Part shown: positions 1 to 64,000 of the stretch, piece by piece
How positions within the stretch are numbered: position 1 is the stretch's first letter
Layout of the letters: every line of letters starts with the position of its first letter
Assembly (NCBI RefSeq): GCF_021729155.1
Contig: NZ_JAJQYA010000002.1
Location: forward strand, 191,348-255,347
Reading direction: 5' to 3'
DNA length: 64,000 nucleotides
Source: Membranihabitans marinus
GTDB taxonomy: Bacteria; Bacteroidota; Bacteroidia; Chitinophagales; Saprospiraceae
Program-made: the position numbers and the translations under genes
Notes under the pieces: model-generated
Seen by the model: the letters and a program-made list of their open reading frames with translations, nothing else
Database searches by the model: none
What the model was told of the DNA's origin: nothing

Positions 1-360
1 ATCGAATTACGTTGCAGTCACGCCTCGGCATGGGATCTTTCTTAGCCGAGAGGCGGAGCTCTCGGTTCCCTCGCCAAATACCGATTTACGGGCTCACCCA
101 TCCACGACACTGTGGTCGTGGCTCCTTCACCTAGGCTCACCCACCCGGAGCACAGCGGCTAAAAACCTATCGATTTATATTTCAGTCACGCCGGAGCACA
201 GTGGCTCCGGTTCCCTCGCCATTGATCCATTTAGGATCAATGGTGCTGCGCACTTCGCTCGGTCACACCCGATGGATGGATCCCTCGGTTCCTTCATCCA
301 ATTGATATTTAATCAATTGGGTTGCTCTTCGAGCAACTACATTCGGTCATGTTCTGTCAT
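1..360. repeat. GC-rich structured repeat element, truncated by the window start. Order of parts: CACGCC(T/G)(C/G)GGC-type units, hairpin CCGGAGC-ACAGTG-GCTCCGG, TTCCCTCGCC, hairpin CCATTGATCC/GGATCAATGG, hairpin CCAATTGAT/ATCAATTGG, hairpin GTTGCTC-TTCG-GAGCAAC, then CTACATTCGGTCAT.
   Basis: Direct reading of the sequence. The same hairpin1/TTCCCTC/hairpin/hairpin/TTCATTCGGTCAT architecture recurs at 50185-50280 and 42240-42400, and partly at 12520-12680. GC content is much higher than in the flanking AT-rich intergenic DNA. Confidence 0.6.
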
Positions 361-528
361 GCTCGGTCATTAAAAAAAGTATTTGGTAATACAGTTATTT
401 GAATGCCATATCTTTATCCTGCAGTGGTCATCGGAATTGATTATCTCTATTAAATCAAGATTTTTTACTATGCAAACGCTTTAAATTTTAAGTTAATATA
501 AAATCCAAAGTCCATGATTTAGAATAAA

Positions 529-543
529 TTGCAATCGATTGCG
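529..543. promoter_or_regulatory. Candidate LacI-family operator. Perfect 12-bp palindrome GCAATCGATTGC with a central CG, about 170 bp upstream of the first gene of the hexuronate operon.
   Basis: Palindrome seen at 530-541. LacI-type operators are typically 14-20 bp palindromes with a central CG. A LacI-family regulator is encoded at 8420-9460 in the same locus. Confidence 0.3.
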
Positions 544-709
544 ATTTTGACGGTATTAATTTTTTCAATAATTACCGCAAAACTAACTTAATTTCTTGTG
601 GAAAATTACCTTAGATATTTTTGACATATCCCCTTTTTTAATGTAGTTTTAGCGTTTTTAAAAGTAGTACTGAGTTTAATTTTGAAATATAAGTTTTAAA
701 GAAAAAATA

Positions 710-1519
710 ATGTCAATATTTAGTATTGAAAATAAACGAGTTGTAATTACCGGAGGATCAGGTGTCCTCGGACAAGCAGCTGTGCAATATTTATTAGAAA
801 ACAACGCAAAGGTTTGCGTAATTAATCGATCCCCTCAAAAATTAGAAGCTTTGTTGACCAAATGGTCGGCCGTCGGAGAAGTTTGTGGCTTCTCTGGAGA
901 TGTGCTAGATCAAGGTTTTCTCGAAAATGTGAGAGACCAATTAAAAGAACAATGGGGTGGTATTGATGTGCTTATCAATGCTGCTGGGGGGAATAAGCCC
1001 GGTGCGGTTATTCAGCCAGATAGTCAATTTTTTGATGCAAGTATAGAGGACTTAAAGTCGGTATTTGACTTAAATATCCTAGGTACATTATTGCCTACCT
1101 ATGTGTTGGCTGCTTTGTTTCCAGAGGATGGACATTCCAGTGTGATCAACTATTCGTCCATGGCCGCCGATCGAGCCATTACCAGAGTATTGGGTTATTC
1201 CATGGCCAAGGGAAGCATCGATGTGTTTACCAAATGGTTGGCTGTAGAATTTGCTAAAAAATACGGGGAGAGAATTCGAGTGAATGCTGTGGCTCCTGGT
1301 TTCTTTTTAACCGAACAAAATGAAAGATTGCTCACCAATGAAGATGGGAGCCTGACTGATAGAGGACAAGTAATTGTTCAGAATACACCTTATGGTCGAT
1401 TTGGCCAAGCTGATGAACTCAATGGTATTATTCATTATTTATGTAGTCCAGCTTCGCGATTTACTACGGGAATTATTATTCCTATCGATGGTGGTTTTAG
1501 TGCTTTTAGTGGTGTTTAA
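710..1519 (+). CDS. Short-chain dehydrogenase/reductase (SDR). Likely the D-mannonate oxidoreductase (UxuB-type) of Bacteroidota hexuronate loci.
   Basis: N-terminal TGGSGVLG Rossmann motif and a YxxxK catalytic region (YSMAK). Sits immediately upstream of uxuA in the same orientation. Confidence 0.75.
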   Translation: MSIFSIENKRVVITGGSGVLGQAAVQYLLENNAKVCVINRSPQKLEALLTKWSAVGEVCGFSGDVLDQGFLENVRDQLKEQWGGIDVLINAAGGNKPGAVIQPDSQFFDASIEDLKSVFDLNILGTLLPTYVLAALFPEDGHSSVINYSSMAADRAITRVLGYSMAKGSIDVFTKWLAVEFAKKYGERIRVNAVAPGFFLTEQNERLLTNEDGSLTDRGQVIVQNTPYGRFGQADELNGIIHYLCSPASRFTTGIIIPIDGGFSAFSGV

Positions 1520-1554
1520 TCTATATTTTAAATTGATATTGTAATTCAAATAAT

Positions 1555-2724
1555 ATGAAAAATAAAAATTTCTTCGAACCTTCGATGCGATGGTATGGAC
1601 CTGCAGATACAGTAACTTTACTCGATATAAAACAAACTGGTGCTACCGGAATCGTAACTGCCCTGCACCATATTCCCAATGGAGAAGTGTGGACTAAGGA
1701 AGAAATCCAAAAGAGAATTGACGAAGTTGAAGCCGCTGGACTTACATGGAATGTAGTTGAGAGTTTGCCAGTGCATGAAGATATCAAGTTGATGTTGGAT
1801 ACCAGTGAACAACTCATTGAAAACTATAAAATATCTCTTCGCAATTTGGGAGAATTGGGTGTGAAAACGGTTACATATAATTTTATGCCCATTTTAGATT
1901 GGACTAGAACGAGGCTTTATCACCCCTTGGAAGATCAAACCCTGGCCTTGTATTTTGATATAGTCGATTTGGCAGCCTTCGACCTTTTTGTTCTCCAAAG
2001 AGAGGGTACGGAAGTAGATTACAACGATGAAATAATCGCAAAGGCAACAGCTTTATTCGATCAAATGTCGGAAGAAGAACGATTGAAATTGCAACAAAAT
2101 ATTTTGGCAGGTTTACCCGGTTCTGAATCTGGTTATGAATTAGACGACTTTAAGGAGAAGTTGAAACTCTACGATGGAGTATCGAAATTAGATTTGCAAA
2201 ATAATATGGTAGCTTTCTTGTCAGCGATTATGCCTACGGCTGAAGAATATGGTATCAAGATGGCTGTACATCCTGATGATCCTCCCTTTTCTATATTTGG
2301 AATTCCTAGATTTGTCAGCAATCGCGACGACTTAGATTACCTAATGACCAAAGTACCATCTATGAATAATGGTATTTGTTTCTGTACGGGTTCTTTCGGG
2401 GCCAATCCCAATAACGACATGGTGGCCATGGTAAAGGAATTTAGAGAGCGAATTCATTTTTACCATCTTCGAAGTGTTGAAGTCGTTGGCGAACGCCATT
2501 TTTATGAGGCCGATCACTTAGCGGGTAATGCTGATTTCGTAGCCATTATACAAACACTTATAGGTTCGGATCGAGTAGTTCCCATGAGACCAGATCACGG
2601 TCATGCCATGTTGGACGATTTGCACAAAACCACCAATCCAGGCTATACATGTATTGGAAGAATGAAAGGATTGCGAGCTATATTAGGAATAGAAAGAGCC
2701 ATTGTCCAACTTCAAAACTCTTAA
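1555..2724 (+). CDS. uxuA: Mannonate dehydratase
   Basis: 389 aa. N-terminal ...MRWYGP... motif and overall length are typical of UxuA. Embedded in a uxaC/TRAP hexuronate cluster. Confidence 0.9.
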   Translation: MKNKNFFEPSMRWYGPADTVTLLDIKQTGATGIVTALHHIPNGEVWTKEEIQKRIDEVEAAGLTWNVVESLPVHEDIKLMLDTSEQLIENYKISLRNLGELGVKTVTYNFMPILDWTRTRLYHPLEDQTLALYFDIVDLAAFDLFVLQREGTEVDYNDEIIAKATALFDQMSEEERLKLQQNILAGLPGSESGYELDDFKEKLKLYDGVSKLDLQNNMVAFLSAIMPTAEEYGIKMAVHPDDPPFSIFGIPRFVSNRDDLDYLMTKVPSMNNGICFCTGSFGANPNNDMVAMVKEFRERIHFYHLRSVEVVGERHFYEADHLAGNADFVAIIQTLIGSDRVVPMRPDHGHAMLDDLHKTTNPGYTCIGRMKGLRAILGIERAIVQLQNS

Positions 2725-2727
2725 AAT

Positions 2728-3708
2728 ATGAAAATCTCTTGGTTCTATAGTGCTTTCATTGTATTGTCCATTTTGTTGACCTCTTGCGGTGGGGCAAAAG
2801 ACAAAAACACTATTATTTTAGCTCACTCTTTGCCCACCAGTCACCCAGTGCATCGGGCTTTAGAATTTTTAAATACGGAATTAATTAAAAATTCTGATGG
2901 GAAAATGGAGTTGAAAATCTATCCCAATGGCCAATTGGGGTCTGAAAGAGAAGTGTTGGAGCTTATCCAGATAGGAAGCGTAGGAATGACTAAGGTCAGT
3001 GCGGGAACCATGGCCAATTTTTCTCCAAAATATCGCGTACTTGGCGTCCCTTATTTATTTAAGGATGCCGATCACGGTTGGCGGGTATTAGAAGGAGAGA
3101 TCGGCAAAGAGATATTAGATAGCGGAAAAGAATATTTATTGAAAGGACTATGTTTTTACGATGCTGGGAGTCGTAGTTTTTATACCAAAACAAAGCCCAT
3201 TCATTCTGCTGAAGATGTTAAAGGCTTGAAAATTCGTGTAATGAACGACAATATGGCCATTGAAATGGTCAACTTGCTCGGAGGATCTGCAACGCCAATG
3301 TCTTTTGGAGAACTTTATACTGCATTGCAGCAAGGGGTTGTGGATGGAGCAGAAAATAACGCTCCATCTGTGGTGACCTCAAATCACTATGAAATCTGTA
3401 AATACTATTCTTTGGATAGGCATACTTTTTTGCCCGACGTAGTAGTGGTTGGAACTCAGGTATGGGATAAACTGACTGAAGAGGAGCAAGGTTGGTTGAT
3501 GACGGCGGCTGAATCTTCTTTAGTGGCAGAAAAGAAATATTGGAATGAAGCGGTAGAAAAAGATATGGCTTTCTTAAGAGAACAAGGTGTTGAAATTATT
3601 GAGCCTGATGCCGAATCTTTTCGAGTGGCTACTCAACCAATGAAAGATAGGCTGAGAGCCGATCCCAAATTAGGTGAATTATTGGAACGAATAGAAAATA
3701 CAAATTGA
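2728..3708 (+). CDS. dctP: TRAP transporter substrate-binding protein (DctP family) with a lipoprotein signal
   Basis: 326 aa. Signal peptide plus a Cys (LTSCGG). Followed directly by small and large TRAP permease genes. Confidence 0.8.
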   Translation: MKISWFYSAFIVLSILLTSCGGAKDKNTIILAHSLPTSHPVHRALEFLNTELIKNSDGKMELKIYPNGQLGSEREVLELIQIGSVGMTKVSAGTMANFSPKYRVLGVPYLFKDADHGWRVLEGEIGKEILDSGKEYLLKGLCFYDAGSRSFYTKTKPIHSAEDVKGLKIRVMNDNMAIEMVNLLGGSATPMSFGELYTALQQGVVDGAENNAPSVVTSNHYEICKYYSLDRHTFLPDVVVVGTQVWDKLTEEEQGWLMTAAESSLVAEKKYWNEAVEKDMAFLREQGVEIIEPDAESFRVATQPMKDRLRADPKLGELLERIENTN

Positions 3709-4190
3709 TGATAACCTTAATAAACAAAACAGTAGAGCGATTACTGATAGGTATATTTATTATTATGACACTGAGCGTTACTTGGCAAGTGTTGAGTAGA
3801 TATATCTTCAACGTATCCGCCTCTTTTACAGAAGAATTGGCTCGATTTTGTTTGATGTGGTTGGCCATATTAGGCGCCGCATATATGACAGGTCAGCGGG
3901 GGCACATATCTATCGATTACTTGTTTAAAAAATTTTCACCGGATAATCAGCGTCGATTAGATTATTTCATAGAAATATTGATCATCGTATTTTCTGTAGC
4001 CGTATTGGTTATTGGAGGTGCGTATTTAATGTATATGACCTTTTATTTGAATCAAAAGTCTCCTGCCTTGCAGGTTCCTTTGGGGGCGGTGTATTCTGTA
4101 TTGCCCTTGAGTGGCGTATTGATTACATTCTATTCCCTAATTCACTTGAAGCAAATTAGTGTTAATAAATATCCTGAGCATGAATCCTGA
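3705..4190 (+). CDS. dctQ: TRAP transporter small permease (DctQ family)
   Basis: 161 aa with four predicted TM segments. Overlaps the dctP stop and precedes dctM. Confidence 0.75.
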   Translation: MMITLINKTVERLLIGIFIIMTLSVTWQVLSRYIFNVSASFTEELARFCLMWLAILGAAYMTGQRGHISIDYLFKKFSPDNQRRLDYFIEILIIVFSVAVLVIGGAYLMYMTFYLNQKSPALQVPLGAVYSVLPLSGVLITFYSLIHLKQISVNKYPEHES

Positions 4191-5484
4191 ATTATTTAGT
4201 ATATCGATTCTATTTTTATCGTTTTTTATATTGTTGTTTCTAAAAGTTCCCGTAGCTTTTAGTATTGGTATATCCACCACCTTGACATTATTGTTGAGCA
4301 TTCCTTTTTTGCCAGCTGTTACGACCATTAGTCAGCGAATGATGACAGGTTTGGATTCATTTGCTTTATTGGCTATTCCATTCTTTGTATTAGCAGGGGA
4401 AATAATGAACCAAGGAGGTATTGCAAGGCGATTAATTAATTTTGCAAAATCTCTTGTCGGAGCTCTGCCAGGAGGTTTGTCATTTGTCAATATTTTAGCG
4501 GCCATGCTTTTTGGAGCAATATCTGGTTCATCGGTTGCAGCGGCCTCTGCTATTGGAGGGACTATGACTGAAACCATGGTCAAAGAGGGGTATCCTCGAC
4601 CATATACGGCGGCCATAAATATAACAGCTTCAACTACTGGATTGATTATTCCACCCAGTAACGTCCTTATCGTTTTTGCATTGGCCAGTGGGGGGACAGC
4701 ATCAGTAGCTGCCTTATTTTTGGCTGGATATATTCCAGGTATTCTTACCGGATTGGCATTGATGATTACCGCTTCTTATTTTGCGCGTAAAATGGACTTG
4801 CCAAGAGGGGACAGATCTTCATTGACCACATTGTGGAAAGACTTTAAAGGTGCATTCCTAAGTTTATTGATGTTGTTCGTCGTTGTTGGCGGAATTGTAG
4901 CTGGTGTATTTACTGCCACTGAGGCTGCTGCTATTGCAGTACTCTATGCTGCAGGTTTGGCTTTGGCATATAAAGAAGTCAAAATAAAAGATTTCAAAAA
5001 GATATTCCTAGATAGTGCAAAAACCAATGCTATCGTTACTTTCTTAATCGGTACCTCTATGGCCATGTCTTGGTTGTTTTCTTTTGAAAGCTTCCCACAG
5101 TATATCACCAATCTGGTACTGGGTAATATAAGTAACCCATTTGTCATTTTCTTGATTATCAACTTAACGCTCTTAGTGGTGGGTACCTTTATGGATATTA
5201 CCCCTGCGGTGTTAATCTTTACGCCTATATTTTTGCCCTTAGTTACTGAGTTGGGAATGGACCCCGTACACTTTGGGATTATTATGGTCCTCAATCTATG
5301 TATTGGGATATGTACACCTCCAGTGGGAACCTTGCTCTTTGTCGGTAGTGGGGTCGCCCATGTAAAGGTAACCGAGGTGATTAAGCCATTGCTTCCATTT
5401 TTATTGACTATGGTCATTGTACTATTTATTATAACTTATGTTCCAGCGTTGGTCATGTGGCTACCTGGGTTATTTGGATACTAA
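4180..5484 (+). CDS. dctM: TRAP transporter large permease (DctM family)
   Basis: About 434 aa, polytopic, with glycine-rich TM segments typical of DctM. Start chosen at MNPELF...; the ORF track extends to 4159. Confidence 0.85.
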   Translation: MNPELFSISILFLSFFILLFLKVPVAFSIGISTTLTLLLSIPFLPAVTTISQRMMTGLDSFALLAIPFFVLAGEIMNQGGIARRLINFAKSLVGALPGGLSFVNILAAMLFGAISGSSVAAASAIGGTMTETMVKEGYPRPYTAAINITASTTGLIIPPSNVLIVFALASGGTASVAALFLAGYIPGILTGLALMITASYFARKMDLPRGDRSSLTTLWKDFKGAFLSLLMLFVVVGGIVAGVFTATEAAAIAVLYAAGLALAYKEVKIKDFKKIFLDSAKTNAIVTFLIGTSMAMSWLFSFESFPQYITNLVLGNISNPFVIFLIINLTLLVVGTFMDITPAVLIFTPIFLPLVTELGMDPVHFGIIMVLNLCIGICTPPVGTLLFVGSGVAHVKVTEVIKPLLPFLLTMVIVLFIITYVPALVMWLPGLFGY

Positions 5485-5494
5485 AAACTTTATT

Positions 5495-6871
5495 ATGAAA
5501 AACAAATTTTTATTATTAACACTTTTAATTTTGGGCGCGCAAGCGTTATCAGCCCAAGATCTCAACTGGAAAGAATTATTTAATGGAAAAAATTTTGACG
5601 GTTGGACTATCTTGAATGGTAAGGCTAAATACCATATAGAAGGAGATGAAATAGTGGGTACTTCTCAATTAAATACACCGAATACTTTTTTGACCACTGA
5701 TATAATGTATTCCGATTTTATATTGGAATTTGAAGTAATGGTAGACCCTAGTTTAAATAGCGGGGTTCAATTTAGATCCAATAGCATCGAAAGCTATAAA
5801 GACGGAAGAGTTCACGGATACCAATGCGAAATCGATCCCAGTAGTCGGGCTTATAGTGGAGGTGTTTATGATGAAGGTCGTCGAGGATGGTTATATCCCT
5901 TGTCTCGTAATCCCAAAGGAAGAGCAGCATTTAACGTTTCTGGTTGGAACAGTTACCGTATTGAAGCCATTGGACCAAGTATTCGAATTTGGGTAAATGG
6001 TGTCAATACGACCAATATGTTGGACGACAAAACCGCTAGTGGTTTTATCGGATTACAAGTTCACGGTATCGGTAAAAAATTCCAAGAAGGCAAACAAATT
6101 AGATGGAGAAATATCCGTATTGCTACAGAGAATTTGGAATACAATCGATGGGCCATGGATCCCGATGTTGTTGAACTGAATTATTTGGCCAACAATCTTA
6201 GCGAGCAAGAAATAAGAAGAGGATGGAGAATGTTGTGGGACGGAAAAACCACTGACGGATGGAGAAGTGCCAAGTCCAAAACCTTTCCTAAGAATGGTTG
6301 GGTGGTTGAAGATGGCCAATTAATAGTATTGGAAGGAAACGGAGGAGAAGCTGAAAACGGTGGTGATATTATCACTGAAGAAAAATTCTCCGATTTTGAA
6401 TTGCAATTGGAATTTAAAATAACCGAAGGTGCCAATTCTGGTATTAAGTATTTTGTAGACCCTGATATCAATCAAGGATCGGGTTCGTCAATTGGTTTGG
6501 AATTTCAAATTTTGGATGATAAGAAACATCCTGACGCTAAGAAAGGTGTAAAGGGAAATAGAACTGTTGGTTCATTGTACGATCTTATCGCTGCTACCAA
6601 TTTGTCTATTGAAGGTAGATCAAAGACTTTCCGTGGAGTAGGAGAGTGGAACCAAGCTAGAATAGTGGTTCAAGGCAATCACGTAGAACATTGGTTGAAC
6701 GGTTACAAAGTGGTTGAATACGAGCGCAAAACCCCAATGTTTAGAGCTCTTGTAAATTATAGCAAATATGAAAAATGGCCTAATTTCGGAGAATTAGATC
6801 AAGGACATATCTTGTTGCAAGACCACGGAAACAGAGTTGCTTATAGAAGCATCAAGATTCGAGAATTTTAA
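5495..6871 (+). CDS. Secreted protein with two tandem DUF1080 (3-keto-disaccharide hydrolase-like) domains
   Basis: Signal peptide MKNKFLLLTLLILGAQALSA. The two halves each carry the W(K/R)xLFNGK(N/T)xDGW signature and a C-terminal (I/V)xYRSIKIREF-like end characteristic of DUF1080. Confidence 0.7.
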   Translation: MKNKFLLLTLLILGAQALSAQDLNWKELFNGKNFDGWTILNGKAKYHIEGDEIVGTSQLNTPNTFLTTDIMYSDFILEFEVMVDPSLNSGVQFRSNSIESYKDGRVHGYQCEIDPSSRAYSGGVYDEGRRGWLYPLSRNPKGRAAFNVSGWNSYRIEAIGPSIRIWVNGVNTTNMLDDKTASGFIGLQVHGIGKKFQEGKQIRWRNIRIATENLEYNRWAMDPDVVELNYLANNLSEQEIRRGWRMLWDGKTTDGWRSAKSKTFPKNGWVVEDGQLIVLEGNGGEAENGGDIITEEKFSDFELQLEFKITEGANSGIKYFVDPDINQGSGSSIGLEFQILDDKKHPDAKKGVKGNRTVGSLYDLIAATNLSIEGRSKTFRGVGEWNQARIVVQGNHVEHWLNGYKVVEYERKTPMFRALVNYSKYEKWPNFGELDQGHILLQDHGNRVAYRSIKIREF

Positions 6872-6922
6872 AGATAATTTAAATACTTACTTGTTGGCCC
6901 CAAGCCTATAAATTACTATACT

Positions 6923-8326
6923 ATGTCTGATTTTATAAAGGAGAATTTTATACTGGAGAACGATTATGCAAGGCAGCTGTATTTTGACCATGCTGCTCAT
7001 CAGCCCATCATTGATTATCACAACCATTTACCGCCGAAGGATATTCAAGATAATAGAATATATACCAATATCACTGAGGCATGGTTGGAAGGTGATCATT
7101 ATAAGTGGCGTGCAATGAGGGCCTTGGGTGTTGATGAATCCTTTATAACTGGTGACCATGGGCCAAAGGAAAAATTTCAGAAATGGGCTGAATCAGTACC
7201 ATATACTATGCGTAATCCATTGTATCATTGGACGCATTTGGAATTAAAGCGATATTTTGGTGTAAACCAATTGTTGAATGCGGACTCTGGATCGGCGATA
7301 TACGACGCTGTTTCAGAGAAAATAAATTCACCTGAATATTCCGCTGTTCGCTTATTAGAGAAAATGAAGGTAGAGGTCGTCTGTACAACAGATGACCCTG
7401 CCGACTCTTTAGATCAACATATTGCATATGGAAAAGATCCAGGCGGGAGTTTTAAAATGTTCCCCACGTTTAGACCTGACAAGTCACTTAATATTGAAAA
7501 AAGTGAATTTCCAGCCTATATTGAAAAATTGGGTAATTCGGAAGGTGTTGATATCCAGTCGGTAAGTCAATTGATCGAAGTGTTGGAAGCCCGGATTAAG
7601 TTTTTTACTTCATTGGGTTGTAAAGCTTCTGACTACGGTTTGGATACTATTTATTCAGAAGATTGTACACCGGAAGAAGCAGAAGCTATCCTTGTCAAGC
7701 GATTGAGTGGAGAAGAAGTTAGCGAGCAGGAATCCAATAAGTACAAGTCTTATGTGTTGTATCATTTATGTTGTATGTATCACCAGCAAGGTTGGGTACA
7801 GCAATTTCACGTAGGAGCGCTGCGAAACAACAGCACTAGAATGTTTAATAAATTGGGGTCGGATACCGGATTTGATTCTATGCGCGATGAAAATCACGCT
7901 TGGAATATGTCGAGATTGTTTAATCGATTAGATCAAACAGATCAACTGACCAAAACCATAATCTATAATTTAAATCCCAAAGATAACGCCACTTTTGCAA
8001 CCATGATAGGGAATTTTAATGACGGTATAACCCGTGGTAAGATTCAATGGGGATCTGGTTGGTGGTTTCTAGATCAAAAAGATGGAATGGAAGATCAGAT
8101 GAACCTATTATCTAGTGTAGGTATCTTGTCTCTCTTTGTAGGGATGTTGACCGATAGTCGCAGTTTCCTTTCCTTCCCTCGGCATGAATATTTTAGAAGG
8201 ATATTGTGCAATCTATTGGGGAATGATATTGAGAAGGGTTTACTCCCAGCTTCAGAAATTGCCTTTATTGGACAAATGGTTGAAGATATTTGTTACAATA
8301 ATGTAAAACAATATTTGAATCTTTAA
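6923..8326 (+). CDS. uxaC: Glucuronate isomerase
   Basis: 467 aa. N-terminus ...LYFDHAAHQPIIDYHNHLPP... is the UxaC signature. Confidence 0.9.
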   Translation: MSDFIKENFILENDYARQLYFDHAAHQPIIDYHNHLPPKDIQDNRIYTNITEAWLEGDHYKWRAMRALGVDESFITGDHGPKEKFQKWAESVPYTMRNPLYHWTHLELKRYFGVNQLLNADSGSAIYDAVSEKINSPEYSAVRLLEKMKVEVVCTTDDPADSLDQHIAYGKDPGGSFKMFPTFRPDKSLNIEKSEFPAYIEKLGNSEGVDIQSVSQLIEVLEARIKFFTSLGCKASDYGLDTIYSEDCTPEEAEAILVKRLSGEEVSEQESNKYKSYVLYHLCCMYHQQGWVQQFHVGALRNNSTRMFNKLGSDTGFDSMRDENHAWNMSRLFNRLDQTDQLTKTIIYNLNPKDNATFATMIGNFNDGITRGKIQWGSGWWFLDQKDGMEDQMNLLSSVGILSLFVGMLTDSRSFLSFPRHEYFRRILCNLLGNDIEKGLLPASEIAFIGQMVEDICYNNVKQYLNL

Positions 8327-8419
8327 TTTCTTAAATAATAGAAATTATTGAATTTAAATTAATACAATTAGCTTTATTTTCACAGAGGAATAGAAGCTTA
8401 AAAGATTAAATGATCTGCA

Positions 8420-9460
8420 GTGGAGAAAAAGAAAAACGGACAAGATTTTACCATCGTAGATATAGCCAATGAATTGAATATATCTGCGGCCACTGTATCT
8501 CGTGCTCTAAACGATCATAGTGATATCAGTGAGGCTACCAAGGAAAAGGTGCGTAAAATGGCTCAAAAAATGGGTTATCGACGCAACAAAATAGCCTCTG
8601 GATTGAGAAGTAAGAAGTCATATACCGTGGGTTTTATTATCCCGAGTTTGTCTTCATATTTTCAGACTGAATTGTTGACCGTTATTCAAAACAAAATGCA
8701 TGATTACGGGTACAATGTCATTATTTGTCAATCCAATGATTCCTTTGAGCTGGAACGTCAATTGGTGAATACATTGTATTCTTATCGAGTAGATGCTTTG
8801 TTTACTTCACTTTCACTTTATACAGAAGATTACAGTCATTTTCAACCCTTTATTGACAGGGGGATTCCTGTGGTATTCTATGATAGGGTTCCCAAAGTTG
8901 ATTTGCCGGCATATGTTATAATAGGTGATGATGTCAGAGGGGGATATTTGGCTGCCAATCACTTGATTGAGACCGGTTGCAAAACCTTGGCCTTTATCAA
9001 TGGCCCAACTTCCTGTAAGATTTATCACGATAGACTACAAGGATTTCAACAAGCGCTGAAAAATAACAATATCATCTACGATGAAAACTATGTTTTTTCC
9101 CATCCATTGAATAATAATTTGACTTGGGATGATTGTAGACATTTGTTTAACGACTTTGATATACCTCCAGATGGGATATTGGCTGCCAACGATACCACAG
9201 CCATTACCGTTCTTCAATATGCTAAAGAAAATCAAATTGATGTACCCAGTCAATTAAAAATTATTGGGTATTCCAATGATCCTCGTTCATCTATTGTTAC
9301 ACCTTCTATATCTACCATTGATCAGAGAATCCCCGAAATGGCTGATGCTGTTGTACAAGCATTTATTGAATTGGTTGTACAAGGTAAAAATGTAACTACG
9401 GAGGGAAGTTTGACCAAAAAAGTGGTTGATATCAGTTTGGTTCGCAGAATGTCGACATAG
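8420..9460 (+). CDS. LacI-family transcriptional regulator, probably the hexuronate locus regulator. GTG start.
   Basis: N-terminal HTH (TIVDIANELNISAATVSRALN) followed by a periplasmic-binding-protein-like sugar-binding domain. Confidence 0.85.
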   Translation: MEKKKNGQDFTIVDIANELNISAATVSRALNDHSDISEATKEKVRKMAQKMGYRRNKIASGLRSKKSYTVGFIIPSLSSYFQTELLTVIQNKMHDYGYNVIICQSNDSFELERQLVNTLYSYRVDALFTSLSLYTEDYSHFQPFIDRGIPVVFYDRVPKVDLPAYVIIGDDVRGGYLAANHLIETGCKTLAFINGPTSCKIYHDRLQGFQQALKNNNIIYDENYVFSHPLNNNLTWDDCRHLFNDFDIPPDGILAANDTTAITVLQYAKENQIDVPSQLKIIGYSNDPRSSIVTPSISTIDQRIPEMADAVVQAFIELVVQGKNVTTEGSLTKKVVDISLVRRMST

Positions 9461-9494
9461 ATTTCTTTTAAATACTTTTATTCTTCGCTGTAGT

Positions 9495-11162
9495 TTATTT
9501 GTCATTGGTGTATGAATTCCATATGGAAGTCAATTGGGCTATTTCAAATTCATGTATTTTGAGTTTTGATCCATGAGGGTTAAAATAGAATCCTTTTTTG
9601 CCATTAACTGGACTTTTTCTCGCATCTATTTTGGTGAATTTTCCATTTTGAGCAAATAATTCAACAGAAGTTCTATCGACAATAATCTCCAAATCCATGG
9701 TTCGCGATTGGATCTGGTCATCTTCAAAAAACACATCATTTAATGTGTTGTAATTCATTGAATAATTAGCGATGATCTGTCCATCCAATTCCAAAATGAA
9801 TCGATTTCCTTCGATGATTTCCACTTTCATTACAATATGAAAAGCATCGCCTTCTATTTTTGATAATTCAGTATTGAGATCATCTACTGATGGGTTTTTC
9901 CAACTGTAGTTATCGATATGAAGATTTTCAATTTCTCGAATAGGTTGATTAAATAATCGAATTCCGTTTACGGTATTTCGCAAAGTAAGTTGGGTAGGGA
10001 AGAGCATCATCTGGTTGAATGCCATATTTTCCGAATTGATTTTACCCCATCCAATTTGGATTCTTCTCCCATCTTCTTTAGGGATATTATTAAATGTCTG
10101 TGAAGCGAATTGTTTACCACTATAGTATTGATGTTTGCCCGATGTCATGGTAAATTTTTCGCCATCAAAATCACCGACCATATAGGTTCCTGATGCACCA
10201 TACATTACCCATTTTTTATGGTTGAGATCGCCATCCACAGGTAGTTCGAACAATTCAGGACATTCCCAGAATCCTTCGACGTGGCTTTTGTAGTCCCAAT
10301 CTTTTAAATCTTTTGACTGATAAATAGAAAAACCATCCTTTTCAAACAGAACCATGACCCATTTTTCAGAGGGATGGTGATAAAATATTTTTGGATCTCT
10401 GAGGTTTTTTGATTGCCAGCGGTCTTGGCTATCAATGACGGGATTACCTTCGTATTTGGTCCAAGTACGACCTCTATCATTACTGTATGCTATACATTGA
10501 ACCTGTTTATGTGATTGGTGAGCGGTGTATGCGGCAATCAAGGTTTTTTCATTTCCGGTTTGAAATCCACTGCTATTGTTTTCATCTACAGCAATCGTGC
10601 CCGAAAACATTGTTCCTAAATCATCTGGGTATAAGGCTTCTCCTAATTCTTCCCAATGGAGTAGATCTTTGCTGACTGCATGTCCCCAATGCATATTTTC
10701 CCAGTGGATCTCATAGGGATTGTGCTGGTAGAAAAGATGATACTCTCCATCGTAGTAGACCAATCCGTTGGGATCGTTGATCCATCCACGTCGAGTACTA
10801 AAATGGGCCTGAGGCCGAAGCCGTTCTCGATAGAGGTCCTCGGCATCTGCTATGTCCGCTGAATTGTAAATATTTTTTAACCCGTTGCGGGCTTCTGTAA
10901 AATCTAAGGTGAGGGTTTGGCCTATATAATCCGAAACATCGGTGTATACCCAATAGTCAACTATATCATCACTTAGGCGGATAACAAATTCCCGTTGAAA
11001 ACCATTGTTATCGCGAATAGTCATCTTGCCTCGTTCCTGGTCTTGGGCTACTGGGAGGTTTATATAGGGTTCTGTTATCTTAATAGTTATTGAGGCGTTT
11101 TGTCCAAATAAAATATTGAAAGAAAATAATAATATTCCAATAAGTCTCATTGTATTTATCAT
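9495..11162 (-). CDS. Glycoside hydrolase family 32 (beta-fructofuranosidase/levanase-like), secreted
   Basis: WINDPNGL...YHLFYQHNP catalytic-nucleophile motif, RDPK motif, C-terminal beta-sandwich, N-terminal signal peptide. Confidence 0.85.
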   Translation of the reverse strand: MINTMRLIGILLFSFNILFGQNASITIKITEPYINLPVAQDQERGKMTIRDNNGFQREFVIRLSDDIVDYWVYTDVSDYIGQTLTLDFTEARNGLKNIYNSADIADAEDLYRERLRPQAHFSTRRGWINDPNGLVYYDGEYHLFYQHNPYEIHWENMHWGHAVSKDLLHWEELGEALYPDDLGTMFSGTIAVDENNSSGFQTGNEKTLIAAYTAHQSHKQVQCIAYSNDRGRTWTKYEGNPVIDSQDRWQSKNLRDPKIFYHHPSEKWVMVLFEKDGFSIYQSKDLKDWDYKSHVEGFWECPELFELPVDGDLNHKKWVMYGASGTYMVGDFDGEKFTMTSGKHQYYSGKQFASQTFNNIPKEDGRRIQIGWGKINSENMAFNQMMLFPTQLTLRNTVNGIRLFNQPIREIENLHIDNYSWKNPSVDDLNTELSKIEGDAFHIVMKVEIIEGNRFILELDGQIIANYSMNYNTLNDVFFEDDQIQSRTMDLEIIVDRTSVELFAQNGKFTKIDARKSPVNGKKGFYFNPHGSKLKIHEFEIAQLTSIWNSYTNDK

Positions 11163-11260
11163 TTTGACAGACTATAATAAAGGTTTTTTTAGTAAAAACA
11201 TAATATTTTAAAATTAAATATCAGTTATTACTAAATCTAATTATAAGTTGTAATTCAACA

Positions 11261-12253
11261 TTACGAATTCCATGGTAATAACTTGATTGTGTTTAATTCT
11301 ATCCTTTTGGGAGGACTGGTATTTAGGTTTTGGCCGGATAGTACTAGTTGATATTTCTCTAAATAAGCTTCAGTCATTTTTTTAGAGTGAAAACTCTCTC
11401 TTGCATATTCATGGCAAAATCGCGCATTGTATTGGTCACTGTTCAATATAGCCTCTGTCATCTCCTGACCTTCAATGGTTAAGTATCCAACCTCTTTATG
11501 GATCAATTCCGGCAGAGATCCATAGGGGGTTCCAAATACTGGACAACCAAAATACATGCTTTCAATTATAGCCAATCCAAATGGTTCATGCCATCGAACT
11601 GGAAATATTAATCCTTTAGAGCCTTGAATTAAACCATCTTTTTTAATACCTCCAACCATGCCGTGAAATTCAGCTCGTCGGCTCAGTGTCCAACGAAATC
11701 CCATGGAAAAATTTAACCTTCGTCCACCTAATATCTTTATTTTTTCCTTTGGACTGGCTTTAATTACATTGATAGCACCTCTAACATTTTTAACTCTCCA
11801 GGCTGCCTTTCCTAAAAAATGGAAATATTTTCTATTAATTTGGAAGTTTACCTTAGAGTAGTCTTCCCAATCTAAACCATTGTATACAAAATTTTGAGAA
11901 CCAAATCTACTCGCATGATTACTTGAAATAAAAATGGTATTGAGATCGAGGGGATTAGAATGGTTGGGATTTCCATGAAGGGTGATTACGTAGGGCCGGT
12001 CGATTGACGTATAGTTGTCGGGGAAATAATGGAAATGGACAAGGTCGATATCTTTGGGGATTTGAGATCTAATGTCCTTATTAGGATTCAATACAATAAC
12101 CTTAGCAAAATCGCAAGTGGAATTCGCTTCAACTAGATAAGTTATCTTATGGCCTAATTTAACTAGTTCTTTTCCCAAATACCAAATTACTCGTTCCGTG
12201 CCACCATAATGTTTAAATGGAATGACACCGTTTTTGACGATGAGTATATTCAT
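11261..12253 (-). CDS. Glycosyltransferase family 4 (GT-B fold)
   Basis: 330 aa. N-terminal MNILIV...HYGGTERV and a C-terminal E-x7-E-like region typical of GT4. Confidence 0.7.
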   Translation of the reverse strand: MNILIVKNGVIPFKHYGGTERVIWYLGKELVKLGHKITYLVEANSTCDFAKVIVLNPNKDIRSQIPKDIDLVHFHYFPDNYTSIDRPYVITLHGNPNHSNPLDLNTIFISSNHASRFGSQNFVYNGLDWEDYSKVNFQINRKYFHFLGKAAWRVKNVRGAINVIKASPKEKIKILGGRRLNFSMGFRWTLSRRAEFHGMVGGIKKDGLIQGSKGLIFPVRWHEPFGLAIIESMYFGCPVFGTPYGSLPELIHKEVGYLTIEGQEMTEAILNSDQYNARFCHEYARESFHSKKMTEAYLEKYQLVLSGQNLNTSPPKRIELNTIKLLPWNS

Positions 12254-12519
12254 AAATTATTTGATCTATTCAGTGAGTTGAATATCTAATTAAAATTATA
12301 TGAATTAATATACGATATTAATTTAGTATAAGTATATTTAGTTGATTATTTTTTTGTTGTTTTTTATTTAAATGGTTTTGCAAAGTGTTATTTATTCCGG
12401 ATTTTAAATTATACCAAATGAGTTTATAATTGTCGGTAATCTTTCGATTTCTGTAGAGTACGAGCGAATGAAGTAGTCTGAAAGACTACTAAATGCCTAT
12501 TTTAAGACATTTGGATCTT

Positions 12520-12680
12520 GGATCTTCATTCGGTCGTATACTGCATTTGGTCATTATAGCTTGAGCCTGATTTTAGGAGACGCAGGGCCAACCCACACGA
12601 CATGGAGGTGAAGGAGTGAAGTGCGCAGCACCGTAGAGACGCAATGCCTTGCGTCTTCACTCATTCAATCAGACTTGGTC
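12520..12680. repeat. Partial copy of the GC-rich structured repeat family, in inverted orientation. Contains CTTCATTCGGTCGT...GGTCATT and the hairpin AGACGCAA-GGC-ATTGCGTCT.
   Basis: GGTGCTGCGCACTTC, as the reverse complement of 12612-12626, matches 237-251. CCTTCACCT blocks and the CATTCGGTC motif are shared with the copy at 1-360. Confidence 0.45.
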
Positions 12681-12723
12681 TCAATGAATATATTTTTATA
12701 ACCTGGTTTTACGATAAGTACAA

Positions 12724-14076
12724 TTAGACTACCTGATATATGGAATAAAGACCTACGCCCATAATGGCAATGATGCTTATCCATAGAAAGATGTCGTATA
12801 GAAGTTTGGGTTTCAATGGTTCGGGCAAGTTGTTGTATCTAAAATGATATGCGGCATATACAACGATTAACAGCAAAATAGAAGTTGAAAAACCCCCAAT
12901 TAAAATCATCAAAACAGGTAGTTTTATAAAGAAATACAGGATGGCCCATAAACTTGGAAAAATCCATGCCATGGCTTTAAAACTCTTCGCCCTTACTTTG
13001 ACATCGTGGAAAGAAATCCATCCCAATTGGCCAAATGCATCGGTGAATATTCTTGTCCAACTGGCTAGAGCGGCAAAAACTGTGGAAAATAATGCAACTA
13101 TGGCACCTAGTAAATACATCACATTTGCCCATGATCCCAATGACTCAGTATACAGTAATGCCAACGTCTTAATGGTTTCATAACCCTCAGGCATCAATCC
13201 CTGTGAATGCAAGATGGATGCTCCCAAAAGGTAAAAAGCCGCAGTTACAATGGTGTATACTACCATAGATAAAATAGCGTCCCAATGCATGACCTGTATC
13301 CATCCACGAGCTCTATTGTACCACTCTTCTGTATCTTGATAGGGTCCTGTAAATCTCGCATAGCCTTTCTCTATACACCAATAATTGTAATACATGATTT
13401 CATCACCACCAATACCGGTTATTCCAAATGCAGCAATGGCAACAGCTACAGCAGACGCTGGAAGTGAAAAGGACAAACCCTCGCGAATATCGGCCCAATG
13501 AATCTGGTATTCGGTAAATTGAACGGCTATTAATGAGGCAAAGGTCAGTAAAGTAAAAAATAGGATCATTGATAACGCCAATTTTTCTATAGATCCATAA
13601 TTCCCCTTAGCTATCAATAATGCAGCTACGATGGCAGCAAAACACACATAAACCCAAATAGGGAAAAATGGCAGTAACATATGGATGGCGATGCCCACAC
13701 CACCAATGATTCCCCCGACCTGAAGCAATTTGAAAAGTTGAATAAATAACCAACTCCATATCGTCCAATTGGTTTTTTTTATCCGGGGACCGGGCAACTC
13801 GTTAAAGGCCATCATCACCGTTTTACCAGAGAAAATGGCTTGTTTACCAAATTCCATTTGCAGGGTAACTTTTACCAAACAACTGACCAAAATGACCCAG
13901 AATGCAATAAAACCTGCTTTTGCTCCCAATGCAGTGGTTGCTATAAGTTCACCTGAGCCAACTACAGCCGCCGATAAAATAAAACCTGGACCGATTTGTT
14001 TGATTTTACCTATAGTGGTAGTAGGTGGCTCTAAAATTCCTGATTCATCTCTAGTATATAAATCGGTTGTTGCCAT
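12724..14076 (-). CDS. NRAMP-related divalent metal cation transporter (MntH-like, divergent)
   Basis: 450 aa, about 11 TM segments. N-terminal GPGFILSAAVVGSGELIATTALGAKAGF resembles the NRAMP TM1 consensus GPGFL...DPGN...AGA, but the DPGN motif is replaced by SGEL. Confidence 0.55.
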   Translation of the reverse strand: MATTDLYTRDESGILEPPTTTIGKIKQIGPGFILSAAVVGSGELIATTALGAKAGFIAFWVILVSCLVKVTLQMEFGKQAIFSGKTVMMAFNELPGPRIKKTNWTIWSWLFIQLFKLLQVGGIIGGVGIAIHMLLPFFPIWVYVCFAAIVAALLIAKGNYGSIEKLALSMILFFTLLTFASLIAVQFTEYQIHWADIREGLSFSLPASAVAVAIAAFGITGIGGDEIMYYNYWCIEKGYARFTGPYQDTEEWYNRARGWIQVMHWDAILSMVVYTIVTAAFYLLGASILHSQGLMPEGYETIKTLALLYTESLGSWANVMYLLGAIVALFSTVFAALASWTRIFTDAFGQLGWISFHDVKVRAKSFKAMAWIFPSLWAILYFFIKLPVLMILIGGFSTSILLLIVVYAAYHFRYNNLPEPLKPKLLYDIFLWISIIAIMGVGLYSIYQVV

Positions 14077-14325
14077 GTTTTATAATTTATGTTTTTATTT
14101 TTCTAATGATATTGAAATAGTGTAACAAATAAAACAAAATATTTGGACTATTTCCCTTTGTGTGTTTAATTGTTTGCAAATGCTAGTGTTATTAAAAATT
14201 TAAAATATTTTATACATCCTTTAATTGGTGATCTCTTCGCTCCGTCTTTTGATAATGTGGTATGAGATATATGATGCTGTTTTAAAAAAACTATTTACCT
14301 TGTGTCGCAATTACGAGAATAGCCT

Positions 14326-14862
14326 ATGATACTGAGTGATAAAAAAATATTGGAGTCCATCGATAATGGACAAATAGTAATTGAACCTTTCGATCCTTCT
14401 TGTTTGGGAACCAATTCATACGATGTTCACCTTGGAAAGTGGTTGGCCTATTACAAGGATCATATTCTCGATGCTAAGAAACATAACACTATTGAGCATT
14501 TAGAAATCCCAGAAGAAGGCTTTGTATTACATCCCAATACCCTATACCTCGGAGTGACAGAAGAATATACTGAGACTCATAATTCTGTACCATTTTTGGA
14601 AGGGAAGAGCAGTGTGGGGCGATTGGGTATAGATATTCACGCAACTGCCGGTAAAGGCGATGTAGGTTTTTGTAATACTTGGACATTGGAAATCTCATGT
14701 ACCCACCCGGTAAGGGTATACGCAGGAATGCCCATAGGTCAATTGATCTATTTTATGGTGGAAGGTGAAATAGAAAACTATTACAATAAAAAAGCCAACG
14801 CCAAATACAACGAAAGAACCATTCGACCAGTAGAGTCGATGATGTGGAAAAACAACTTCTAA
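14326..14862 (+). CDS. dcd: dCTP deaminase
   Basis: 178 aa. MILSDKKILE... N-terminus and overall length match Dcd/dUTPase-fold dCTP deaminases. Confidence 0.85.
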   Translation: MILSDKKILESIDNGQIVIEPFDPSCLGTNSYDVHLGKWLAYYKDHILDAKKHNTIEHLEIPEEGFVLHPNTLYLGVTEEYTETHNSVPFLEGKSSVGRLGIDIHATAGKGDVGFCNTWTLEISCTHPVRVYAGMPIGQLIYFMVEGEIENYYNKKANAKYNERTIRPVESMMWKNNF

Positions 14863-14913
14863 TTCCAGAACCTGGCCGGTGTGATTTGTTTTAGATTTTA
14901 GGTAATTAAATCT

Positions 14914-16941
14914 TTAAGAATTAGTTCCGTCCCAATTCATTTTCTGTAGTCGAATTGCATTGGCTATGGCTACTAAGGCCAATCCTACATCTGCGAATAC
15001 TGCTTCCCACATGGACGCATAACCGATAGCCCCCAAAATCAAAACAAGGATCTTTACAGCAAAGACAAGGTAGATGTTTTGCCAAATAATTCTTTGGGTT
15101 GATCGAGCTATTTTAATGGCTGTGATAAGTTTAGACGGTTGGTCGTTTTGCAAAATAACATCGGCAGTTTCTATCGCAATATCACTACCCATTCCCCCCA
15201 TTGCAATACCAATATCGCAAGCGGCCAACACCGGTGCATCATTGATGCCATCACCCATAAATGCAGTGATGCGATCTTGTTGATATGTTAAATCTTCAAC
15301 ATAGGCCAGTTTATCTTCTGGCAATAAATCACCTTGGGCATAGGGAATATTCAATTCTTTAGCGATGCCTTGGGTAATACTGTCCTTGTCCCCTGAAAGC
15401 ATATATATTTCTGATATACCTAGGTTTTTAATTCCCAAAATCGCAGCTTCGGCATCCTCTTTGACTTGGTCGGCTAAAATTACTCGACCCGCATATTCGT
15501 CTTTGATAGCAATATAGATTGCCGTACCGGATAATGGATTCAAATTCTGAGGGAGAGTAATTCCTTTCATTGATAGTAAATTTTCATTACCCACAACAAC
15601 TTCATCACCATTGACTCGACCAGACAATCCACGGCCAGACCATTCTTCTACATCTTGGGCTTGAGGCAGGGGATGATCTACCGAATAATCGAGTAGAGCC
15701 TGGGCCAATGGATGGTTGGATTGAGATTCGATAGATTGGATATAGGCCATTATATTTTGATCAGAATAGCCATTTATGGCATCTATATACTTTATGCCAA
15801 ATTTGCCAGTAGTGACTGTTCCTGTCTTATCCAATACCAAGGTGTTGATCTTAGTAATTTGGTCGATATAATTGCTGCCCTTAAATAAAATACCATTTCT
15901 AGAGGCAGCACCCAAACCACCAAAATAACCGAGGGGAATAGAAATAACGAGGGCACAAGGGCAGGAGATGACCAAAAACACCAATGCTCTGTACAGCCAG
16001 TCACTAAATACATATTGGTCTAGGAAAATCATTGGGACGAGGCATAGAGCAACCGCTAGATAGAATACTATTGGGGTATATATTTTTGCCAATTTTCTAA
16101 TTAGTAATTCTGATTTTGCTTTTTTACTATTGGCATTCTGAACCATATCCAAAATCCGAGAAATTGAACTATCCTTGTATGACTTTGTCACTTCTATTTC
16201 TAATACATTACTTAGATTGATGGATCCAGCCATAAGATTATGTCCTCTGTCAAAATGTTGTACATTACTTTCACCAGTAATGGCTGCCGTATTTAATTGG
16301 GCACTGGCACTGTGCAAAATACCATCTAGTGGTATACTTTCACCTACCTTGACTCGAATCATGTCACCAATATTCACTTCTTCAGGGCTTACGGTAACAT
16401 AGGTATTAGATCGGGCAACATGGGCTATCTTGGGGCGAATATCCAATAAGGCGGAAATGCTTCTTTTGGCTTTGCGCAATGCATTGGATTGAAGAATTTC
16501 ACCAAAAGTATAGAACAACATCACGGCTACAGCTTCGGGATATTCACCAATAGCAATGGCCCCGATAGTAGCTATACTCATTAAGAAAAATTCCGTGAAA
16601 ATTTGCTTTTTACCTATAGCCTTCACAGCCTCTTTAATTACCGGTAGACCTACGATGAGGTAGGCCAATAAATACCAAGGGATTTTGACCCAATTTATGA
16701 AAAAAGATGCCTTAAAGTAAAACTCAAAAACCAAGCCAGACAGCAAGAGTAATCCACTTGTAATAATGGGAAGGTAAAGTGGCCAATTAAACGAAAATCT
16801 ACTCGAATCTTGGGAGTAATCTGATAGCCCCCTTTTATTGGTTGAGTTTGTGATGGGTTGAACTTCTATGTTTGAAGAAGATTCATCCATTGAGCAACAT
16901 TTTGGATTGATTTCTTTGTCGGTATGTTGAAGGTTTGACAT
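14914..16941 (-). CDS. Heavy-metal translocating P1B-type ATPase, Zn/Cd/Pb type. Has no classical N-terminal HMA CxxC domain but an N-terminal CC motif.
   Basis: DKTGT phosphorylation motif, GDGINDAP hinge, intramembrane CPC (SCPCALV) and ADVG in the last TM pair (ZntA-type Asp). N-terminal extension contains KCCSMDE. Confidence 0.85.
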   Translation of the reverse strand: MSNLQHTDKEINPKCCSMDESSSNIEVQPITNSTNKRGLSDYSQDSSRFSFNWPLYLPIITSGLLLLSGLVFEFYFKASFFINWVKIPWYLLAYLIVGLPVIKEAVKAIGKKQIFTEFFLMSIATIGAIAIGEYPEAVAVMLFYTFGEILQSNALRKAKRSISALLDIRPKIAHVARSNTYVTVSPEEVNIGDMIRVKVGESIPLDGILHSASAQLNTAAITGESNVQHFDRGHNLMAGSINLSNVLEIEVTKSYKDSSISRILDMVQNANSKKAKSELLIRKLAKIYTPIVFYLAVALCLVPMIFLDQYVFSDWLYRALVFLVISCPCALVISIPLGYFGGLGAASRNGILFKGSNYIDQITKINTLVLDKTGTVTTGKFGIKYIDAINGYSDQNIMAYIQSIESQSNHPLAQALLDYSVDHPLPQAQDVEEWSGRGLSGRVNGDEVVVGNENLLSMKGITLPQNLNPLSGTAIYIAIKDEYAGRVILADQVKEDAEAAILGIKNLGISEIYMLSGDKDSITQGIAKELNIPYAQGDLLPEDKLAYVEDLTYQQDRITAFMGDGINDAPVLAACDIGIAMGGMGSDIAIETADVILQNDQPSKLITAIKIARSTQRIIWQNIYLVFAVKILVLILGAIGYASMWEAVFADVGLALVAIANAIRLQKMNWDGTNS

Positions 16942-16952
16942 TTTAATAATTT

Positions 16953-18188
16953 TTAGTGTTCGTGTTCTAGTTCTCCCGATTTGGAATGGGCATATATATA
17001 ATAGCTTCCCTTTATTACAATTTTATGTCCCGAAGGAAGGTCTTCTAGCATTCGTAAACTGGTATATCCTCCAGATGTAGACTCTGGAATTACCATTATT
17101 TTTTTAAACTCTACTGACTTGCCTTCTGAGTCGGGATTGGCAGTATATATATAGGACGATTCACCATCTTGGATAATGGCTTCTTCAGGCAATGCTGTAA
17201 CAGACCCCCCGTTAAGCCAAATCTTAGCATCAATAAACAAATCTTTAATAAAAGGCTGAATCTCTTCATCGAGATGGCCGTGGATCCTCACCGTTTTATT
17301 TTCTAAATTAAACTCTTTTCCAATAATTTCGACTTCTCCATTATACATTTTACTTCCCAAGGCGGGAATAGTGTAGGTGATCTTTTGCCCTTTTTCAATT
17401 AGAGCGATATCCTTTTCAAAAACATCCAGTTCTAAATGCAAATGTTCATTACTTATAATCTCTAAAAGTTGGTCTTGAGGATTGACATATTGTCCGTTGT
17501 GTATATTTACTGCGGTTATGTAACCAGAACTAGGTGAAATAAGTGGTATTTTGTCAACAAATGGATTTTTCTCGATCTCACCTACATCAATTCCGTAATA
17601 GGTCAATTGTTTTTCAATGGACTGTATTTGTGCTTTTTTTATGGCAATGTCTGATTCTAGACTCTGTCTATTTTTTTCAATACCTGCCTTAGCATTAGCT
17701 AGGGTTTCCTGTCTGGCAATTGATTGTTGAAGATAGATCAGTTCTGCTTGTAAGGTGAGATAGGATTCCTGTTTGAGAATTAGATCGGGATTTTCGATAT
17801 AGGCCAAGATCTTGCCTTTTTGAATATATTCCCCTTCTACCATTTTTATACTGTTGGATATAACTCCAGGAAATTTTGTGTTGACACTGGTATAGGCATT
17901 CGGAGGCAATCCCAAAGTTCCAGTAGCTTTGATAAAATCGTTTATTTTCATTTCGGAAAAACTTCCAAATTCTATGCTAATGGTATTCATTTGATCACGC
18001 GTGAGAGATATCACTTCATGATCGGATGACATCGCTTTCTCACTATGATGGTCACTTGAGGTTTCATCCTCATGTAGATGGTTGTCGGTTGAATGGTCAG
18101 TATGATTATCCTCGTCAGTGGATCGAGAGGTGTTTTGACAGGCAAACAATAGGACGAAGAAAAAACTATATATGATATTTAAATTCAT
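16953..18188 (-). CDS. RND efflux periplasmic adaptor (CzcB/CusB-like) with His-rich N- and C-terminal tails
   Basis: MFP architecture (coiled-coil, lipoyl and beta-barrel segments). Tail sequences include HTDHSTDNHLHEDE...DHHSEK and a C-terminal ELEHEH. Start set at MNLNII...; the ORF track extends to 18245 and overlaps the upstream gene. Confidence 0.8.
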   Translation of the reverse strand: MNLNIIYSFFFVLLFACQNTSRSTDEDNHTDHSTDNHLHEDETSSDHHSEKAMSSDHEVISLTRDQMNTISIEFGSFSEMKINDFIKATGTLGLPPNAYTSVNTKFPGVISNSIKMVEGEYIQKGKILAYIENPDLILKQESYLTLQAELIYLQQSIARQETLANAKAGIEKNRQSLESDIAIKKAQIQSIEKQLTYYGIDVGEIEKNPFVDKIPLISPSSGYITAVNIHNGQYVNPQDQLLEIISNEHLHLELDVFEKDIALIEKGQKITYTIPALGSKMYNGEVEIIGKEFNLENKTVRIHGHLDEEIQPFIKDLFIDAKIWLNGGSVTALPEEAIIQDGESSYIYTANPDSEGKSVEFKKIMVIPESTSGGYTSLRMLEDLPSGHKIVIKGSYYIYAHSKSGELEHEH

Positions 18189-18196
18189 TTTGTTAA

Positions 18197-21100
18197 TTAT
18201 TGATATTGAGTAAAATATTGGTATTGGGCTATAGCATTTTGCCAACCCAAACGTTGATTTAGATAACCTTTCCGTTTCTGAAACAGAAGGTCAAGGGTTT
18301 TTAGCAGGTCTAAATAATCCATTTCTCCTGCATCATAAATAGCTTCAGACATAGATTTTACCATCGGATTAATGGTTTCAATTTGTGTCTTGTAGTATGA
18401 AAATCCAGCATGATATTGTTCGATCTCTTTAATGGTTTTGGCTATTTTATTGGCTATTTCTAGAGATTGAATTTCAACATCTAATTCACTTTTTTTAATT
18501 TCAATGTTTTGGGATTCTATCAAACGTTTTTGTTGAGACCGCATAAGTGGCAAGGTCATCCCCAATTGTAAGCCGTGTAATTGACCGCCATCGAAATAGT
18601 TTTGTAAGCCATATCCAATATTGAAATCTGGTTTCATAGACGTCTTTAGTTGATGGAGTTTATGTAGCTGTATATCAATTGATTGCGTCTTTTCTGTTGT
18701 CCAAAGACTAGAAGGTTGAGCACTAGGTGACCACGTAATCGTATCCACAGCGGGCAGAGGATGGACAGGGAGATTTTGATTTGTCCATATGGCCAACTGC
18801 TCTTCTAAATAGTCAATTTCTAGTCGAGTACCTCGTTGCTGAATTTGGTATTCTTCTAACTGAGATTGAATATGTATAGCTTCCAATGGCTGTGTGAGAC
18901 CAGCAGATCGTCGAACCTCTGATTTTTTAAGATATTCACGGTATACTTTAATCAAATCTTCATAGACATCCCATAATTCATTTTGGTATTGGGCCTCATA
19001 GTAGATTAGTTTTACTGAGAGGACGAGTTCTTGAATATTTATTTCTCTTCTCGTCTTGGCCAATGCAAATAAACCGGCATTGACGGCGTTGGCGGCTTTG
19101 ACTTTTTGGGGATGAGGCAATGATTGATTTACGGTAAGTTGATTGACCAATTGTCCATTTTCTTTAAAAAGACCGTCGCCCTCATATTGGATTTGAGTAT
19201 TACCCAAACTGTAGGGCATATTTTGTAAACTGCTGTATTGGTCCACCGATAAATTGAATTGATCCATCAAAGGATGGTTTTGCTGCAATAATGTTATAAC
19301 ACTATCGAGACCCAAGGTTATGGATTGACCTTGTGTCCATTGACTGGCAAACAATATGGGGATGGGCAATAATATATTTCGCAATAAAATTTTATTAGAT
19401 CCTTTTTCTTGCCATCTAGCTAAATAGTAATACAATATCGGTAAAGCTATGAGGGTCAGAAAAGTAGCTGTGATCAGTCCACCTATGACTACAGTGGCCA
19501 AGGGGCGTTGGACTTCTGCTCCCCCAGAGGTAGATAAGGCCATGGGTAAAAATCCCAGCGAAGCTACACTGGCCGTCATTATTACAGGCCGAAGTCGGAC
19601 TTGTGTTCCATGTTTTATACGGTCCATAATGTCTTTCATCCCTTCATTTTTTAATTGATTAAAATATCCAATGAGGACAATGCCATTGAGAACGGCCACC
19701 CCAAACAGAGCAATAAATCCTATACCTGCAGAAATGCTAAAAGGCATATCTCTTAGCTGTAGAGCCCAAATACCACCAATAGCCGAAAGGGGGATAGCGG
19801 TAAATATTAGACCAGCTTGTGCTACCGAACCGAAAGTGAAATACAGTAAGATAAATATGATACCTAGAGCAATGGGCAAGGCAATGGACAACCGTTTTGT
19901 AGCGGCCTTAAGATTTTCAAACTGTCCTCCATAACTAAAATAATATCCAGCAGGCAGGTTTAATTCCCGATTCAATGATGTTTCTATGTTATTGACCAAG
20001 GTTTCTACATCAGTATCGCCCACATTGACGCCGATGACGATTCGACGATTGGTATTGTCTCTAGAAATCTGCATTGGAGCATCTTGAAGGCTAACTTTCG
20101 CCAATGAGGATAGTGGTACTTGATTGCCATCATCCAAGGGTACATAAAGTTCTTGTACATCCTGTATGTCTACTCGATTGTCTTGATTGAGTCGAACTAC
20201 TAGGTCAAATCGTTTTTCGCCTTCGTATATGACTCCTGCTTTTTCACCTGCAAAGGACGATCGAATAACTTGATTGACTTCTTTGACGTGTACACCGTAG
20301 CGCGCCATTTTCGAGTAATCGTATTCAATCATTATTTGAGGCATGCCTATGGTTTGCTCGACATTGACAGTAGACACTCCTGGTAATTGTTGAATAATGG
20401 ATTCAGCTTCTTTTGCTTTATCGTACAATAAGTCGAGATTGTCTCCGTATAATTTAATGGCAATATCAGCTTTGGTTCCAGTCATTAATTCGTTGAATCT
20501 GAGTTGGATGGGTTGTGAGAATTCATATCCTACTCCAGGTATGTCGTGGAGACTGGCTTCAAATTTTTCAAAAATTTCTTTTCTGTTTTTAGCCGATGTC
20601 CATTCGTCCATGTCTTTCATGATCAACACATAATCGGCGATTTCAACCGGCATGGGATCGGTGGGGATTTCAGCCGATCCTATATTGGCGACAATGTCTT
20701 CGATTTCTGGAAACTCGTTGAGCAGTTTTTCCTGAATCATTTTTGCAGTGGCAATACTCTGTGATAATGAGCTTCCAGGTGGAAGAATATGTTGCATGGC
20801 CAAATCACCTTCTTCTAAGGTGGGTATAAATTCCCCTCCCATTTTGCTAAACACTGCTATGCTGATACCGAAGATTGCAATGATGACAGCGAGAACGAGT
20901 TTTTTATAGGTAAATGCCATTCGAAGTAATGGACTATAGAGGTTTTGGATATAGGCTATTATTCGATCGGAAAAATTCTTTTTATGCTGTACATTTTTGT
21001 TCAATAGCCAAGCGACCATCATGGGTACATAGGTTAAAGACAGTATTAAAGCTCCGATAATGGCCAACATTACGGTCTGAGCCATGGGTTTAAACATTTT

Positions 21101-22507
21101 GCCTTCAATGCCGACTAAAGCCAAAATAGGTATGTATACCATGAGGATAATGATCTCACCGAATGCCGCAGATTTTCTGATTTTTTGCGATGCTTTGATC
21201 ACTTCCTCATTCATTTGCTGAATGGATAATCTTTGACCCCCTTTTCGCGATACAATTCTGTGAATAATGGCTTCGACGATGATTACTGAACCATCTACGA
21301 TTAAACCAAAATCGATGGCTCCCAAACTCATTAAATTGGCAGAAATGCCGAATACCCTCATCATGGATATGGCAAACATCATGGAAAGAGGGATTACAGA
21401 GGCTACGATTAGACCGGCTCGCCAGTTGCCCAATAGCAAAACGAGGATAAAAATGACGATCAGACCTCCTTCGATAAGATTCTTTTGAACAGTGCCTATA
21501 GCGGTATGAATAAGCTTGTCTCGGACCAGATAAGGTTCTATAATTACCCCTTCAGGTAGCGAGGATTGGATTTGGATTACTCTCTCCTTAATGGATTCAG
21601 TGACTTTTGCAGTATTGCTGCCCTTAAACATCATAACTTTTCCTCCCACAACTTCTTTACCATCTCTCACCAAAGCACCATATCTAGGAGCTTGACCGTA
21701 TTGCACTTTGGCTATATCTTTGACAAATACTGGAGTATTTCCTCGATTATTTACCAAAATGTTTCCGATGTCCTCCAAGGATTTGGCCAGACCTGCAGTA
21801 CGAATATAATAGGTGTTAGGGTTTTTTTCAATATAGGCCCCTCCGGTATTTTCGTTACTTTTTTCGAGGGCGGTGAAGATCTCTCCTATATTGATATTCA
21901 TGGATTTAAGAAGATTGGGATCAACAGCTACTTCATATTGTTTTAAATGCCCGCCCATGGAATTGACTTCTGCAACACCGTCAATGCCAGACAATTGTCT
22001 TTTGACAATCCAATCCTGTATGGTTCGTAATTCGCTAGTACTGTATTGATCTTCATATCCTTCTACAGGGCGGACTACATACTGATATATTTCACCTAAA
22101 CCTGTGGATATGGGAGACATTTCCGGTCTGCCAATGCTGGGGGGAATGTATTCTTCTGCTTCGTTCAATTTTTCACTGACCAATTGACGAGCTCTGTATA
22201 TATCTACATTTTCTTCAAAGACAATGGTGATTACAGATAGTCCAAATCTCGATATGGATCTAATTTCAACGATGTTTTGTAAATTTTGCAATGTGAGTTC
22301 TAATGGAGTAGTCACAAAGCGCTCAATCTCCAAAGTAGCTAATGTCGGAGAAGTGGTGATGATTTGTACCTGATTATTGGTAATATCTGGTACTGCATCT
22401 ATGGGAATTTGTCTAATGGAATAACTGCCCCAAAGAATGAGAGCCAAGACCAATAGACCAATAACAAACTTATTCTTTACTGAATAAGCAATGATTTTAT
22501 CAAACAT
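18197..22507 (-). CDS. CzcA/CusA-family heavy-metal RND pump (about 1040 aa) continued in frame into a TolC-like outer-membrane factor domain (about 390 aa). Either a fusion or a CzcA gene with an internally initiated CzcC-like gene.
   Basis: N-terminus MFDKIIAYSVKNKFV...PIDAVPDITNNQVQIITTSP is the CzcA/CusA signature. After the last RND TM (..ALPILYYYLARWQEKG) the frame continues without a stop into a signal-peptide-like NKILLRNILLPIPILFA and a TolC/CzcC-like coiled-coil-rich domain. Confidence 0.8.
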   Translation of the reverse strand: MFDKIIAYSVKNKFVIGLLVLALILWGSYSIRQIPIDAVPDITNNQVQIITTSPTLATLEIERFVTTPLELTLQNLQNIVEIRSISRFGLSVITIVFEENVDIYRARQLVSEKLNEAEEYIPPSIGRPEMSPISTGLGEIYQYVVRPVEGYEDQYSTSELRTIQDWIVKRQLSGIDGVAEVNSMGGHLKQYEVAVDPNLLKSMNINIGEIFTALEKSNENTGGAYIEKNPNTYYIRTAGLAKSLEDIGNILVNNRGNTPVFVKDIAKVQYGQAPRYGALVRDGKEVVGGKVMMFKGSNTAKVTESIKERVIQIQSSLPEGVIIEPYLVRDKLIHTAIGTVQKNLIEGGLIVIFILVLLLGNWRAGLIVASVIPLSMMFAISMMRVFGISANLMSLGAIDFGLIVDGSVIIVEAIIHRIVSRKGGQRLSIQQMNEEVIKASQKIRKSAAFGEIIILMVYIPILALVGIEGKMFKPMAQTVMLAIIGALILSLTYVPMMVAWLLNKNVQHKKNFSDRIIAYIQNLYSPLLRMAFTYKKLVLAVIIAIFGISIAVFSKMGGEFIPTLEEGDLAMQHILPPGSSLSQSIATAKMIQEKLLNEFPEIEDIVANIGSAEIPTDPMPVEIADYVLIMKDMDEWTSAKNRKEIFEKFEASLHDIPGVGYEFSQPIQLRFNELMTGTKADIAIKLYGDNLDLLYDKAKEAESIIQQLPGVSTVNVEQTIGMPQIMIEYDYSKMARYGVHVKEVNQVIRSSFAGEKAGVIYEGEKRFDLVVRLNQDNRVDIQDVQELYVPLDDGNQVPLSSLAKVSLQDAPMQISRDNTNRRIVIGVNVGDTDVETLVNNIETSLNRELNLPAGYYFSYGGQFENLKAATKRLSIALPIALGIIFILLYFTFGSVAQAGLIFTAIPLSAIGGIWALQLRDMPFSISAGIGFIALFGVAVLNGIVLIGYFNQLKNEGMKDIMDRIKHGTQVRLRPVIMTASVASLGFLPMALSTSGGAEVQRPLATVVIGGLITATFLTLIALPILYYYLARWQEKGSNKILLRNILLPIPILFASQWTQGQSITLGLDSVITLLQQNHPLMDQFNLSVDQYSSLQNMPYSLGNTQIQYEGDGLFKENGQLVNQLTVNQSLPHPQKVKAANAVNAGLFALAKTRREINIQELVLSVKLIYYEAQYQNELWDVYEDLIKVYREYLKKSEVRRSAGLTQPLEAIHIQSQLEEYQIQQRGTRLEIDYLEEQLAIWTNQNLPVHPLPAVDTITWSPSAQPSSLWTTEKTQSIDIQLHKLHQLKTSMKPDFNIGYGLQNYFDGGQLHGLQLGMTLPLMRSQQKRLIESQNIEIKKSELDVEIQSLEIANKIAKTIKEIEQYHAGFSYYKTQIETINPMVKSMSEAIYDAGEMDYLDLLKTLDLLFQKRKGYLNQRLGWQNAIAQYQYFTQYQ

Positions 22508-22573
22508 ATTTATGATGTATATTTAAACTATATAATAGGTTTAGTGATGGACATAAGTCCATTATATTATAGT

Positions 22574-22888
22574 TTAAATATTAGCTGGTGGCTGCCAGAT
22601 GGTAGTTTGGTATTCCCACTTGTATTGATTGTCGTAGTGGTATAGATAAGAATAATCAAAAATACACTTTTCTTTATCTACCTGAATTATATCGTAAAAT
22701 GTGATGAATAAGCCACAGCACTGACATATACAGAAAGGTGTACATTCATCTTCACTTTCTTTATCGGTGTCCATGGAATGGTCGTGTTGATCTAGGGTAG
22801 TCCATTGATGGTCTACAGCTGTATCGGCACATGGACTAAATCCAAAACCAAGAATAAAAAGCGATAATATGATTAGTATGTTTTTCAC
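22574..22888 (-). CDS. Small secreted Cys/His-rich protein, putative periplasmic metal-binding protein
   Basis: Signal peptide, then HQWTTLDQHDHSMD and CTPFCICQCCG clusters. Lies between a Fur-family regulator and czcA. Confidence 0.5.
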   Translation of the reverse strand: MKNILIILSLFILGFGFSPCADTAVDHQWTTLDQHDHSMDTDKESEDECTPFCICQCCGLFITFYDIIQVDKEKCIFDYSYLYHYDNQYKWEYQTTIWQPPANI

Positions 22889-22933
22889 TATATAACAAAG
22901 ATAGTTAATAGTGATTGCAAACGACTTGCAAAC

Positions 22934-23344
22934 TTACAATTGGCAGTGGGCGCAGATTCCTTTCAATACTAAGTTGGCCTGTTTTAAGGTGAAATTGGCA
23001 GGCAAGTCCAATTGGGGTACGGTATTGGCAGTCAAACAATAGGTTTCTTCACATTGAATACAATGAAAATGATAGTGTTGATCTTGCGGTCTGCACTGGC
23101 AATGTTGAAGACAGAGGGCATACTTTGTTTGGCCAGAGCCATCTTCGATCCTGTGTACTAATTTATGATCTTCGAAAGTTTTTAGAGTGCGGAAGAGGGT
23201 AGAGGTATCTGCTTTTTCAAAAGCTAATTCGAGGGATTTTAAGGATACTGCCGTATCTTGTTGGGTGAGGTATTGTAAGACCAATATCCTCATAGCTGTT
23301 GGACGAATTTTTCTTGCTTCTAGTTTTGATTCAATCTCATTCAT
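22934..23344 (-). CDS. Fur-family metalloregulator, possibly Zur-like given its zinc-efflux neighbours
   Basis: Winged-helix N-domain (IRPTAMRILVLQYL...), a C-terminal metal-site region HCQC...HYHFHC and two CxxC pairs (CIQC...CAHC). Start chosen at MNEIES; the ORF track extends upstream. Confidence 0.75.
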   Translation of the reverse strand: MNEIESKLEARKIRPTAMRILVLQYLTQQDTAVSLKSLELAFEKADTSTLFRTLKTFEDHKLVHRIEDGSGQTKYALCLQHCQCRPQDQHYHFHCIQCEETYCLTANTVPQLDLPANFTLKQANLVLKGICAHCQL

Positions 23345-23538
23345 AACTTGGTTACAGCATTTATTTTTTCTATCTTTTACCCTTGGATGCGTGTGCTTAC
23401 TGAGGTTTAATCCCTTTAATCGCACGTAGTAGGACTAAAAATGGTAAATCAGATTATATGCAATGGTAACAAATTTAATTTATTTTTAGTTGACAATTCT
23501 AATGAGGATGATTAATTTAATAAGAATAACAATATTTT

Positions 23539-25194
23539 ATGTATAGAAAATCAGCAATCAATAAAACTAAAATTCCTTTTGTTTCCATTTTATACATTCT
23601 TGTATTTTATCTGGGTATTGCCTGTAACAGCGAAGAAAGTTATATCGCACCCACTGGAGAAATCTCTGAAGATTCTTTGAGAATTTATACTAAAACCCTA
23701 GCGTCTGATGAGTTTTTGGGCCGAATGCCATTTACCCCTGGTGAAAAGATAACGGTAGATTATTTACAAAAGAAATTAACGCAATTTGGATTAGAGCCTG
23801 GGAATGGCGATCAATTTGTTCAGGAGGTACCCTTGGTGGATATCGAAGGTTTTCCTGCCAACACATTGGATATTGAATTGGAAAACGGCAATATGGATAT
23901 GGAATTGGGTTTGGATTTTGTAGCATATACCCAGCAAGAAGCAACAGAGGTGTCCCTCGATAAGAGTGAAATTATTTTTTGCGGTTATGGCATCAATGCT
24001 CCCGAGCAAGACTGGAATGACTTTGAAGGTGTAGATGTCAAGGGGAAGACGATAATTGTGTTGGTCAACGATCCAGGATTGAGTAGTAAGGATTCTACTT
24101 TTTTTAAAGGTCGTTCAATGACTTATTATGGTCGCTGGACTTATAAATATGAAGAAGCAGCTAGACAGGGTGCGGCTGGAGTGTTTATCGTTCACGAACC
24201 GACAATGGCCGGATATCCATGGTTTGTGGTTCGGAATTCATGGGCTGGCTCTCAACAAAATATTCAGAGTGAGAACAAAGGTAGCGACAAATGTGCGGTT
24301 CAGGGCTGGTTGACCTTAGAAGCTGCTCAGAAGTTATTTACCAAGGCTGGTTTGGATTTTTCAACCGTATTTAAATCTGCAGCTCAGCCCGGTTTTAAGC
24401 CAATTCCTCTAAATGCTACTGCCAGTATAGAGATCAAAAACAAATTGACATACAATACCAGTCAAAATGTAGTGGCTAAAATTTCTGGAAGTGGTCCTGA
24501 GAATATTATTTTTTCAGCGCATTGGGATCATTTTGGTGTGTCTACTCCCATCGATGGAGACAGTATCTACAATGGGGCGGTAGACAATGCTACTGGAGTG
24601 GCTGCTTTGATGGAAATAGCCAGAACTTATAAGGAAAATAATATTATGCCTAAAAGGTCGCTGGTTTTTCTATTTGTGACTGCAGAAGAGCAAGGTTTAT
24701 TGGGTTCTCAATATTATAGTGAACACCCCATCTATCCCCCAAGGACTACGATGGCCAATTTGAATTTGGACGCTATAGAACCACTGGGATTGATGAAGGA
24801 TGTGACTATGATAGGGTATGGACACTCTACTTTTGATGAAATAACAGAAGCGGAAGCCGCTTTGCAAAATAGATACATTATCCCTGATCAAGAAGCTGAA
24901 AAAGGGTACTTCTTTCGCAGTGATCATTTTAATTTTGCAAAAATTGGTATTCCCGCTCTCTATGCCAAGGGTTCCTATGAGCATCAGTCAAAAGGTGTAG
25001 AATACGCTAAATCGGTAATGGATCAATATACGGCTCAACACTATCATCAACCTTCAGACGAATATAGAGAGGACATGGATTTCTCTGGCATTCAACAAGA
25101 TGGTCAGTTGTATTACAATATTGGATGGCGAATTGCTACAGGAGAGATTACACCAGAATGGAAACCCATTTCTGAATTTGCCGCATATCGATAG
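23539..25194 (+). CDS. M28-family zinc aminopeptidase with a PA domain, secreted
   Basis: HWDHFG, DNATGVAALMEIAR and FVTAEEQGLLGS motifs of the M28 zinc ligands. N-terminal signal or lipoprotein sequence. Confidence 0.8.
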   Translation: MYRKSAINKTKIPFVSILYILVFYLGIACNSEESYIAPTGEISEDSLRIYTKTLASDEFLGRMPFTPGEKITVDYLQKKLTQFGLEPGNGDQFVQEVPLVDIEGFPANTLDIELENGNMDMELGLDFVAYTQQEATEVSLDKSEIIFCGYGINAPEQDWNDFEGVDVKGKTIIVLVNDPGLSSKDSTFFKGRSMTYYGRWTYKYEEAARQGAAGVFIVHEPTMAGYPWFVVRNSWAGSQQNIQSENKGSDKCAVQGWLTLEAAQKLFTKAGLDFSTVFKSAAQPGFKPIPLNATASIEIKNKLTYNTSQNVVAKISGSGPENIIFSAHWDHFGVSTPIDGDSIYNGAVDNATGVAALMEIARTYKENNIMPKRSLVFLFVTAEEQGLLGSQYYSEHPIYPPRTTMANLNLDAIEPLGLMKDVTMIGYGHSTFDEITEAEAALQNRYIIPDQEAEKGYFFRSDHFNFAKIGIPALYAKGSYEHQSKGVEYAKSVMDQYTAQHYHQPSDEYREDMDFSGIQQDGQLYYNIGWRIATGEITPEWKPISEFAAYR

Positions 25195-25517
25195 AATAGA
25201 AGGCGTTTTGGGGTTATGTGTATATTTAATTTGGTTGTGTGATAATCGTAAAGTCCAATGAAAATTAATTGAAAATTTTTTATTCATTTTTTATAGTGGA
25301 TTTATTGAGTCGTATTTAATGACAGGAATGTAAGCTGCTATTGGTTGAAAATGAGGGAGTAATGTTTTGTAGTGTATGTTTTTATAGGGCAGTATTTATT
25401 TATGGTTTTCTGTGATAAAAAGTAGTCTTTTGAGATTGACAATGATATTTGGTTTTATATATCAAGAATTTTATTATTTTTGGAAACATTATTCTCATAA
25501 AAATTTAAATTTGTAAA

Positions 25518-26414
25518 ATGTCTAAATCACAGTCAAAACAAATGAATAGACGCGCATTTAATCAAGCGCTTGCACTTACTGCTTCGGGTGCAATGTTGAG
25601 TCCTCATTCTCTGTTAAATTCTTCTATGATGAAGAAGGGTAAAAATATGAAACTGGGTTTGGTGACCTATTTATGGGGTAAAGATTGGGATCTAGAAACA
25701 TTGATTACCAACTGTGAAAAGTCCAAATTGTATGGGGTGGAGTTGCGGATAGAACACGCTCATAATGTTCACCTAGGAATGTCGGCTCAAGCGCGACAGG
25801 AAGTCAAGATGAGGTTTGCAGACACTAAGGTACAGTGTTTGGGCATGGGGACGAATCAAGATTACCATCACACAGATGCACAAAAATTAAGAGATTCTAT
25901 TGAGCAGACCAAAGAGTATATCAAATTGAGTCACGACATAGGTGGAACCGGTGTAAAGGTTAAACCGAATGCCTTTCCTAAGGGAGTATCGAAGCAAAAA
26001 ACATTGGAGCAGATCGGACGTTCGCTCAATGAGGTTGCCAAATACGCCGCCGATTATGGACAGCAGATTCGAGTAGAAGTTCACGGAAGAGGGACTCAGG
26101 AGTTACCGCATATGAAAACCATATTTGATGTGGCAGATCATCCAAATGCTACGGTTTGTTGGAATTCAAATGATGAGGATCTTATCGGTGGTGGATTGGA
26201 GTACAATTTCAATTTAGTAAAAGATCGGTTTGGAGATACGGTTCACATAAGAGAAATGAACGAAGGAGATTATCCTTATCCTCAATTGATGAAACTATTT
26301 AAAGAGATGGATTACAATGGATGGATATTGTTAGAGTGTCGTACTAAACCAGCCGATACTGTGGAGGCAATGAAGGAACAACGAAAAATATTTAAGAAAT
26401 TAATTAAAGGTTGA
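25518..26414 (+). CDS. Xylose-isomerase-like TIM-barrel (sugar phosphate isomerase/epimerase) protein with a TAT signal
   Basis: N-terminal NRRAFNQALALTASGAMLS twin-arginine-like signal. AP-endonuclease-2/xylose-isomerase-like fold signature. Confidence 0.65.
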   Translation: MSKSQSKQMNRRAFNQALALTASGAMLSPHSLLNSSMMKKGKNMKLGLVTYLWGKDWDLETLITNCEKSKLYGVELRIEHAHNVHLGMSAQARQEVKMRFADTKVQCLGMGTNQDYHHTDAQKLRDSIEQTKEYIKLSHDIGGTGVKVKPNAFPKGVSKQKTLEQIGRSLNEVAKYAADYGQQIRVEVHGRGTQELPHMKTIFDVADHPNATVCWNSNDEDLIGGGLEYNFNLVKDRFGDTVHIREMNEGDYPYPQLMKLFKEMDYNGWILLECRTKPADTVEAMKEQRKIFKKLIKG

Positions 26415-26431
26415 TCATTAAATTTCAATAT

Positions 26432-26469
26432 ATAGAATAGGTGAGGCCGACTTAATGAAGTCGGCCTCT
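26432..26469 (+). terminator. Rho-independent terminator
   Basis: Perfect 9-bp stem GAGGCCGAC-ttaatgaa-GTCGGCCTC, followed by TTTTTATTTTT. Confidence 0.8.
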
Positions 26470-26538
26470 TTTTATTTTTATCCCTAATGCACTGCGTACA
26501 ATACTTATAAAAGTATTATGGAAATTCCTTATAAATTC

Positions 26539-27567
26539 TTATAAAGTCAATAATTTTTGTTCTTTCGAAGATTGATAAATGGCTTGAATGACGGCCAAAG
26601 GAGCTCTTCCATCAACTCCTGATATTAGAGGCTCATGATGGTTGATAATGCTGTCTACGAAATCTTCCAATTGTATCTTGTGGTAGAGATAGCTGATGCT
26701 CATTGGATCAGAAGCTCCTGAACCAGTATGGTTTGATTTGTTAGATGTCGTTTCTTGTTTCTTGGAATGAAATGAAACGATTTGTCCACCTTCCAAGATT
26801 ATACTTCCATCGGTTCCATATACTTCTAATCTTTCAGGGTAGCCAGGGTACATGGCTGTACTACCTTGAATGGTAGCTGTGCGTCCATTTTTAAAATTGA
26901 GGATGGCCATACCGAGATCCTCTCCTTCGATATCGTGATACACTGTTTTCACTTGTCCGTAAACATTTTCTACTTCCCCCATTACATCGAGCAACAAATC
27001 GATGGTATGGATACCTTGGTTGATCAAAGCTGCACCACCGTCGCCTTTTAATGTTCCTCTCCAACTACTGGATTGATAATAATCTTCATTTCTATACCAG
27101 TTGATATAGGCATTGCCATGGAGTATGTCACCTAAAAGACCTTGGTCGATGGCTTCTTTTAATCGAATATAATCCGGTTTGAACCGACTTTGGAAAATAC
27201 AGCCCAATAAGACATTGTTTTTCGAGCATGCTTCTATCATTGCATCTGCCCTTTCGAGAGAAACTTCCAATGGTTTTTCTGTGATCACGTGAATTCCTCG
27301 TTTAGCCGCTTCTACACATGATTCGAGGTGGTTGCCACTATAGGTACAGATGGAAATGGCATCGATCGTCTCGCTATCAAACAATGTGGTGATATCGTAG
27401 TAGCAAGGATAAGGATATATTTTTTCAGTTTCTAAGGCCCGTTCTTTGGAAGAGCTACACAGAGCGACCACTTCAGCATTCTCGATTTCTTCGATCGACT
27501 GAATGTGGAGTTTGGTAATGGATCCTGTACCTATGATAGCAAATTTAATTTTAGGAGACGTTGACAT
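26539..27567 (-). CDS. Gfo/Idh/MocA-family NAD(P)-dependent oxidoreductase, cytoplasmic
   Basis: N-terminal KFAIIGTGSI Rossmann motif and EKP motif. 342 aa. Confidence 0.8.
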   Translation of the reverse strand: MSTSPKIKFAIIGTGSITKLHIQSIEEIENAEVVALCSSSKERALETEKIYPYPCYYDITTLFDSETIDAISICTYSGNHLESCVEAAKRGIHVITEKPLEVSLERADAMIEACSKNNVLLGCIFQSRFKPDYIRLKEAIDQGLLGDILHGNAYINWYRNEDYYQSSSWRGTLKGDGGAALINQGIHTIDLLLDVMGEVENVYGQVKTVYHDIEGEDLGMAILNFKNGRTATIQGSTAMYPGYPERLEVYGTDGSIILEGGQIVSFHSKKQETTSNKSNHTGSGASDPMSISYLYHKIQLEDFVDSIINHHEPLISGVDGRAPLAVIQAIYQSSKEQKLLTL

Positions 27568-28276
27568 TTTATTGGTTTAGAGGTTTAAAGACTATGATAT
27601 TCGAATGCTCAGTAACGACTAATTGTAAATTCTTGACCATGCGATATCAAATTGCAAAATAGAGCGATTTTTAGAAAGTTCCTACTCCGAAAATCTAAAA
27701 GTATTTATAAATATATATTTTTATTAATTTAAACCATGAAATAGCAAGGATATATGGACAATTTTCAATAATTCCGCTAAATTGTGTTAAACAAGGTTAA
27801 AATAATAGCAGTCTAAACCGTGAGATTTTATTATTTTTAAGTTTTTGAAAGCGCTTTCAGCCTTATTAGTGAGTGAAAAATAAGTAAAACACAGAATGTG
27901 TAATTAATGGTAAATTGGAATCGGTCAGTTGGTAATATTTTATGGATGACTTGGCGTTGTCTGCTAGATGAAACAGCAGATATCTTGAATGTTAAGGCTT
28001 TAAACATAAAAGGATTCAAGTCTTTATTCATAAAGAAATTGACCATAATCAATGGTTCTACTACCGTAATAGCTATTTCATGGTTTAAGAAATGCTGTAA
28101 TGAGGGTAGGCTTAGAAAATCTAGATACCCTTTATTCCCAATGTCATTTATATCTTTTATTCTACATTATTTTAGTCCGAGACTAGTGGTGAGAGGGAAT
28201 TTTCAAGCATTTCAAGAAAACGGTCAAGATGTTTTGGCAGGAGGTACAATTATAAATATTAACTAAATACAATAAA

Positions 28277-29353
28277 ATGATAAAGCGTTTGTTTTTTTCA
28301 ATCGGTCTTGCCTGTATGGCTGGAATGGTATTTTCATGCGGTTCGAATGGAGACCAAAAATCTGAGGAAGGTTCTATGAGTGATACAATGACAAAGGATG
28401 AAGTAAAATTAGTGGCCAATGAAGCTGAAAAGAAGGTAGAGGTATATATGGGGGACGACTTGTTTACGGCGTATATATATCCAGATAACATAGCCAAGCC
28501 AGTTCTTTATCCCATAGTGACGGCCAGTGGAAAGAGTCTAACACGGGGATTTCCATTGGATCCTATGCCGGGGGAGAGAGTTGATCACCCTCACCACGTA
28601 GGTATTTGGTTAAATTATGGAGATGTTAATGGATTGGATTTTTGGAATAATTCAGAGGCAATTTCTGCCGAGAAGAAAAGTGAATATGGAACCATCTATC
28701 ACAAAGGGATAAAAAAGATGGAGGGCAATACCTTAGTGGTAGAAGCCGAATGGAAGGATATCAATGGCCAAGTCTTGTTAAGTGAAGAGACTACTTACAA
28801 GTTTGACAGTGAAGGAGATAGCAGAAATATTTATCGAGAGACAAAATTGACTGCACAGGATAAAAAAGTAGATTTTACGGATAATAAAGAGGGGATGTTG
28901 GGTATTCGTGTAACCAGAGCCATGGAGTTGCCTTCCGATAAGCCAGCTGTATTTACCGATGCTGCAGGTAATCCTACCGAGGTTAAAGAATTGAACAACG
29001 ATGGAGTCAATGGAAATTATCTTTCAAGTGAAGGTATTGAAGGTGACGATGTTTGGGGGACGAGAGGTAAATGGATGGAGTTGTACAGTAATATCGACGG
29101 TGATCCTGTATCGATTACCGTAATGGACCACCCTACCAATGTAGGTTATCCAACATACTGGCACGCCAGAGGATATGGTTTGTTTGCGGCCAATCCATTG
29201 GGGCAAAAAGCAATGTCTGGTGGCAAGGAGGAGTTGAATTATTCTCTTGATCCAGGTCAATCAGTGACATTTAGATACAATATTTTGGTTCATTCCAATT
29301 CTGCATTAAGTGCCGACCAAATCAATGCAAAATACGCTGAGTTTGTAAAGTAA
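28277..29353 (+). CDS. Secreted lipoprotein of a conserved family, possibly the PmoA-like family (Pfam PF14100)
   Basis: Lipobox LACMAGMVFSCGS. Conserved blocks GERVDHPHHVGIWLNYGDVNGLDFWN and MDHPTNVGYPTYWHARGYGLFAANP. The family assignment is from memory and uncertain. Confidence 0.35.
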   Translation: MIKRLFFSIGLACMAGMVFSCGSNGDQKSEEGSMSDTMTKDEVKLVANEAEKKVEVYMGDDLFTAYIYPDNIAKPVLYPIVTASGKSLTRGFPLDPMPGERVDHPHHVGIWLNYGDVNGLDFWNNSEAISAEKKSEYGTIYHKGIKKMEGNTLVVEAEWKDINGQVLLSEETTYKFDSEGDSRNIYRETKLTAQDKKVDFTDNKEGMLGIRVTRAMELPSDKPAVFTDAAGNPTEVKELNNDGVNGNYLSSEGIEGDDVWGTRGKWMELYSNIDGDPVSITVMDHPTNVGYPTYWHARGYGLFAANPLGQKAMSGGKEELNYSLDPGQSVTFRYNILVHSNSALSADQINAKYAEFVK

Positions 29354-29374
29354 TTTAGCAGAGATTATTATTTT

Positions 29375-29422
29375 ACAAAAAAGACCAATTATTGAATACA
29401 TTCAATAATTGGTCTTTTTTGT
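29375..29422. terminator. Bidirectional rho-independent terminator between convergent genes
   Basis: Perfect long palindrome AAAAAAGACCAATTATTGAAT-aca-TTCAATAATTGGTCTTTTTTG, with an A-run upstream and a T-run downstream. Confidence 0.75.
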
Positions 29423-29559
29423 TTAGCCAAGAGGATTTCGATTAGCCATTATTCAAAGACGATAGGGAATAATGAAAAGGATATTGTCCAATGGTTTTGT
29501 CACACTGTTTGCCCCAAAAATCAATTATTAAAAATTCATTTGGTATAATACGAATTCCA

Positions 29560-29745
29560 TTACCCATTACCCATTAATCATTAATAATTAACCGTTAACC
29601 ATTAACCATTAATCATTGATAATTAACCATTGATAATTAACCATTGATAATTGACCATTGATAATTGACCATTGATAATTAACCATTAACCATTAACCAT
29701 TAATAATTAACCATTAATAATTGACCATTCTCCATTCTCGGATTA
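29560..29745. repeat. Heptad/14-mer microsatellite, (CCATTAA)n with variants CCATTAC, TCATTAA, CCATTGATAATTAA and CCATTGATAATTGA
   Basis: Read directly. About 25 heptad units lie between the terminator and the sulfatase 3' end. The reverse-complement motif ATGGTTAAT recurs at 48935-48980, 49325-49360 and 49835-49870. Confidence 0.8.
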
Positions 29746-31149
29746 CTTTTTAGCGGAATGATTTTTACTTGGATATTTCCCATTCGAAGCATCGATCATG
29801 GCAAATAATTCTTTTTTAAGGATGGCTACCTTGTCCGGATATCGTTTCGCCAAATTTACATTTTCAGATTCATCTACTGCTAAGTTGTATAGTTCACTTC
29901 GCTCATCTTCATAGAAATATATGAGTTTCCAATCACCTCGTCGCAAAGCCGATCCCGGAGTCCATGCACTGCCATGATAATGAGGAAAGTGCCAGAACAA
30001 AGGTCGGATAGCTGTTGATTTTATCCAATGCTTAGAAAGAATATCTTCTCCTTCCATTGTTGCAGTGGCCTTGGAATCTATATCTATATTCTCCAAGATA
30101 GTAGGGACTATATCCATATGAGTGACTGGTTTGTCACAGGTTTTATTATCTACATCTCCAGGGCTATGAATTAATAGTGGAATTCGTATTCCCCCTTCAT
30201 AACACCAACCCTTACCGCCTCTTTTGGGGAAGGTCGAAGTAGGTATCTTGCCTTTGTACTGATTATTTAAGGTAGATAGACCTCCATTGTCTGAAGTAAA
30301 TACCAATATGGTATTTTCCCATAGACCTTCATCCTTTAAATGTCTGACCAGCCGCCCTACATTGTTGTCCATAGCCGATACCATGGATGCGTAGTCTAGA
30401 TTGTCTTGAAAAATCAAGGATTGGCCTTCGCCTTCATTAGTTGTTTTGTGGTCGATACTTACATCGTTATACTTTGGCCTAAAGTCTTTATTGGCTTGAA
30501 TAGGAGTATGCACGGTGTAATAGGACAGATAGGCAAAGAAGGGCGAATCTTTGTGAGCTGTAATGAAATCTATGGTTTCCGTGGTCAATCTATCCGTTAA
30601 ATACTCACCTTCTGGACCATCTGGCAGGAGTGGATTTTTGTAGGGGACATAATAACCCCCAGGAGGTGAGCCTAGATCTATTCCTCCAACATTGATGTCA
30701 AATCCCTGTTGACTAGGAGAGTGCTCTTCACCACCTAAATGCCATTTTCCTGCAAAAAAAGTAGAATACCCATAATCTTTTAATCGTTCTGCCAAGGTGA
30801 TTTCCTTTAAAGGCAATTCGTGTAAGTCCTTTGGTCCTAGCAATGGCTTATCTTTAGGGTCACTACCAGGAATCCAGTCCGATATCCCGATTTTAATAGG
30901 ATTTTTACCGGTGAGTAATGCCGCACGTGATGGGGAACACACGGGATGTGCACTATAGGCATTGGAATAAATTACGGACTCACTGGCCAATGCATCGATA
31001 TTGGGAGTAAGGTACAACGGACTACCAGAATAGCCTAAGTCTTTCCATCCCAAGTCATCGACGAGGATAACCACAACGTTTTTTTGATCTTGACTATGAA
31101 GTGCAGTTGTTGCAAATACCAGTGTTAATGCTAGGAAAATTCTTTTCAT
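29743..31149 (-). CDS. Sulfatase (S1 family, formylglycine-dependent), secreted
   Basis: CSPSRAALLTG motif, the C-x-P-x-R formylglycine site. Signal peptide. 468 aa. Confidence 0.85.
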   Translation of the reverse strand: MKRIFLALTLVFATTALHSQDQKNVVVILVDDLGWKDLGYSGSPLYLTPNIDALASESVIYSNAYSAHPVCSPSRAALLTGKNPIKIGISDWIPGSDPKDKPLLGPKDLHELPLKEITLAERLKDYGYSTFFAGKWHLGGEEHSPSQQGFDINVGGIDLGSPPGGYYVPYKNPLLPDGPEGEYLTDRLTTETIDFITAHKDSPFFAYLSYYTVHTPIQANKDFRPKYNDVSIDHKTTNEGEGQSLIFQDNLDYASMVSAMDNNVGRLVRHLKDEGLWENTILVFTSDNGGLSTLNNQYKGKIPTSTFPKRGGKGWCYEGGIRIPLLIHSPGDVDNKTCDKPVTHMDIVPTILENIDIDSKATATMEGEDILSKHWIKSTAIRPLFWHFPHYHGSAWTPGSALRRGDWKLIYFYEDERSELYNLAVDESENVNLAKRYPDKVAILKKELFAMIDASNGKYPSKNHSAKK

Positions 31150-31252
31150 TGGATTGAATTAAAAAAATTTCCAGTATCGGGCAAAAGACCAATACTGGAA
31201 ACATGGATTATAGAAACAAAATGTTGTAAATCATTAAACCGTTAAAAGTAAT

Positions 31253-32749
31253 TTATTCCAATTCATTGACTTCGATCGGGGTATCGTCTCTCTTACTATT
31301 CTTTTCTACCTGAGAGGACAACTGGTCAATGGCTTTTTGTTGACTACCTAAATATTCAGGTAAATTCATACCGGCCATATCGAATAAATCGTGCATCGGT
31401 GGAATGGATTTATAGAGGTTAGAAATAAATTTTGAAGTTGAATTCTGACCATTCTCACTACCATTATCACCACCTTCCCAAACGGTTACTTTATCTATTT
31501 TAATGTTCTTAATGGCGTCAACTTGGGTTTTGACCAAGTCTTCCAATTTATCTGCGATTATCATTAAGACAGCATCTCTTGTATTGCCATGGGTCGCAGT
31601 CACTATTTTGTTGAAACCTTCAGATTGTTTTTCCAATATTTCATATAGACCTCGTGCTTCTGCTTCCTTCATTAAATATATAGCATCGGCTTCCCCTTTG
31701 GCAATTAATCGTTGACGATCTGCTTCGGCTTCGGCTGCAATGGCTATTTTTCTTTTTTCGATTTCCGCGTTAACGATTTCATCAGCTTCTTGGCGAGCCA
31801 ATTCGCGTTCGGCTCTGGCCAATTCTGCTTCTTTCTCTGCTTTGTAGGCTTCTTTTAAAGCATTGGCCGCTTGAATCTTTTCAGTAGATATGGCTCTTTT
31901 AGATGCTTCAGCCTCTCTTTCTCTTCTGACGGCGTCGGAGTCAGCGATTTTTATCTTGGCCAAGTTTTCACCATTAATGGCTTCGGCATCGGCTTCAGAT
32001 ACTCTGACCCTTTCCAATCGCTTGGCATCGGCTTCACCAGAATTGGCTTCCGCTTCGTAAGTCGATACCTTAATTCGCTGTTCTTTGTGTGCTAAGGCAG
32101 CTCCAATAGCACCTTGTCGCTCTTGTTCTGCCACTCGAACCTTGGCTTCATTGATGGCTTGTGCTGCGGCTTCCTTACCCAAGGCGACGATATATCCAGA
32201 CTCGTCTTCAATATCGGTGATATTTACGTTGATCAATACCAGACCAATTTTCTTTAATTCACTTCCAACATTCGAGGCTATATTCGAAAGAAATTTGTCT
32301 CTATCCGAATTGATTTCCTCAATATCCATAGTAGCTACGACCAATCTCAACTGTCCAAAGATAATGTCCTTGGCTATATCTCGAATTTCGTTAATGGACT
32401 TGCCGAGCAAACGTTCGGCCGCATTGAGCATAGTCCCTGTGTCATTGGATACTGCCACGGTAAATCGAGAAGGTACATTGACCCGAATATTTTGTCTACT
32501 CAAGGCATTTCTCAAATCAACATCTATCGATATAGGTGAAAGATCCAAATAGGCGTAATCTTGAATAATAGGCCATACAAAGGCGGCACCACCAGCCAAG
32601 GTTTTCGCTGATCCACTGCCTGTTTTTCCATATATAACCAACACCTTATCAGACGGACATCGTTTGAATCTGGTGATGAAGAGCAAAAGTAATAAGACGA
32701 CCAGTCCGACTAGGCCGGCCATTAATATTAATGTGATGTTTAAGTCCAT
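31253..32749 (-). CDS. Flotillin/SPFH (band-7) family protein
   Basis: N-terminal TM, SPFH domain, then a long Ala/Glu-rich coiled coil (AEAEA.. repeats). 498 aa. Confidence 0.8.
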   Translation of the reverse strand: MDLNITLILMAGLVGLVVLLLLLFITRFKRCPSDKVLVIYGKTGSGSAKTLAGGAAFVWPIIQDYAYLDLSPISIDVDLRNALSRQNIRVNVPSRFTVAVSNDTGTMLNAAERLLGKSINEIRDIAKDIIFGQLRLVVATMDIEEINSDRDKFLSNIASNVGSELKKIGLVLINVNITDIEDESGYIVALGKEAAAQAINEAKVRVAEQERQGAIGAALAHKEQRIKVSTYEAEANSGEADAKRLERVRVSEADAEAINGENLAKIKIADSDAVRREREAEASKRAISTEKIQAANALKEAYKAEKEAELARAERELARQEADEIVNAEIEKRKIAIAAEAEADRQRLIAKGEADAIYLMKEAEARGLYEILEKQSEGFNKIVTATHGNTRDAVLMIIADKLEDLVKTQVDAIKNIKIDKVTVWEGGDNGSENGQNSTSKFISNLYKSIPPMHDLFDMAGMNLPEYLGSQQKAIDQLSSQVEKNSKRDDTPIEVNELE

Positions 32750-32760
32750 AGTGTAGGATT

Positions 32761-33351
32761 TTATTTTAACTGATTAATTTTTTCTACCAATAAGGTATTG
32801 TCTTTCATAATTTCTAAAATGCGCACTTTTTCTCCACTTTTAATCTCTGGTCCTTCTGTGATGGCATTGATTTCTTTGAGGCTGTCGTTTAAAGTGATGT
32901 GAATCTTGCCTTTGCCTTTCTTGTCTGGGGGAATCGTTAAGTATACATCACCTTTTTCAAAGATAAGGTCGAGAAAATCGGCCGTACCTGATTCTGTAAA
33001 TTTATTGAATTGTCGAACTAAAAACACGACGGTAAACATGGCCACCAATCCCGCTCCAATACTAAATGGCATTAACTGAGCTACCGATTTGCCCGCATCG
33101 AGCATCATCACTCCTGTCCAACTGAAAAATGTTAAAAATGCAGTAATGGATTTTACCCCAAATATGGGGAAATCAAAATCACCGTCTATACCATCGGTGT
33201 CAATTTCGAGATCGGTATCGGCATCCATTCCCAATAAACTGATGACAAATACCAATATAAAGACAATGGACGAAACTATGGCCAAGGCCCAAAAGAATTG
33301 ACCTCCGCCCGATAGAGCATCCCACCATGTATTTAAGGAAAGATTAATCAT
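32761..33351 (-). CDS. NfeD/YqiJ-like membrane protein, partner of flotillin
   Basis: N-terminal TM helices plus a C-terminal OB-fold-like beta region. Lies immediately upstream of the flotillin gene and is co-oriented, the classic nfeD-flotillin operon. Confidence 0.6.
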   Translation of the reverse strand: MINLSLNTWWDALSGGGQFFWALAIVSSIVFILVFVISLLGMDADTDLEIDTDGIDGDFDFPIFGVKSITAFLTFFSWTGVMMLDAGKSVAQLMPFSIGAGLVAMFTVVFLVRQFNKFTESGTADFLDLIFEKGDVYLTIPPDKKGKGKIHITLNDSLKEINAITEGPEIKSGEKVRILEIMKDNTLLVEKINQLK

Positions 33352-34092
33352 ATATTCTATTCTTCTAATATTAGGGTATTCATCACTAAAATTATAACAC
33401 TCAATAATGTGAAAAAATTCACTTTTAACCCATTATTAATATAGAGGTTACCTAGACTAGATAAGATATTATTATCTAATGTTTTATATTTTTTTATGGG
33501 GAATTTTACTTGCAATTAAGTAAAATTAGATTGTTATATTATAGTGCTTCACATATTGTTAAATATAAGATTAATTTTTGTAAAAAAATGGTTTTTGTGA
33601 TTTAATTAATAGTTTTATTGCGAAATATGTAGAATCATTGAAATGGAATAGTAATGGATGACTAAATTCAATAATAAATCACGATATATTACTACTCTAT
33701 CGGATAGACTTAAAGATAGTTCTCATTCTTTATCATCATTGAACTCCACTAATTTTTAGAAATAGTCTACTAGTTGGGTAATATTAATTTCTTAGATAGG
33801 GTATTTATCCAGGTATTTAGAATTAATATCAAAGTTAGATTCTTCTTAGACACTATCTATAATAAATTGTTTATCAATTATAAAGGCAGTACCTAAAGTA
33901 GAAAGTTCAAATGAGTTAACAAGATAAATTACCATGACATAAGACTTGGCTAATAGTTTAGCTTATTAACTCAACAAGACGATTGCCTCAATCGCCTTGT
34001 TGAACTAATGTCCCTTCAATGCCATATTTATTGAAGGTTAGATAGCTATTTTCACATTCCTTAAGTTGTTGGTTTATTTAAATAAACCAGAT

Positions 34093-35418
34093 TTATACTT
34101 TGGGCAATTTCCATCCATTTTGGTATTGGGCATTGATGTATTGATTGGCTATTTTCTCATTAAATTTAGATTTATCTGGATTCCAGTGAATCTTTTGACC
34201 AGATTTGAGGGCTATATTCCCCAAATGACAGACAACAGCGGCATTGTACCCAACTTGCAATGGGGTATTTAAATCGGAAGCATTTCGAGATCGTACGACG
34301 TCAATAAAATTTTGAGTATTGATATCCAAGCCTCGATCTACGCTGGGCATCCACTCTATGGCTTCGATTTTATCGTTTTTGCCTTCTTTTTCTGGAATCA
34401 CCTTCCACCCCTGTCTATTGAGGGCCAAACTTCCATTGTTGCCTATAAAGCCAATACCGTGATTCATGCCAAAATTTCCCGAATTGATACCAGTTCCGTG
34501 TTCCCAAATTAGGGAAAAGTCACCGTAATCATAAATAGCTTGCATGGTATCTGGAGTCTCTTCTCCACTGTCGGGATATCCGTATTTACCACCCATCGCC
34601 ATTACGCTTTTGGGATAGACTACATCCATGCCAAATATTCCATAGTCCATGAGGTGAACCCCCCAATCCGTCATTAGTCCACCGGCGTAGTCCCAAAACC
34701 AACGGAAATTAAAATGAAAACGGTTCTCGTTGAATGGTCTATTGGGAGCTGGGCCCAACCACATTTGGTAATCTACGCCTGGAGGAACAGGACTATCTGG
34801 TTTGCGAGGAACAGAGTGCATCCATCCTTGATAGGACCAAACCTTGACCACTCTAATTTTTCCTAATTTCCCAGATTTTACATATTCGATGGCATCGTTA
34901 AAATGCTTTTGACTGCGTTGCCATTGACCGATTTGCACAATGCCATCAGATCCATTGGCTTTCTCCAACATTATATCGCACTCCTGTATAGAATTGGCTA
35001 TGGGTTTTTCACAATATATATCCTTACCCGCATCCAATGCATCGCTAAATTGAAGACAATGCCAATGATCTGGAGTGCCAATAATGACGACTTCTACATC
35101 TTTGTCCTCCAATAATTTTCGGTAATCTTTGTATTGTTTTGGCTTTTTAAATCCTTTGTCTACTAAGTCCTTAGTTCTACTGGCTAAGATACCATCATCT
35201 ATATCACAGAGAGCAACACATTCCGTGGCATCCACCTTGAGCATGGAGGACAAATCGGAAAAACCCATACCCTTGCAGCCGATAAGACCGATTTGGATTT
35301 TGTCATTGGGTGAAACTGCTCTCTTTCGTTGAATAATTTCGGATAAACTGAGTTCTGGTATTAGTGCCAATCCAGCTGCGGAAATCCCTGTTTGGCGGAT
35401 AAATTTTCTTCTACTCAT
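34093..35418 (-). CDS. TAT-exported Gfo/Idh/MocA-family oxidoreductase (periplasmic glycoside 3-dehydrogenase-like / GH109-like)
   Basis: Twin-arginine signal MSRRKFIRQTGISAAGLAL, then a Rossmann fold (IGLIGCKGMG) and a Gfo/Idh/MocA C-domain. 441 aa. Confidence 0.8.
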   Translation of the reverse strand: MSRRKFIRQTGISAAGLALIPELSLSEIIQRKRAVSPNDKIQIGLIGCKGMGFSDLSSMLKVDATECVALCDIDDGILASRTKDLVDKGFKKPKQYKDYRKLLEDKDVEVVIIGTPDHWHCLQFSDALDAGKDIYCEKPIANSIQECDIMLEKANGSDGIVQIGQWQRSQKHFNDAIEYVKSGKLGKIRVVKVWSYQGWMHSVPRKPDSPVPPGVDYQMWLGPAPNRPFNENRFHFNFRWFWDYAGGLMTDWGVHLMDYGIFGMDVVYPKSVMAMGGKYGYPDSGEETPDTMQAIYDYGDFSLIWEHGTGINSGNFGMNHGIGFIGNNGSLALNRQGWKVIPEKEGKNDKIEAIEWMPSVDRGLDINTQNFIDVVRSRNASDLNTPLQVGYNAAVVCHLGNIALKSGQKIHWNPDKSKFNEKIANQYINAQYQNGWKLPKV

Positions 35419-35518
35419 GGACTTTCGATGATTGATTTAGTCAATGAATATAGTATAAATATGGTTAAAATTTAAAATTGTGTAATATTAAATCTTTACA
35501 GTTGTTGTAACAGGGCTA

Positions 35519-36115
35519 TTATTCTGCATATTGGCTCAACCATTGATGGATTTTTTGTGTAGGGAGTCCCATTACATTGCTAAAACTACCTTCAATAGAG
35601 TGAATATAGGTCCATCCAATCCATTCTTGAATACCGTATCCACCGGCCTTGTCAAATGGTGAATAATGTTGGATATAATATTGGATGTCTTTTTCACTCA
35701 ATGGGGAGAAGGTAACCTTGGTAGTATCCGTGAAACTCGAAGCGAATTCTCGATTTCCGATTTTGATCCCCGTCATTACAACGTGGCTTTGGTCGCTCAT
35801 GGCCAATAAAAATTGGTGAGCTTCCTCAGCATCCTTCGGTTTGGTCAAGACTTGGTCATTGTGAATAACGATGGTATCAGCGGTTACTAGGATTTCATTA
35901 TTGCGGAGATTGGGCAAGGCTTGTGCCCATTTTTGGACGGCCAATAATTCTGCAATTTCTTCTAATGCCCAATCCGGTTCGATATTCTCATGGTAATCTA
36001 GTTTGATTTGACGAACCTCAATGTCCATTTTTTGTAAAAGATCCAACCTCCTTGGAGAACCAGAAGCTAGAAGTATAGGTTTTTGAAATCTCAAATGCCG
36101 GTTTATTTCTGCCAT
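35519..36115 (-). CDS. maf: Maf-family nucleoside-triphosphate pyrophosphatase
   Basis: ILASGSPRRLDLL N-terminal motif. 198 aa. Confidence 0.8.
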   Translation of the reverse strand: MAEINRHLRFQKPILLASGSPRRLDLLQKMDIEVRQIKLDYHENIEPDWALEEIAELLAVQKWAQALPNLRNNEILVTADTIVIHNDQVLTKPKDAEEAHQFLLAMSDQSHVVMTGIKIGNREFASSFTDTTKVTFSPLSEKDIQYYIQHYSPFDKAGGYGIQEWIGWTYIHSIEGSFSNVMGLPTQKIHQWLSQYAE

Positions 36116-37011
36116 AGAATAAGTAATAATAAACTAAAAATAATATAGACTTTAATCAACTTCGATAGAAATGAATAAGTGTTGCTGCGCACTGGGTTGT
36201 TGAATATTATGGTAATGACAACCAATGGGATCATCAGTATGGCTAGACCTACCGTCATTTGTTGACTATCGATAAATGGAGTTAATAAGTAAAGCTGGCC
36301 GAGTATAACTGTAGCCAATAGAACAATGAGACTATTGGTGATGATTTTGACCATGGCTATGGGCTTACTAGCAAGGGTATAGACCCCTGCTTTTATATCA
36401 AAATCTCTATCCTCCAAGTCTTTGATGATTTCTCGAATGAGGTGGATAAAAAAGGCCATTATCGTATATCCCCAGATGATGATATTGGTTTTGTCTTGAA
36501 AATGGACATTGAAAGAGAGATTACAATCAGGGATGAGTGAAGTAATTATCCATATCGCAGAACTACACAAAAAGGCTATGGTAATATTGCCGATTAGCAC
36601 GGAATTTTGCCATTTTAGGGAATAAAAATATAATAAAATATTAATGATGATTATGTAAACTAAGATCAATATTGGCCATCCGAGAATCACCCCAGTAATC
36701 GAAAGAATTACCGATAATGAAAGTAGAATATAATAATAACGCCATGCCAAGCTCTCAGATACCGATTGGCCAACAATAGAAATACGTTTGCTATTTAGTG
36801 AATCGCTTTCTTGATCGACAATATCGTTAAGCAAATTTCCTGCCCCAATGCTGCAACCTATGGCCAAGATAAAAACTATAAAAATATCATAAGTATAGGT
36901 CTGCGGTCCGCAAAGTGGTTTAATATATAGATAGAACACGATGATCTGCATAAGCCATATTAAGACTATGTTTTGCCATCGAATTAATTGTAGGAATCTG
37001 GATAAATTCAT
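36103..37011 (-). CDS. UbiA-family prenyltransferase (membrane)
   Basis: Polytopic protein with an NDxxDxxxD motif (LNDIVDQESD). Confidence 0.65.
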   Translation of the reverse strand: MNLSRFLQLIRWQNIVLIWLMQIIVFYLYIKPLCGPQTYTYDIFIVFILAIGCSIGAGNLLNDIVDQESDSLNSKRISIVGQSVSESLAWRYYYILLSLSVILSITGVILGWPILILVYIIIINILLYFYSLKWQNSVLIGNITIAFLCSSAIWIITSLIPDCNLSFNVHFQDKTNIIIWGYTIMAFFIHLIREIIKDLEDRDFDIKAGVYTLASKPIAMVKIITNSLIVLLATVILGQLYLLTPFIDSQQMTVGLAILMIPLVVITIIFNNPVRSNTYSFLSKLIKVYIIFSLLLLILWQK

Positions 37012-37020
37012 TGATTGGTT

Positions 37021-37518
37021 TTAATTCCACTTGTTTTGACTGCGTAAGATATGTTCGATAATCTCTCTAACACATCCTCTGCCTCCTGGTTTTTCCGCTA
37101 TGTATTGGCTGGCATCTAATATTTCTTGGACTCCATCCGCTGGACAACAACCTATGCCTACATGTTGGATACAAGGAAGATCTGGTATGTCGTCACCGAC
37201 ATAAGCCATGGCCGACATGGATATATTGAGATCGGAGGCAATTTTTTCTAACACGGGTAATTTGTCGTGTATGCCGGAATAAATGGTTTCAATGCCCAGT
37301 CCTCGCAGTCGAAGTTCAACACCCTTGCTCGTACCACCAGTAATCACAGCTATGGGGATGCCTGCATCCAGTAGTCGCTTCATTCCATAGCCATCCTTGG
37401 TATTCATGGTTCTTAAAAATTCTCCATTTTCTGTGATGTGAATATCGGCATTGGTCAACACACCATCTACATCGAGTACCAATAGTTGAATTTTGGAAAA
37501 ATCTATATTTTGTGACAT
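37021..37518 (-). CDS. kdsC: 3-deoxy-D-manno-octulosonate 8-phosphate phosphatase (HAD superfamily)
   Basis: LLVLDVDGVLTN...MKRL..GI..AVITG... matches KdsC. 165 aa. Confidence 0.8.
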   Translation of the reverse strand: MSQNIDFSKIQLLVLDVDGVLTNADIHITENGEFLRTMNTKDGYGMKRLLDAGIPIAVITGGTSKGVELRLRGLGIETIYSGIHDKLPVLEKIASDLNISMSAMAYVGDDIPDLPCIQHVGIGCCPADGVQEILDASQYIAEKPGGRGCVREIIEHILRSQNKWN

Positions 37519-37521
37519 GAG

Positions 37522-38319
37522 TTATTTAAGTTTTAGTTTCCAGGGTTTATATTTCCAAGGAATAATGATTCTGTGTTCGGCCTCCTTGTTCAAAGCTTGG
37601 GTAAATATAATGCCTATTTGAAACAAATCGACACTATAGCTTACGCATTCATCTTTTTTAATGATTTCCCAAGCATCTTCCATGTCTGGCGTCCAGTGAA
37701 TGTCGTCAAAAATAATAATGGCGTCTGCGGCCATTTTTGTTTTGAGTTTTTCAAAATATTTTAAGGTTGCTGAACCATTGTGGTGACCATCAATAAATAT
37801 CATATTGGGTGGAGAATCATCGAGGTGGTCTCGATTTAAAAACTCTTCAAAACTGGCCAAATGGCTATCAATAGAAAGCTGAAGTTGGTTAAAATTTTCA
37901 GTGGCAATATTATATATGGCCGGATCACCTTCTACGGTGATTATCCGACATGGCGGATGAGCGGTGGCGAGATAGGACGTCGTCAAGCCCAAAGAAGTTC
38001 CCAATTCTAGAAATACCGAGGGTTGGTAATGAGTCATCATTCTACTTAACCAATTGACCACAATGGGATGGGACAATGCATATTGGGCTACTTTGGCCAC
38101 AGAAGTGGTCGTGGCTATATTTTTGGATCCAGAACCATAATCTTTTCTCTCTATGATGCGTTGATCGGATTTTAGTTTTGATTTCAAAACCTCTAAATGA
38201 GGATGATTAATCCCCTTGTTATCTTCCAATACATGTTGACAAAAGTCGTACAATAGTGGTGAGTGGACCTGGTAAATAGTATGAGCTTTGAAGTAATATT
38301 TACAGAATGCATACCACAT
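37522..38319 (-). CDS. Class I SAM-dependent methyltransferase (O-methyltransferase-like)
   Basis: LELGTSLGLTTSYLA glycine-rich SAM motif plus a downstream acidic motif. 265 aa. Confidence 0.5.
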   Translation of the reverse strand: MWYAFCKYYFKAHTIYQVHSPLLYDFCQHVLEDNKGINHPHLEVLKSKLKSDQRIIERKDYGSGSKNIATTTSVAKVAQYALSHPIVVNWLSRMMTHYQPSVFLELGTSLGLTTSYLATAHPPCRIITVEGDPAIYNIATENFNQLQLSIDSHLASFEEFLNRDHLDDSPPNMIFIDGHHNGSATLKYFEKLKTKMAADAIIIFDDIHWTPDMEDAWEIIKKDECVSYSVDLFQIGIIFTQALNKEAEHRIIIPWKYKPWKLKLK

Positions 38320-38339
38320 ATTGTCCTTGTTTTATATGA

Positions 38340-39026
38340 TTATTGTGGGTTGACAACTGCTGTGTTCCTCGTTATAGATTCGATAACACCGTCCTTCATA
38401 TAGGCGATGCGATCACATTTTTTAGCAAAAACTTCATCATGGGTAACCACGACAATGGTTTGGTTGAAGTCTTGTTGAAGTCTTTTAAACAATAGAAAAA
38501 CCTGGTGACTATTTTCTGTATCGAGATTACCAGTGGGTTCATCGGCCAATATCAGCATAGGATCATTGATTAGGGCTCTTGCAATGGCTACTCGTTGTTG
38601 TTCACCACCTGACAATTCGTTGGGGAAATGTTCTAGTCTTTCACTCAATCCCATGAAATGTAACAATGATTCTGCTTTTTTATAGAAATCTATTTTCGAT
38701 TGTTTTCCTTCAATCATGGCTGGTATGGCAACATTTTCCTTAGCCGTAAATTCATCCAATAAATGGTGGAATTGAAAAATAAAACCCAAGTGTTGGTTTC
38801 TAAATTGTGCCAATTCTTTTTCCGATTTATTAAATATATTTTGACCCTGAAAAATAATTTCACCAGAATCGGGCTGGTCGAGACTGCCCAATATTTGTAA
38901 AAATGTACTCTTGCCGGCACCTGATTTTCCTTGAATAGCAAGGATTTCACCCTCGTTGATTTCAAGATTTACGCCCTTTAATACAGGCAATTTGCCGTAA
39001 CTTTTATGTATGTTTTTTGCTATCAC
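38340..39026 (-). CDS. ABC transporter ATP-binding protein (LolD/FtsE-like)
   Basis: Walker [10 protein letters not shown], signature [15 protein letters not shown], Walker [12 protein letters not shown]. 228 aa. Confidence 0.85.
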
Positions 39027-39100
39027 GAGAATTTAACGTTTCTATTCGGGAATAATAATACAAGTTTTTCCGTTTTCTTTTATATTTTGAGTTCTTATAA

Positions 39101-40343
39101 TATGAAAATATTACAACTGTGTAAAAAGTTTCCATGGCCACAAAAGGATGGTGAATCAGTGGCTATCAATACTCTAAGTAGGGGATTGGCTGCCAATGGT
39201 GTCGTAATTGACCTATTGGCTATGAATACCGCTAAGCATTTTACGCGGGTGGATTCTGATGTTTTACTTTGTTTGTCCCAATATCGAAAGGTGAAATGGG
39301 TGCCGATTAACAATCAACTGCGACCGATCGAGGCGTTGCGCAGTTTAATAGAAGGAAGCTCATATCATATCAAACGATTTATTTCTTCGGATTTTTCCGA
39401 TAGTATTAAAGAATTATTACTTGGGGATGATTATGATGTGATTTTGTTGGAGAGTCTATATATGATTCCTTATTTAGATGTCTTAAAACAAAATAGTCAG
39501 GCCAAGATTGTATTGCGATCGCATAATATTGAATTTGAAATATGGGATCGATTGGCTGAAAATAATAAAAATCCTCTGCAGCGCTGGTATCTCAAGAAGT
39601 TGGCAAAAAGTTTAAAAAACTACGAATTAGAACAATTAAATAATGTCGATTATTTATTGCCTATTAGTGAGATAGATCATCAAAAATATATTGACTACGG
39701 TTATAAAGGAAGGATCTTAACTTTGCCTTTGGGATTGGATTTGTCTCAATATCCATATAAGAAATGGCTGAGGAAGACCAAAAACATTGAAGTAGGATTT
39801 ATAGGTTCACTCGATTGGATGCCCAATGTAGAGGGATTAAATTGGTTTTTGTCAGAAGTATTGCCACAATTGAAAAAGCGGTTTGGCAATAAAATTAGAG
39901 TTCATTTGGCCGGTCGAAATATGCCAGATTATATTAAGGCGAAAGCCTGTGACAACATTGTGATTCACGGTGAAGTAGATCATGCCATCGATTATATCAA
40001 TCAGTTTCCATATTTTATAGTCCCGCTGTTTTCCGGCAGTGGAATGCGGGTTAAGATATTGGAAGCCATGGCATTGGGGAAGGTGGTTTTGAGTACTTCC
40101 TTGGGTATTGAGGGAATTCCTGCAACTGCAGATAAGGAGTTTTTACTTGCCGATACTAAAGAGGATTTTATTCATTCATTTAGCCGGATTATCGAAGGGC
40201 AATTGGGCTGTGATATTATCGGTCGAAATGCGGCCTCATTTATGGAAGACAATTTTTCAACAAAAATAATCTCTGAGAAATTAATTCGATTTTTAGAAGA
40301 GATAACCTATGCTCTTCCTCAATATCCCAAGAAATTAAAGTAG
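39101..40343 (+). CDS. Glycosyltransferase family 4
   Basis: GT-B fold. Start placed at MKILQLCKKFPW...; the upstream in-frame extension to 39006 would overlap the convergent ABC ATPase gene. Confidence 0.7.
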
Positions 40344-40463
40344 TATATTCCCTAGCCAAAGTTGTTTTAATCAGCGCTTAATGAAGTAGGCGTTATGGAC
40401 GTATTATTATGTCTTGTGGTTATCATTGTATTTTTATTATCTTTAAAACGACGATAAGTTGGA

Positions 40464-41483
40464 ATGGTTGACCTTCCTCGATTTTATCCAAAACACAATA
40501 CTATGGAGTCTGGATTTCTTAATGAAACCTCATTAATACAATATTCGCCTAATAAGGTGGAAAAAATTACCTTTAACAATATATCTGAGATCAAACTTGT
40601 AGAGCAGGGGGTAGGAATAAAATGGTTCAATACCTATGGATTGGATTATGAAAGTGAAATATTTCAAGTCATTAGTGAGAGTCAAATAGATGATTTTTTG
40701 ATTAAATTAATGATGGACGATGAACATCCCAATAAGGTAATTCAACTCGAAGACGTACTCTTTGTCTCAGCTCGAATATTGATCCACGAGAATTTATCTT
40801 TTTCCAGTGAACAGATGATCTTTATTGTCAGTAGTAATATGCTTTGGAGTATTCAAGAGAAAAAAGGAGATTATTTTGATTGGATTCGGGAGCGATTGGA
40901 GAACAATATTGGAATTGCCCGCAAAAAAAAGGCCGATTATTTGTTGTATTTAATTTTGGAATCGGTTTTGGACAACTACAATTTAGTCTTCGATAAATTT
41001 TCAAAAGAGGAAGAAGGGGATTTGTCTATCTTTTCCGCCGACGCCAGTCCTGCTTTTGCAGAAAAGATAGAGATGAGGAAGCACAATTTGTTTAAATTTA
41101 AAAAGGCGGCCAGCAGTCTGAGGGACACCATTAGCAAGCTTGAAAAGAATCAAGTCATGGGCTTTAAAGGCAAATATTTTTCAGAATTAAAAGAACAAAA
41201 TAACCATTTGCTATCAGATATAGATTTTGAATTGCAGGAACAAGAGTCTATGCTCAATCTTATGTTTAGTTATCAGGGTCAACGTCTAAATGAAGTGATG
41301 AAGACTTTGACTATATTTTCCGTTATTTTCATACCCCTTACTTTTATGGCAGGGATATATGGTATGAATTTTAAATATATACCCGAACTTGAACTCAAAA
41401 ACGGATATTTTTATCTCTGGGGGCTGATGGTTGTAGTGGCTTTAATATGTATATGGTATTTTAAGAAGAAAAAGTGGTTCTAG
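40464..41483 (+). CDS. corA: CorA-family magnesium/cobalt transporter
   Basis: C-terminal two TM helices with a YGMNF (GMN) motif. 339 aa. Confidence 0.8.
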   Translation: MVDLPRFYPKHNTMESGFLNETSLIQYSPNKVEKITFNNISEIKLVEQGVGIKWFNTYGLDYESEIFQVISESQIDDFLIKLMMDDEHPNKVIQLEDVLFVSARILIHENLSFSSEQMIFIVSSNMLWSIQEKKGDYFDWIRERLENNIGIARKKKADYLLYLILESVLDNYNLVFDKFSKEEEGDLSIFSADASPAFAEKIEMRKHNLFKFKKAASSLRDTISKLEKNQVMGFKGKYFSELKEQNNHLLSDIDFELQEQESMLNLMFSYQGQRLNEVMKTLTIFSVIFIPLTFMAGIYGMNFKYIPELELKNGYFYLWGLMVVVALICIWYFKKKKWF

Positions 41484-41538
41484 ACAAAAATATAACACAG
41501 TATGTATTAATGTATTCTAAAAAAATCAAAATCGATCA

Positions 41539-42132
41539 ATGCTGAATAACTTTTATCATTTTTTTCAAGCCAATGGGAAGATTTCAATGGAGGAAATGGA
41601 GTCATTGAAGTCTCTATATCACAGAGAGGAAGTAAAGAAAGGAGATTTTTTATTGAGGGAAGGAGGTCATTGTCACCATACTTTTTTTGTGGAAAGTGGA
41701 TTGATTAGAATGTATGCTATCGATGGTCAGGGCAAGGAACACATTGTGCAATTTGCTTGCGAAAACTGGTTATTGAGCGATCGATCTAGTGCCTATTTTG
41801 ACGAATCCTCTGATTATTTTATCGATGCTATTGAAGATTCTGTAGTTGTGATGTTGGATAAGGGTTTTGTAGATGGTATTATCGAAGTAAATCCTAGTTT
41901 TCAACGAATTAATGAGAGATTGTTGCACAATCATATACGGCATTTACAGAAGCGGATTCACGGTTTAATGGCGGAGACAGCAGAGGAGAGGTATTTGGAG
42001 TTTATAAATCTTTATCCAGATTTGACTTTACGAGTACCTCAATGGATGATGGCATCTTATTTGGGGGTGACTCCGGAGAGTTTAAGTAGGGTTAGGCGGG
42101 ATTTAGCTAAGAGAAATTTTAAAAGTTATTAA
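41539..42132 (+). CDS. Crp/Fnr-family transcriptional regulator
   Basis: cNMP-binding beta-barrel followed by a C-terminal HTH (ASYLGVTPESLSRVRRDL). Confidence 0.8.
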   Translation: MLNNFYHFFQANGKISMEEMESLKSLYHREEVKKGDFLLREGGHCHHTFFVESGLIRMYAIDGQGKEHIVQFACENWLLSDRSSAYFDESSDYFIDAIEDSVVVMLDKGFVDGIIEVNPSFQRINERLLHNHIRHLQKRIHGLMAETAEERYLEFINLYPDLTLRVPQWMMASYLGVTPESLSRVRRDLAKRNFKSY

Positions 42133-42239
42133 TATTTAATGGGTTTATAATCAATGATTGTTCTGTAGATTGTCATTGCCTAAGTTTTTTTAACCGCAAT
42201 TATTATATCTCATTTAGATAATTTCATCCAACTCTTAAT

Positions 42240-42400
42240 ACAACGGATTGGGTGGTTCGTATCACTTTTGGTCTCACTCAAAACGCGTGAGATTCGGTTC
42301 CCGCCCTTCGACTCGCCCAAGGAGAGGCATTCAATGGACATTTAGCCCATTGGATTGCTCAATAGAGCAACTTCATTCTGTCATTTTTCAAACTTTTTTA
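42240..42400. repeat. Copy of the GC-rich multi-hairpin intergenic element. Parts in order: hairpin CTCAC..GTGAG, TTCGGTTCCCGCC, hairpin CAATGG..CCATTG, hairpin TTGCTC-AATA-GAGCAA, then CTTCATTCTGTCAT.
   Basis: Shares the CGGTTCCC(T/G)C block and the 3' hairpin+CTTCATTC(G/T)GTCAT module with 1-360 and 50185-50280. Stem sequences differ but pairing is maintained. Confidence 0.55.
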
Positions 42401-42757
42401 TCATTGCGAAAATGTATTTCGTATTAAATCAAGACAATCTCCTAATGATTTCATTTTTTATTCTAAAAATTAGTAACTTATGCAGAAGAAAAAGTGGTTT
42501 AGGAGGGTATGAAGAGTATTCATCACTGAAATAATTTGATTCTATGGTTAAAAAGATTTGCTAACATGATAGATGGTATCTTCCTTCCGCGATTAATGAT
42601 TCTAATAAACATGATATTCCTAAGATTTGCTCATATTTAAACTTTTGCCTGTTCCAATATAATTCATGTAGTATTAGTCGATCTTATCATAGATCAATGG
42701 ACAGGATGGTGACATGATTTAGATTTGTACTATTGTAAAACAGAAAAGTGTAAATAG

Positions 42758-43636
42758 ATGAAAACTAAAAGAATTGAAATGGTCGTCAGTCCTAGATCGC
42801 CTCATTATGTTGGAGATGGATTTAGAGTGCAAACTTTTATTCCCATTTCTAATCGTTTAGATATGAAAAGAATGGATCCTTTTATTTTAATGGATTACAA
42901 TTCTCCTCATTATTTTCCACCTTCAGATCGACCTCGTGGTGTGGGTGTACATCCACATCGTGGATTTGAGACGGTAACCATTGCTTATCAGGGCAGTGTA
43001 GCTCACCATGACAGCAGTGGTGGTGGAGGCATTATCAAAGAAGGTGATGTTCAGTGGATGACGGCTGGATCAGGTGTATTGCATAAAGAATATCACGAAA
43101 CCAATTTCAGTAAGGCTGGAGGTTATTTTCAAATGGTTCAATTATGGGTCAATCTTCCTGCCAAGGACAAGATGACTACGCCTAAGTACCAATCCCTGGT
43201 TCACGAAAATATACCTGTTGTAACCTTGGACGATGAAGGCGGTGTCATTGAGGTAATTGCTGGTGAGTACAATGGTGTAGCTGGTGCTGCTTCGACGTTT
43301 TCACCGGTCAATTTAATGAATGCCAAATTGAATACCGGAGGTAAAGGTCGATTTTCTTTCCCTTCGCATTACAATACTGCTGTAGTTGTGGTATCTGGTA
43401 GTGTTTTGATCAATGGCGATGAAGTCGTCAATAGTGATCACTTTGTATTATTTGAAAACCAAGGGGAGGACTTTACGGTAGAAGCGAAGGAGGAGTCTAT
43501 AGTATTGGTATTAAGTGGAGAGCCATTTAACGAACCAATAGCGGCACAGGGACCCTTTGTGATGAATACCAGAGAGCAATTGATGGAAGCTATGCAGGAT
43601 TACAATTTGGGCCGATTTGGCTACTTAGAGGATTAA
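42758..43636 (+). CDS. Pirin-family protein (bicupin)
   Basis: HPHRGFETVT...H..H metal-binding cupin motif. 292 aa. Confidence 0.85.
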   Translation: MKTKRIEMVVSPRSPHYVGDGFRVQTFIPISNRLDMKRMDPFILMDYNSPHYFPPSDRPRGVGVHPHRGFETVTIAYQGSVAHHDSSGGGGIIKEGDVQWMTAGSGVLHKEYHETNFSKAGGYFQMVQLWVNLPAKDKMTTPKYQSLVHENIPVVTLDDEGGVIEVIAGEYNGVAGAASTFSPVNLMNAKLNTGGKGRFSFPSHYNTAVVVVSGSVLINGDEVVNSDHFVLFENQGEDFTVEAKEESIVLVLSGEPFNEPIAAQGPFVMNTREQLMEAMQDYNLGRFGYLED

Positions 43637-43695
43637 TGATAGTCGATTAAATTTGATTGTTAAAGTATGGATTTATCCATTTAAATATAAAAGTG

Positions 43696-44682
43696 ATGTA
43701 CGCAAAAAGAAATTACGGTTTTGTTCAAACCTTTATGTGGTCCAAAAAACCATTTATCCTAGGGGTTGTCTATGCGATTTTGGTTCAATTTGGTTTAAAA
43801 CTAATTAATTTTAGTTTTTACATCCCTTGGCAACCCATTAGTGTTATAGGTATTGCTGTGGCTTTTTATTTGGGTTTTAAGAACAACAGTTCCTATGATA
43901 GGACTTGGGAAGCTCGCAAAATATGGGGGGGAATAGTCAATAACAGTCGTACTTTTGGAGCGGCCGTAGTTTCTTTTGTACAAGGGGAGGGAGCGAAAGA
44001 TGTTCAGCGTGAATTGATATACCGACATATAGCATGGTTAATCACCTTGCGGCATCAGTTGCGATTGAGTAGGCCTTGGGAGCATACTGAATTGCGTTTG
44101 CCCGGTGTAGTGTCAGAGAGTAATTGTGCTGATTATAAAGATTTATTGGATAGAGATTTGGCGCGATATATTGAAAAGTCGGAGTTGGAAGGTATTAAGT
44201 CGAAGTCCAATTCTGCCGTTCATATTATGGCCAATCAATCTAGGAGATTACAGGAATTGCGCGATTTGGATTATTACGAAGATTTTCGTCATATAGAGTT
44301 TCACAGTTTATTGGCCAATCTTTATTCAGAGCAAGGTAGGGCTGAACGTATTAAAAATTTTCCATTTCCACGGCAGTATGCGTCTACGGCATTGTGGTTG
44401 ACCATTGTTTTCGCGGCATTTGTTCCATTTGGGATGACTACAATGTTTGATCATGACGATGTTTTGGGGTATTTTATTATGCCATTTTTAAGCGGGTTAG
44501 TCATATGGATCTTTTTTTTAATGGAAAAAATTGGGGACTATTCTGAGAATCCATTCGAGGGCAGTTACAACGATGTGCCGATAACATCGATTACTAGGGG
44601 AATAGAAATTGATTTACTCGAAATGATTGACGATGAAAATGTTCCTTCGACTACCCCGACCGAACAGGGCTTTCTTTTGTAA
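43696..44682 (+). CDS. Bestrophin/UPF0187 (YneE-like) family membrane protein
   Basis: N-terminal ...FVQTF..., two TM pairs and an overall pattern matching bacterial bestrophin homologues. Confidence 0.65.
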   Translation: MYAKRNYGFVQTFMWSKKPFILGVVYAILVQFGLKLINFSFYIPWQPISVIGIAVAFYLGFKNNSSYDRTWEARKIWGGIVNNSRTFGAAVVSFVQGEGAKDVQRELIYRHIAWLITLRHQLRLSRPWEHTELRLPGVVSESNCADYKDLLDRDLARYIEKSELEGIKSKSNSAVHIMANQSRRLQELRDLDYYEDFRHIEFHSLLANLYSEQGRAERIKNFPFPRQYASTALWLTIVFAAFVPFGMTTMFDHDDVLGYFIMPFLSGLVIWIFFLMEKIGDYSENPFEGSYNDVPITSITRGIEIDLLEMIDDENVPSTTPTEQGFLL

Positions 44683-44849
44683 GCGAATCTAATTTTGGCT
44701 TTGGATAGGTCGTTCGATTTTGCTAGATTTATTATTTTTACCCATTAATAATCAATTATATAAGTAGCCGATGCTTTCCTCCTGAGCTTTGTGCAAACCG
44801 TCGTGGTCTTTGTGGTGAATACGACTGACTATGAGTGTAAATACAAATA

Positions 44850-44945
44850 TTATAAAAAAAGTCCTGAAGGGTCAAGGTATGTCAGGGCAGGACGAAGTCC
44901 TGTCGTAGTTTTGTTACATTGAAATTAAGTCCTGAAGGGAGGACA
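44850..44945. repeat. Short GC-rich hairpin repeats (A)AGTCCTGAAGGG..(C)AGGAC, three copies
   Basis: Three near-identical units: GTCCTGAAGGGTCAAGG..CAGGAC, GAAGTCCTGTCG and AAGTCCTGAAGGGAGGAC. Confidence 0.5.
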
Positions 44946-45156
44946 TCACTTAAAATTTCTCGCTTTAGATTGATGATTGGTAGTGTATTCCAAAAAAGAG
45001 GATTCAAATCCGTAAAGTCAAATATAGCAGCCACAAAAAAATATTGCTGTTAACATCACCATCTGGTATCATTTTTACCATTTTAAGCATCATTTGTATT
45101 GCTTCCGACCCTAGATCTCCCTATAAATTTGCAGTATTAAATCATTAAAATAAAAT

Positions 45157-46116
45157 GTGAAAATGATGAAGTACTTAAATATGAGTTTATTGACTTTTTT
45201 GGCAGTGATTCTATTGGTTTCTTGTAGTGATGATGAGGATATTCAGTCCAATGTAGTAGATTTTGAAAATCCTCCAGCGGCTACGATCATTACCACTGGT
45301 AGGGTCAATGTAATAACAGAAAGTACGGTGAGATACCATACCATTGATTTTGATTCGGCTCCATATACCGTGACTATAGTAGAAACTGAAAACGACATAG
45401 TTATCGTGGATTTGGGACCAGCTCCGATATTTGCGGATGAATTAAAAACATATGTTGATGCCATTAACAAAAATGGATCCGTGATTATTACACACAACCA
45501 TGGAGATCACTATGGTGGGGCAAGTAATTTTACAAATTTAGATTTTTACGCACAATCTGAGGTCGCTGACCAGCTAAACAACACTGAAGATTTTACCAAT
45601 TTATATGGTAAGACCGTGATTGCTGTCAGTGGAAATAAGAAAATTGGAAGTTTGAATTTTACTTTTGATAAAGTTTCCAATGCCGAAACAGGGGAAAATG
45701 GTTATTTCTATAATGAAGAACATAAGATTTTATTTTCCGGTGATCTAATTTACAATTTAGCCCATCCCTATTTGAGAGAATACAGTCCTAAAGATGGTTT
45801 AGATGAGATAGATAATTGGTTGGCGGGATTAAATGTTTTGAAAACTGACTTCGCAGACTATAGTCATATATTCGTAGGACACAATGGTAGTCGTTCTGAT
45901 ATAGAAAGTGTTATCGATGAAAATATTGATTATTTACAACAAGCCCAAGTTCTAATTACCGGCAGTCAGATGTTGACAAATGGTAATGCAGCTACTAGTC
46001 AGCAAGATGTTGTCGATGAATTGAATTTACTCTATCCCAATTATTCCGAAGGTGGGCTCTTTCTATCCCTTCCCGATGCTTTCTTTCCCGGTGATCCAGG
46101 GGCTGATTGGTTCTAA
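45157..46116 (+). CDS. MBL-fold metallo-hydrolase, lipoprotein
   Basis: HNHGDHYGG (HxHxDH) motif. Lipobox LLVSCSDD. Confidence 0.75.
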   Translation: MKMMKYLNMSLLTFLAVILLVSCSDDEDIQSNVVDFENPPAATIITTGRVNVITESTVRYHTIDFDSAPYTVTIVETENDIVIVDLGPAPIFADELKTYVDAINKNGSVIITHNHGDHYGGASNFTNLDFYAQSEVADQLNNTEDFTNLYGKTVIAVSGNKKIGSLNFTFDKVSNAETGENGYFYNEEHKILFSGDLIYNLAHPYLREYSPKDGLDEIDNWLAGLNVLKTDFADYSHIFVGHNGSRSDIESVIDENIDYLQQAQVLITGSQMLTNGNAATSQQDVVDELNLLYPNYSEGGLFLSLPDAFFPGDPGADWF

Positions 46117-46316
46117 ATCTATACTGTTATACCTAATAGCGGTGAAAAACAGAATTGTCTCCATATTTGATTATTACCAGATATGATGTATAAATACTCT
46201 GTTGAAAATTAGAGATTTATAGAGTAATTGTTTAAAATTATTTCCATAAAAAAATATTAAAATACCTTGTTTTATAGTTATTCTATAGGAGATAAGGATT
46301 TGAAAACAAAAAATAT

Positions 46317-46517
46317 ATGAGTACTATATCTCTTTGCCCCAAATGTGGCAGTAAATCGAAAATAAAAGAAAAAGATGGTGTGATTACTTATCAGGCGGTT
46401 CAAGATGAAGAAGCGTTTAAAAAAATTGGTCAATTAAAACATGGCATGGAAAAATTTAAAGCAAAAGCCGAACAACTTGAAAAGGAGTTAGAAGCTATTA
46501 AATCCAAACTAAAATAA
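46317..46517 (+). CDS. Small zinc-ribbon/coiled-coil protein (hypothetical)
   Basis: CPKCGSK CxxC at the N-terminus with a Lys/Glu-rich helical tail. 66 aa. Confidence 0.35.
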   Translation: MSTISLCPKCGSKSKIKEKDGVITYQAVQDEEAFKKIGQLKHGMEKFKAKAEQLEKELEAIKSKLK

Positions 46518-46522
46518 TACCT

Positions 46523-47368
46523 ATGAAAGTCGCGGTTACTGCAGCTAATGGACAATTGGGATCCACCATTGTCAACCAATTAATTAATGAAATTGGTAGA
46601 GAAAATGTTATTGGAATTGCTCGTACGCCGACTAAGGCAAGTCATCTCGCCATTCAACTTCGTCAAGGAGATTACAATAATCGACAAGAGTTTGACAAAG
46701 CTTTAATAGGAGTGGATGTTCTGCTTTTAATCTCAGGTATGGATGATCCGCAAAAAAGGATCCAACAACATCGAAATATTATCGAAGCTGCCAAACAGAA
46801 TAAGGTACGGAAGATCGTATATACCAGTATAATAGGTGAGGAAAACAGGACTGCATTTAGTCCCATTGTACGAAGTAATCGTCAAACCGAAAAAGATATT
46901 CAGGATTCTGGACTTCAATGGGCTATTGGTAGAAATGGTATATATATTGAGCCAGACCTCGAGTATATTGATGAATACAAGCGGATGGGAGAGATAGTAA
47001 ATTGTGCTGAAAATGGAAAATGTGGATATACCAGTCGAAGTGAATTGGCCATTGCTTATACTCAACTATTGCTCAATGATAATCTAAATGGACAGATTTA
47101 CAACCTTGCCGGTAAGCCTATAAGTCAATCTGAATTGGCAGATTTTCTCAACCAAGCTTATCTTACCAATCTAAGTTATCGTTCAGTATCGGTGGCCGAT
47201 TACGAAAAAGATAGGAAGGAGGCTTTGGGTGATTTTATAGGTGGTGTCATCGCTGGTATATATGAAGGTATCCAAATCGGAGCCTATGATAAAAACTCAG
47301 ATTTTGAAAAAATAGTGAATAGACCCCATAAGTCTGTAATAGCCATGATGGCAGACTATATTAAATAG
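46523..47368 (+). CDS. NmrA-like / atypical SDR NAD(P)H-binding protein
   Basis: MKVAVTAANGQLGSTIV Rossmann N-terminus. 281 aa. Confidence 0.75.
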   Translation: MKVAVTAANGQLGSTIVNQLINEIGRENVIGIARTPTKASHLAIQLRQGDYNNRQEFDKALIGVDVLLLISGMDDPQKRIQQHRNIIEAAKQNKVRKIVYTSIIGEENRTAFSPIVRSNRQTEKDIQDSGLQWAIGRNGIYIEPDLEYIDEYKRMGEIVNCAENGKCGYTSRSELAIAYTQLLLNDNLNGQIYNLAGKPISQSELADFLNQAYLTNLSYRSVSVADYEKDRKEALGDFIGGVIAGIYEGIQIGAYDKNSDFEKIVNRPHKSVIAMMADYIK

Positions 47369-47392
47369 CCATTGGTATTATAAGTAATAATT

Positions 47393-47432
47393 AGGAAGAG
47401 GTTTTACATTTATTTGTAAGCCTCTTTTTCTA
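47393..47432 (+). terminator. Probable rho-independent terminator
   Basis: Imperfect stem AAGAGGTTTTAC..GTAAGCCTCTT, followed by TTTTCTATTTT. Confidence 0.5.
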
Positions 47433-47682
47433 TTTTATGCAAGTATAGTTGTCAACTATAATAATATTATAATGAATACTGGTAGCACCCTTTATTACTT
47501 GGTCAAAATTCCGATCTCATCTAAATAAATTCACTGCTTATTGTTCTCTGCAGTAAAGCTGCAGACTTGCTTCTTAGTATTGCATTCTAATTCACGCAAC
47601 AGATCGACACTATTGGTTGTGTCGAAAAATTGATGAAAAAACGTGGATCAGATGAATTGTAAATATATAAAATCAAATACGA

Positions 47683-48306
47683 ATGAAAGCAATGACAAAA
47701 TCTTTTTTAATGACTGCAGTGGTAACTTTTTGTATAACATTAGGCTATGGACAGGTTACGGTGACTGATTTAGGACAAAATGCCTTTTATTTAGGACCCC
47801 AATTTGTATCTGCAGATGAATCCAGTATTGTCGGGGTAAGTGCAGGGTATATTTCCAATGGCAAACTTGATTTGGGAATTACTCTTGGATTGGAGGAGAA
47901 TAATGAGTACGATATAAGTTCTACGGCGGTAAGACCTTACATCGGCTATCTTGTGGTCAAACAAGGAGAAAATGATATGCCGGTAAATGTATATATTGGA
48001 GGAGCCTATCAATACAATATTTTCAAGGATTTAGATGAATTAACTGCAAATACCTTCTCTTTAGGAAGTAACGTCTCTCATGTAATACAGTCATCGAGTA
48101 AAATAGCCTTTGTTCCTTATTTTGGATTTTCTTGGTCTAGATCACAATTAAATTTAGATGGTTATGGAGAAGAAAGTGTTAGTGGTCTTAGTTTCTCCTT
48201 AGGGGGGACACTGGGATTAGATAAATTCTTTATGACACCGTCGATCGCTTTTAAAAAAGGTAGGTCTAGCTTTGCTATTACCTTGGGCATGTTATTTAAT
48301 CAATAG
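47683..48306 (+). CDS. Putative outer-membrane beta-barrel protein (hypothetical)
   Basis: Signal peptide. Alternating hydrophobic pattern and Gly/Tyr-rich beta-strand-like segments. 207 aa. Confidence 0.4.
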   Translation: MKAMTKSFLMTAVVTFCITLGYGQVTVTDLGQNAFYLGPQFVSADESSIVGVSAGYISNGKLDLGITLGLEENNEYDISSTAVRPYIGYLVVKQGENDMPVNVYIGGAYQYNIFKDLDELTANTFSLGSNVSHVIQSSSKIAFVPYFGFSWSRSQLNLDGYGEESVSGLSFSLGGTLGLDKFFMTPSIAFKKGRSSFAITLGMLFNQ

Positions 48307-48341
48307 AAAAGTTGTTATAGGTAACTATTAAAGGGGAAGAG

Positions 48342-48390
48342 ACAAACATTGAATATTAACCATTAAAATAGTATTCAATGTTTGTATTTT
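48342..48390. terminator. Hairpin between convergent genes, possibly a bidirectional terminator
   Basis: Perfect 14-bp inverted repeat ACAAACATTGAATA..TATTCAATGTTTGT, followed by ATTTT. Confidence 0.45.
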
Positions 48391-48446
48391 AATACTTTGT
48401 ATAATTTTGTTCGAGTTGCGAATTGAATCAACAATTATTAAGGGAT

Positions 48447-48773
48447 TCATTTAAAGCCAACACTGATTATACTGAGTAAATACAATAGGATAGCGTATAC
48501 AGGAATTGTAAATAATAGGTATATGATCAGAATGAGACAAATGGATGCCATTAATGATTGTCCATAGTACATATAGCCACCACCAGGAATTAGGATGGCC
48601 AATAGCATAGCCGTTTTAGTTGACGTTTTTTCATCTTTTGAAATGGCTATATCGGCGTTTGATGAGTAATCTGAACTGTCTATATCCACTGCCGAACCAC
48701 AGTGTTGGCAGATGATATCATTTTCATTAATTAATTCATTGCAGAAGTAGCATTGGTAATTTTTCTTTCCCAT
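48447..48773 (-). CDS. Small membrane protein with an N-terminal zinc ribbon (hypothetical)
   Basis: CYFC...CQHC N-terminal CxxC pairs and two C-terminal TM helices. 108 aa. Confidence 0.4.
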   Translation of the reverse strand: MGKKNYQCYFCNELINENDIICQHCGSAVDIDSSDYSSNADIAISKDEKTSTKTAMLLAILIPGGGYMYYGQSLMASICLILIIYLLFTIPVYAILLYLLSIISVGFK

Positions 48774-48929
48774 AATTTTGATATTGAATGTTAAATCGAA
48801 TTTAAGATTAAGTAATGTTTCAATCTAATGGAATAGATATCCTTAAATATATGAATAATTATTTATTTTTAAATAATATGCAGGTAATAAATTTGGCTTT
48901 GTTGATAAAAGGCGGAACGAATAATTGAA

Positions 48930-50285
48930 GGGGAGTGGCTAATTATTAATGGTTAATGGTTAATGGTCAATGGTCAATGATGTGACTGAGAATAGTTGTC
49001 CTTTGTGCAACTTCATTCGTTCAATCACGACAATTCCACTCCTTTGGAGGGGTGTCAGATTACTGACGGGGTGGTTTGGAAATTCTGTAGGAAATATTAA
49101 AAATTAATTTTTTTCAATCGAACCAAACCGTCAGTTTTCATAAATACTAGCCATGCCCACTGTGGTATGACGAGATTACATAAGATTCTCTGTTGATTTA
49201 CGGTCCAATCACGCCGGAGCTAGACTTCCTGTTGATATGTGGTGTAATCACGCCGGAGTGAGATTCTCTGTTGATTTACGGTGCAATCACGCCGGAGCAT
49301 GAACGAATGAAATTGAGGAGTGTTGGTTAATTATTAATGGACAATGGTTAATTGTTAATTGTCATTCACGACAATTCCCCTCCTATGGAGGCATGTCAGT
49401 TTTCATAAATTCTAGTCAAGTCCACTTTGGCATGACGAGATTACATAAGATTCGCTGACGATTTAAGGGCAATCACGACTCGGCACATTGGAATTTTCCT
49501 TACAATTTTCGGTGCAATCACGCCGGAGCGAGATTTCACTGTTGATTTGTGGTGCAATCACGCCGGAGCGAGATTCTCTGTTGGTTTACGGTGCAATCAC
49601 GCCGGAGGTAGATTTCCTTACAATTTTCGGTGCAATCACGCCGGAGCGCAGTGGAATTTTCCTTACAATTTTCGGTGCAATCACGCCGGAGCGAGATTCT
49701 CTGTTGATTTACGGTCCAATCACGCCGGAGCTAGACTTCCTGTTGATACGTGGTGTAATCACGCCGGAGTGAGATTCTCTGTTGATTTACGGTGCAATCA
49801 CGCCGGAGCATGAACGAATGAAATTGAGGAGTGTTGGTTAATTATTAATGGACAATGGTTAATTGTTAATTGTCATTCACGACAATTCCCCTCCTATGGA
49901 GGCATGTCAGTTTTCATAAATTCTAGTCAAGTCCACTTTGGCATGACGAGATTACATAAGATTCGCTGACGATTTAAGGGCAATCACGACTCGGCACATT
50001 GGAATTTTCCTTACAATTTTCGGTACAATCACGCCGGAGCGAGATTCTCTGTTGGTTTACGGTGCAATCACGCCGGAGCTAGATTTCCTTACAATTTACG
50101 GTGCAATCACGCCGGAGGTAGATTTGCTTTCAATTTTCGGTGCAATCACGCCGGAGGTAGATTTGCTTTCAATTTTCGGTGCAATCACGCCGGAGCGCAG
50201 TGGCTCCGGTTCCCTCATCAAAGGTCGATTTACGACCTTTGGTTGCCCTAAAAGGCAACTTCATTCGGTCATCCACCAGACTTTT
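48930..50285. repeat. Higher-order tandem repeat block. About 16 copies of the 19-bp direct repeat GGTGCAATCACGCCGGAGC, spaced by 20-26 bp degenerate spacers and arranged in three sub-arrays. These are separated by about 190-bp modules that recur three times (period about 510 bp). Flanked by ATGGTTAAT heptads and ending in the family's terminal multi-hairpin element.
   Basis: Direct reading of the sequence. Sub-arrays lie at about 49203-49300, 49510-49808 and 50023-50200. The 190-bp modules lie at about 49060-49200, 49306-49495 and 49808-50005. The terminal element CCGGAGCGCAGTGGCTCCGG / CAAAGGTCG..CGACCTTTG / GGTTGCC..GGCAAC / TTCATTCGGTCAT spans 50186-50280. Confidence 0.85.
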
Positions 50286-51721
50286 GTGTTGATGTTGTCA
50301 GGGCCCATACGCTGAATCGCAGCTTGATAATTCGCCTGATTGACGGCTTGCTCAGATTCAGGATATAAATATCTCGCTGGATACCGACCTCCATTGAGAT
50401 TGTCAGGACCAGGTTTTAAATGCGGAATCCCAGTTCGACGTACATTAAACCATGCTTCGTGACCATTGCTGATTAAACTCAACCATTTCTGTGTCAGTAT
50501 TTTGTCTAAATGTTGCTCTCCATTTAATGCTATATTCTCCCTCGTAAAATAATCTTCTGGGATATCTGCTCCTAAATATTCAAAATGTGCCGTAATCCCA
50601 TTTACATAATACTCCTCTACATCCCCATCGATTAATCCACGTTCCACCGCTTCGGCTAAGGCAAATTGAAGCTCTGAATACAACATTATTTGACCGTCTA
50701 CACCATCGGCTACATCCCTGTATATAGATCCAAATAACGATATGTCGTTTAAATCAATTTGATTGGCCGCTATAGTCTCTCTGTTTTGACCATTGAGTAA
50801 TCCCTTGTATTGGGGATTCTTCGCACTGATGCTGGCCGCCGTTGGTTTGTATAAAATAGCCATTCGCGGATCATCCCATGAATGTAAAATCGAATCCACC
50901 GTTCGTGTCATCCGATGCTCTTGATATATACCCAGTCCAGCTTGGGACAACGGAAACTGATTCGGAGCCGCTCCGAGATAGGGAACAACGGCATTGTCCC
51001 CATTGCCACGCATAAGTGGAGCCGAATTAGCTAGATCCTCCAAAACACTGAAGTCGTCTATTTTATTGGAAATACGCAAGTAATATCTGACCTGCAATGC
51101 ATTGGCCAATCGAATCCATTGATCTAAATCATTGCCATACATCACATCACCTTGTATACGCGCCGTAGTTGAAGATAGGGTGCTGGCCGCCCGATTTAAA
51201 ATAGCCAATAACCCATTTTCATCATCTAAATATATATCTTCCTGCCTGTCGTATTGGGGTGTGGTGATACCTACACCTACCTTCAAGGCCTCAGTATAAG
51301 GTACATCACCCCATAAATCGGTAAGCTGTGAATAAATATAAGACTTTAAAATATCCCCAACCGCTTCATAGGCCTCATTGCTGGCTTCTACCGTCTGCAT
51401 GGATTCAATATCGGCCAATAAGTGGTAAAGTAAATTCCAATAAGTGGCATTACTTCCCAATTCGTATCGATCGATGCGCTCAAACTCTACACTTGCTGAA
51501 AATTGGGCTAAATAACTCGCTAACCTAAATCCTTGATTATAGGTGTTTTCATCCGCTAATACTGATATTACATTGGATAATAAAAACTGTGGATCGATGG
51601 ACTCCGACGCATTGGGATTTTGATTGATGCTTTCAAAATCACGACTGCAAGAAATTCCAATTCCAAAAAATATAATGAGAAATACAATATGGTTTTTCAT
51701 GGTATTAACTTTAAAATTCAC
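50261..51721 (-). CDS. SusD/RagB-family outer-membrane lipoprotein
   Basis: Lipobox (GISCSRD), TPR-like helical content, 486 aa. Lies immediately downstream of, and overlaps, a SusC-like gene. Confidence 0.85.
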   Translation of the reverse strand: MNFKVNTMKNHIVFLIIFFGIGISCSRDFESINQNPNASESIDPQFLLSNVISVLADENTYNQGFRLASYLAQFSASVEFERIDRYELGSNATYWNLLYHLLADIESMQTVEASNEAYEAVGDILKSYIYSQLTDLWGDVPYTEALKVGVGITTPQYDRQEDIYLDDENGLLAILNRAASTLSSTTARIQGDVMYGNDLDQWIRLANALQVRYYLRISNKIDDFSVLEDLANSAPLMRGNGDNAVVPYLGAAPNQFPLSQAGLGIYQEHRMTRTVDSILHSWDDPRMAILYKPTAASISAKNPQYKGLLNGQNRETIAANQIDLNDISLFGSIYRDVADGVDGQIMLYSELQFALAEAVERGLIDGDVEEYYVNGITAHFEYLGADIPEDYFTRENIALNGEQHLDKILTQKWLSLISNGHEAWFNVRRTGIPHLKPGPDNLNGGRYPARYLYPESEQAVNQANYQAAIQRMGPDNINTKVWWMTE

Positions 51722-54700
51722 TCTTTAAACTAATTCCAAAACTTCGAGTAGAAGGATAAGACATGTCCTCTACACCATAGGTGAAATTGCGCTCTTGTAC
51801 AGCATTGAGCTCAGGATCAAAATGTGGATTTTCTGTCCATAGCCATAAATTACTGCCCAAAAATCCCAATTTTAAACTTTGGAATCCAATGGCGGCACAG
51901 ATCTCTTCAGAAAAGCTATAATAAATTCCTATTTGCCGTAATTTTATATAACTGGCATCATAGAGAGCCGAAGCTTCATTGCCTCGATCATAGTAATTAT
52001 TGTAATATGTACTCGCCGGAACTACAGTAGTGTTTTCAACGTATTGGGGATTTTCATCACTGCCTATATTCACTACGCCATCGCCAATAATACCATTTTC
52101 ACGCCCCACTAGGGTTTCCGCCAAAACACCAGCGGTACTGCCTAGGGCCTTGGTTCGCGATACGATAGTCCCTCCCTGACGCCAATCGAATAATAGATTA
52201 AATGAAAAATTCTTATAAATCACTTCATTGCCCAGTCCCAAAGCGAAATCGGGATTGTAATTGCCCAATAACCGCAGTTGACCATCCTGAACCGGCAAAC
52301 CATTACTACCGTATAGCGTGCGGCCATCGACTTCTACAAATCCTGTACCGTACATGTCGCCAACACGTCCTCCTTCCTTGGCTATATAGAATACCTCGTT
52401 GGATCCGCCATCACCTCCGAAGATCTTGGCAGATCCAGTGACAAATTGATCGACTCCATTGGGCAATTCAGAAACCACACTCTCATATGTGGAAAAATTG
52501 ATATAGGCATTCCATTGAATATCATTGTTGCGTATCAAGCCACCACCAATTCGAGCTTCAAGTCCTTTGGTCACAACAATACCCCCATTTTCAATAATAT
52601 TGCCAAATCCCGTCGATTGGGAAATGGGACGACCGATGATTTGATTGATACTGGTATTTTCATAAATGGAAATTTCGGTTTGAATCCGATTGCCAAACAT
52701 CCACAATTCCATCCCTGCTTCCAAGGCGTTGAGTCGCTCTGGTTTTAACTCTGCATTCTTGAGGATGGTCTCATTGGTTACTCTAAAATTTGATCCGTAA
52801 TTTTGATTAAATAAAAAAGTATTGTTCAGTTGATAGGGATCGGTATCATTTCCTGCACTTGACATATTTACCCTTAATTTGAGGAAAGAAATATCCTCAG
52901 GAAGTTCAAAGGTATTGGATACTATAAAACTCAATCCCATCGAATAATAGGCAAAGGAATTGTCATCTATAGGTAAGGTACTGCTCCAATCGTTGCGCAA
53001 TGACATGTCCAAATACAATGAGGATAAATAACTCAAATTGATTAAACCGTAAAGACTATTGATTCTTTTGGTGAAATATTGACTATTTCCAACCAAGGGA
53101 TTTCTCGAGTTGGCCAGTGAGTAAATACCGGGGATGGAAAGTTGCGAAGCTTCGGCAAATTGATAATCGATTTTTTGGTCAAATCTATTGCCCCCAGCGG
53201 AAATCGAATAATTGATTTTATCTGCTATATTATTGGCATAGGTAAGGAGTAGGTCGGCATTGGTCTCTCGGTATTGTATCTGATCTTCTCGATAACTGCC
53301 GAATGGATTTCGGTTTGTACTGACTGCCCTTTGGAAATATCTATTGTCATGATAAATATCCAATCCATATCTAGTTCTCAAACTCAAATGTTCGGTAATG
53401 TCATAGTTGAGACTACCATTGCCCAATACTCTATTTTTATTGAAACTATTGGTGTTTTCAAATAACGTAAGGTAGGGATTGGTGAGCCATAGATAATTGA
53501 TGTCATAATGTTCTAGTCCTTCATATCCGGCTTGCCAGTAATTTGCCATTGAGGCGATATTGGTCTGCCTCCCCGTCCAATTGAATCCGTAAATTACATT
53601 TTCATAACCATAGCCCAGATTCGGTCTGTTGTTGCTTCTACTATTGACAAAACTGACATAACTGTCAAATTGAAGTTTGAGATGTAACTGTTGGTGAATA
53701 CCTATAGATATACCATCTCTTTTGAGGTCGGTATTAGGCAAAATCCCATTGTTGCGCAAGTTGTGGTAGGCGGCTCTAATTGATCCATTATCACCTTGAG
53801 ATTGAAAAGAAATATGATTTTGATTGGTGACTCCGGTTTCAAAAAAATCTCTAATATTATCTGGTCTCGATATCCATGGTGTCGGTGTCACAGGAGTATA
53901 ACTACCGTCGGCTAGTTGTCGAGAGAGAATATCGCCTGCCCGTACTACTTGGCCATTGATATCGGTCGATGGGCTGTCGAATTGGGGAATCATCAAACCA
54001 GCATCCAACTTGGGACCAAAACTCGATAATCCCCCATCGCTGATACCGGCTCCACTTCCATTGACAAAGGCGTATTGGCCGCCAGAACCTCCACCGTATT
54101 CATTTTGATAATCGGGCAAGGTCAATAGGGTTTCAAAGGTCAGTGAACTGGATAGGGTTATACCCATACCTTTTTTCTCACCTCCTCGTTTAGTATTAAT
54201 AACAACCACACCGTTGGCTGCTCTGGATCCATAAAGGGCAGCAGATCCCGCTCCTTTTAACACCGAGATGGATTCGATATCTTCTGGACTGATTTCCGCA
54301 GCCCCATTGCCAAAGTCAACTTCTTGTAGGGCGCCGTCATTGCTCAAGTCGCTGGTGATTAGTTGGTTGCTGATGGGGATGCCATCGACTACAAAGAGGG
54401 CTTGGTTGTCACCACTCAGTGAATTTTCACCCCGAATAATGATGCGTGACGAAGATCCTACTCCAGATGAGCCATTGGTTACCTGTAGTCCTGCTACCTG
54501 TCCTGCCAAACTATTGACCATATTGGTCATGGGCACTTGGGTAAATGCTTCTGCGCCCAGTTTTTCAACCGATGAGGAGAGGGCTTGTCTTTCCCGCTTG
54601 ATGCCAATGGCAGTCACTACAATTTCGTCAATTTGGCCGTAAGCTGTTTCCATCATTAAGCGGTCGGGAAACAATCCATTTTCGATAGTGAGTAGGACCT

Positions 54701-54956
54701 TGTTGTACCCTACATAGGAGACAATGATTTGAAAATCTTGTAAATCTGTAGTCAAGGTAAATTGTCCTACATCATCGGTGATGGCGTAGATAGATTGATC
54801 GACGATCTGGACCGAAGCCCCAATCAAGGGCTGGCCTTGATTGTCGACTACGGTAGATCGATAGTTAATAGTTTGTGAAAACAATGTACCTGCTGTCAAT
54901 GTGAGCAAGAATAATATATACGTTTTCATAAAAACTGATTTTAAAGTTATCGTCAT
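51711..54956 (-). CDS. SusC/RagA-family TonB-dependent outer-membrane transporter
   Basis: Signal peptide, a carboxypeptidase-regulatory-like N-domain, TonB box DEIVVTA, plug and a 22-strand barrel, with a terminal ...F. 1081 aa. True start may be MKTYILF at 54929. Confidence 0.9.
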   Translation of the reverse strand: MTITLKSVFMKTYILFLLTLTAGTLFSQTINYRSTVVDNQGQPLIGASVQIVDQSIYAITDDVGQFTLTTDLQDFQIIVSYVGYNKVLLTIENGLFPDRLMMETAYGQIDEIVVTAIGIKRERQALSSSVEKLGAEAFTQVPMTNMVNSLAGQVAGLQVTNGSSGVGSSSRIIIRGENSLSGDNQALFVVDGIPISNQLITSDLSNDGALQEVDFGNGAAEISPEDIESISVLKGAGSAALYGSRAANGVVVINTKRGGEKKGMGITLSSSLTFETLLTLPDYQNEYGGGSGGQYAFVNGSGAGISDGGLSSFGPKLDAGLMIPQFDSPSTDINGQVVRAGDILSRQLADGSYTPVTPTPWISRPDNIRDFFETGVTNQNHISFQSQGDNGSIRAAYHNLRNNGILPNTDLKRDGISIGIHQQLHLKLQFDSYVSFVNSRSNNRPNLGYGYENVIYGFNWTGRQTNIASMANYWQAGYEGLEHYDINYLWLTNPYLTLFENTNSFNKNRVLGNGSLNYDITEHLSLRTRYGLDIYHDNRYFQRAVSTNRNPFGSYREDQIQYRETNADLLLTYANNIADKINYSISAGGNRFDQKIDYQFAEASQLSIPGIYSLANSRNPLVGNSQYFTKRINSLYGLINLSYLSSLYLDMSLRNDWSSTLPIDDNSFAYYSMGLSFIVSNTFELPEDISFLKLRVNMSSAGNDTDPYQLNNTFLFNQNYGSNFRVTNETILKNAELKPERLNALEAGMELWMFGNRIQTEISIYENTSINQIIGRPISQSTGFGNIIENGGIVVTKGLEARIGGGLIRNNDIQWNAYINFSTYESVVSELPNGVDQFVTGSAKIFGGDGGSNEVFYIAKEGGRVGDMYGTGFVEVDGRTLYGSNGLPVQDGQLRLLGNYNPDFALGLGNEVIYKNFSFNLLFDWRQGGTIVSRTKALGSTAGVLAETLVGRENGIIGDGVVNIGSDENPQYVENTTVVPASTYYNNYYDRGNEASALYDASYIKLRQIGIYYSFSEEICAAIGFQSLKLGFLGSNLWLWTENPHFDPELNAVQERNFTYGVEDMSYPSTRSFGISLKSEF

Positions 54957-55948
54957 TTTAAATTGATGTATTGATAAGCTTGTTTCAACAACTGGGTTTT
55001 GCGGTTGAGATCAAGATTTAGGGGTAATTGAGCCAAACCCAATAGCCGTCTCATAACCTCTACTCCAGCACAAGCCAGACAGAGATCGACGTCGAGGGGA
55101 GCTTCGGTTTGATAGAGCTTAATTGCTGCATCGATGGTCGCTTGGTTTTGATCGGCCATCATTAAGTGGGCCAATAATACCCCAACTTCGAATTCGGGAA
55201 ATCCAAAAAAACAAAACTCAGGATCTATTATGTAAATACCACTATTGGTCTTTAGCCAGCTACCGGGAAAATAGTCTCCATGGAGTAGCGTGTCGCCATC
55301 GGCCAAATACCGCTGACCCAATTCTTCAATTTTGCTTTTAAGAGCGGTATCGGTTTTGTAATTCATCGCTACTTCCGCCAAACCAGGAGTGATGTTGTCC
55401 AAATCCAATCCATTGTCCATAATAAATGGATAATGAAAAATATGCTCGTGATTTAGTTTCCTCATTTCTCTATTGTGGATAACAAGTGGAGAATGATCAA
55501 CCTTAAATTGTTGATGAAGCCTGGCAATAAATGATACAATGGCTGTGAGATCTATTTTGTCGATTTTAGTCCCAGCCTTGTACAAGTGAGTAAAATCACT
55601 GGCAGCACCTAGATCTTCCAATAATAGAACATTGTTTTCAACGTCGGATTCTAGGATGCTTGGTGTTTGGGAGCTGAGTACTTCATCGGTTTGAACGAGT
55701 TGGTAAAAAGTCGCTTCTGATTGAATTCGATCTTCTGGAGCTGGAACTTGGGGATATTTTTCAACATAAGGTCGGCTCTGTTTAATGATAAATGTTCGGA
55801 TAGAAGTGACTACGCGAGCGGTGAAATTCATATTTCCTTCGCCGGGTACTTCTACCACATCTACGGTTTCACCATCTTGTAACCAAGATTGTGATTGTAA
55901 GTAATTTTGAATTTCAGAATTGTTGATGGTTAAGTGAGTGTAAATCAT
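54953..55948 (-). CDS. APH-fold kinase resembling the 5-methylthioribose kinase (MtnK) family
   Basis: GEGNMNFTARV, FIIKQSRPYVEKYP and LLHGDYFPGSWL....IIDPEFCFFGFPEFEVG align with MtnK blocks GDGNLNYVF, IIKQAVPYAKV and LIHGDLHTGS...VIDPEFAFYGPIGFDVG. The MtnK blocks are recalled from memory. 331 aa, shorter than the canonical 397. Confidence 0.55.
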   Translation of the reverse strand: MIYTHLTINNSEIQNYLQSQSWLQDGETVDVVEVPGEGNMNFTARVVTSIRTFIIKQSRPYVEKYPQVPAPEDRIQSEATFYQLVQTDEVLSSQTPSILESDVENNVLLLEDLGAASDFTHLYKAGTKIDKIDLTAIVSFIARLHQQFKVDHSPLVIHNREMRKLNHEHIFHYPFIMDNGLDLDNITPGLAEVAMNYKTDTALKSKIEELGQRYLADGDTLLHGDYFPGSWLKTNSGIYIIDPEFCFFGFPEFEVGVLLAHLMMADQNQATIDAAIKLYQTEAPLDVDLCLACAGVEVMRRLLGLAQLPLNLDLNRKTQLLKQAYQYINLK

Positions 55949-55977
55949 TTGATTCTGTTTTTTGGGTTTGAAAAAAT

Positions 55978-56901
55978 TTATAATAATGTTTGCATTAAGT
56001 TTCTATGATATTCTGGTACGACATCGTAGCAATATTTTACCCCATATCCAGGTTGATGATCACAGAGTAAATAATTTTTAAAGCTTTCTTTATCATTATC
56101 TACGATGGTATCGTCTATATGGATTTCGAGTCTGGCGTTTAAATTTTCCGAAATAATATCTTCTGGAGCAATGATGTAATGGCTGGCTAATACATCGAAA
56201 GGATTGAATCCTTCAGCTCCCTGATCGATCCACTGTGCCAACCAATTTCTAGAGTGCTTTTCCAAATATTGACAGCCCGCATCTCCAGTCTTCAATAAAT
56301 CCAAATCTCGAGCGGTAATCCAAACCTTATTCGATATTTCAAATGGACAAAGGGTAATGGAAACTCCCGCTTGAAACATGATTTGAAATGCCTGATTGTC
56401 GAGATCAAAGTTGAGGTCTCGAGCTCTATTTCCGCGATTGCCTATGCTGAAATAGTCGGTAGGTGATCTTCTGCCGGCTACCAAAACTACTTCTTGTATT
56501 TGATCCTTGAGCTCGGGATATTGAAGTAATAAGACTCCTATATTGGTCGCTGGACCAATGGCCATTATTGTCATTGGGCCTCGTTTAAGCTCTTCAGCTA
56601 GGGCGTCGACAGCCTCATTGTGTTCTATTTTTGCCAAGTCTATAGCTTGGCCATATCCTTTGAATACCGGGATGGAATAAGTGGCAAATTTTTCACTCAT
56701 TTCCACAGATAAAGCATAGGCGTTGTCTATAAGAGTATTGCCAAATACGGCACTAATGCCAGCAATATGGACGCTAGAAGAACGCATCAATTGCCACACC
56801 GCATATCCATCGTCGACATCGCAATAGCCACTGCGATGATGCCTTTTCATGCCGACGGATAAATCGGTGTCGATCCAGATTTTCTTTTTATTTGTAGTCA
56901 T
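55978..56901 (-). CDS. Nucleoside hydrolase (IU-NH family)
   Basis: N-terminal aspartate cluster WIDTDLSVG...DVDDGYA, compared with the DTDPGxDD consensus. 307 aa. Confidence 0.7.
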   Translation of the reverse strand: MTTNKKKIWIDTDLSVGMKRHHRSGYCDVDDGYAVWQLMRSSSVHIAGISAVFGNTLIDNAYALSVEMSEKFATYSIPVFKGYGQAIDLAKIEHNEAVDALAEELKRGPMTIMAIGPATNIGVLLLQYPELKDQIQEVVLVAGRRSPTDYFSIGNRGNRARDLNFDLDNQAFQIMFQAGVSITLCPFEISNKVWITARDLDLLKTGDAGCQYLEKHSRNWLAQWIDQGAEGFNPFDVLASHYIIAPEDIISENLNARLEIHIDDTIVDNDKESFKNYLLCDHQPGYGVKYCYDVVPEYHRNLMQTLL

Positions 56902-56936
56902 AGATTTGTATTTTATTATTTTGCTCTTACCGTTAT

Positions 56937-57689
56937 TTATGATGAAATAAAATTGGATGAAAGATCGCTTGCTATCCCATTCCAGAATTCGACTTCTGCT
57001 AGCACTCCTGTCGATTTGTCCTTCATAAAGTCAGATTTTTCCTTGTACACCTTGAGGTATCCAGCATCCATATAGGCTATTTCATCTCCCATTAATAAGG
57101 CTTCTTTGAGGTCGTGGGTCACAAATAGCGAGGTAATGTGAAATTGCTGGGCCAAAGATTTAAACAATGACTGCATGTTTTGCCTAGTCATGCTATCCAA
57201 ACTCCCAAAAGGTTCGTCTAACAGTAGGAGGGAAGGATTGGTGATGATGGCTCGACCAAAAGATACGCGTTGGCGTTGCCCGCCTGATAACTGTTGCGGC
57301 ATTTTGTGCTTATGGCCGGACAACTCTAAACTGTTGATCATAGATTCCACTTGGTCTTGAATTTCATCTTTGGATTTCTTCTGTATCCGAAGGCCGAAAG
57401 CGATGTTTTCAAAGACGGTGAGATGTGGAAACAGCAAGTCTTCTTGATATAGATATACGATATTCCTCTTTGCTGCTGGTTGTTCGGTAATGGTTTTATT
57501 GTTTAGACGAATAGTTCCAGAATCTGGTTTGATTAGACCTGCGATAATCTTTAGCATTGTCGTTTTGCCACAACCGGATTTACCCAAAATGCTTAAAGTT
57601 CGATTGTTCTCTAAGGTGAGTTGAAGATTCTTGACGATGGAATCGCTGCCAAATGCTTTGTTTATATTTTCAATGTGTAAGAAACTCAT
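56937..57689 (-). CDS. ABC transporter ATP-binding protein (importer type)
   Basis: Walker A GKSGCGKTT, LSGGQRQRV signature, Walker B LLLDEPFGSLD. Confidence 0.85.
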   Translation of the reverse strand: MSFLHIENINKAFGSDSIVKNLQLTLENNRTLSILGKSGCGKTTMLKIIAGLIKPDSGTIRLNNKTITEQPAAKRNIVYLYQEDLLFPHLTVFENIAFGLRIQKKSKDEIQDQVESMINSLELSGHKHKMPQQLSGGQRQRVSFGRAIITNPSLLLLDEPFGSLDSMTRQNMQSLFKSLAQQFHITSLFVTHDLKEALLMGDEIAYMDAGYLKVYKEKSDFMKDKSTGVLAEVEFWNGIASDLSSNFISS

Positions 57690-58456
57690 ATCAATTTGTT
57701 GAATACATATTTTTTATTGAAATAGATTAACAGGGCTGGTGGTAGAATAAGTAGACAACAGCTCATGGCACCGTAGTAAAAATTGGCTTCTTTAATAAAT
57801 AGAAACACCTTTATGGTCAATGTTTCCACCTTGCCTACACCGATAATGGAAGTTAAACCATATTCAAACCATGAGATTAAAAAGGTTTGAAAAAAGCAAA
57901 TCATCATTAGTGGACCGGCCATGGGGATTAATACTTTGGTATAAGTCGTCCAAGGATTGCCGCCCAGAGTAGCCACAAGGTTTTCGTATTCACGGGTTTG
58001 CTCTCCCCAATAACTGCTGAAAAATATTAGGGCGTAGGGAAAAGCTATAATAAATTGAGACAGAATGACTCCTGCAGTATTTCCAAATAAGCCTACTTTA
58101 ATGAAGTAAAAACTCAAGCAGGCTCCAAAGACCACTGGTGCTAATACATAGGGAAAGTAGGTGATCAATGTCCACAGTCGTTTTTTGGGATGATAATTGA
58201 CATATCGACTAATAAAAAAACCAGTAAGGGTAGCGGAAGTGGCTACCGAAAGAGAAATCACTAGAGAGAGGACAAAACTAGACAGCAATCCAGTTTCACC
58301 GCTGATGACTCGAGACCAGTTTCTGAGACCAAAATATTGAGGCCAAAGTTCTGGAAATCGCCAATCTGCAGAAAATGACAATATCAATAGATATATAAAG
58401 GGGAAAGCAATCAAAGCGATATAGATTCCCAAAGCTATATTTTTTACTTTAACCAT
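57686..58456 (-). CDS. ABC transporter permease
   Basis: Six TM helices and an EAA-like loop. Overlaps neighbours in an operon. Confidence 0.8.
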   Translation of the reverse strand: MVKVKNIALGIYIALIAFPFIYLLILSFSADWRFPELWPQYFGLRNWSRVISGETGLLSSFVLSLVISLSVATSATLTGFFISRYVNYHPKKRLWTLITYFPYVLAPVVFGACLSFYFIKVGLFGNTAGVILSQFIIAFPYALIFFSSYWGEQTREYENLVATLGGNPWTTYTKVLIPMAGPLMMICFFQTFLISWFEYGLTSIIGVGKVETLTIKVFLFIKEANFYYGAMSCCLLILPPALLIYFNKKYVFNKLI

Positions 58457-59327
58457 CTATTCGTATTGATTTTCGTCTTAAAAAAAGAAAAAGAGTCATG
58501 ATGGTTACCAGTACGGTATAAATTACGGCTACTACATAACCTTCTGATATTTTGGTTAAATCAAATTGTTTGAGTTCCCTGACTATGAGGACGGATAACA
58601 TTTGAGGGGATTCTTGACCTAGAATTAGCGGAATTTCATAAGCTCCTAAGAGAAATATATAATACAAGGCTATCAATGGCCAGGTTTTATGCAGTAGCAA
58701 TGGGATAGTGATACGACGTATGATTTGATTCGGACGACTTCCCAGTGAAGCGGCTAAAGATTCTAATTCTGCAATGCGTTCCGTTTTAAAAACCCCGATG
58801 AACAAGAGTAGAAAAAAGGGCATCACTACGCTGACAAAGGTAAGTATGATGCCGAAGCCAAAATCGTCGTTGATGAGGTCGGGAAATTCTTGGATATCTT
58901 TAATCCACCCTATTTGGTAGAACCATCTTGAAAAGTAACCTGATTTACTCAATATCTGAACGGCAAAAAAGGCAGATACAACACCGGGCAATGCCAGCGG
59001 TAAGTAGAGTAAAAATGATATCGTCTTATGTTGAATCTTTTTGTGAAACAGCAGGGTCAACCATAGGGCAATACCCACGGAAAATACCATGGCTATCAAT
59101 GCCATAAAGGCACTAAATCCAAAAGATTTAATAAATTCTCCCGATTCTAGGATTTCTTGCCAGTGCTCTATGGTGAATCCGCTATTGGCCACACCTACCA
59201 GTCCCAAACTATACAATAGGGCATAGATAAAGGATAGCGCAAAGGGGATGATGCCCAAAACTGCGAAAAACAATAAGCCTATATTTTGATATTTAGTTCT
59301 CAATGATATATTTTCTAAAGTCTTCAT
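58449..59327 (-). CDS. ABC transporter permease
   Basis: Six TM helices and an EAA-like loop (ELESLAASLGSRPNQIIRRITIP). Confidence 0.8.
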   Translation of the reverse strand: MKTLENISLRTKYQNIGLLFFAVLGIIPFALSFIYALLYSLGLVGVANSGFTIEHWQEILESGEFIKSFGFSAFMALIAMVFSVGIALWLTLLFHKKIQHKTISFLLYLPLALPGVVSAFFAVQILSKSGYFSRWFYQIGWIKDIQEFPDLINDDFGFGIILTFVSVVMPFFLLLFIGVFKTERIAELESLAASLGSRPNQIIRRITIPLLLHKTWPLIALYYIFLLGAYEIPLILGQESPQMLSVLIVRELKQFDLTKISEGYVVAVIYTVLVTIMTLFLFLRRKSIRIDG

Positions 59328-60510
59328 ACAATCTAATCATATACCTAGGGTCGGGTTCTTGGATAGCATATTCTTTCATATCATTCATCGAAATACCGTA
59401 TTCACGTCGGGTTATATTTTGAAATTTGGTTTTCCACTCATCTGGCAGTTGGTCGATATCCAATACGGTATTGGCATCCATGCCTTTGGGATCGGCTTTT
59501 TGTAATTGTGCTTCTGGCGACAACATATAATTTATAGCCACCAATGCCGCTTCTTTATTGGGAGCATTGTAGGCTATACCGAGATAATTGGTGTTTTTAA
59601 TAGTTCCGTTGGCCCAAGGATATGCTCTAGTAGTGTTGGGAAAAAGTCCCTGATGGATTTTATCATCGATAGCACCTTCGCCAAATCCAAAACCCAAATA
59701 GATTTCTCCATTGGCAAACATTTGGTCCATCTTGGTTTGCTCTTTGGGAAAAGTACTGCCTGCTTTCCATAAGTATGGTCGTATTTCTTCAATAAAGTCC
59801 CATAACTTTCCCGACCATTCTAGGTAATTATCTTCATTAAAAGGACCGTTTAGACCTTGGGAAGATCCACTTATTTCAGCTAAAAAAGACTTCAATAAAG
59901 TCATTCCAGAGAAATCATTGGATATGGTGAATGTTCCCGGATATTCTTGAACATAGGTTTTCAATTCGTCGAGGTTGGTGGGCGGATTGCTTATTTTGGC
60001 TGAATCGTATACCATAGCAAATTGGCTGATGGTCCAAGGACATTCCATATAATTGACTGGTTGTTGGAAGTCTATGCTGATAAATGGATCTTCGAAGTCT
60101 ACATATTGTGCATTGGGAAGACTTTCGACAAATGGGCCCCATAGTCCTTGTATTTGTCGAAGTTGAAAGAAGGTTTCACCGTTAATCCATACCATGTCTA
60201 CCTGTCCAGACTCCACATTGGCTTGTTTTTCGCCCATCATCAATTGCACAATCTCTGGCCCTTGACCTCCAATGACATTTAATTCAATATCGTAGTTGGC
60301 TTTCAATCGCGGTTTGACAAATTCCAAGATGTAATGATTGATCTCTGGAGAACCTTGCCACATCATAAAGTGGAGATCGGAACCTTTGGCTTGTTCCACT
60401 ATAGCCGACCATTCGGTGTTGGATAGATCTAAACTTGGTTTTTCCTGTGATGACTGACAAGCAGACCAAAGGCTGAAAACCAGTAATATATACCAGATAT
60501 TTTTCTTCAT
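59293..60510 (-). CDS. ABC transporter periplasmic substrate-binding lipoprotein
   Basis: Lipobox LWSACQSS. About 400-aa SBP fold. First gene of the minus-strand operon. Confidence 0.75.
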   Translation of the reverse strand: MKKNIWYILLVFSLWSACQSSQEKPSLDLSNTEWSAIVEQAKGSDLHFMMWQGSPEINHYILEFVKPRLKANYDIELNVIGGQGPEIVQLMMGEKQANVESGQVDMVWINGETFFQLRQIQGLWGPFVESLPNAQYVDFEDPFISIDFQQPVNYMECPWTISQFAMVYDSAKISNPPTNLDELKTYVQEYPGTFTISNDFSGMTLLKSFLAEISGSSQGLNGPFNEDNYLEWSGKLWDFIEEIRPYLWKAGSTFPKEQTKMDQMFANGEIYLGFGFGEGAIDDKIHQGLFPNTTRAYPWANGTIKNTNYLGIAYNAPNKEAALVAINYMLSPEAQLQKADPKGMDANTVLDIDQLPDEWKTKFQNITRREYGISMNDMKEYAIQEPDPRYMIRLYEDFRKYIIEN

Positions 60511-60621
60511 ATGTTTTAAAATGCTATCGTTGGCCTACCGAAAATAATTATCGACGGAATGCCCAAATCACAAAGTGAGTATATATAAAATGCTGGTAGA
60601 AGAAGTTTGATTTCTAAAACA

Positions 60622-61329
60622 TCAAACTAGTGAGTTCTGTGGTGGTGCTCTGAGAGAATTGTCCTTTAACCAATAGAATAAGGTCGGAGGAAAGGATTGA
60701 ATGAATAGAGGGCAGTGTGTAACGGCTAATAATCTTAATAGATTGATTTTGAGCCTAACACTGATGGTTGAGCCATGGGTGATTGTCCATAGATCTTGAC
60801 CATTGTTGATATCTCTTAGTCTTGGAAGTTCAAAGTATTGTTGAGTATTTTCGTGTATATACTCATTGAGGGCTGTATACAATTGATTGGTCTGCCAAGG
60901 TAGGATCTGAAAATCTATATAGTTAAAAGCGGTTTTAGTTAAACCGATTAAATAAGCACCGTCTCTCAAAGAAGGTCCAAGGACAGATCGACCTGCACTG
61001 ATGTTTTGAATGATATTTTCCCAGTCAAGACGATTCAATTCTAAGCAATCGTTACCCACGGTAATAATGGCTTCATAGCCTTGATCGAATATTTTTTGAT
61101 GGGCATTGGCCAATCGTTCACCAAAATTTTGACCGATTTGCTGTCTTTCATCATAGTGATGAATGGAAAGACCTGTTTGTTTCAGTATTGATTTGTTGTA
61201 GGTATTAAACAGGCGTGCTATAGAAAGATTACTTTTCCTAGAGCCCTTTTTTAACCATGTCTTCCGTTGAATTTCACATTCAGCAGATAAGCTAAAAAAC
61301 AAAATCGCTATGTTTTCTCGACAAATCAT
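60622..61329 (-). CDS. DUF2064-like nucleotidyltransferase-fold protein (hypothetical)
   Basis: IAILFFSLSAE..KTWL N-terminus and an AIITVGNDCLEL block resembling DUF2064/TIGR04282 motifs. From memory, uncertain. Confidence 0.35.
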   Translation of the reverse strand: MICRENIAILFFSLSAECEIQRKTWLKKGSRKSNLSIARLFNTYNKSILKQTGLSIHHYDERQQIGQNFGERLANAHQKIFDQGYEAIITVGNDCLELNRLDWENIIQNISAGRSVLGPSLRDGAYLIGLTKTAFNYIDFQILPWQTNQLYTALNEYIHENTQQYFELPRLRDINNGQDLWTITHGSTISVRLKINLLRLLAVTHCPLFIQSFPPTLFYWLKDNSLRAPPQNSLV

Positions 61330-61785
61330 TAAATCAAAGGTAGAATAAAAAATATTAATTTAACACGGTTTGTTTTTATTAAAACTTTTTTGTGTTTGTT
61401 GTTATTTTTATTTTAAATACGAATGTCTTGGGTGATTAAGTATTGAAGTGGATACTTGTTGTGCAATATTTTAGCTAAATAATTAACATATAACGGTATT
61501 TGTACTTAAGAAATGATCGAATCTGTCCTAAAGAAAGATTAGGTCTTGAAGTAGATAATAGATCTTTATTGGTTGTTTTACATAGTTAATATAGGGGATA
61601 ATTTATGGCACTAGAGAGTTGATATAATCACAAGGCACTAGTTATATTTTGGTCTTCTGAATTAATCTAAATGTGTTTAAAGAAGTTATGGTATTTATCC
61701 TTGATATGACTTAAATTGGGAACTGAACATTAAACTAGAGAATAATGGTAGCTAATATCGTGTGAATTGATATTTTTGTGCCATC

Positions 61786-63003
61786 ATGAATCAGCGACCT
61801 CGATTGGCCATATTAGCATCTAGATTTCCTTATCCGTTGGAAAAGGGGGATAAGTTGCGCCTATATTATCAAATCAAGTATTTGTCGGAGAGTTATGAGA
61901 TCTTTTTATTTTCTCTATCCGATCATGAGGTTGGGGAAGATCATTATCGGGAAATTAAAAAATACTGTACTTATATTCAGGTATATACCGAATCCAATTT
62001 TCAGCGAAAGATCCGGGTGGTCAAGGGATTTTTTAATAAATTACCTGGCCAAGTAAATTATTTTTTATCTGGAAAGACAAGGGAACAATTGCTATCTGAT
62101 TTGATTATGCAAAATCCAGACGTCATTTTTTGTCAACTTTATAGAATGGTTCCATATCTGGATAAAGTGAATGCTCCCAAGGTATTGGATATTATGGACT
62201 CATTTAGCACGATAGCTGACCTACAATCGCAGAATGCCCGCCATTGGCTAGAACGATGGTTTTGGAAAACTGAAACCAAGTTGTTAAAGGAATTTGAAGC
62301 CAAAATTCAGGATAAGTTTAGTCAATTTACCATTATTTCAGAGCGTGATGCGGGGAAAATTGGACATATTTCTTCAGATAAACTGGAAATAATACGGAAC
62401 GGAATAGCGGTATCTTATTTTAATAATTATGATTCTTCAGTCAATAGAGATACCTTTGACATGGCCTTTATTGGAAATATTGAATATAGACCCAATCAAG
62501 AGGCTGTACATTTTATTCAAGAAAAGCTCTGGCCTTATTTTAAAGAAAATAACATTGAGTTAAAAATATTAATAGGAGGGAAGGGGGCCGAAAAGTGGAA
62601 GGAGAAAAATACCAATCCCAACATTATATTTCACGGTTGGTATGAAGATATAAGGGAGGCTTATTATTCGGCCAAAGTATTTATTGCTCCCTTGTTTTTG
62701 GGTAGTGGAATGCAGAATAAGGTGTTGGAGGCATTGGCTTGTTCTCGAGATGTAATATGCAGCAGTCATGTCATAGATGCCATGCCAATGTTGAGAAATT
62801 ATGTAAGGACGGCGGATACAAAAGAAGAGTATTTAAAACAATATATAAATTTACAAGAAACTGCGTTACCTAATTCCGAACAAAAGTTACACTTAGACGT
62901 TCTAAAAAAGGAACTTTCATGGGAAATACAATGTGGAAAATTAAAACTAATAATTGATGATGCAAGAAAAAACCATCAATGGAATTTCGATAGATACCAT
63001 TGA
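61786..63003 (+). CDS. Glycosyltransferase family 4
   Basis: GT-B fold. N-terminus resembles that of the GT4 at 39101. Confidence 0.7.
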
Positions 63004-64000
63004 ATCAGCCATAGAGGATATAAGAGCGGGCAAGGTGGTGATAGTGGTAGACGATGAAGATCGTGAAAATGAGGGAGATTTTATTTGTGCGGCGGAGAAA
63101 ATAACGCCGGAGATTATAAATTTTATGGCCACCTATGGTCGAGGATTGATTTGTGCGCCCATCACCGAACAGCGAGCTCAAGAGCTAAATCTATATCCCA
63201 TGGTGGGCAACAATACCGCCATGCATGAAACCGCCTTTACCATATCGGTGGATTTAATTGGTCACGGATGCAGTACCGGAATTTCTGCCTATGATAGGGC
63301 AACTGGTATTCGTAAATTGGTAGATAAATCTACTGCGCCGGAAGAATTTGCTAAACCAGGTCATATATTTCCATTAAAAGCCAAAAACGGTGGAGTATTG
63401 CGCAGAACAGGACATACCGAAGCAGCTATTGATTTGGCTCGGTTGGCCGGGTTTAATCCAGCCGGTGTATTGGTTGAGATATTAAACGAAGATGGTACCA
63501 TGGCTCGGTTGCCCGAATTGTCCAAGATCGCGGAGAAACACGATCTCAAATTGATTACCATAAAAGATCTTGTATCTTATCGCTTGCTGAAGGAGAAATT
63601 GGTCGTGAAAAAATACGGACAAACCATCGATTCTCCGTTTGGAGCATTGAATTTTTCAGTTTACAATCAGTTGACTACCAACGACGAGCATTTGGTAATA
63701 TCTAAGGGGAATTGGTCAACAGAAGAAGATGTATTGGTCAGAGTACAATCTCATTCGGATTGGAAAGATGGAATTTTTGATCAAATATTTCAAGATAATC
63801 CATTAGAAATCCAACGGGCATTGAGTCAAATCAGTGAAGAAGGCAAAGGTTTGTTGTTGATCATGAGGCATAAAGAAAAAGATAAGGATCCCGTTTCCTT
63901 AATACATCAATTTGCCGGTGACGATAAAGTAGAGGCCAAGGAAATGCAGAATCAACGAGATTTTGGTATTGGGGCGCAAATCTTGTTGGACATGGGAGTT
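62960..64000 (+). CDS. ribBA: Bifunctional 3,4-dihydroxy-2-butanone-4-phosphate synthase / GTP cyclohydrolase II-like (RibBA), partial. Runs off the window end.
   Basis: ATG at 62960 preceded by an in-frame [42 protein letters not shown] is the DHBP synthase signature. The frame stays open to 64000. Confidence 0.85.

Follow-up and report, generated by a model that had tools for sequence, protein, structure and literature searches.

What is the GC-rich, multi-hairpin sequence that stands at the left end of a 64,000-nt stretch of the Membranihabitans marinus genome (Saprospiraceae, Bacteroidota; hereafter the window) and returns elsewhere in it? A preliminary description had proposed a dispersed family with one linear architecture and compensatory stem changes, and had offered a structured small RNA, an attenuator or terminator, and a MITE- or REP-like mobile element as its function. 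The recurring element was found to be a repeat unit of ~60-90 nt (full range 60-120 nt), which carries three hairpins in fixed order and occurs between many genes. Each unit opens with CACCC or GTCACG, followed by hairpin A (hpA; stem of 5-8 bp, loop ACRGWG), GG, a TTCCYTCRY linker, hairpin B (hpB; 9-bp stem with an ATTTA loop, 23 nt in all as 9-5-9) and hairpin C (hpC; stem of 4-7 bp), and it closes with the terminus TTCRYTCRGTCAY. Loops, linkers and the terminal motif are kept across units, while the stems vary and yet remain nearly perfectly Watson-Crick paired. Every unit has RTCAY on its 5' side and GTCAY at its 3' end, and the motif TTCSSTCAY, present twice per unit, is reiterated at array ends.

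According to a covariance model built on the linker, hpB, hpC and terminus, ~80 kb of M. marinus contains 14 full units at 52-74 bits, four of them in the window (52-74 bits) and ten more in 16 kb of its flanks, whereas the top score among 498 kb of unrelated control loci was 25.8 bits; no unit was found in 93 kb of loci from the nearest relatives. Pattern searches returned 9 matches to CTTCATTCGGTCAT with at most two mismatches (0.68 expected) and 18 to AATCACGCCGGAG (0.66 expected), and the short block TCGGTTCCCTC alone was not enriched (11 versus 9.9 expected). The proposed family with a single linear multi-hairpin architecture is borne out by the 14 units set against these controls, and all motifs quoted in the preliminary description were found at or near the positions it gave. 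The repeats occupy 3.5 of 73 kb. The features of the window are as follows, with covariance-model scores in bits:

1-22, plus strand: linking module (…ATCGAATTACGTTGCAGTCACG), cut by the window start; the same module stands at 8640-8670 and 9285-9312 of locus L001.
23-91, plus strand: truncated unit, broken inside the 3' arm of hpB (paralogous copy at L001 8662-8740), with a bulged hpA variant (23-53, CCTCGGC…GCCGAGAGG), linker TCGGTTCCCTCGC (62-74) and partial hpB (75-91; 5' arm CAAATACCG, loop ATTTA, CGG).
103-160, plus strand: stand-alone hpA modules, CACGAC-ACTGTG-GTCGTG (103-120) and truncated CCGGAGC-ACAGCG-GCT (145-160).
187-266, plus strand: full unit U3 (73.1 bits; fold z = -5.5), with hpA CCGGAGC-ACAGTG-GCTCCGG (191-210), linker TTCCCTCGC, hpB CATTGATCC-ATTTA-GGATCAATG (220-242), short hpC GTGC-TGC-GCAC and terminus TTCGCTCGGTCAC.
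267-350, plus strand: full unit U4, head to tail with U3 (68.4 bits; fold z = -4.0), with ACCC, hpA variant CCGATGGAT..ATCCCTCGG, linker TTCCTTCAT, hpB CCAATTGAT-ATTTA-ATCAATTGG (298-320), hpC GTTGCTC-TTCG-GAGCAAC and terminus TACATTCGGTCAT.
351-370, plus strand: two reiterated terminal decamers, GTTCTGTCAT and GCTCGGTCAT, an array-end module common to two other arrays.
12454-12700, no strand assigned: degenerate mosaic cluster (partial matches of 25.7 and 18.8 bits), with a terminal motif in inverted orientation (12460-12473, minus strand), a separate hairpin TAGTCT-GAA-AGACTA, partial units at 12490-12535 (plus strand) and 12608-12692 (minus strand), and a GTAG-tagged REP-like hairpin (12633-12657).
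42224-42265, plus strand: decayed unit (TTCATCCAA…ATTGGGTGGTTCGTATCAC), adjoining U7 upstream; weak match of 12.8 bits at 42219-42275.
42266-42384, plus strand: full unit U7 (52.1 bits), its linker interrupted by an insertion of 26 nt, with hpA TCTCAC-TCAAAACGC-GTGAGA (42272-42292), then TTCGGTTCCCGC, hpB TCAATGGAC-ATTTA-GCCCATTGG (42331-42353), hpC ATTGCTC-AATA-GAGCAAC and terminus TTCATTCTGTCAT.
48915-50185, plus strand: cluster C6, upstream of U1, with a tract of TTAATGG heptamers (48946-48979), a terminus plus hpC in inverted orientation (48983-49024), long-TIR element halves (49028-49130, 49362-49402, 49873-49913), tandem units of 39 bp that derive from the 5' arm of hpA and the ATTTA loop (49183-49298, 49505-49809, 50006-50196), and a 511-bp near-identical duplication that joins 49183-49535 and 49694-50046 (2 mismatches in 353 nt).
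50186-50272, plus strand: full unit U1 (73.9 bits; fold z = -5.9), with hpA CCGGAGC-GCAGTG-GCTCCGG (50190-50209), linker TTCCCTCAT, hpB CAAAGGTCG-ATTTA-CGACCTTTG (50219-50241), hpC GTTGCC-CTAAAA-GGCAAC and terminus TTCATTCGGTCAT.

The copy first placed at 1-360 does contain family units, but it is the right tail of a 1.2-kb cluster beginning ~810 nt before the window rather than a whole element. The copy expected at 42240-42400 was found as the intact unit U7, which is not truly solitary because a decayed unit precedes it. The segment 12520-12680, described as a partial inverted copy, does hold a partial unit, but within a degenerate mosaic that has partial units on both strands. All family copies lie between genes, as had been claimed, except that the terminus of U1 overlaps a gene end by 12 nt: these last 12 nt are the MTE-stop of a minus-strand SusD-like ORF, whose translation ends in …KVWW followed by MTE-stop; the final three codons of this ORF and its stop thus come from the unit.

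Pairing is preserved in the stems despite their sequence variation. Over the whole structure, 96.4% of stem cells are paired and 13 of the 16 pairs show double changes; none of 500 shuffles matched the observed paired fraction or covariation score, and slid controls were 21-43% paired. In hpB, changes on both sides occur in eight of nine pairs with 97% of cells paired, and when closely related hpB variants are compared, 19 of their differences have a counterpart on the other arm and one is uncompensated. A census of 280 stem positions gave 271 Watson-Crick pairs, two G·T and five A·C, i.e., G·T is not enriched. Fold z-scores of the units are about -3 to -6 on both strands, the complementary strand folding about equally well. 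The compensatory changes described at the outset are confirmed by these values, and because pairing is kept through them, the structure must be under some constraint.

In every array, adjacent units follow one another head to tail, and the arrays form intergenic mosaics up to 1.4 kb long, distributed over seven intergenic regions in 80 kb. Besides units, the mosaics hold the 39-bp tandem derivative, heptamer tracts, a separate long-TIR element with ~45-nt terminal inverted repeats, and a GTAG-tagged REP-like hairpin (GTAG-AGACGCAA-nnnn-TTGCGTCT; six occurrences in the same clusters as the units). Hairpin modules are re-assorted, identical hpB sequences being found with different hpA or without hpA; truncated copies are common, decayed and tandemly amplified derivatives also occur, and the 511-bp duplication with its two mismatches is a sign of recent local amplification. 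In the six regions where both flanking genes were called, the gene pairs are tandem or convergent and none is a divergent promoter region. Relative to the neighbouring genes the arrays have no fixed orientation, some genes having the array on their coding strand and others on the opposite one. The plus strand of the window, which is G-rich, carries eleven of the 14 units, a bias that is not significant because units within one array are not independent. Unit junctions share only RTCAY and show no consistent duplicated flank, in a sample that holds no truly solitary copy. Two arrays open with a shared AT-rich module of ~70 nt, 29 nt of which are identical in both, and this leader closes, immediately ahead of the first hairpin, with a sequence that matches the -7 promoter box of Bacteroidota (TAGTTTTG); two of the three leader copies have a degenerate box, and a -33 element at the right spacing is lacking.

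The spacer between a Crp-like and a pirin gene, which contains U7, is 625 nt long in M. marinus versus 78-120 nt in relatives, and the family is absent from the spacer of this conserved gene pair in the relatives. Together with the MTE-stop supplied to the SusD-like ORF, the longer spacer suggests that the units have the character of insertions and may be mobile. The arrays fill the longest intergenic regions here; they lead to 'hypothetical protein' calls that are spurious, and they can alter the ends of genes.

By sequence searches, the family appears to be specific to the M. marinus lineage, being found in none of the other genomes, metagenomes, phages and plasmids sampled. A pattern scan with GCAACTWCATTCNGTCAT of genome contigs, in a collection without M. 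marinus (one assembly of which is on record), gave 44 single matches, none with the unit architecture, and a metagenome scan gave 21 chance matches, mostly in one conserved gut-bacterial gene. The family was not found in two viral-sequence scans, blastn against plasmids and phages revealed no similarity, and we found no published description of repeats in the M. marinus genome or the genus.

The absence of an Rfam match, the lack of G·T enrichment, the truncated copies and the SusD stop supplied by a unit favour DNA-level repeats of the REP/BIME kind. We hold with moderate confidence that the family consists of lineage-specific, non-coding, hairpin-forming DNA repeats of this kind, i.e., non-autonomous selfish DNA that would be copied in trans. 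The evidence favours such repeats over a small RNA or terminator, and the family is most likely undescribed REP-like selfish DNA, not an RNA gene. Of the functions offered in the preliminary description, the REP-like, presumably mobile element is the one favoured.

The copying enzyme would be one that recognises single-stranded DNA hairpins, a Y1 HUH transposase of the RAYT/IS200 type being the most plausible, hypothetical partner. We propose that stems covary because only copies that still fold would be recognised and propagated, while the conserved loops, linkers and TTCGGTCAY end might provide sequence-specific contacts or cleavage sites. Insertion beside an RTCAY/GTCAY motif would re-create the target and lead to head-to-tail arrays; slippage and unequal recombination may then amplify pieces locally, yielding the 39-bp arrays and the 511-bp duplication. 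Where neighbouring genes are affected, for instance by hairpins at mRNA 3' ends or by the replaced stop codon, this would be secondary. Against this explanation, no transposase of any kind, including Y1_Tnp, was found within ~80 kb of M. marinus, and the partner is hypothetical because the search covered only these ~80 kb. In addition, arm-to-arm conversion inside palindromes could yield compensated changes without selection for recognition.

The M. marinus repeats resemble REP/BIME, whose palindromic stem-loops measure 20-40 bp, in consisting of short palindromic hairpins that are GC-rich, restricted to intergenic DNA and locally dense, in forming mosaic arrays with conserved linker motifs, in having sub-variants whose stem sequence varies while pairing is kept, and in occasionally overlapping gene ends. 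REP superfamilies carry an unpaired tag, GTAG or CGTC (TGTC and CCTC being variants of the latter), with a CCA-like tail in the CGTC types, and it is the GTAG class with which RAYTs are associated (PMC3733652). The hpB, with its 9-bp stem, 5-nt loop and preceding CCTC, has the dimensions of the CGTC-3/4 families (PMC3733652), but its tag and tail are not exactly CGTC…CCA: CCTC or CTTC plus RY comes before it, and GT or AT plus hpC comes after. A genuine GTAG-tagged hairpin, which conforms to the tag rule, co-occurs in the M. marinus clusters. Unlike a single REP, the unit joins three different hairpins in a set order. Its head-to-tail arrangement also speaks against the REP-like reading, since REPs normally form head-to-head or tail-to-tail dimers of alternating orientation, head-to-tail pairs being rare or negligible (PMC3733652). 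TnpA-Y1 subclass 2.6 occurs mostly in Bacteroidetes, and 'atypical secondary structures' flank its genes, with copies elsewhere in the genome (PMC6006769).

The family is a legible case of a hairpin repeat, with three hairpins in order, conserved loops and linkers, stems that diverge step by step with nearly all changes compensated, and head-to-tail growth. Small hairpin repeats are well studied in Proteobacteria; in Bacteroidota we know only of 'atypical secondary structures' noted near Y1 genes. If a cognate enzyme were found in the genome, the family would show directly which features of hairpin repeats are read by sequence and which by shape, and how repeat sub-variants diversify within one genome.

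Other known repeats share single traits with the unit. Like the IS200/IS605-derived PATEs, which move by single-stranded DNA transposition, it has subterminal hairpins, a defined strand and no terminal inverted repeats, and no consistent target duplication is seen at its junctions. RTCAY on the 5' side and a conserved 3' end are as expected of target-specific insertion but could equally reflect tandem duplication, and a G-rich-strand bias is possible (11 of 14 units, which are not independent). The unit ends share no one hairpin, however, and head-to-tail arrays are atypical of PATEs; we know of no cognate IS with ends matching the unit. Pneumococcal BOX (boxA-boxB(n)-boxC) is a modular intergenic repeat with a variable count of a short internal tandem module. 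The present family is likewise modular, predicted to fold stably, intergenic and restricted to one lineage, but BOX modules do not form a succession of hairpins with conserved loops and variable stems, and no sequence relationship is expected. In Nostoc, according to Elhai et al. in 2008, very small dispersed repeats reportedly come and go and nest in larger hairpin-rich intergenic repeats with secondary structure preserved, and heptamer tandem tracts are said to occur in the same genomes. M. marinus is alike in its small modules, the presence or absence of hpA being the sole behaviour of that type, but its repeats come from a different phylum and differ in sequence. The heptamer tracts and LTRR-like 39-mers could also suggest a cyanobacterial origin, which the SusC/SusD genes and the identity of the DNA as M. 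marinus rule out. The arrays are not CRISPR arrays: the 39-bp period is the whole repeated unit, and no unique spacers are present. Integron attC sites have a consensus of R''/R' core sites, RYYYAAC … GTTRRRY, bounding an imperfect palindrome; GTTGCTC/GAGCAAC is unlike GTTRRRY/RYYYAAC, and the units directly adjoin one another without intervening cassette ORFs.

It is rather unlikely that the repeats are non-mobile and are kept or spread by the host for a function at the DNA or mRNA level, for example as protein-binding iterons (the TTCSSTCAY decamers that lie between hairpins), supercoiling or insulator sites, or stabilisers of mRNA 3' ends, through local duplication and gene conversion instead of transposition. 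The paired and reiterated TTCSSTCAY motifs, the evident tandem amplification and the tandem or convergent setting of all six fully called regions would suit such a role, and in enterobacteria REP/BIME are documented to play comparable host roles (PMC2817692). Seven separate intergenic regions over 80 kb nevertheless need some dispersal mechanism, the family is absent from the relatives' loci, including the conserved gene pair, and the decayed and truncated copies argue against strong host selection.

We consider it improbable that the units are a structured RNA family, either as small RNAs or as hairpin RNAs released from a precursor array, whose stems covary under RNA-level selection and whose functional sites would be the single-stranded UUCCCUCAU, AUUUA and CUUCAUUCGGUCAU. 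Stems that vary in a compensated way next to conserved loops and linkers are what a functional RNA classically shows, folding is strong (z down to -5.9), and two arrays share the AT-rich leader with its -7 box match. However, that box is mostly degenerate and lacks a properly spaced -33 element; G·U pairs (2 in 280) are fewer than A·C; folding of the complementary strand is of similar strength; truncation, decay or re-assortment has affected many copies, and one enters coding sequence; and arrays run with some flanking genes and against others. The Rfam check suggested in the preliminary description gave no match for the units: Rfam 15 at the gathering threshold had none in the window, and at E<=1 nothing fell on the units, the only hit being a spurious MIR842 match to the long-TIR element. 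An intrinsic-terminator scan found 3 candidates versus 1.7 expected, none at unit ends, which speaks against intrinsic terminators, and no U-tract follows the hairpins. Given the lack of an Rfam match and of a U-tract, the near absence of G·U, folding of both strands, truncated and re-assorted arrays and their mixed strand relative to genes, the covariation more likely reflects constraint on DNA hairpins rather than on RNA, and the proposed small RNA, attenuator or terminator is not supported.

That the units are MITE-type elements, moved by transposition with terminal inverted repeats and target-site duplications, is very doubtful. Their size of 60-120 nt and their intergenic, multicopy, non-coding and lineage-restricted nature fit, and an element with ~45-nt terminal inverted repeats does occur in the same clusters. 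The unit itself, however, has no such repeats, the first 25 nt (flank included) scoring 3-5 against the reverse complement of the last 25 nt, no better than shuffles, and it is therefore not a classic MITE, so that this label from the preliminary description fails. No consistent duplicated flank occurs at unit junctions, head-to-tail chaining with a shared GTCAY junction is not predicted by such transposition, and there is no similarity to plasmid or phage sequence, where IS ends abound.

Least credible of all is that the arrays are transcription units (a leader with a -7 box and a precursor cut into three-hairpin RNAs) or programmable recognition modules of single-stranded DNA, in which a dedicated protein would be bound by the conserved loops and linkers while specificity would lie in the variable stems, although, if true, this would be a new kind of array-encoded RNA or single-stranded DNA system in Saprospiraceae, not selfish REP-like DNA.

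Derivation from tRNA or tmRNA was ruled out, as ARAGORN finds none. A coding repeat (39 bp being 13 codons, peptide IYGAITPE…) was rejected likewise: indels break the frame and there is no ORF of at least 100 aa. The called array ORFs of 63 and 87 aa have no homologues, the 87-aa 'protein' matching only itself. A role of the hpB stems as guides that match nearby DNA was rejected, the stem 9-mers not being systematically near their own units; this idea had been prompted by TCAATGGAC recurring upstream of the pirin gene. The heptamer TCAATGG/CCATTGA is ~5-fold over-represented throughout.

The repeat is a multi-copy, intergenic, modular hairpin repeat with conserved loops, linkers and terminus and with compensated stems, and every motif quoted in the preliminary description is present in the window sequence. 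Each three-hairpin unit, in its own orientation, consists of six parts:

Part 1: CACCC or GTCACG
Part 2: hairpin A, 5-8 bp stem, loop ACRGWG
Part 3: linker, GG-TTCCYTCRY
Part 4: hairpin B, 9 bp stem, loop ATTTA
Part 5: hairpin C, GTTGCYC-loop-GRGCAAC, or a 4-bp version
Part 6: terminus, TTCRYTCRGTCAY

The terminal motif CTTCATTCGGTCAT (up to two mismatches) occurs nine times versus 0.68 expected, and AATCACGCCGGAG occurs 18 times versus 0.66 expected; the short block TCGGTTCCCTC, which had also been singled out, is not enriched by itself.

A covariance model built from 12 units and spanning linker to terminus identified 14 distinct full units (52-74 bits) and a few degenerate partial matches in the window and its upstream (L001) and downstream (L067) flanking DNA. 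The full units in the window were matched at:

211-266, full unit
289-350, full unit
42322-42384, full unit
50210-50272, full unit

The top score was 25.8 bits in 498 kb of unrelated loci, which were chosen for a terminal 18-mer match or, for 21 metagenome loci, by a related hairpin-C-plus-terminus pattern, and in 93 kb of sequence from the closest relatives available no hit exceeded 12.4 bits. With the exception of the 42266 unit, whose linker contains an insertion, the units all fold into the predicted three hairpins, with z of -3.7 to -5.9. In the 12-unit alignment, standard pairs fill 96.4% of cells, compared with 64% after shuffling and 21-43% with slid partners; 13 of 16 pairs show changes on both sides, and for neither the paired fraction nor the covariation score did any of 500 shuffles attain the observed value. 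Inclusion of hairpin A gave a similar outcome. Hairpin B has at least 10 stem variants that form a stepwise network; the loop they enclose is invariably ATTTA, apart from a single ATTAA. Among variants differing at three or fewer positions, there are 19 compensated differences, with changes on both arms, and one uncompensated. Together, the hairpin B comparison and the covariation tests confirm the central claim of the preliminary description, compensatory stem changes with pairing kept; the family is real and statistically solid, and its structural interpretation was right.

Self-comparison showed that repeats total 3.5 kb of 73 kb, all intergenic save one pair of paralogous gene segments. 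The units occur in clusters in intergenic gaps:

L001 1-300, cluster
L001 1880-2450, cluster
Window 12454-12700, cluster
Window 42224-42384, cluster
Window 48915-50272, cluster
L067 4500-5360, cluster

The copy originally placed at 1-360 exists, but it is only the tail of a 1.2-kb cluster (L001 8480-9662). The family forms head-to-tail arrays and has undergone recent local amplification. Four of five GTCAC ends meet a unit that has hairpin A, and there the end runs directly into ACCC and that hairpin; what comes after a GTCAT end is a unit lacking hairpin A, a set of reiterated decamers (GTTCTGTCAT GCTCGGTCAT) or unique DNA. Modules are re-assorted between units: hairpin B CATTGATCC is combined with either CCGGAGC or ACGAC as hairpin A, or stands in a unit that has no hairpin A, and hairpin A CCGGAGC is found with three different hairpin B variants. 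Truncated and decayed copies are also included in the arrays.

We infer that the units are non-autonomous selfish DNA. Their propagation would depend on an enzyme recognising hairpins in single-stranded DNA, for which a RAYT/IS200-type Y1 HUH transposase is the most plausible candidate. Recognition would be limited to copies that fold, which would explain covarying stems next to unchanging loops, linkers and TTCGGTCAY end. If an element ending in GTCAY inserted next to RTCAY, a new target would form, and head-to-tail arrays would result. TnpA-Y1 subclass 2.4, from Cyanobacteria and Bacteroidetes, is associated with GT[AG]G REPs (PMC6006769). This association, the presence of a GTAG hairpin family in the same clusters and the location of 11 of the 14 units on the G-rich strand support Y1 HUH propagation by analogy only. 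Alternatively, arm-to-arm conversion in palindromes could supply the compensated changes free of selection.

The evidence favours a DNA-level repeat rather than an RNA gene. A structured RNA had been suggested, and diverged functional RNAs usually show abundant G·U pairing on one of the strands; the unit stems are almost perfectly Watson-Crick (271 Watson-Crick, 2 G·T, 5 A·C and 2 C·T pairs), the complementary strand folds about equally well, and an Rfam search returned no match to the units even at E<=1, which excludes the curated RNA families and speaks against that suggestion. The array strand is the coding strand for some neighbouring genes and the opposite strand for others. No U-tracts were found after the unit hairpins, so the terminator reading was not borne out either. 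The sole hint of transcription is an AT-rich leader module of ~70 nt, whose 29-nt core is identical in two arrays:

L001 8505-8578, leader
L067 5362-5430, minus strand, leader
L001 225-300, minus strand, degenerate leader

The leader ends in TAGTTTTG, a match to the Bacteroidota -7 box, directly before the first hairpin (GTCACGAC). However, this box is degenerate in other copies and a correctly spaced -33 element is absent; the module may be a promoter or merely another repeat module, and an RNA gene is not the most likely identity of the units.

Among known families, REP/BIME repeats are the closest kind, in line with the REP-like option raised earlier, although the units do not follow the alternating-orientation (HH/TT dimer) rule and carry only an ambiguous tag, CCTC preceding hairpin B. 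An IS200/IS605-derived (PATE-like) origin appears compatible. The MITE option fails since the unit has no terminal inverted repeats. CRISPR (arrays without unique spacers) and integron attC (unfitting core sites, no cassette ORFs) were excluded. Pneumococcal BOX and Nostoc small dispersed repeats are functional analogies. The exact hairpin-C-plus-terminus signature with the element architecture was absent from 185,579 species-representative genomes, a collection that evidently lacks M. marinus itself, as the search gave none of the three exact matches present in the window. The signature was likewise not found in a metagenome collection or in viral contigs, plasmids or phages; these scans used exact patterns or blastn and therefore could miss diverged relatives. 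Most likely, the unit belongs to the REP/BIME-like hairpin repeats, as a variant that is lineage-restricted and so far undescribed, and is neither an RNA gene nor a classic MITE.

The window derives from the chromosome of Membranihabitans marinus (Saprospiraceae, Bacteroidota), with ~38% G+C and positive GC skew throughout. One of its proteins occurs solely on contig BAABLJ010000019.1 (403 kb) of assembly GCA_039544285.1. Across the ~80 kb read (window, 9.3 kb upstream and 6.5 kb downstream), gene content is ordinary housekeeping and SusC/SusD-type, with no transposase genes. Two ABC-transporter ATPase genes share 141 nt of DNA-level similarity (38484-38625 versus 57159-57299); the two segments are coding paralogues and have no relation to the repeats described here. 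The 50186-50272 unit provides the last three codons and stop of a SusD-like gene (50261-51700, minus strand; …KVWW followed by MTE and stop), its terminal ATGACCGAATGA contributing the MTE and stop (50261-50272) in place of the gene's native stop codon. The Crp-like-to-pirin spacer holding the 42266 unit measures 625 nt, versus 78-120 nt in relatives keeping the gene pair. The pirin gene lies at 42758-43636; its protein is catalogued under M. marinus, and the next-best homologue is only 74% identical. A conserved motif, TATCATA(G/C)ATCAATGGAC(A/G)GG, precedes the pirin start codon by ~50-75 nt in M. marinus and in a distant Saprospiraceae MAG (locus L073):

Window 42683-42705, pirin upstream motif
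L073 9935-9957, pirin upstream motif

This is probably the native pirin operator or promoter, kept downstream of the inserted repeat.

The clusters also hold other repeats:

Window 49183-49298, 49505-49809 and 50006-50196, 39-bp tandem arrays
Window 12633-12657, GTAG-tagged hairpin
L001 8490-8514, GTAG-tagged hairpin
L067 ~4898-5234, minus strand (window-equivalent 65283-65643), GTAG-tagged hairpins
L001 9100-9245, complete MITE-like element
Window 49021-49130, 49362-49402 and 49873-49913, MITE-like halves

The 39-bp unit (ATTTACGGTGCAATCACGCCGGAGCGAGATTCTCTGTTG) combines the ATTTA loop with the 5' arm of hairpin A. Public annotation places 63- and 87-aa 'hypothetical proteins' (IYGAITPE… repeats) over these arrays, for which no homologues were found anywhere. 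A 511-bp tandem duplication (49183-49535 versus 49694-50046, 2 mismatches in 353 nt) within the cluster probably reflects recent amplification, with an assembly effect as the less likely cause. GTAG-tagged REP-like hairpins (GTAG-AGRCGCAA-nnnn-TTGCGYCT) number six, each carrying its GTAG on the plus strand of the window and three of them lying within a 112-bp tandem repeat just past the window end; GTAG REPs are a class linked to RAYT transposases. The MITE-like element (~145 nt) is bounded by terminal inverted repeats of ~45 nt (AATTCCCCTCCTTTGGAGGGGTGTCAG…CTGACGGGGTGG) with two small hairpins apiece; it gave a spurious MIR842 Rfam match (36 bits, under the gathering score). Finally, ~25 copies of the heptamer CCATTAA/TTAATGG form a tandem tract between convergent genes (29557-29729), shorter TTAATGG-type tracts adjoin the hairpin-unit arrays (window 48946-48979 and 49330-49365; L067 4505-4545), and TCAATGG and CCATTGA, which are similar to hairpin B stems, are ~5-fold over-represented over 80 kb.

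What the first reader, a model, noticed from the sequence alone, without database searches (positions are those of the whole stretch)
50261..60510. Non-glycan PUL-like operon: SusC/SusD coupled to an MtnK-like kinase, a nucleoside hydrolase and a full ABC importer
Eight co-oriented, tightly packed or overlapping minus-strand genes run SBP, permease, permease, ATPase, IU-nucleoside hydrolase, MtnK-family-like kinase, SusC, SusD. The combination implies outer-membrane capture by SusCD, inner-membrane ABC import, N-ribosidic cleavage and phosphorylation of the released 5-substituted ribose. That is a complete scavenging route for a nucleoside such as MTA or 5'-deoxyadenosine, or another modified ribonucleoside. 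There are no CAZymes and no hybrid two-component, SusR or ECF regulator. SBP-dependent ABC importers are themselves uncommon in Bacteroidota. The nearest described analogue is the B. thetaiotaomicron rus ribose/nucleoside PUL, but that uses ribokinases and a permease. The MtnK-like kinase is about 65 aa shorter than canonical MtnK, so its substrate could be novel.
Basis: partly seen in the sequence, partly recalled or inferred. Interest (0 to 1): 0.8.

Follow-up and report, generated by a model that had tools for sequence, protein, structure and literature searches.

The report
Conserved TonB-dependent riboside salvage operon

Summary
A ninth gene, a divergent DUF2064 paralogue (60622-61329), belongs to the unit.

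The window is from Membranihabitans marinus. Kinase relatives occur in 312 species genomes. Of 53 fully flanked loci, 49 keep SusC+SusD+NH+kinase, 42 the DUF2064 gene and 35 the ABC importer.

Where the ABC importer is present the hydrolase has no signal peptide (38/38). Where it is absent the hydrolase is exported (21/22). This switched at least 7 times on the kinase tree and also holds in a separate NH lineage. So the importer's ligand is the hydrolase's substrate.

The kinase is structurally MtnK-like and keeps all ribose-1-kinase motifs. Two of the three residues capping MtnK's 5-methylthio group are changed (W→V68, L→H169, invariant in 81/81). This argues against MTA or 5'-deoxyadenosine.

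Rhodanese, disulfide reductase and TIGR04282/TIGR04283 ("arsenosugar biosynthesis") genes abut the cluster in several lineages, but no ArsS or ArsM does. The substrate is unresolved. No paper describing this cluster was found. Verdict: real, a new variant of a known kind.

The parts
60622..61329 (-). DUF2064 paralogue (235 aa), first gene of the unit. GT-A / nucleotide-diphospho-sugar-transferase-like.
   Evidence: PF09837 at 50.5 bits, weak TIGR04282 match (71.6 bits against a cutoff of 134). PDB 3cgx, a putative nucleotide-diphospho-sugar transferase, at E 1e-9. Present in 42 of 53 related loci. Lacks the PxxGKxKTRL motif of true TIGR04282 proteins and has a C-terminal extension ending R(A/G)PP.
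59293..60510 (-). Lipoprotein substrate-binding protein of the ABC importer (405 aa), YnjB/PRK11622 type.
   Evidence: NF008633 at 365 bits, PF13416 and PF01547. Invariant lipobox Cys18. AF2 pLDDT 86. Nearest folds are PhnS, PotD, AfuA and FbpA type binding proteins for small charged ligands.
58449..59327 (-). ABC permease A (292 aa).
   Evidence: PF00528; CysT/PhnU-like.
57686..58456 (-). ABC permease B (256 aa).
   Evidence: PF00528; ModB/PhnV/PotC-like.
56937..57689 (-). ABC ATPase (250 aa), PotA/PhnT-like, without the C-terminal regulatory domain.
   Evidence: PF00005 at 131 bits; matches only residues 1-230 of models about 350 positions long.
55978..56901 (-). Cytoplasmic IU-type ribohydrolase (307 aa). 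Has an interrupted DXD...DD motif, Asp162 in place of the 5'-OH-binding Glu, and Phe235 in place of the leaving-group His.
   Evidence: PF01156 at 107 bits. Profile alignment to RihA, YeiK and plant NRH structures. Invariant D11, D13, D30, D31, T119, D162, N164, F235 and D236. No signal peptide; signal peptide present in relatives that lack the ABC importer.
54953..55948 (-). MtnK-like anomeric (C1) sugar kinase (331 aa) with a remodelled 5-substituent pocket.
   Evidence: TIGR01767 at 120 bits, below the cutoff of 275. AF2 pLDDT 92.4; the top 15 PDB fold hits are all MtnK, TM up to 0.82. G-loop, HGD, IDPEF and RR motifs invariant. Cap residues W74/L180/L345 of B. subtilis MtnK correspond to V68/H169/L305.
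51711..54956 (-). SusC-type TonB-dependent transporter (1081 aa). No STN signalling domain.
   Evidence: TIGR04056 at 552 bits, TIGR04057 signature, Plug and CarboxypepD_reg domains.
50261..51700 (-). SusD-like lipoprotein (479 aa from the internal Met).
   Evidence: PF12771 at 274 bits. Signal MKNHIVFLIIFFGIGISC. Called as 479 aa in the public record.
61330..61785 (.). AT-rich 456-nt divergent intergenic region, the presumed promoter region of the operon.
   Evidence: Sequence read directly. No Rfam family, terminator or conserved operator found. The promoter role is inferred, not shown.

Best explanation
This is a TonB-dependent salvage operon for a small exogenous ribofuranoside, meaning a nucleoside or nucleoside-like compound. 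The sugar, not only the aglycone, is the part the cell keeps.

Proposed sequence in the window (type A):
1. SusCD takes the intact compound across the outer membrane.
2. The lipoprotein SBP and the two-permease/ATPase ABC importer carry it into the cytoplasm.
3. The Ca2+-dependent IU-family hydrolase cleaves the ribosidic bond.
4. The MtnK-like kinase phosphorylates the anomeric C1-OH of the released ribofuranose.
5. The DUF2064 paralogue (GT-A fold) then acts on the sugar-1-phosphate by nucleotidyl or glycosyl transfer. In some lineages this feeds the adjacent GT2 (TIGR04283).

The 5-position of the sugar most likely carries a substituent that is bulkier and more polar than methylthio. In type B relatives, which lack the ABC importer, the hydrolase is exported and cleavage happens outside the cytoplasm.

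Shown here: gene identities, conservation, the importer/hydrolase coupling, conservation of the ribose-1-kinase catalytic set, and the changed pocket residues. Inferred: the direction of flux, the DUF2064 step and the nature of the 5-substituent. The confidence of 0.65 refers to this general mechanism, not to any named ligand.
For: - Domain identities.
- The cluster is conserved in Bacteroidota. 312 species genomes have a kinase relative. Of 53 loci with full flanks, 49 have SusC+SusD+NH+kinase, 42 the DUF2064 paralogue and 35 the full ABC importer, in at least three gene orders.
- In some Psychroflexus loci (L034, L056, L062; L051 is cut at its contig end) and in the non-marine Pedobacter, Leadbetterella and Lacihabitans loci, a different TonB-dependent transporter without SusD takes the SusCD place next to the same DUF2064, kinase and NH trio.
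- Coupling of importer and hydrolase: no NH signal peptide in 38 of 38 loci with the ABC importer, and a signal or lipoprotein extension in 21 of 22 loci without it (Fisher p = 2.8e-15). There were at least 7 independent switches on the kinase tree. The same rule holds in the separate type-C NH lineage.
- Kinase: fold closest to MtnK. G-loop GEGNMN, H223-G-D225, I241-D-P-E-F245 and R300-R301 are all invariant in 81 of 81 sequences. In MtnK these bind ATP/Mg and ribose O1-O3 (PMC2194712).
- NH keeps all Ca2+ and ribose ligands, has Asp at the position of the Glu next to the 5'-OH, and Phe for the catalytic His.
- The DUF2064 paralogue matches a nucleotide-diphospho-sugar-transferase structure, and orthologues match CofC.
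- The SBP fold class binds small charged or polar ligands.
Against: - No biochemical or expression data exist, and co-transcription is inferred only from spacing.
- The ligand is unknown. No riboswitch or operator names it, and the SBP fold search does not single out a ligand class.
- The DUF2064 paralogue has lost the canonical nucleotide-binding motif, so its catalytic role is uncertain.
- In type B loci no inner-membrane transporter for the released sugar is encoded in the cluster.
- The pocket inference rests on sequence alignment to MtnK.
Confidence: 0.65

Rival explanations
1. Arsenosugar-family route (the most novel reading). The ligand is a 5-deoxy-5-dimethylarsinoyl-riboside, either an algal arsenosugar or 5'-deoxy-5'-dimethylarsinoyl-adenosine. 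The NH releases the arsenoribose, the kinase makes its 1-phosphate, and DUF2064/TIGR04282 plus the TIGR04283 GT2 re-attach it to an acceptor. NH and kinase would then be the unassigned 'nucleosidase' and activation steps that follow ArsS.
For: - True TIGR04282 and TIGR04283 proteins (named 'arsenosugar biosynthesis' by NCBIfam), the NF045521 'rhodanese near glyco' protein, DUF547 and an FAD disulfide reductase abut the cluster, in places with overlapping junctions. Examples are Owenweeksia, Psychroflexus, Christiangramia/Salegentibacter, Flagellimonas/Muricauda and Leadbetterella.
- The core DUF2064 gene is a paralogue of TIGR04282.
- The kinase pocket changes (W to V, L to invariant His) would suit a bulkier substituent that accepts hydrogen bonds.
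- ArsS makes the adenosine derivative, and the following nucleosidase and glycosidation steps have no known enzymes (PMC13598754 and PMC10456119).
- Most, though not all, host taxa are marine, where arsenoribosides are most abundant (PMC10456119).
Against: - No ArsS (TIGR04167/DUF3641), ArsM or other ars gene lies in the window or in any of about 80 flanks.
- The TIGR0428x names rest on genomic association with ArsS, not on assays.
- These genes are adjacent in only about 12 of 53 loci and are absent from the window.
- The cluster's own radical SAM protein is not ArsS-like.
- An EgtB/EgtD-like pair near the reductase in Flagellimonas points equally to thiol or selenol chemistry.
- Arsenosugars are O-ribosides. 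Cleavage of unactivated O-ribosides by IU-NH enzymes is not established.
Confidence: 0.2
2. Ordinary ribonucleoside scavenging, working like the rus PUL. Common nucleosides are imported and hydrolysed, and plain ribose is phosphorylated at C1 to ribose-1-phosphate for phosphopentomutase or nucleoside phosphorylase.
For: - The NH keeps the canonical ribose-binding set.
- Polar His and Asn residues in the kinase pocket could bind a 5-OH.
- A standard purine nucleoside phosphorylase follows the cluster within 5-30 nt in five Psychroflexus loci.
- The B. thetaiotaomicron rus system shows that SusCD-linked nucleoside hydrolases exist.
Against: - The W-to-V change enlarges the 5-pocket rather than shrinking it.
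- The Glu-to-Asp change in the NH next to the 5'-OH is invariant.
- A ribose 1-kinase is not a known route, whereas ribokinases are ubiquitous and define rus systems.
- This reading does not explain the obligatory DUF2064 paralogue, the radical SAM gene or the rhodanese, GT2 and reductase neighbours.
- A TonB-dependent transporter plus a high-affinity SBP suggests a scarce ligand.
Confidence: 0.17
3. One reading: scavenging of MTA or 5'-deoxyadenosine, with 5-methylthioribose or 5-deoxyribose phosphorylated as in methionine salvage or the DHAP shunt.
For: - The kinase's closest family and fold is MtnK.
- Nucleosidase followed by C1 kinase is exactly the MtnN/MtnK logic (PMC6302742).
Against: - The score is far below the MtnK equivalog cutoff (120 against 275 bits).
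- Two of the three residues capping the methylthio group are replaced, one by an invariant His.
- No MtnA/DrdI isomerase, MtnB or aldolase lies in any of about 80 neighbourhoods.
- The hydrolase is an IU-NH, not an MTAN.
- This reading does not explain the DUF2064 gene.
Confidence: 0.1
4. Aglycone salvage. The valued part is a rare base or cofactor moiety, as in queuosine-type micronutrient salvage. The base is released by the NH and, in some species, processed by the radical SAM enzyme. The kinase merely recycles the ribose.
For: - The radical SAM gene occurs only where the intact compound reaches the cytoplasm (23 of 43 type A loci against 0 of 21 type B loci, p = 1e-5).
- A TonB-dependent transporter plus an SBP-ABC importer is the classic architecture for trace cofactors (general knowledge).
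- From memory, not checked here: C. difficile queuosine salvage pairs an IU-family hydrolase with a radical SAM lyase.
Against: - In type B loci the base is released outside the cytoplasm and no base transporter is encoded, yet the cytoplasmic kinase and DUF2064 are always retained.
- The radical SAM gene is absent from the window and from about two thirds of loci.
- No riboswitch for a known cofactor was found.
Confidence: 0.08
5. Chance adjacency. SusCD is an independent transporter that merely neighbours an ABC/NH/kinase operon.
For: There are no expression data, and no terminator or promoter evidence either way.
Against: - 49 of 53 loci keep SusCD beside the NH and kinase, in several gene orders.
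- In the window there is a 4-nt overlap between the kinase stop and the SusC start.
- Some lineages substitute another TonB-dependent transporter at the same position.
Confidence: 0.03

Closest known systems
Bacteroides thetaiotaomicron rus (ribose utilisation system) PUL
   Same: A SusC/SusD pair genetically coupled to a nucleoside hydrolase and a sugar kinase, targeting a non-polysaccharide ribose source. Variants are widespread across Bacteroidota.
   Different: rus systems use ribokinase-family kinases (5-phosphorylation), a permease (RusT) and a RusR or LacI regulator, often with glycoside hydrolases. This cluster has an MtnK-like C1 kinase, an optional SBP-dependent ABC importer, a DUF2064 paralogue, no regulator and no GH. 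The rus survey text mentions no ABC importer or MtnK-like kinase.
MtnN/MtnK step of methionine salvage and the DrdK/DrdI/DrdA (DHAP shunt) 5-deoxyribose pathway
   Same: Nucleoside cleavage followed by anomeric phosphorylation by an MtnK-fold kinase. The G-loop, HGD, IDXEF and RR motifs are conserved.
   Different: The nucleosidase is IU-NH fold rather than MTAN. No isomerase or aldolase is present. The kinase is 66 aa shorter and scores below the family cutoff, and its 5-substituent cap is W/L/L changed to V/H/L. The system is coupled to outer-membrane uptake.
AmgK/MurU-type sugar salvage (APH-fold anomeric kinase plus nucleotidyltransferase giving an NDP-sugar). Analogy from general knowledge.
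   Same: An APH-fold kinase that makes a sugar-1-phosphate is paired with a GT-A/nucleotidyltransferase-like protein. This offers a working model for the kinase plus DUF2064 pair.
   Different: The families are different (MtnK-like, not AmgK; DUF2064, not MurU). The DUF2064 paralogue lacks the canonical nucleotide-binding motif. No assay exists.
ArsM/ArsS arsenosugar pathway with TIGR04282/TIGR04283 'arsenosugar biosynthesis glycosyltransferases'
   Same: The chemistry needs a nucleosidase and an activation step on a 5-substituted ribose. True TIGR04282/3, rhodanese and DUF547 genes abut the cluster in several lineages, and the core DUF2064 gene is a TIGR04282 paralogue.
   Different: No ArsS or ArsM is nearby. 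The window lacks TIGR04282/3. The cluster encodes uptake rather than de novo synthesis. The TIGR names are based on association only.
E. coli YnjBCD putative ABC transporter
   Same: The SBP belongs to the same NCBIfam family (PRK11622, 365 bits). The permeases and ATPase are of the same type I class, and the E. coli operon also carries a rhodanese (YnjE) and an AhpD-like protein.
   Different: E. coli has a fused permease and no NH, kinase or TonB-dependent transporter. Its ligand is also unknown.

Membership tests
Polysaccharide utilisation locus (PUL) | Adjacent susC-like and susD-like gene pair | tested here: met
   TIGR04056 at 552 bits and PF12771 at 274 bits; the genes are 10 nt apart.
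Polysaccharide utilisation locus (PUL) | Associated carbohydrate-active enzymes and a dedicated regulator (HTCS, SusR, ECF/anti-sigma) | tested here: not met
   No CAZyme or regulator lies in or beside the cluster in the window. A TetR gene is adjacent in 10 other loci. The cluster is therefore PUL-like only.
rus (ribose utilisation system) PUL | Ribokinase-family kinase(s), RusT-type permease and a RusR or LacI regulator alongside rusC/rusD | tested here: not met
   The kinase is APH/MtnK fold and the transporter is an ABC importer. No regulator is present.
MtnK (S-methyl-5-thioribose kinase, TIGR01767) | Score above the curated equivalog cutoff | tested here: not met
   120.3 bits against a cutoff of 275; only residues 9-270 align to 5-277 of 401 profile positions.
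MtnK (S-methyl-5-thioribose kinase, TIGR01767) | G-loop GXGNXN, HGD catalytic loop, IDXEF Mg motif and RR ribose-binding motif | tested here: met
   G36-E-G-N-M-N41, H223-G-D225, I241-D-P-E-F245 and R300-R301 are invariant in 81 of 81 sequences.
   The corresponding residues are V68, H169 and L305. H169 is invariant and there is no W-loop Trp. The mapping is by alignment only.
MtnK (S-methyl-5-thioribose kinase, TIGR01767) | MtnK-like three-dimensional fold | tested here: met
   AF2 model pLDDT 92.4. Foldseek ranks 1-15 are all MtnK (TM 0.69-0.82), ahead of PsiK, LicA, APH and HSK.
IU-type nucleoside hydrolase (PF01156) | Pfam score above gathering threshold, with Ca2+ and ribose ligands (D10, D14, D15, T126, N168, D242 equivalents) | tested here: met
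   107 bits against 34. D13, D30, D31, T119, N164 and D236 are invariant. The canonical residue roles are recalled from the literature.
IU-type nucleoside hydrolase (PF01156) | Contiguous N-terminal DXDXXXDD fingerprint and a leaving-group His (group I) or Trp (group II) before the last Asp | tested here: not met
   The motif is split by a 12-residue insertion (DTD-LSVGMKRHHRSGYCDV-DD). Phe235 precedes Asp236, and Asp162 replaces the Glu166 equivalent.
IU-type nucleoside hydrolase (PF01156) | N-ribohydrolase activity | not testable with these tools
   This needs an enzyme assay.
Type I SBP-dependent ABC importer | SBP, two BPD_transp_1 permeases and an ABC ATPase encoded together | tested here: met
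   The SBP is a lipoprotein (invariant C18).
TIGR04282 (DUF2064) 'arsenosugar biosynthesis glycosyltransferase' | Score above the cutoff and an N-terminal PxxGKxKTRL nucleotide-binding motif | tested here: not met
   71.6 bits against a cutoff of 134. The motif is absent and a C-terminal extension is present. The protein is a paralogue, not a member.
ArsS-dependent arsenosugar pathway | ArsS (radical SAM + DUF3641) and ArsM in the genome or neighbourhood | tested here: inconclusive
   Neither is present in the window or in about 80 flanks of 10 kb. Whole genomes could not be searched.

The most novel reading that the evidence does not exclude
The cluster is the missing enzymology of arsenoriboside metabolism. 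SusCD, with or without the ABC importer, takes up algal arsenosugars or 5'-deoxy-5'-dimethylarsinoyl-adenosine. The atypical IU-NH is the long-postulated 'nucleosidase', the MtnK-like kinase is a 5-dimethylarsinoyl-ribose 1-kinase, and the DUF2064 / TIGR04282 / TIGR04283 proteins re-glycosylate an acceptor. More generally, it may define a 5-heteroatom-ribose (As, Se or S) salvage route linked to rhodanese and disulfide-reductase chemistry.
Probability: 0.2. Interest if true: 0.9.

Novelty: new variant of a known kind. Interest (0 to 1): 0.66.

Why it matters
SusCD systems are studied almost entirely as glycan importers. This cluster is a conserved, widespread (more than 300 species, mostly marine) SusCD system built around a small riboside.

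It comes with an internal natural experiment. Either the ABC importer is present and the hydrolase is cytoplasmic, or the importer is absent and the hydrolase is exported. That fixes the order of steps without any wet-lab data.

It also defines several proteins of unknown specificity:
- a new MtnK sister family;
- an atypical IU-NH subgroup;
- a first functional context for the YnjB-type ABC importer;
- a first functional context for a DUF2064 paralogue.

If the ligand is an arsenoriboside, or another 5-heteroatom riboside, the cluster would supply the unassigned steps of arsenosugar metabolism. It would also show how marine heterotrophs process a major organoarsenic pool. If the ligand is an ordinary nucleoside, it is still a distinct route through ribose-1-phosphate. 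In either case the hypothesis is directly testable with four soluble proteins.

Tried and rejected
- **Riboswitch or RNA clue to the ligand.** Rfam on the whole window, on seven diverse loci and on the SusD-downstream region with permissive settings. Nothing relevant appeared; only a Flavo-1 motif and a tRNA in Pedobacter.
- **Promoter and terminator scan**. Counts were not above shuffled expectation, so it is uninformative.
- **Conserved operator upstream of the first gene in 46 loci**. Only AT-rich k-mers were found.
- **SBP ligand class.** PDB sequence searches and AF2 plus Foldseek place it among PotD, PhnS, AfuA and FbpA type proteins without a winner.
- **Radical SAM identity.** NCBIfam, Pfam and PDB profile searches gave no ArsS, QueE or other specific family.
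- **Search for ars genes** in the window and flanks. None were found.
- **Literature.** Searches for DUF2064, YnjB and the gene combination found no description. One broad search was swamped by 'rhodanese'.
- **Single-ancient-split explanation of the ABC/signal co-variation.** Rejected: there are at least 7 switches on the kinase tree, and the rule also holds in the type-C lineage.
- **rus PUL membership.** Rejected.
- **Tool limits.** Model coordinates are not exposed, so pocket geometry could not be measured.

Full report
**1. What is in the sequence**

The window matches Membranihabitans marinus (Saprospiraceae); the kinase has a 100% identical database entry. Profile searches confirm each call:

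| Gene | Best support |
|---|---|
| SusD | PF12771, 274 bits |
| SusC | TIGR04056, 552 bits (cutoff 368) |
| Kinase | PF01636; best NCBIfam match MtnK TIGR01767, 120 bits (cutoff 275) |
| Hydrolase (NH) | PF01156, 107 bits |
| ATPase | PotA/PhnT-like ABC ATPase |
| Permeases (two) | BPD_transp_1 |
| SBP | NF008633 / PRK11622 (E. coli YnjB type), 365 bits (cutoff 203) |

Junctions are overlaps of 4, 4, 8 and 35 nt or gaps of 10, 29 and 35 nt.

There are two corrections. SusD starts at an internal Met with a lipoprotein signal, so the gene is 50261-51700. A ninth co-oriented gene, a 235-aa DUF2064 protein at 60622-61329, lies 111 nt upstream of the SBP. It is preceded by a 456-nt AT-rich divergent intergenic region.

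No CAZyme, regulator or Rfam family is present. The rest of the window holds hexuronate catabolism genes, a GH32, an RND efflux pump, a sulfatase and similar genes, with no arsenic genes.

**2. Conservation**

A scan of one genome per species found 312 genomes encoding a kinase relative. The best 80 loci are all Bacteroidota: Saprospiraceae, many Flavobacteriaceae, Schleiferiaceae/Owenweeksia, Cryomorphaceae, Marivirga, Cyclobacteriaceae, Pedobacter, Leadbetterella and Lacihabitans.

I scored the ORFs of each locus against the window's proteins. Among 53 loci with full 10-kb flanks:

| Feature | Loci |
|---|---|
| SusC+SusD+NH+kinase | 49 |
| DUF2064 paralogue | 42 |
| Complete ABC importer | 35 |
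| Radical SAM gene directly after the kinase | 19 |

Gene order is permuted between lineages:
- DUF2064-SBP-P-P-A-NH-KIN-[rSAM]-SusC-SusD;
- DUF2064-SusC-SusD-SBP-P-P-A-NH-KIN-[rSAM];
- DUF2064-SusC-SusD-NH-KIN.

In some Psychroflexus loci (L034, L056, L062; L051 is cut at its contig end) and in the non-marine genera, a lone TonB-dependent transporter of about 1000 aa with no SusD occupies the SusCD position. The invariant partnership is therefore a TonB-dependent outer-membrane importer with the DUF2064 paralogue, the hydrolase and the kinase.

**3. The importer/hydrolase coupling**

In loci with the ABC importer the hydrolase begins directly at the conserved KKxVWIDTD and has no signal (38 of 38). 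In loci without it the hydrolase carries a hydrophobic signal plus a low-complexity linker, with a median extension of 61 aa and a lipobox in at least 10 cases (21 of 22). Fisher p is 2.8e-15.

The two states are interspersed on a kinase tree, with a parsimony minimum of 7 switches. M. marinus itself appears to carry both types, the window and L079. The rule also holds in the divergent type-C hydrolase lineage: Leadbetterella and Lacihabitans have no ABC importer and a signal peptide, while Pedobacter has the ABC importer and no signal.

The simplest reading is that the SBP/ABC system carries the intact hydrolase substrate into the cytoplasm. When the hydrolase works outside the cytoplasm the importer is not needed. 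It also shows that SusCD handles the same small molecule, since SusC scores are similar in both types.

The radical SAM gene is found only in ABC-containing clusters (23 of 43 against 0 of 21, p = 1e-5). It probably acts on the intact compound or its aglycone. It is absent from the window.

**4. The kinase**

An AlphaFold model (pLDDT 92.4) is closest to MtnK. Foldseek ranks 1-15 in the PDB are all MtnK (TM up to 0.82), then PsiK, choline kinase LicA, APH and homoserine kinase. Sequence searches agree.

The MtnK structural paper (PMC2194712) defines these elements:
- the G-loop GXGNXN;
- the HGD loop, whose Asp binds O1/O2;
- IDXEF, for Mg and the ribose face;
- the RR motif, which binds O2/O3;
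- a cap over the 5-methylthio group (Bs W74/L180/L345, At W76/V184/V370).

Two independent pairwise alignments map these onto the window protein:

| MtnK element | Window residues | Status |
|---|---|---|
| G-loop | G36-E-G-N-M-N41 | kept |
| HGD | H223-G-D225 | kept |
| IDXEF | I241-D-P-E-F245 | kept |
| RR | R300-R301 | kept |
| Cap | V68 / H169 / L305 | changed at two of three |

Across 81 family members every catalytic residue is invariant. H169 and N166 are 81 of 81, and V68 is V, I or L.

The enzyme is very probably an anomeric kinase for a free ribofuranose. However, the pocket for the 5-substituent is wider (Trp to Val) and polar (Leu to His). This argues against 5-methylthioribose or 5-deoxyribose. 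The lack of any MtnA/DrdI isomerase or aldolase in about 80 neighbourhoods argues the same way.

**5. The hydrolase**

A family profile aligned to RihA, YeiK and plant NRH structures shows all metal and ribose ligands conserved: D11/D13, D30/D31, T119 in IGPATN, N164 and D236. It also shows three invariant departures:
- a 12-residue basic insertion splitting the DXDXXXDD fingerprint (DTD-LSVGMKRHHRSGYCDV-DD);
- Asp162 where canonical enzymes have the Glu next to the 5'-OH;
- Phe235 where group I enzymes have the leaving-group His and purine-specific enzymes a Trp.

The residue roles are recalled from the IU-NH literature. The protein is probably active and forms a distinct subgroup. The change next to the 5' position parallels the change in the kinase pocket.

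**6. The other parts**

The SBP is a lipoprotein (invariant Cys18). Its model (pLDDT 86) resembles cluster-D binding proteins for small charged ligands: PhnS/STM0429, PotD, AfuA, P5PA and FbpA. No class stands out. Its E. coli namesake YnjB is uncharacterised and sits in an operon with an AhpD-like protein and the rhodanese YnjE.

The DUF2064 paralogue matches a nucleotide-diphospho-sugar-transferase structure (3cgx), and orthologues hit CofC. However, it lacks the PxxGKxKTRL motif of true TIGR04282 proteins and has a C-terminal extension ending in R(A/G)PP. A step acting on the sugar-1-phosphate is a reasonable guess, by analogy with anomeric kinase plus nucleotidyltransferase salvage pairs. 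It is not shown.

**7. Accessory genes and the substrate question**

Several lineages carry extra genes tight against the cluster:
- Psychroflexus runs NH-KIN-rhodanese-TIGR04282-(TIGR04283)-DUF547-PNP.
- Christiangramia and Salegentibacter have KIN-FAD disulfide reductase-TIGR04283 with overlapping junctions.
- Owenweeksia has reductase, DUF547, TIGR04283, TIGR04282 and rhodanese just upstream.
- A 130-aa CxxC protein overlaps the SusD stop in 11 loci.

NCBIfam names TIGR04282/3 'arsenosugar biosynthesis glycosyltransferases' and NF045521 'rhodanese near glyco'. Arsenosugars are 5-deoxy-5-dimethylarsinoyl-ribosides. ArsS makes the adenosine derivative, and the subsequent nucleosidase and glycosidation steps have no assigned enzymes (PMC13598754, PMC10456119). 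A hydrolase, a C1 kinase and DUF2064/GT2 would fill that gap neatly. A Val/Leu/His pocket would also suit a dimethylarsinoyl group.

The case against this reading is substantial:
- No ArsS or ArsM lies in any flank or in the window.
- The accessory genes are adjacent in only about a quarter of loci.
- The TIGR names rest on association, not assays.
- An EgtB/EgtD-like pair beside the reductase in Flagellimonas points just as well to thiol or selenol chemistry.

I rate the arsenoriboside reading at about 0.2, ordinary nucleosides at about 0.17, MTA or 5'-dAdo at about 0.1 and aglycone-centred salvage at about 0.08. The remainder goes to an unidentified modified riboside.

**8. Comparison with known systems and verdict**

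The cluster works like the B. thetaiotaomicron rus PUL (SusCD plus nucleoside hydrolase plus sugar kinase). It fails the rus membership test, having no ribokinase, permease or RusR/LacI regulator. Its kinase works like MtnK but is not an MtnK: it scores below the cutoff and its specificity cap is changed. No paper in the searchable library describes the cluster, DUF2064 or a YnjB ligand.

I class it as a new variant of a known kind, a PUL-like TonB-dependent small-molecule salvage operon. Several of its components have unknown specificity, and the hypothesis is directly testable. Interest is 0.66. It would be considerably higher if the 5-heteroatom-riboside reading proves right.

Noticed in passing
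window 48900-50200: About 1.3 kb of non-coding repetitive DNA lies directly downstream of the SusD stop. It includes a perfect 300-nt duplicate (49183-49482 = 49694-49993, period 511 nt), a 184-nt repeat family with 7 copies, TTAATGG-type micro-repeats, and a small hairpin (CGGAGCGAGATTCTCTG) present four times. No Rfam match.
   Followed up: partly
L079 (M. marinus strain DP5N28-2) versus window 50261-61329: The same species name carries a second, paralogous cluster of the ABC-less type with an exported hydrolase (kinase 51% identical). The 100% copy of the window's kinase was not among the retrieved genome loci. Either one genome holds both cluster types or the two assemblies differ.
   Followed up: partly
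L090 (E. coli K-12 NC_000913.3 1833000-1845000): The E. coli member of the same SBP family (ynjB) lies in ydjXYZ-ynjABCDEF. That operon includes an AhpD-like protein (YnjA), a rhodanese (YnjE) and a CDP-alcohol phosphatidyltransferase (YnjF). This echoes the rhodanese and redox genes next to the Bacteroidota clusters. The ligand is unknown.
   Followed up: partly
L005:11071-12090 and 25 other loci (alignment A3): An uncharacterised radical SAM family of about 320-340 aa follows the kinase only in ABC-containing clusters. It has CX3CX2C at C19/C23/C26 and six further invariant Cys (C42, C199, C229, C230, C291, C294), which suggests auxiliary Fe-S clusters. It has no specific NCBIfam, Pfam or PDB assignment and is not ArsS.
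   Followed up: partly
L054:17559-17951 and 12 other loci: A 120-145-aa protein with a conserved CxxC motif (YPCSLCATTYG) and no Pfam or NCBIfam match overlaps the SusD stop codon by 15-18 nt in several loci. It is absent from the window.
   Followed up: partly
L067:15958-19516 (Flagellimonas sp. C4): The FAD disulfide reductase near the cluster is followed by an EgtB-like (DinB_2 + FGE-sulfatase) gene and an EgtD-like (Methyltransf_33) gene. This is an ergothioneine- or selenoneine-type pair.
   Followed up: no
L081:10967-11054 (Pedobacter segetis): A Flavo-1 RNA motif (RF01705, 61.8 bits), whose function is unknown, lies in the gap between the kinase and the hydrolase.
   Followed up: no
window 710-11162: A hexuronate utilisation cluster: SDR, UxuA, TRAP transporter DctP/DctM, a protein with two 3-keto-disaccharide-hydrolase domains, UxaC and a LacI regulator. 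A GH32 lies beside it. This cluster is unrelated to the finding.
   Followed up: no
L088:11167-11994, L067:11455-12222, L033:13162-14058, L005:17195-17950: Lipid-active hydrolases recur next to the cluster in different lineages: patatin in 9 loci, alpha/beta hydrolases and a GDSL lipase. Pedobacter also has a cyclopropane-fatty-acid synthase and Owenweeksia a fatty-acid hydroxylase. This may hint at a lipid-linked product or substrate, or it may be coincidence.
   Followed up: no

Follow-up and report, generated by a model that had tools for sequence, protein, structure and literature searches.

The repeat array described here lies in a stretch of 64,000 nt (the window, to which all positions refer unless stated otherwise) from the draft whole-genome shotgun contig BAABLJ010000019.1 (assembly GCA_039544285.1) of Membranihabitans marinus, a member of the Saprospirales in the phylum Bacteroidota. 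To its right runs a conserved minus-strand operon encoding an ABC transporter, a nucleoside hydrolase, an APH-type kinase, SusC and SusD. To its left are a plus-strand gene for a 207-aa beta-barrel protein and an orphan 108-aa ORF on the minus strand (48447-48773), which would encode a zinc-ribbon/membrane protein with a weak Pfam match to DZR. This ORF is annotated in another M. marinus assembly and has no homologues outside the species. Between these genes we find a tandem array of 39-nt units, three modules that interrupt it and a group of hairpins at the susD 3' end (Table 1). Pfam searches of 30 ORFs of the window, including all large ones near the array, revealed no cas, transposase, recombinase or partition domains.

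Table 1. Features of the repeat array and of the adjoining susD end, in window coordinates
Feature	Position	Strand	Evidence or remarks
Start of module 1, inverted copy of the family tail end, GGAACGAATAATTGAAGG (compare reverse-complemented tail, ATGACCGAATGAAGTTG)	48916..48945	+	three-module alignment
16-nt inverted repeats I1/I2	48916/49007		in module 1; 94% complementary
Heptamer tract (TTAATGG/TCAATGG), 4.9 copies	48946..48979	+	TRF period 7, 96% matches
Degenerate forward hairpin 3 and tail end, GTTGTCCTTTGTGCAAC TTCATTCGTTCA	48995..49025	+	direct repeat D5 with 50255-50283; I1/I2
Module-1 body, hairpin-rich	49026..49135	+	alignment with L029 9085-9300
Hairpin CCACTCC-TTT-GGAGGGG	49036-49052		in module-1 body
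Hairpin GTCAG-ATTA-CTGAC	49054-49067		in module-1 body
Long hairpin GACGGGGTGGTTTGG...CGAACCAAACCGTC	49065-49132		in module-1 body; deleted in modules 2 and 3
39-nt units 1-3	49183..49298	+	19-mers at 49202, 49241, 49280; TRF period-39 array 49183-49298
Module 2	49299..49510	+	inverted tail end 49300-49315; heptamer tract 49326-49362 (TRF); hairpins AATTGTC/GACAATT and CCTCC/GGAGG; degenerate unit 49467-49486
39-nt units 4-11 (one of 40 nt, one of 45 nt)	49511..49809	+	TRF period-39 array 49505-49809; no excess folding, z = +0.11 (plus strand) and -0.03 (minus strand)
Second copy of the 349-nt segmental duplication	49694..50042	+	equals 3 units + module + 1 unit
Module 3	49810..50021	+	same as module 2; heptamer tract 49837-49873 (TRF)
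39-nt units 12-16	50022..50196	+	TRF period-39 array 50006-50196
Complete family tail	50184..50272	+	best R1 match, 101.9 bits, E 8e-23 (training sequence)
Tail head CAATCACG and hairpin 1, CCGGAGC/GCTCCGG, then TTCCCTC	50190-50196/50203-50209 (arms)		part of the tail
Tail hairpin 2, loop ATTTA	50219-50241		part of the tail
Tail hairpin 3	50242-50259		part of the tail
Tail end TTCATTCGGTCAT	50260-50272		part of the tail
SusD-like gene	50261..51700	-	Pfam SusD-like_2, E 2.4e-81

Organization of the array

When the window was searched with the 19-mer GGTGCAATCACGCCGGAGC, 16 matches with zero to two mismatches were obtained, all on the plus strand and all between 49202 and 50196; the number expected by chance is 0.01, and none of 100 shuffled sequences reached 16. 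Successive 19-mers start 39 nt apart, except for one distance of 40 and one of 45 nt. These figures agree with the about 16 copies and the period of about 39-45 bp that had been given in a preliminary description of the locus. Its statement that the intervening sequences are not unique was likewise correct, as the inter-repeat 20-mers recur in the same types that it had listed. Mean pairwise identity among these 20-mers is 67%, compared with 94% for the 19-mer. The apparent spacers are thus part of the repeat, and the whole 39 nt represents one diverged tandem unit of which one half is strongly conserved.

Conservation of the 19-mer lies far above that of the rest of the unit, to a degree that neutral tandem duplication alone does not explain. 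This may point to a constraint on the 19-mer, for example as a site that is bound or recognised.

Three modules of about 190-300 nt, with starts near 48916, 49299 and 49810, interrupt the units and are followed by 3, 8 and 5 of them, respectively; the module had indeed been reported to occur three times. Modules 2 and 3 are identical, and module 1 is 80-85% similar to them in the parts that they have in common and carries about 100 extra nt. All three possess, on their 5' side, a heptamer tract of 4.9-5.3 copies (TTAATGG or GTTAATT), which corresponds to the heptads placed earlier at the module edges. In module 1 the heptamers are flanked by an inverted pair formed by 48916-48932 and 48995-49025. 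Two extra, degenerate units (GGGCAATCACGACTCGGCAC) are located inside modules 2 and 3, at 49467 and 49978. Elsewhere in the window, at 29557-29727, there is a 170-nt tract related to the heptamers of module 1.

The three modules had been described as giving the array a super-period of 510 bp. We could not uphold this. The segment 49183-49531 is repeated at 49694-50042 with 347 of 349 positions identical and an offset of 511 nt, and the apparent super-period is this single recent duplication rather than a three-fold arrangement.

A near-perfect 349-nt duplication at such an offset would be hard to resolve if the reads were short, and the contig belongs to a draft assembly. The higher-order structure, meaning the copy number of the 39-nt units and the 511-nt duplication, might therefore be partly an artefact of assembly, in which case the repeat family would be real and the locus mis-sized. 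Two further observations, detailed below, would be in line with this: assemblies of a relative break exactly at the tail, and a scan of GTDB representatives with an exact 18-mer returned no M. marinus contig. However, the contig runs unbroken across the region and spans 403 kb. Moreover, the two copies of the duplication differ at 2 positions and the units that flank them differ as well, which speaks for the reality of both copies and against a duplicated read path. We therefore consider an artefact of this kind improbable, with the proviso that in a draft assembly whose sequencing platform is not established the copy numbers of the array may be wrong.

The 39-nt units have no excess folding on either strand (z = +0.11 on the plus and -0.03 on the minus strand). 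The array is closed by three hairpins in a row (on the susD-sense strand, -39.5 kcal/mol with z = -3.9), and its description as ending in a multi-hairpin element is thus confirmed. A scan for sigma-70 promoters yielded no excess over shuffled sequences. The 'terminator-like' matches are merely the repeated unit.

The array had also been described as abutting the SusD 3' end. The two are adjacent, but their relationship goes beyond abutment: susD receives its last three codons and its stop codon from the final 12 nt of the tail (TCATTCGGTCAT). Read on the opposite strand, the tail end gives these codons (ATG ACC GAA TGA, hence MTE*), and the three hairpins overlap the stop codon.

A dispersed family of structured repeats

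Pieces related to the array occur in other intergenic regions of the window (1-370, 12455-12665 and 42240-42395) and of L029, the 9.3 kb upstream of it (1-330, 1900-2450 and 8560-9291). The building blocks that recur are the head motif CA[AG]TCACGCC with an arm of hairpin 1, the three-hairpin tail, a hairpin module with CCCCTCC/GGAGGGG, and heptamer tracts. The locus is therefore not the singular, unclassifiable one that the preliminary description implied, and the class of composite repeats represented by BOX (A-Bn-C), BIME clusters and STAR accommodates it. That description had named a common terminal repeat of an insertion sequence as the finding that would overturn it; in spirit this came true, since the array is built of a common dispersed repeat, but no insertion sequence was identified.

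A family element begins with the head CA[AG]TCACGCC, which is followed by hairpin 1 (e.g. CCGGAGC-nCAGTG-GCTCCGG) and (G)TTCCCTC. Next come hairpin 2, with a variable stem and the loop ATTTA, then TGG and an optional hairpin 3 (GTTGCnn..nnGCAAC). The element ends in ACT(A/T)C(A/G)TTC(G/A/T)GTCAT, to which one or two more 10-nt ..GTCAT repeats are at times added, so that the 10-nt end motif (..TTCGGTCAT) is found in one to three copies per element. Every family copy that we saw is either intergenic or located at the extreme 3' end of a gene.

A covariance model (R1) trained on eight copies of the tail detected 11-12 non-redundant tail copies in the 73 kb searched, spread over at least five or six intergenic regions. 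Matches outside the training set were L029 8755, L029 1-76, window 40-130, and truncated copies in L030 and L031, two sequences of a relative with 89% identity in SusD. The copy number of the family in the whole genome can be given only as an extrapolation from about 83 kb of the source genome. In hairpin 2, eight of the nine pairs have changes in both partners, and the proportion of paired cells is 97%; the covariation score of the whole three-helix structure is 0.534, compared with 0.174 for shuffles and at most 0.213 for slid controls. Hairpin 2 occurs with six different stems and one loop. Variable stems combined with a conserved ATTTA loop and a conserved single-stranded head point to recognition by a specific protein.

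How the array relates to the family becomes apparent from its units. The 19-mer consists of the family head and the 5' arm of hairpin 1 (CCGGAGC at the 19-mer 3' end), the 45-nt unit keeps the hairpin-1 loop GCAGTGG, and the sequence ...GATTTAC of the units is similar to hairpin 2 in its 5' arm and loop. From these likenesses we infer that the 39-nt units are probably stemless, truncated derivatives of the family element. At the other loci, two to four units of mixed type stand ahead of the tail. The modules are also pieces of the repeat family, composed of an inverted tail end, heptamers and a hairpin block. The heptamer unit TCAATGG looks like the 3' arm of hairpin 2, which reads ..TCAATGG, and the CCCCTCC/GGAGGGG hairpin block recurs at L029 9100-9230. 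Indeed, L029 9085-9300 is a second genomic copy of the module body, and the long hairpin is better paired there.

With regard to mobility, no target-site duplications of the family were recognised. The 16-nt inverted repeats, considered as candidate terminal inverted repeats, match the tail end. Among the 30 window ORFs scanned with Pfam, none contained a domain of a transposase, RAYT, Y1 transposase or recombinase.

That the 19-mer is so much better conserved than the remainder of the unit could alternatively mean that the array is a multi-site binding platform for a lineage-specific nucleic-acid-binding protein, which it would titrate or organise. Such a platform might operate on DNA, like an iteron, a centromere or an operator, or on a long non-coding RNA acting as a sponge (compare CsrB and RsmZ). 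In keeping with this, no other single-stranded part of the family is as well conserved at the other loci as the head core CA[AG]TCACGCC, and a Bacteroidetes -7-like motif (TAAATTTG) lies upstream of the array at 48888 on the plus strand. In addition, heptamer direct repeats of Bacteroidetes have been proposed to be protein-binding sites (PMC4679880). Conservation of the head, however, could also reflect recognition by a mobilising enzyme. Beside the array, the scan of 30 window ORFs disclosed no candidate binding protein, par genes or regulator; RNA of the unit is unstructured, and the arrays elsewhere are short and mixed. A binding platform is for these reasons an unlikely explanation.

We are slightly more sceptical still about the idea of an undescribed hairpin-guided mobile or functional element in Saprospirales, in which a dedicated protein would recognise the 19-mer and the array would be a functional platform of 16-18 sites instead of inert repeat debris. 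The protein would then be either a Y1/HUH enzyme of the Bacteroidetes type or a regulator that binds RNA or DNA, and the array would serve as a sponge or nucleation site, for the susCD nucleoside-utilisation operon or genome-wide.

Occurrence in relatives and in sequence collections

Among 60 SusD homologues, the C-terminus consists of WW (rarely WY or WQ) and one to three other residues, the closest relative excepted. The ending WWMTE* is shared only with the 89% identical SusD. In this relative, represented by two Logan metagenome assemblies, SusD ends in WWMTE* and hairpin 3 follows. Two independent contigs of the relative end 18 nt past the stop codon, inside hairpin 3, as is expected of a dispersed repeat in a short-read assembly. 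In Portibacter lacus and a JGI contig (67% identical SusD) the operon is kept, but the 683 and 150 nt that lie downstream contain no array, and R1 found no match in three loci of more distant relatives. Presence of the tail at the same site in the 89% relative and absence of the array from the distant ones indicate that insertion of the tail predates the split between the former and M. marinus, and that the cluster is lineage-specific.

Searches of large collections gave no further arrays. An exact 18-mer matched 185,579 GTDB species representatives only 27 times, as single matches in unrelated taxa and without arrays, which is about the number estimated for chance. No M. marinus contig was among these matches; the species representative is therefore either missing from the collection or lacks, breaks or masks the array. 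The tail pattern had 18 matches in JGI/ENA metagenome contigs, all attributable to chance (human-gut coding sequence, or singletons without hairpins), and none in viral contigs. Rfam 15 returned no family for the whole window at gathering scores, and for 48780-50330 a permissive threshold produced chance-level matches only (E > 1). With blastn, nothing meaningful was obtained from phage and plasmid collections, the one match being an AT-rich chance similarity. In the literature we found nothing on the assembly accession, and the papers that name the genus are apparently not about genome repeats.

Interpretation and comparison with known systems

Taken as a whole, the 1.35-kb region probably codes for no protein and is a cluster of small interspersed repeats, mosaic in structure, specific to the lineage and of a BOX/BIME/STAR-like kind, which has been amplified locally in tandem. 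The earlier characterization as a higher-order tandem array that is not CRISPR and is more than a simple minisatellite remains valid.

We envisage the following origin. One complete element lies at the susD 3' end and provides the last three codons and stop. Upstream of it, the 19-mer, made up of the head and the hairpin-1 5' arm, would have been amplified in tandem along with the 'spacer', a degenerate remnant of the other parts of the unit, and the resulting units interleaved with a second module of the family that comprises inverted tail ends, a heptamer tract and hairpins. Expansion and shrinkage of the 39-nt units presumably proceed by slipped-strand mispairing and unequal recombination, processes documented for boxB arrays and STAR loci (PMC3049150, PMC3532100), and one recent segmental duplication at an offset of 511 nt produced the apparent super-period. 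Spread of the family between loci may depend on an enzyme recognising the conserved head, loop and end motifs. The leading candidate would be a REP-associated transposase of the Y1 (HUH) type like those described from Bacteroidetes, where such enzymes with atypical hairpins are known (PMC6006769). The three tail hairpins, placed right after the susD stop codon, would act as a 3' stabiliser of the mRNA, an attenuator or a terminator; REP/BIME and BOX sequences protect or terminate mRNA 3' ends (PMC2817692, PMC3049150). The unit array itself may have no function.

Two other readings fare much worse. First, the units might be a decayed or still translated protein-coding repeat, as 39 nt correspond to 13 codons and frame 1 of the plus strand reads GAITPE-x-D-x-L-x-I-[YF]. 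The period is a multiple of three, and the 45-nt unit would equal 15 codons. No stop closes frame 1 across several of the units, part of the variation between unit types leaves the frame-1 residue unchanged (GAT/GAC, CTG/CTT, ATT/ATA), and public annotation has an 87-aa hypothetical protein at the array. Yet units 2 and 10 contain an in-frame TGA, the 40-nt unit shifts the frame, the modules interrupt it, and two other frames are as open as frame 1. The 87-aa ORF matches itself alone among 5.8 billion proteins, relatives have no family with a 13-aa repeat, and elsewhere the head motif resides in plainly non-coding mosaic contexts, where it forms half of a hairpin. A coding origin is accordingly very unlikely.

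Second, a regular layout of repeats and 'spacers', with all repeats on one strand beside a leader-like AT-rich stretch (48780-48915, 23-27% GC), is what a CRISPR-like array would share with the locus; the RNA would be transcribed from this left flank, cut at each repeat and processed into small guide-like RNAs. This reading is largely refuted, and to us scarcely credible, because the conserved repeat measures 19 nt and is not palindromic (CRISPR repeats have about 24-48 nt and are usually partly palindromic), the spacers come in recurring, mutually homologous types, no excess folding is seen in the units, the 30 window ORFs include no Cas domains, no Rfam family was hit, and phage, plasmid and viral-contig sequences gave no matches.

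If the interspersed-repeat interpretation is true, M. marinus possesses a dense, undescribed family of mosaic intergenic repeats that accounts for about 5% of the 73 kb examined. Such a family would rewrite the 3' ends of genes, as in the last codons and stop of SusD, break short-read assemblies of relatives and give rise to spurious 'hypothetical proteins' in public annotation. Its conserved loop and head could help to find the enzyme that mobilises small repeats in Bacteroidota.

Among known systems, BOX elements of Streptococcus pneumoniae and S. suis, with the structure boxA-(boxB)n-boxC, offer a close parallel. Arrays of boxB vary in length, and BOX affects genes with which it is co-transcribed (PMC3049150). 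Like BOX, the array joins a head module, a tandem internal module of about 40 nt in variable number and a structured tail. Both are intergenic and dispersed, often lie near other repeats, alter gene ends and are predicted to fold if co-transcribed. In contrast to BOX, the internal unit of the array is a truncated derivative of the tail and is present 16-18 times in several subtypes. BOX has terminal inverted repeats and target-site duplications; in the array, 16-nt inverted repeats match the tail end and no target-site duplication was recognised. A sequence relationship to BOX is not demonstrated, the phylum is different, and membership in BOX cannot be claimed.

The family also resembles REP, BIME and REPIN sequences (PMC2817692, PMC3733652, PMC6006769) in its short extragenic hairpins with conserved single-stranded flanking motifs, in its position at gene 3' ends or between genes, and in mosaic clusters that are reiterated together with flanking DNA; tandem reiteration of REP clusters has been described (PMC3733652). 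The three tail hairpins are short, imperfect extragenic palindromes, supported for hairpin 2 by covariation. Inverted pairs like those of REP/BIME are represented by the 16-nt, 94% complementary pair in module 1. Unlike REP, however, the family has no GTAG or CGTC tag, with (T)CACG located 5' of hairpin 1 and TGG after hairpin 2, and its stems vary greatly from copy to copy around a conserved loop. REP sequences are mobilised by RAYT (TnpA-REP) Y1 transposases, exceed 100 copies per genome and flank the cognate RAYT gene; the M. marinus sequence covered here has 11-12 tail copies in 73 kb, and no Y1 transposase was detected in the 30 window ORFs scanned. The alternating orientation of BIMEs is absent as well: the 16 units and the tail are direct, and only short fragments of the tail end are inverted, at the module starts.

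STAR elements of Staphylococcus aureus consist of 14-bp direct repeats, between which recurring sequence of at least 40 bp intervenes, and undergo locus-specific expansion (PMC3532100). They share with the array a short, GC-rich, conserved direct repeat, a recurring and locus-specific 'spacer' of about 40 bp, an intergenic location at several loci per genome, local expansion and contraction, and the lack of a known function. The STAR consensus T(G/A/T)TGTTG(G/T)GGCCC(C/A) was not found in the array, and its one match with 2 mismatches elsewhere in the window compares with 3.4 expected. STAR, unlike the array, has no multi-hairpin tail or heptamer modules.

Intergenic tandem heptamers of the TAACTGA type, known from Beggiatoaceae, Cyanobacteria and some Bacteroidetes in 4-25 copies and carrying stop codons in all frames (PMC4679880), can be likened to the tracts at each module and to the related 170-nt tract in the window. 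The array heptamer (TTAATGG / CCATTAA) differs from that type and is embedded in a larger mosaic element. With CRISPR, the array has in common regular direct repeats on one strand beside an AT-rich flank.

We therefore file the array as a new, lineage-specific addition to the general class of composite small interspersed repeats. It is not a new defence or RNA system. Establishing it adds an example from Bacteroidota to the class of BOX, BIME and STAR within an existing biological category.

Distribution of the repeats

Clusters of the mosaic repeat family, the intergenic elements whose parts also make up the array adjoining the 3' end of SusD, recur elsewhere in the window and in L029, the 9.3 kb read upstream of it. 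They contain heads, hairpins 1-3, ..GTCAT end repeats and GAGACGCAAGGCATTGCGTCT hairpins, and across the 73 kb covered, the family's repeats account for about 5% of the sequence. An exact 18-mer from the array occurs about 10 times in the window, and a contig scan for it across the GTDB species representatives returned no Membranihabitans contig. Thus, either the M. marinus representative is absent from that collection, or the array is lacking, broken or masked there.

Heptamer tracts

A 170-nt tract of heptamer and 14-mer repeats, CCATTAA / CCATTGATAATTAA, lies between the DUF6807 and sulfatase genes, which are convergent; reverse-complemented, its heptamers are the TTAATGG repeats found in the array modules. 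A different tract (CCGTTAA CCGTCAA CCGTTCA CCGTC) was found in L051, the JGI metagenome contig locus whose SusD is 67% identical, inside a 150-nt region 3' of that gene, which suggests that members of this group commonly carry heptamer tracts 3' of their genes.

Features of the window and of two further loci
Feature	Position	Strand	Remarks
Mosaic-family clusters	window 1-370; 12455-12665; 42240-42395		both orientations among all clusters
Mosaic-family clusters	L029 1-330; 1900-2450; 8560-9291		both orientations among all clusters
1436-aa ORF	window 18197-22507	-	full AcrB/RND transporter, residues 5-1029; C-terminal OEP domain, 1274-1433
DUF6807 gene	window 28277-29353	+
Heptamer tract	window 29557-29727
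Sulfatase gene	window 29743-31149	-
108-aa orphan ORF	window 48447-48773	-	N-terminal CxxC...CxxC zinc ribbon, two predicted membrane helices
63-aa hypothetical protein	window 49581-49772	+	public annotation, within array
87-aa hypothetical protein, GCM10025777_10770	window 50052-50315	+	public annotation, within array
ABC transporter, inosine-uridine nucleoside hydrolase, APH-type kinase, SusC, SusD	window 50261-61329	-	conserved set
Heptamer tract	L051 7555-7590

Genes in and around the array

Because a search of 5.8 billion proteins returned no homologue of the 87-aa product other than itself, both hypothetical proteins annotated within the array are almost certainly spurious. The 108-aa ORF, likewise lacking homologues among 5.8 billion proteins, is called in another M. 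marinus assembly (on a 301,686-bp contig) and is absent from the annotation of this one. The 1436-aa ORF joins its AcrB/RND part to an outer-membrane efflux protein (OEP) domain in a single frame, an unusual fusion or possibly the result of a missed stop or frameshift. Finally, the conserved gene set also occurs in Portibacter lacus (L050) and in the metagenome contig (L051); it resembles a nucleoside-utilisation locus.
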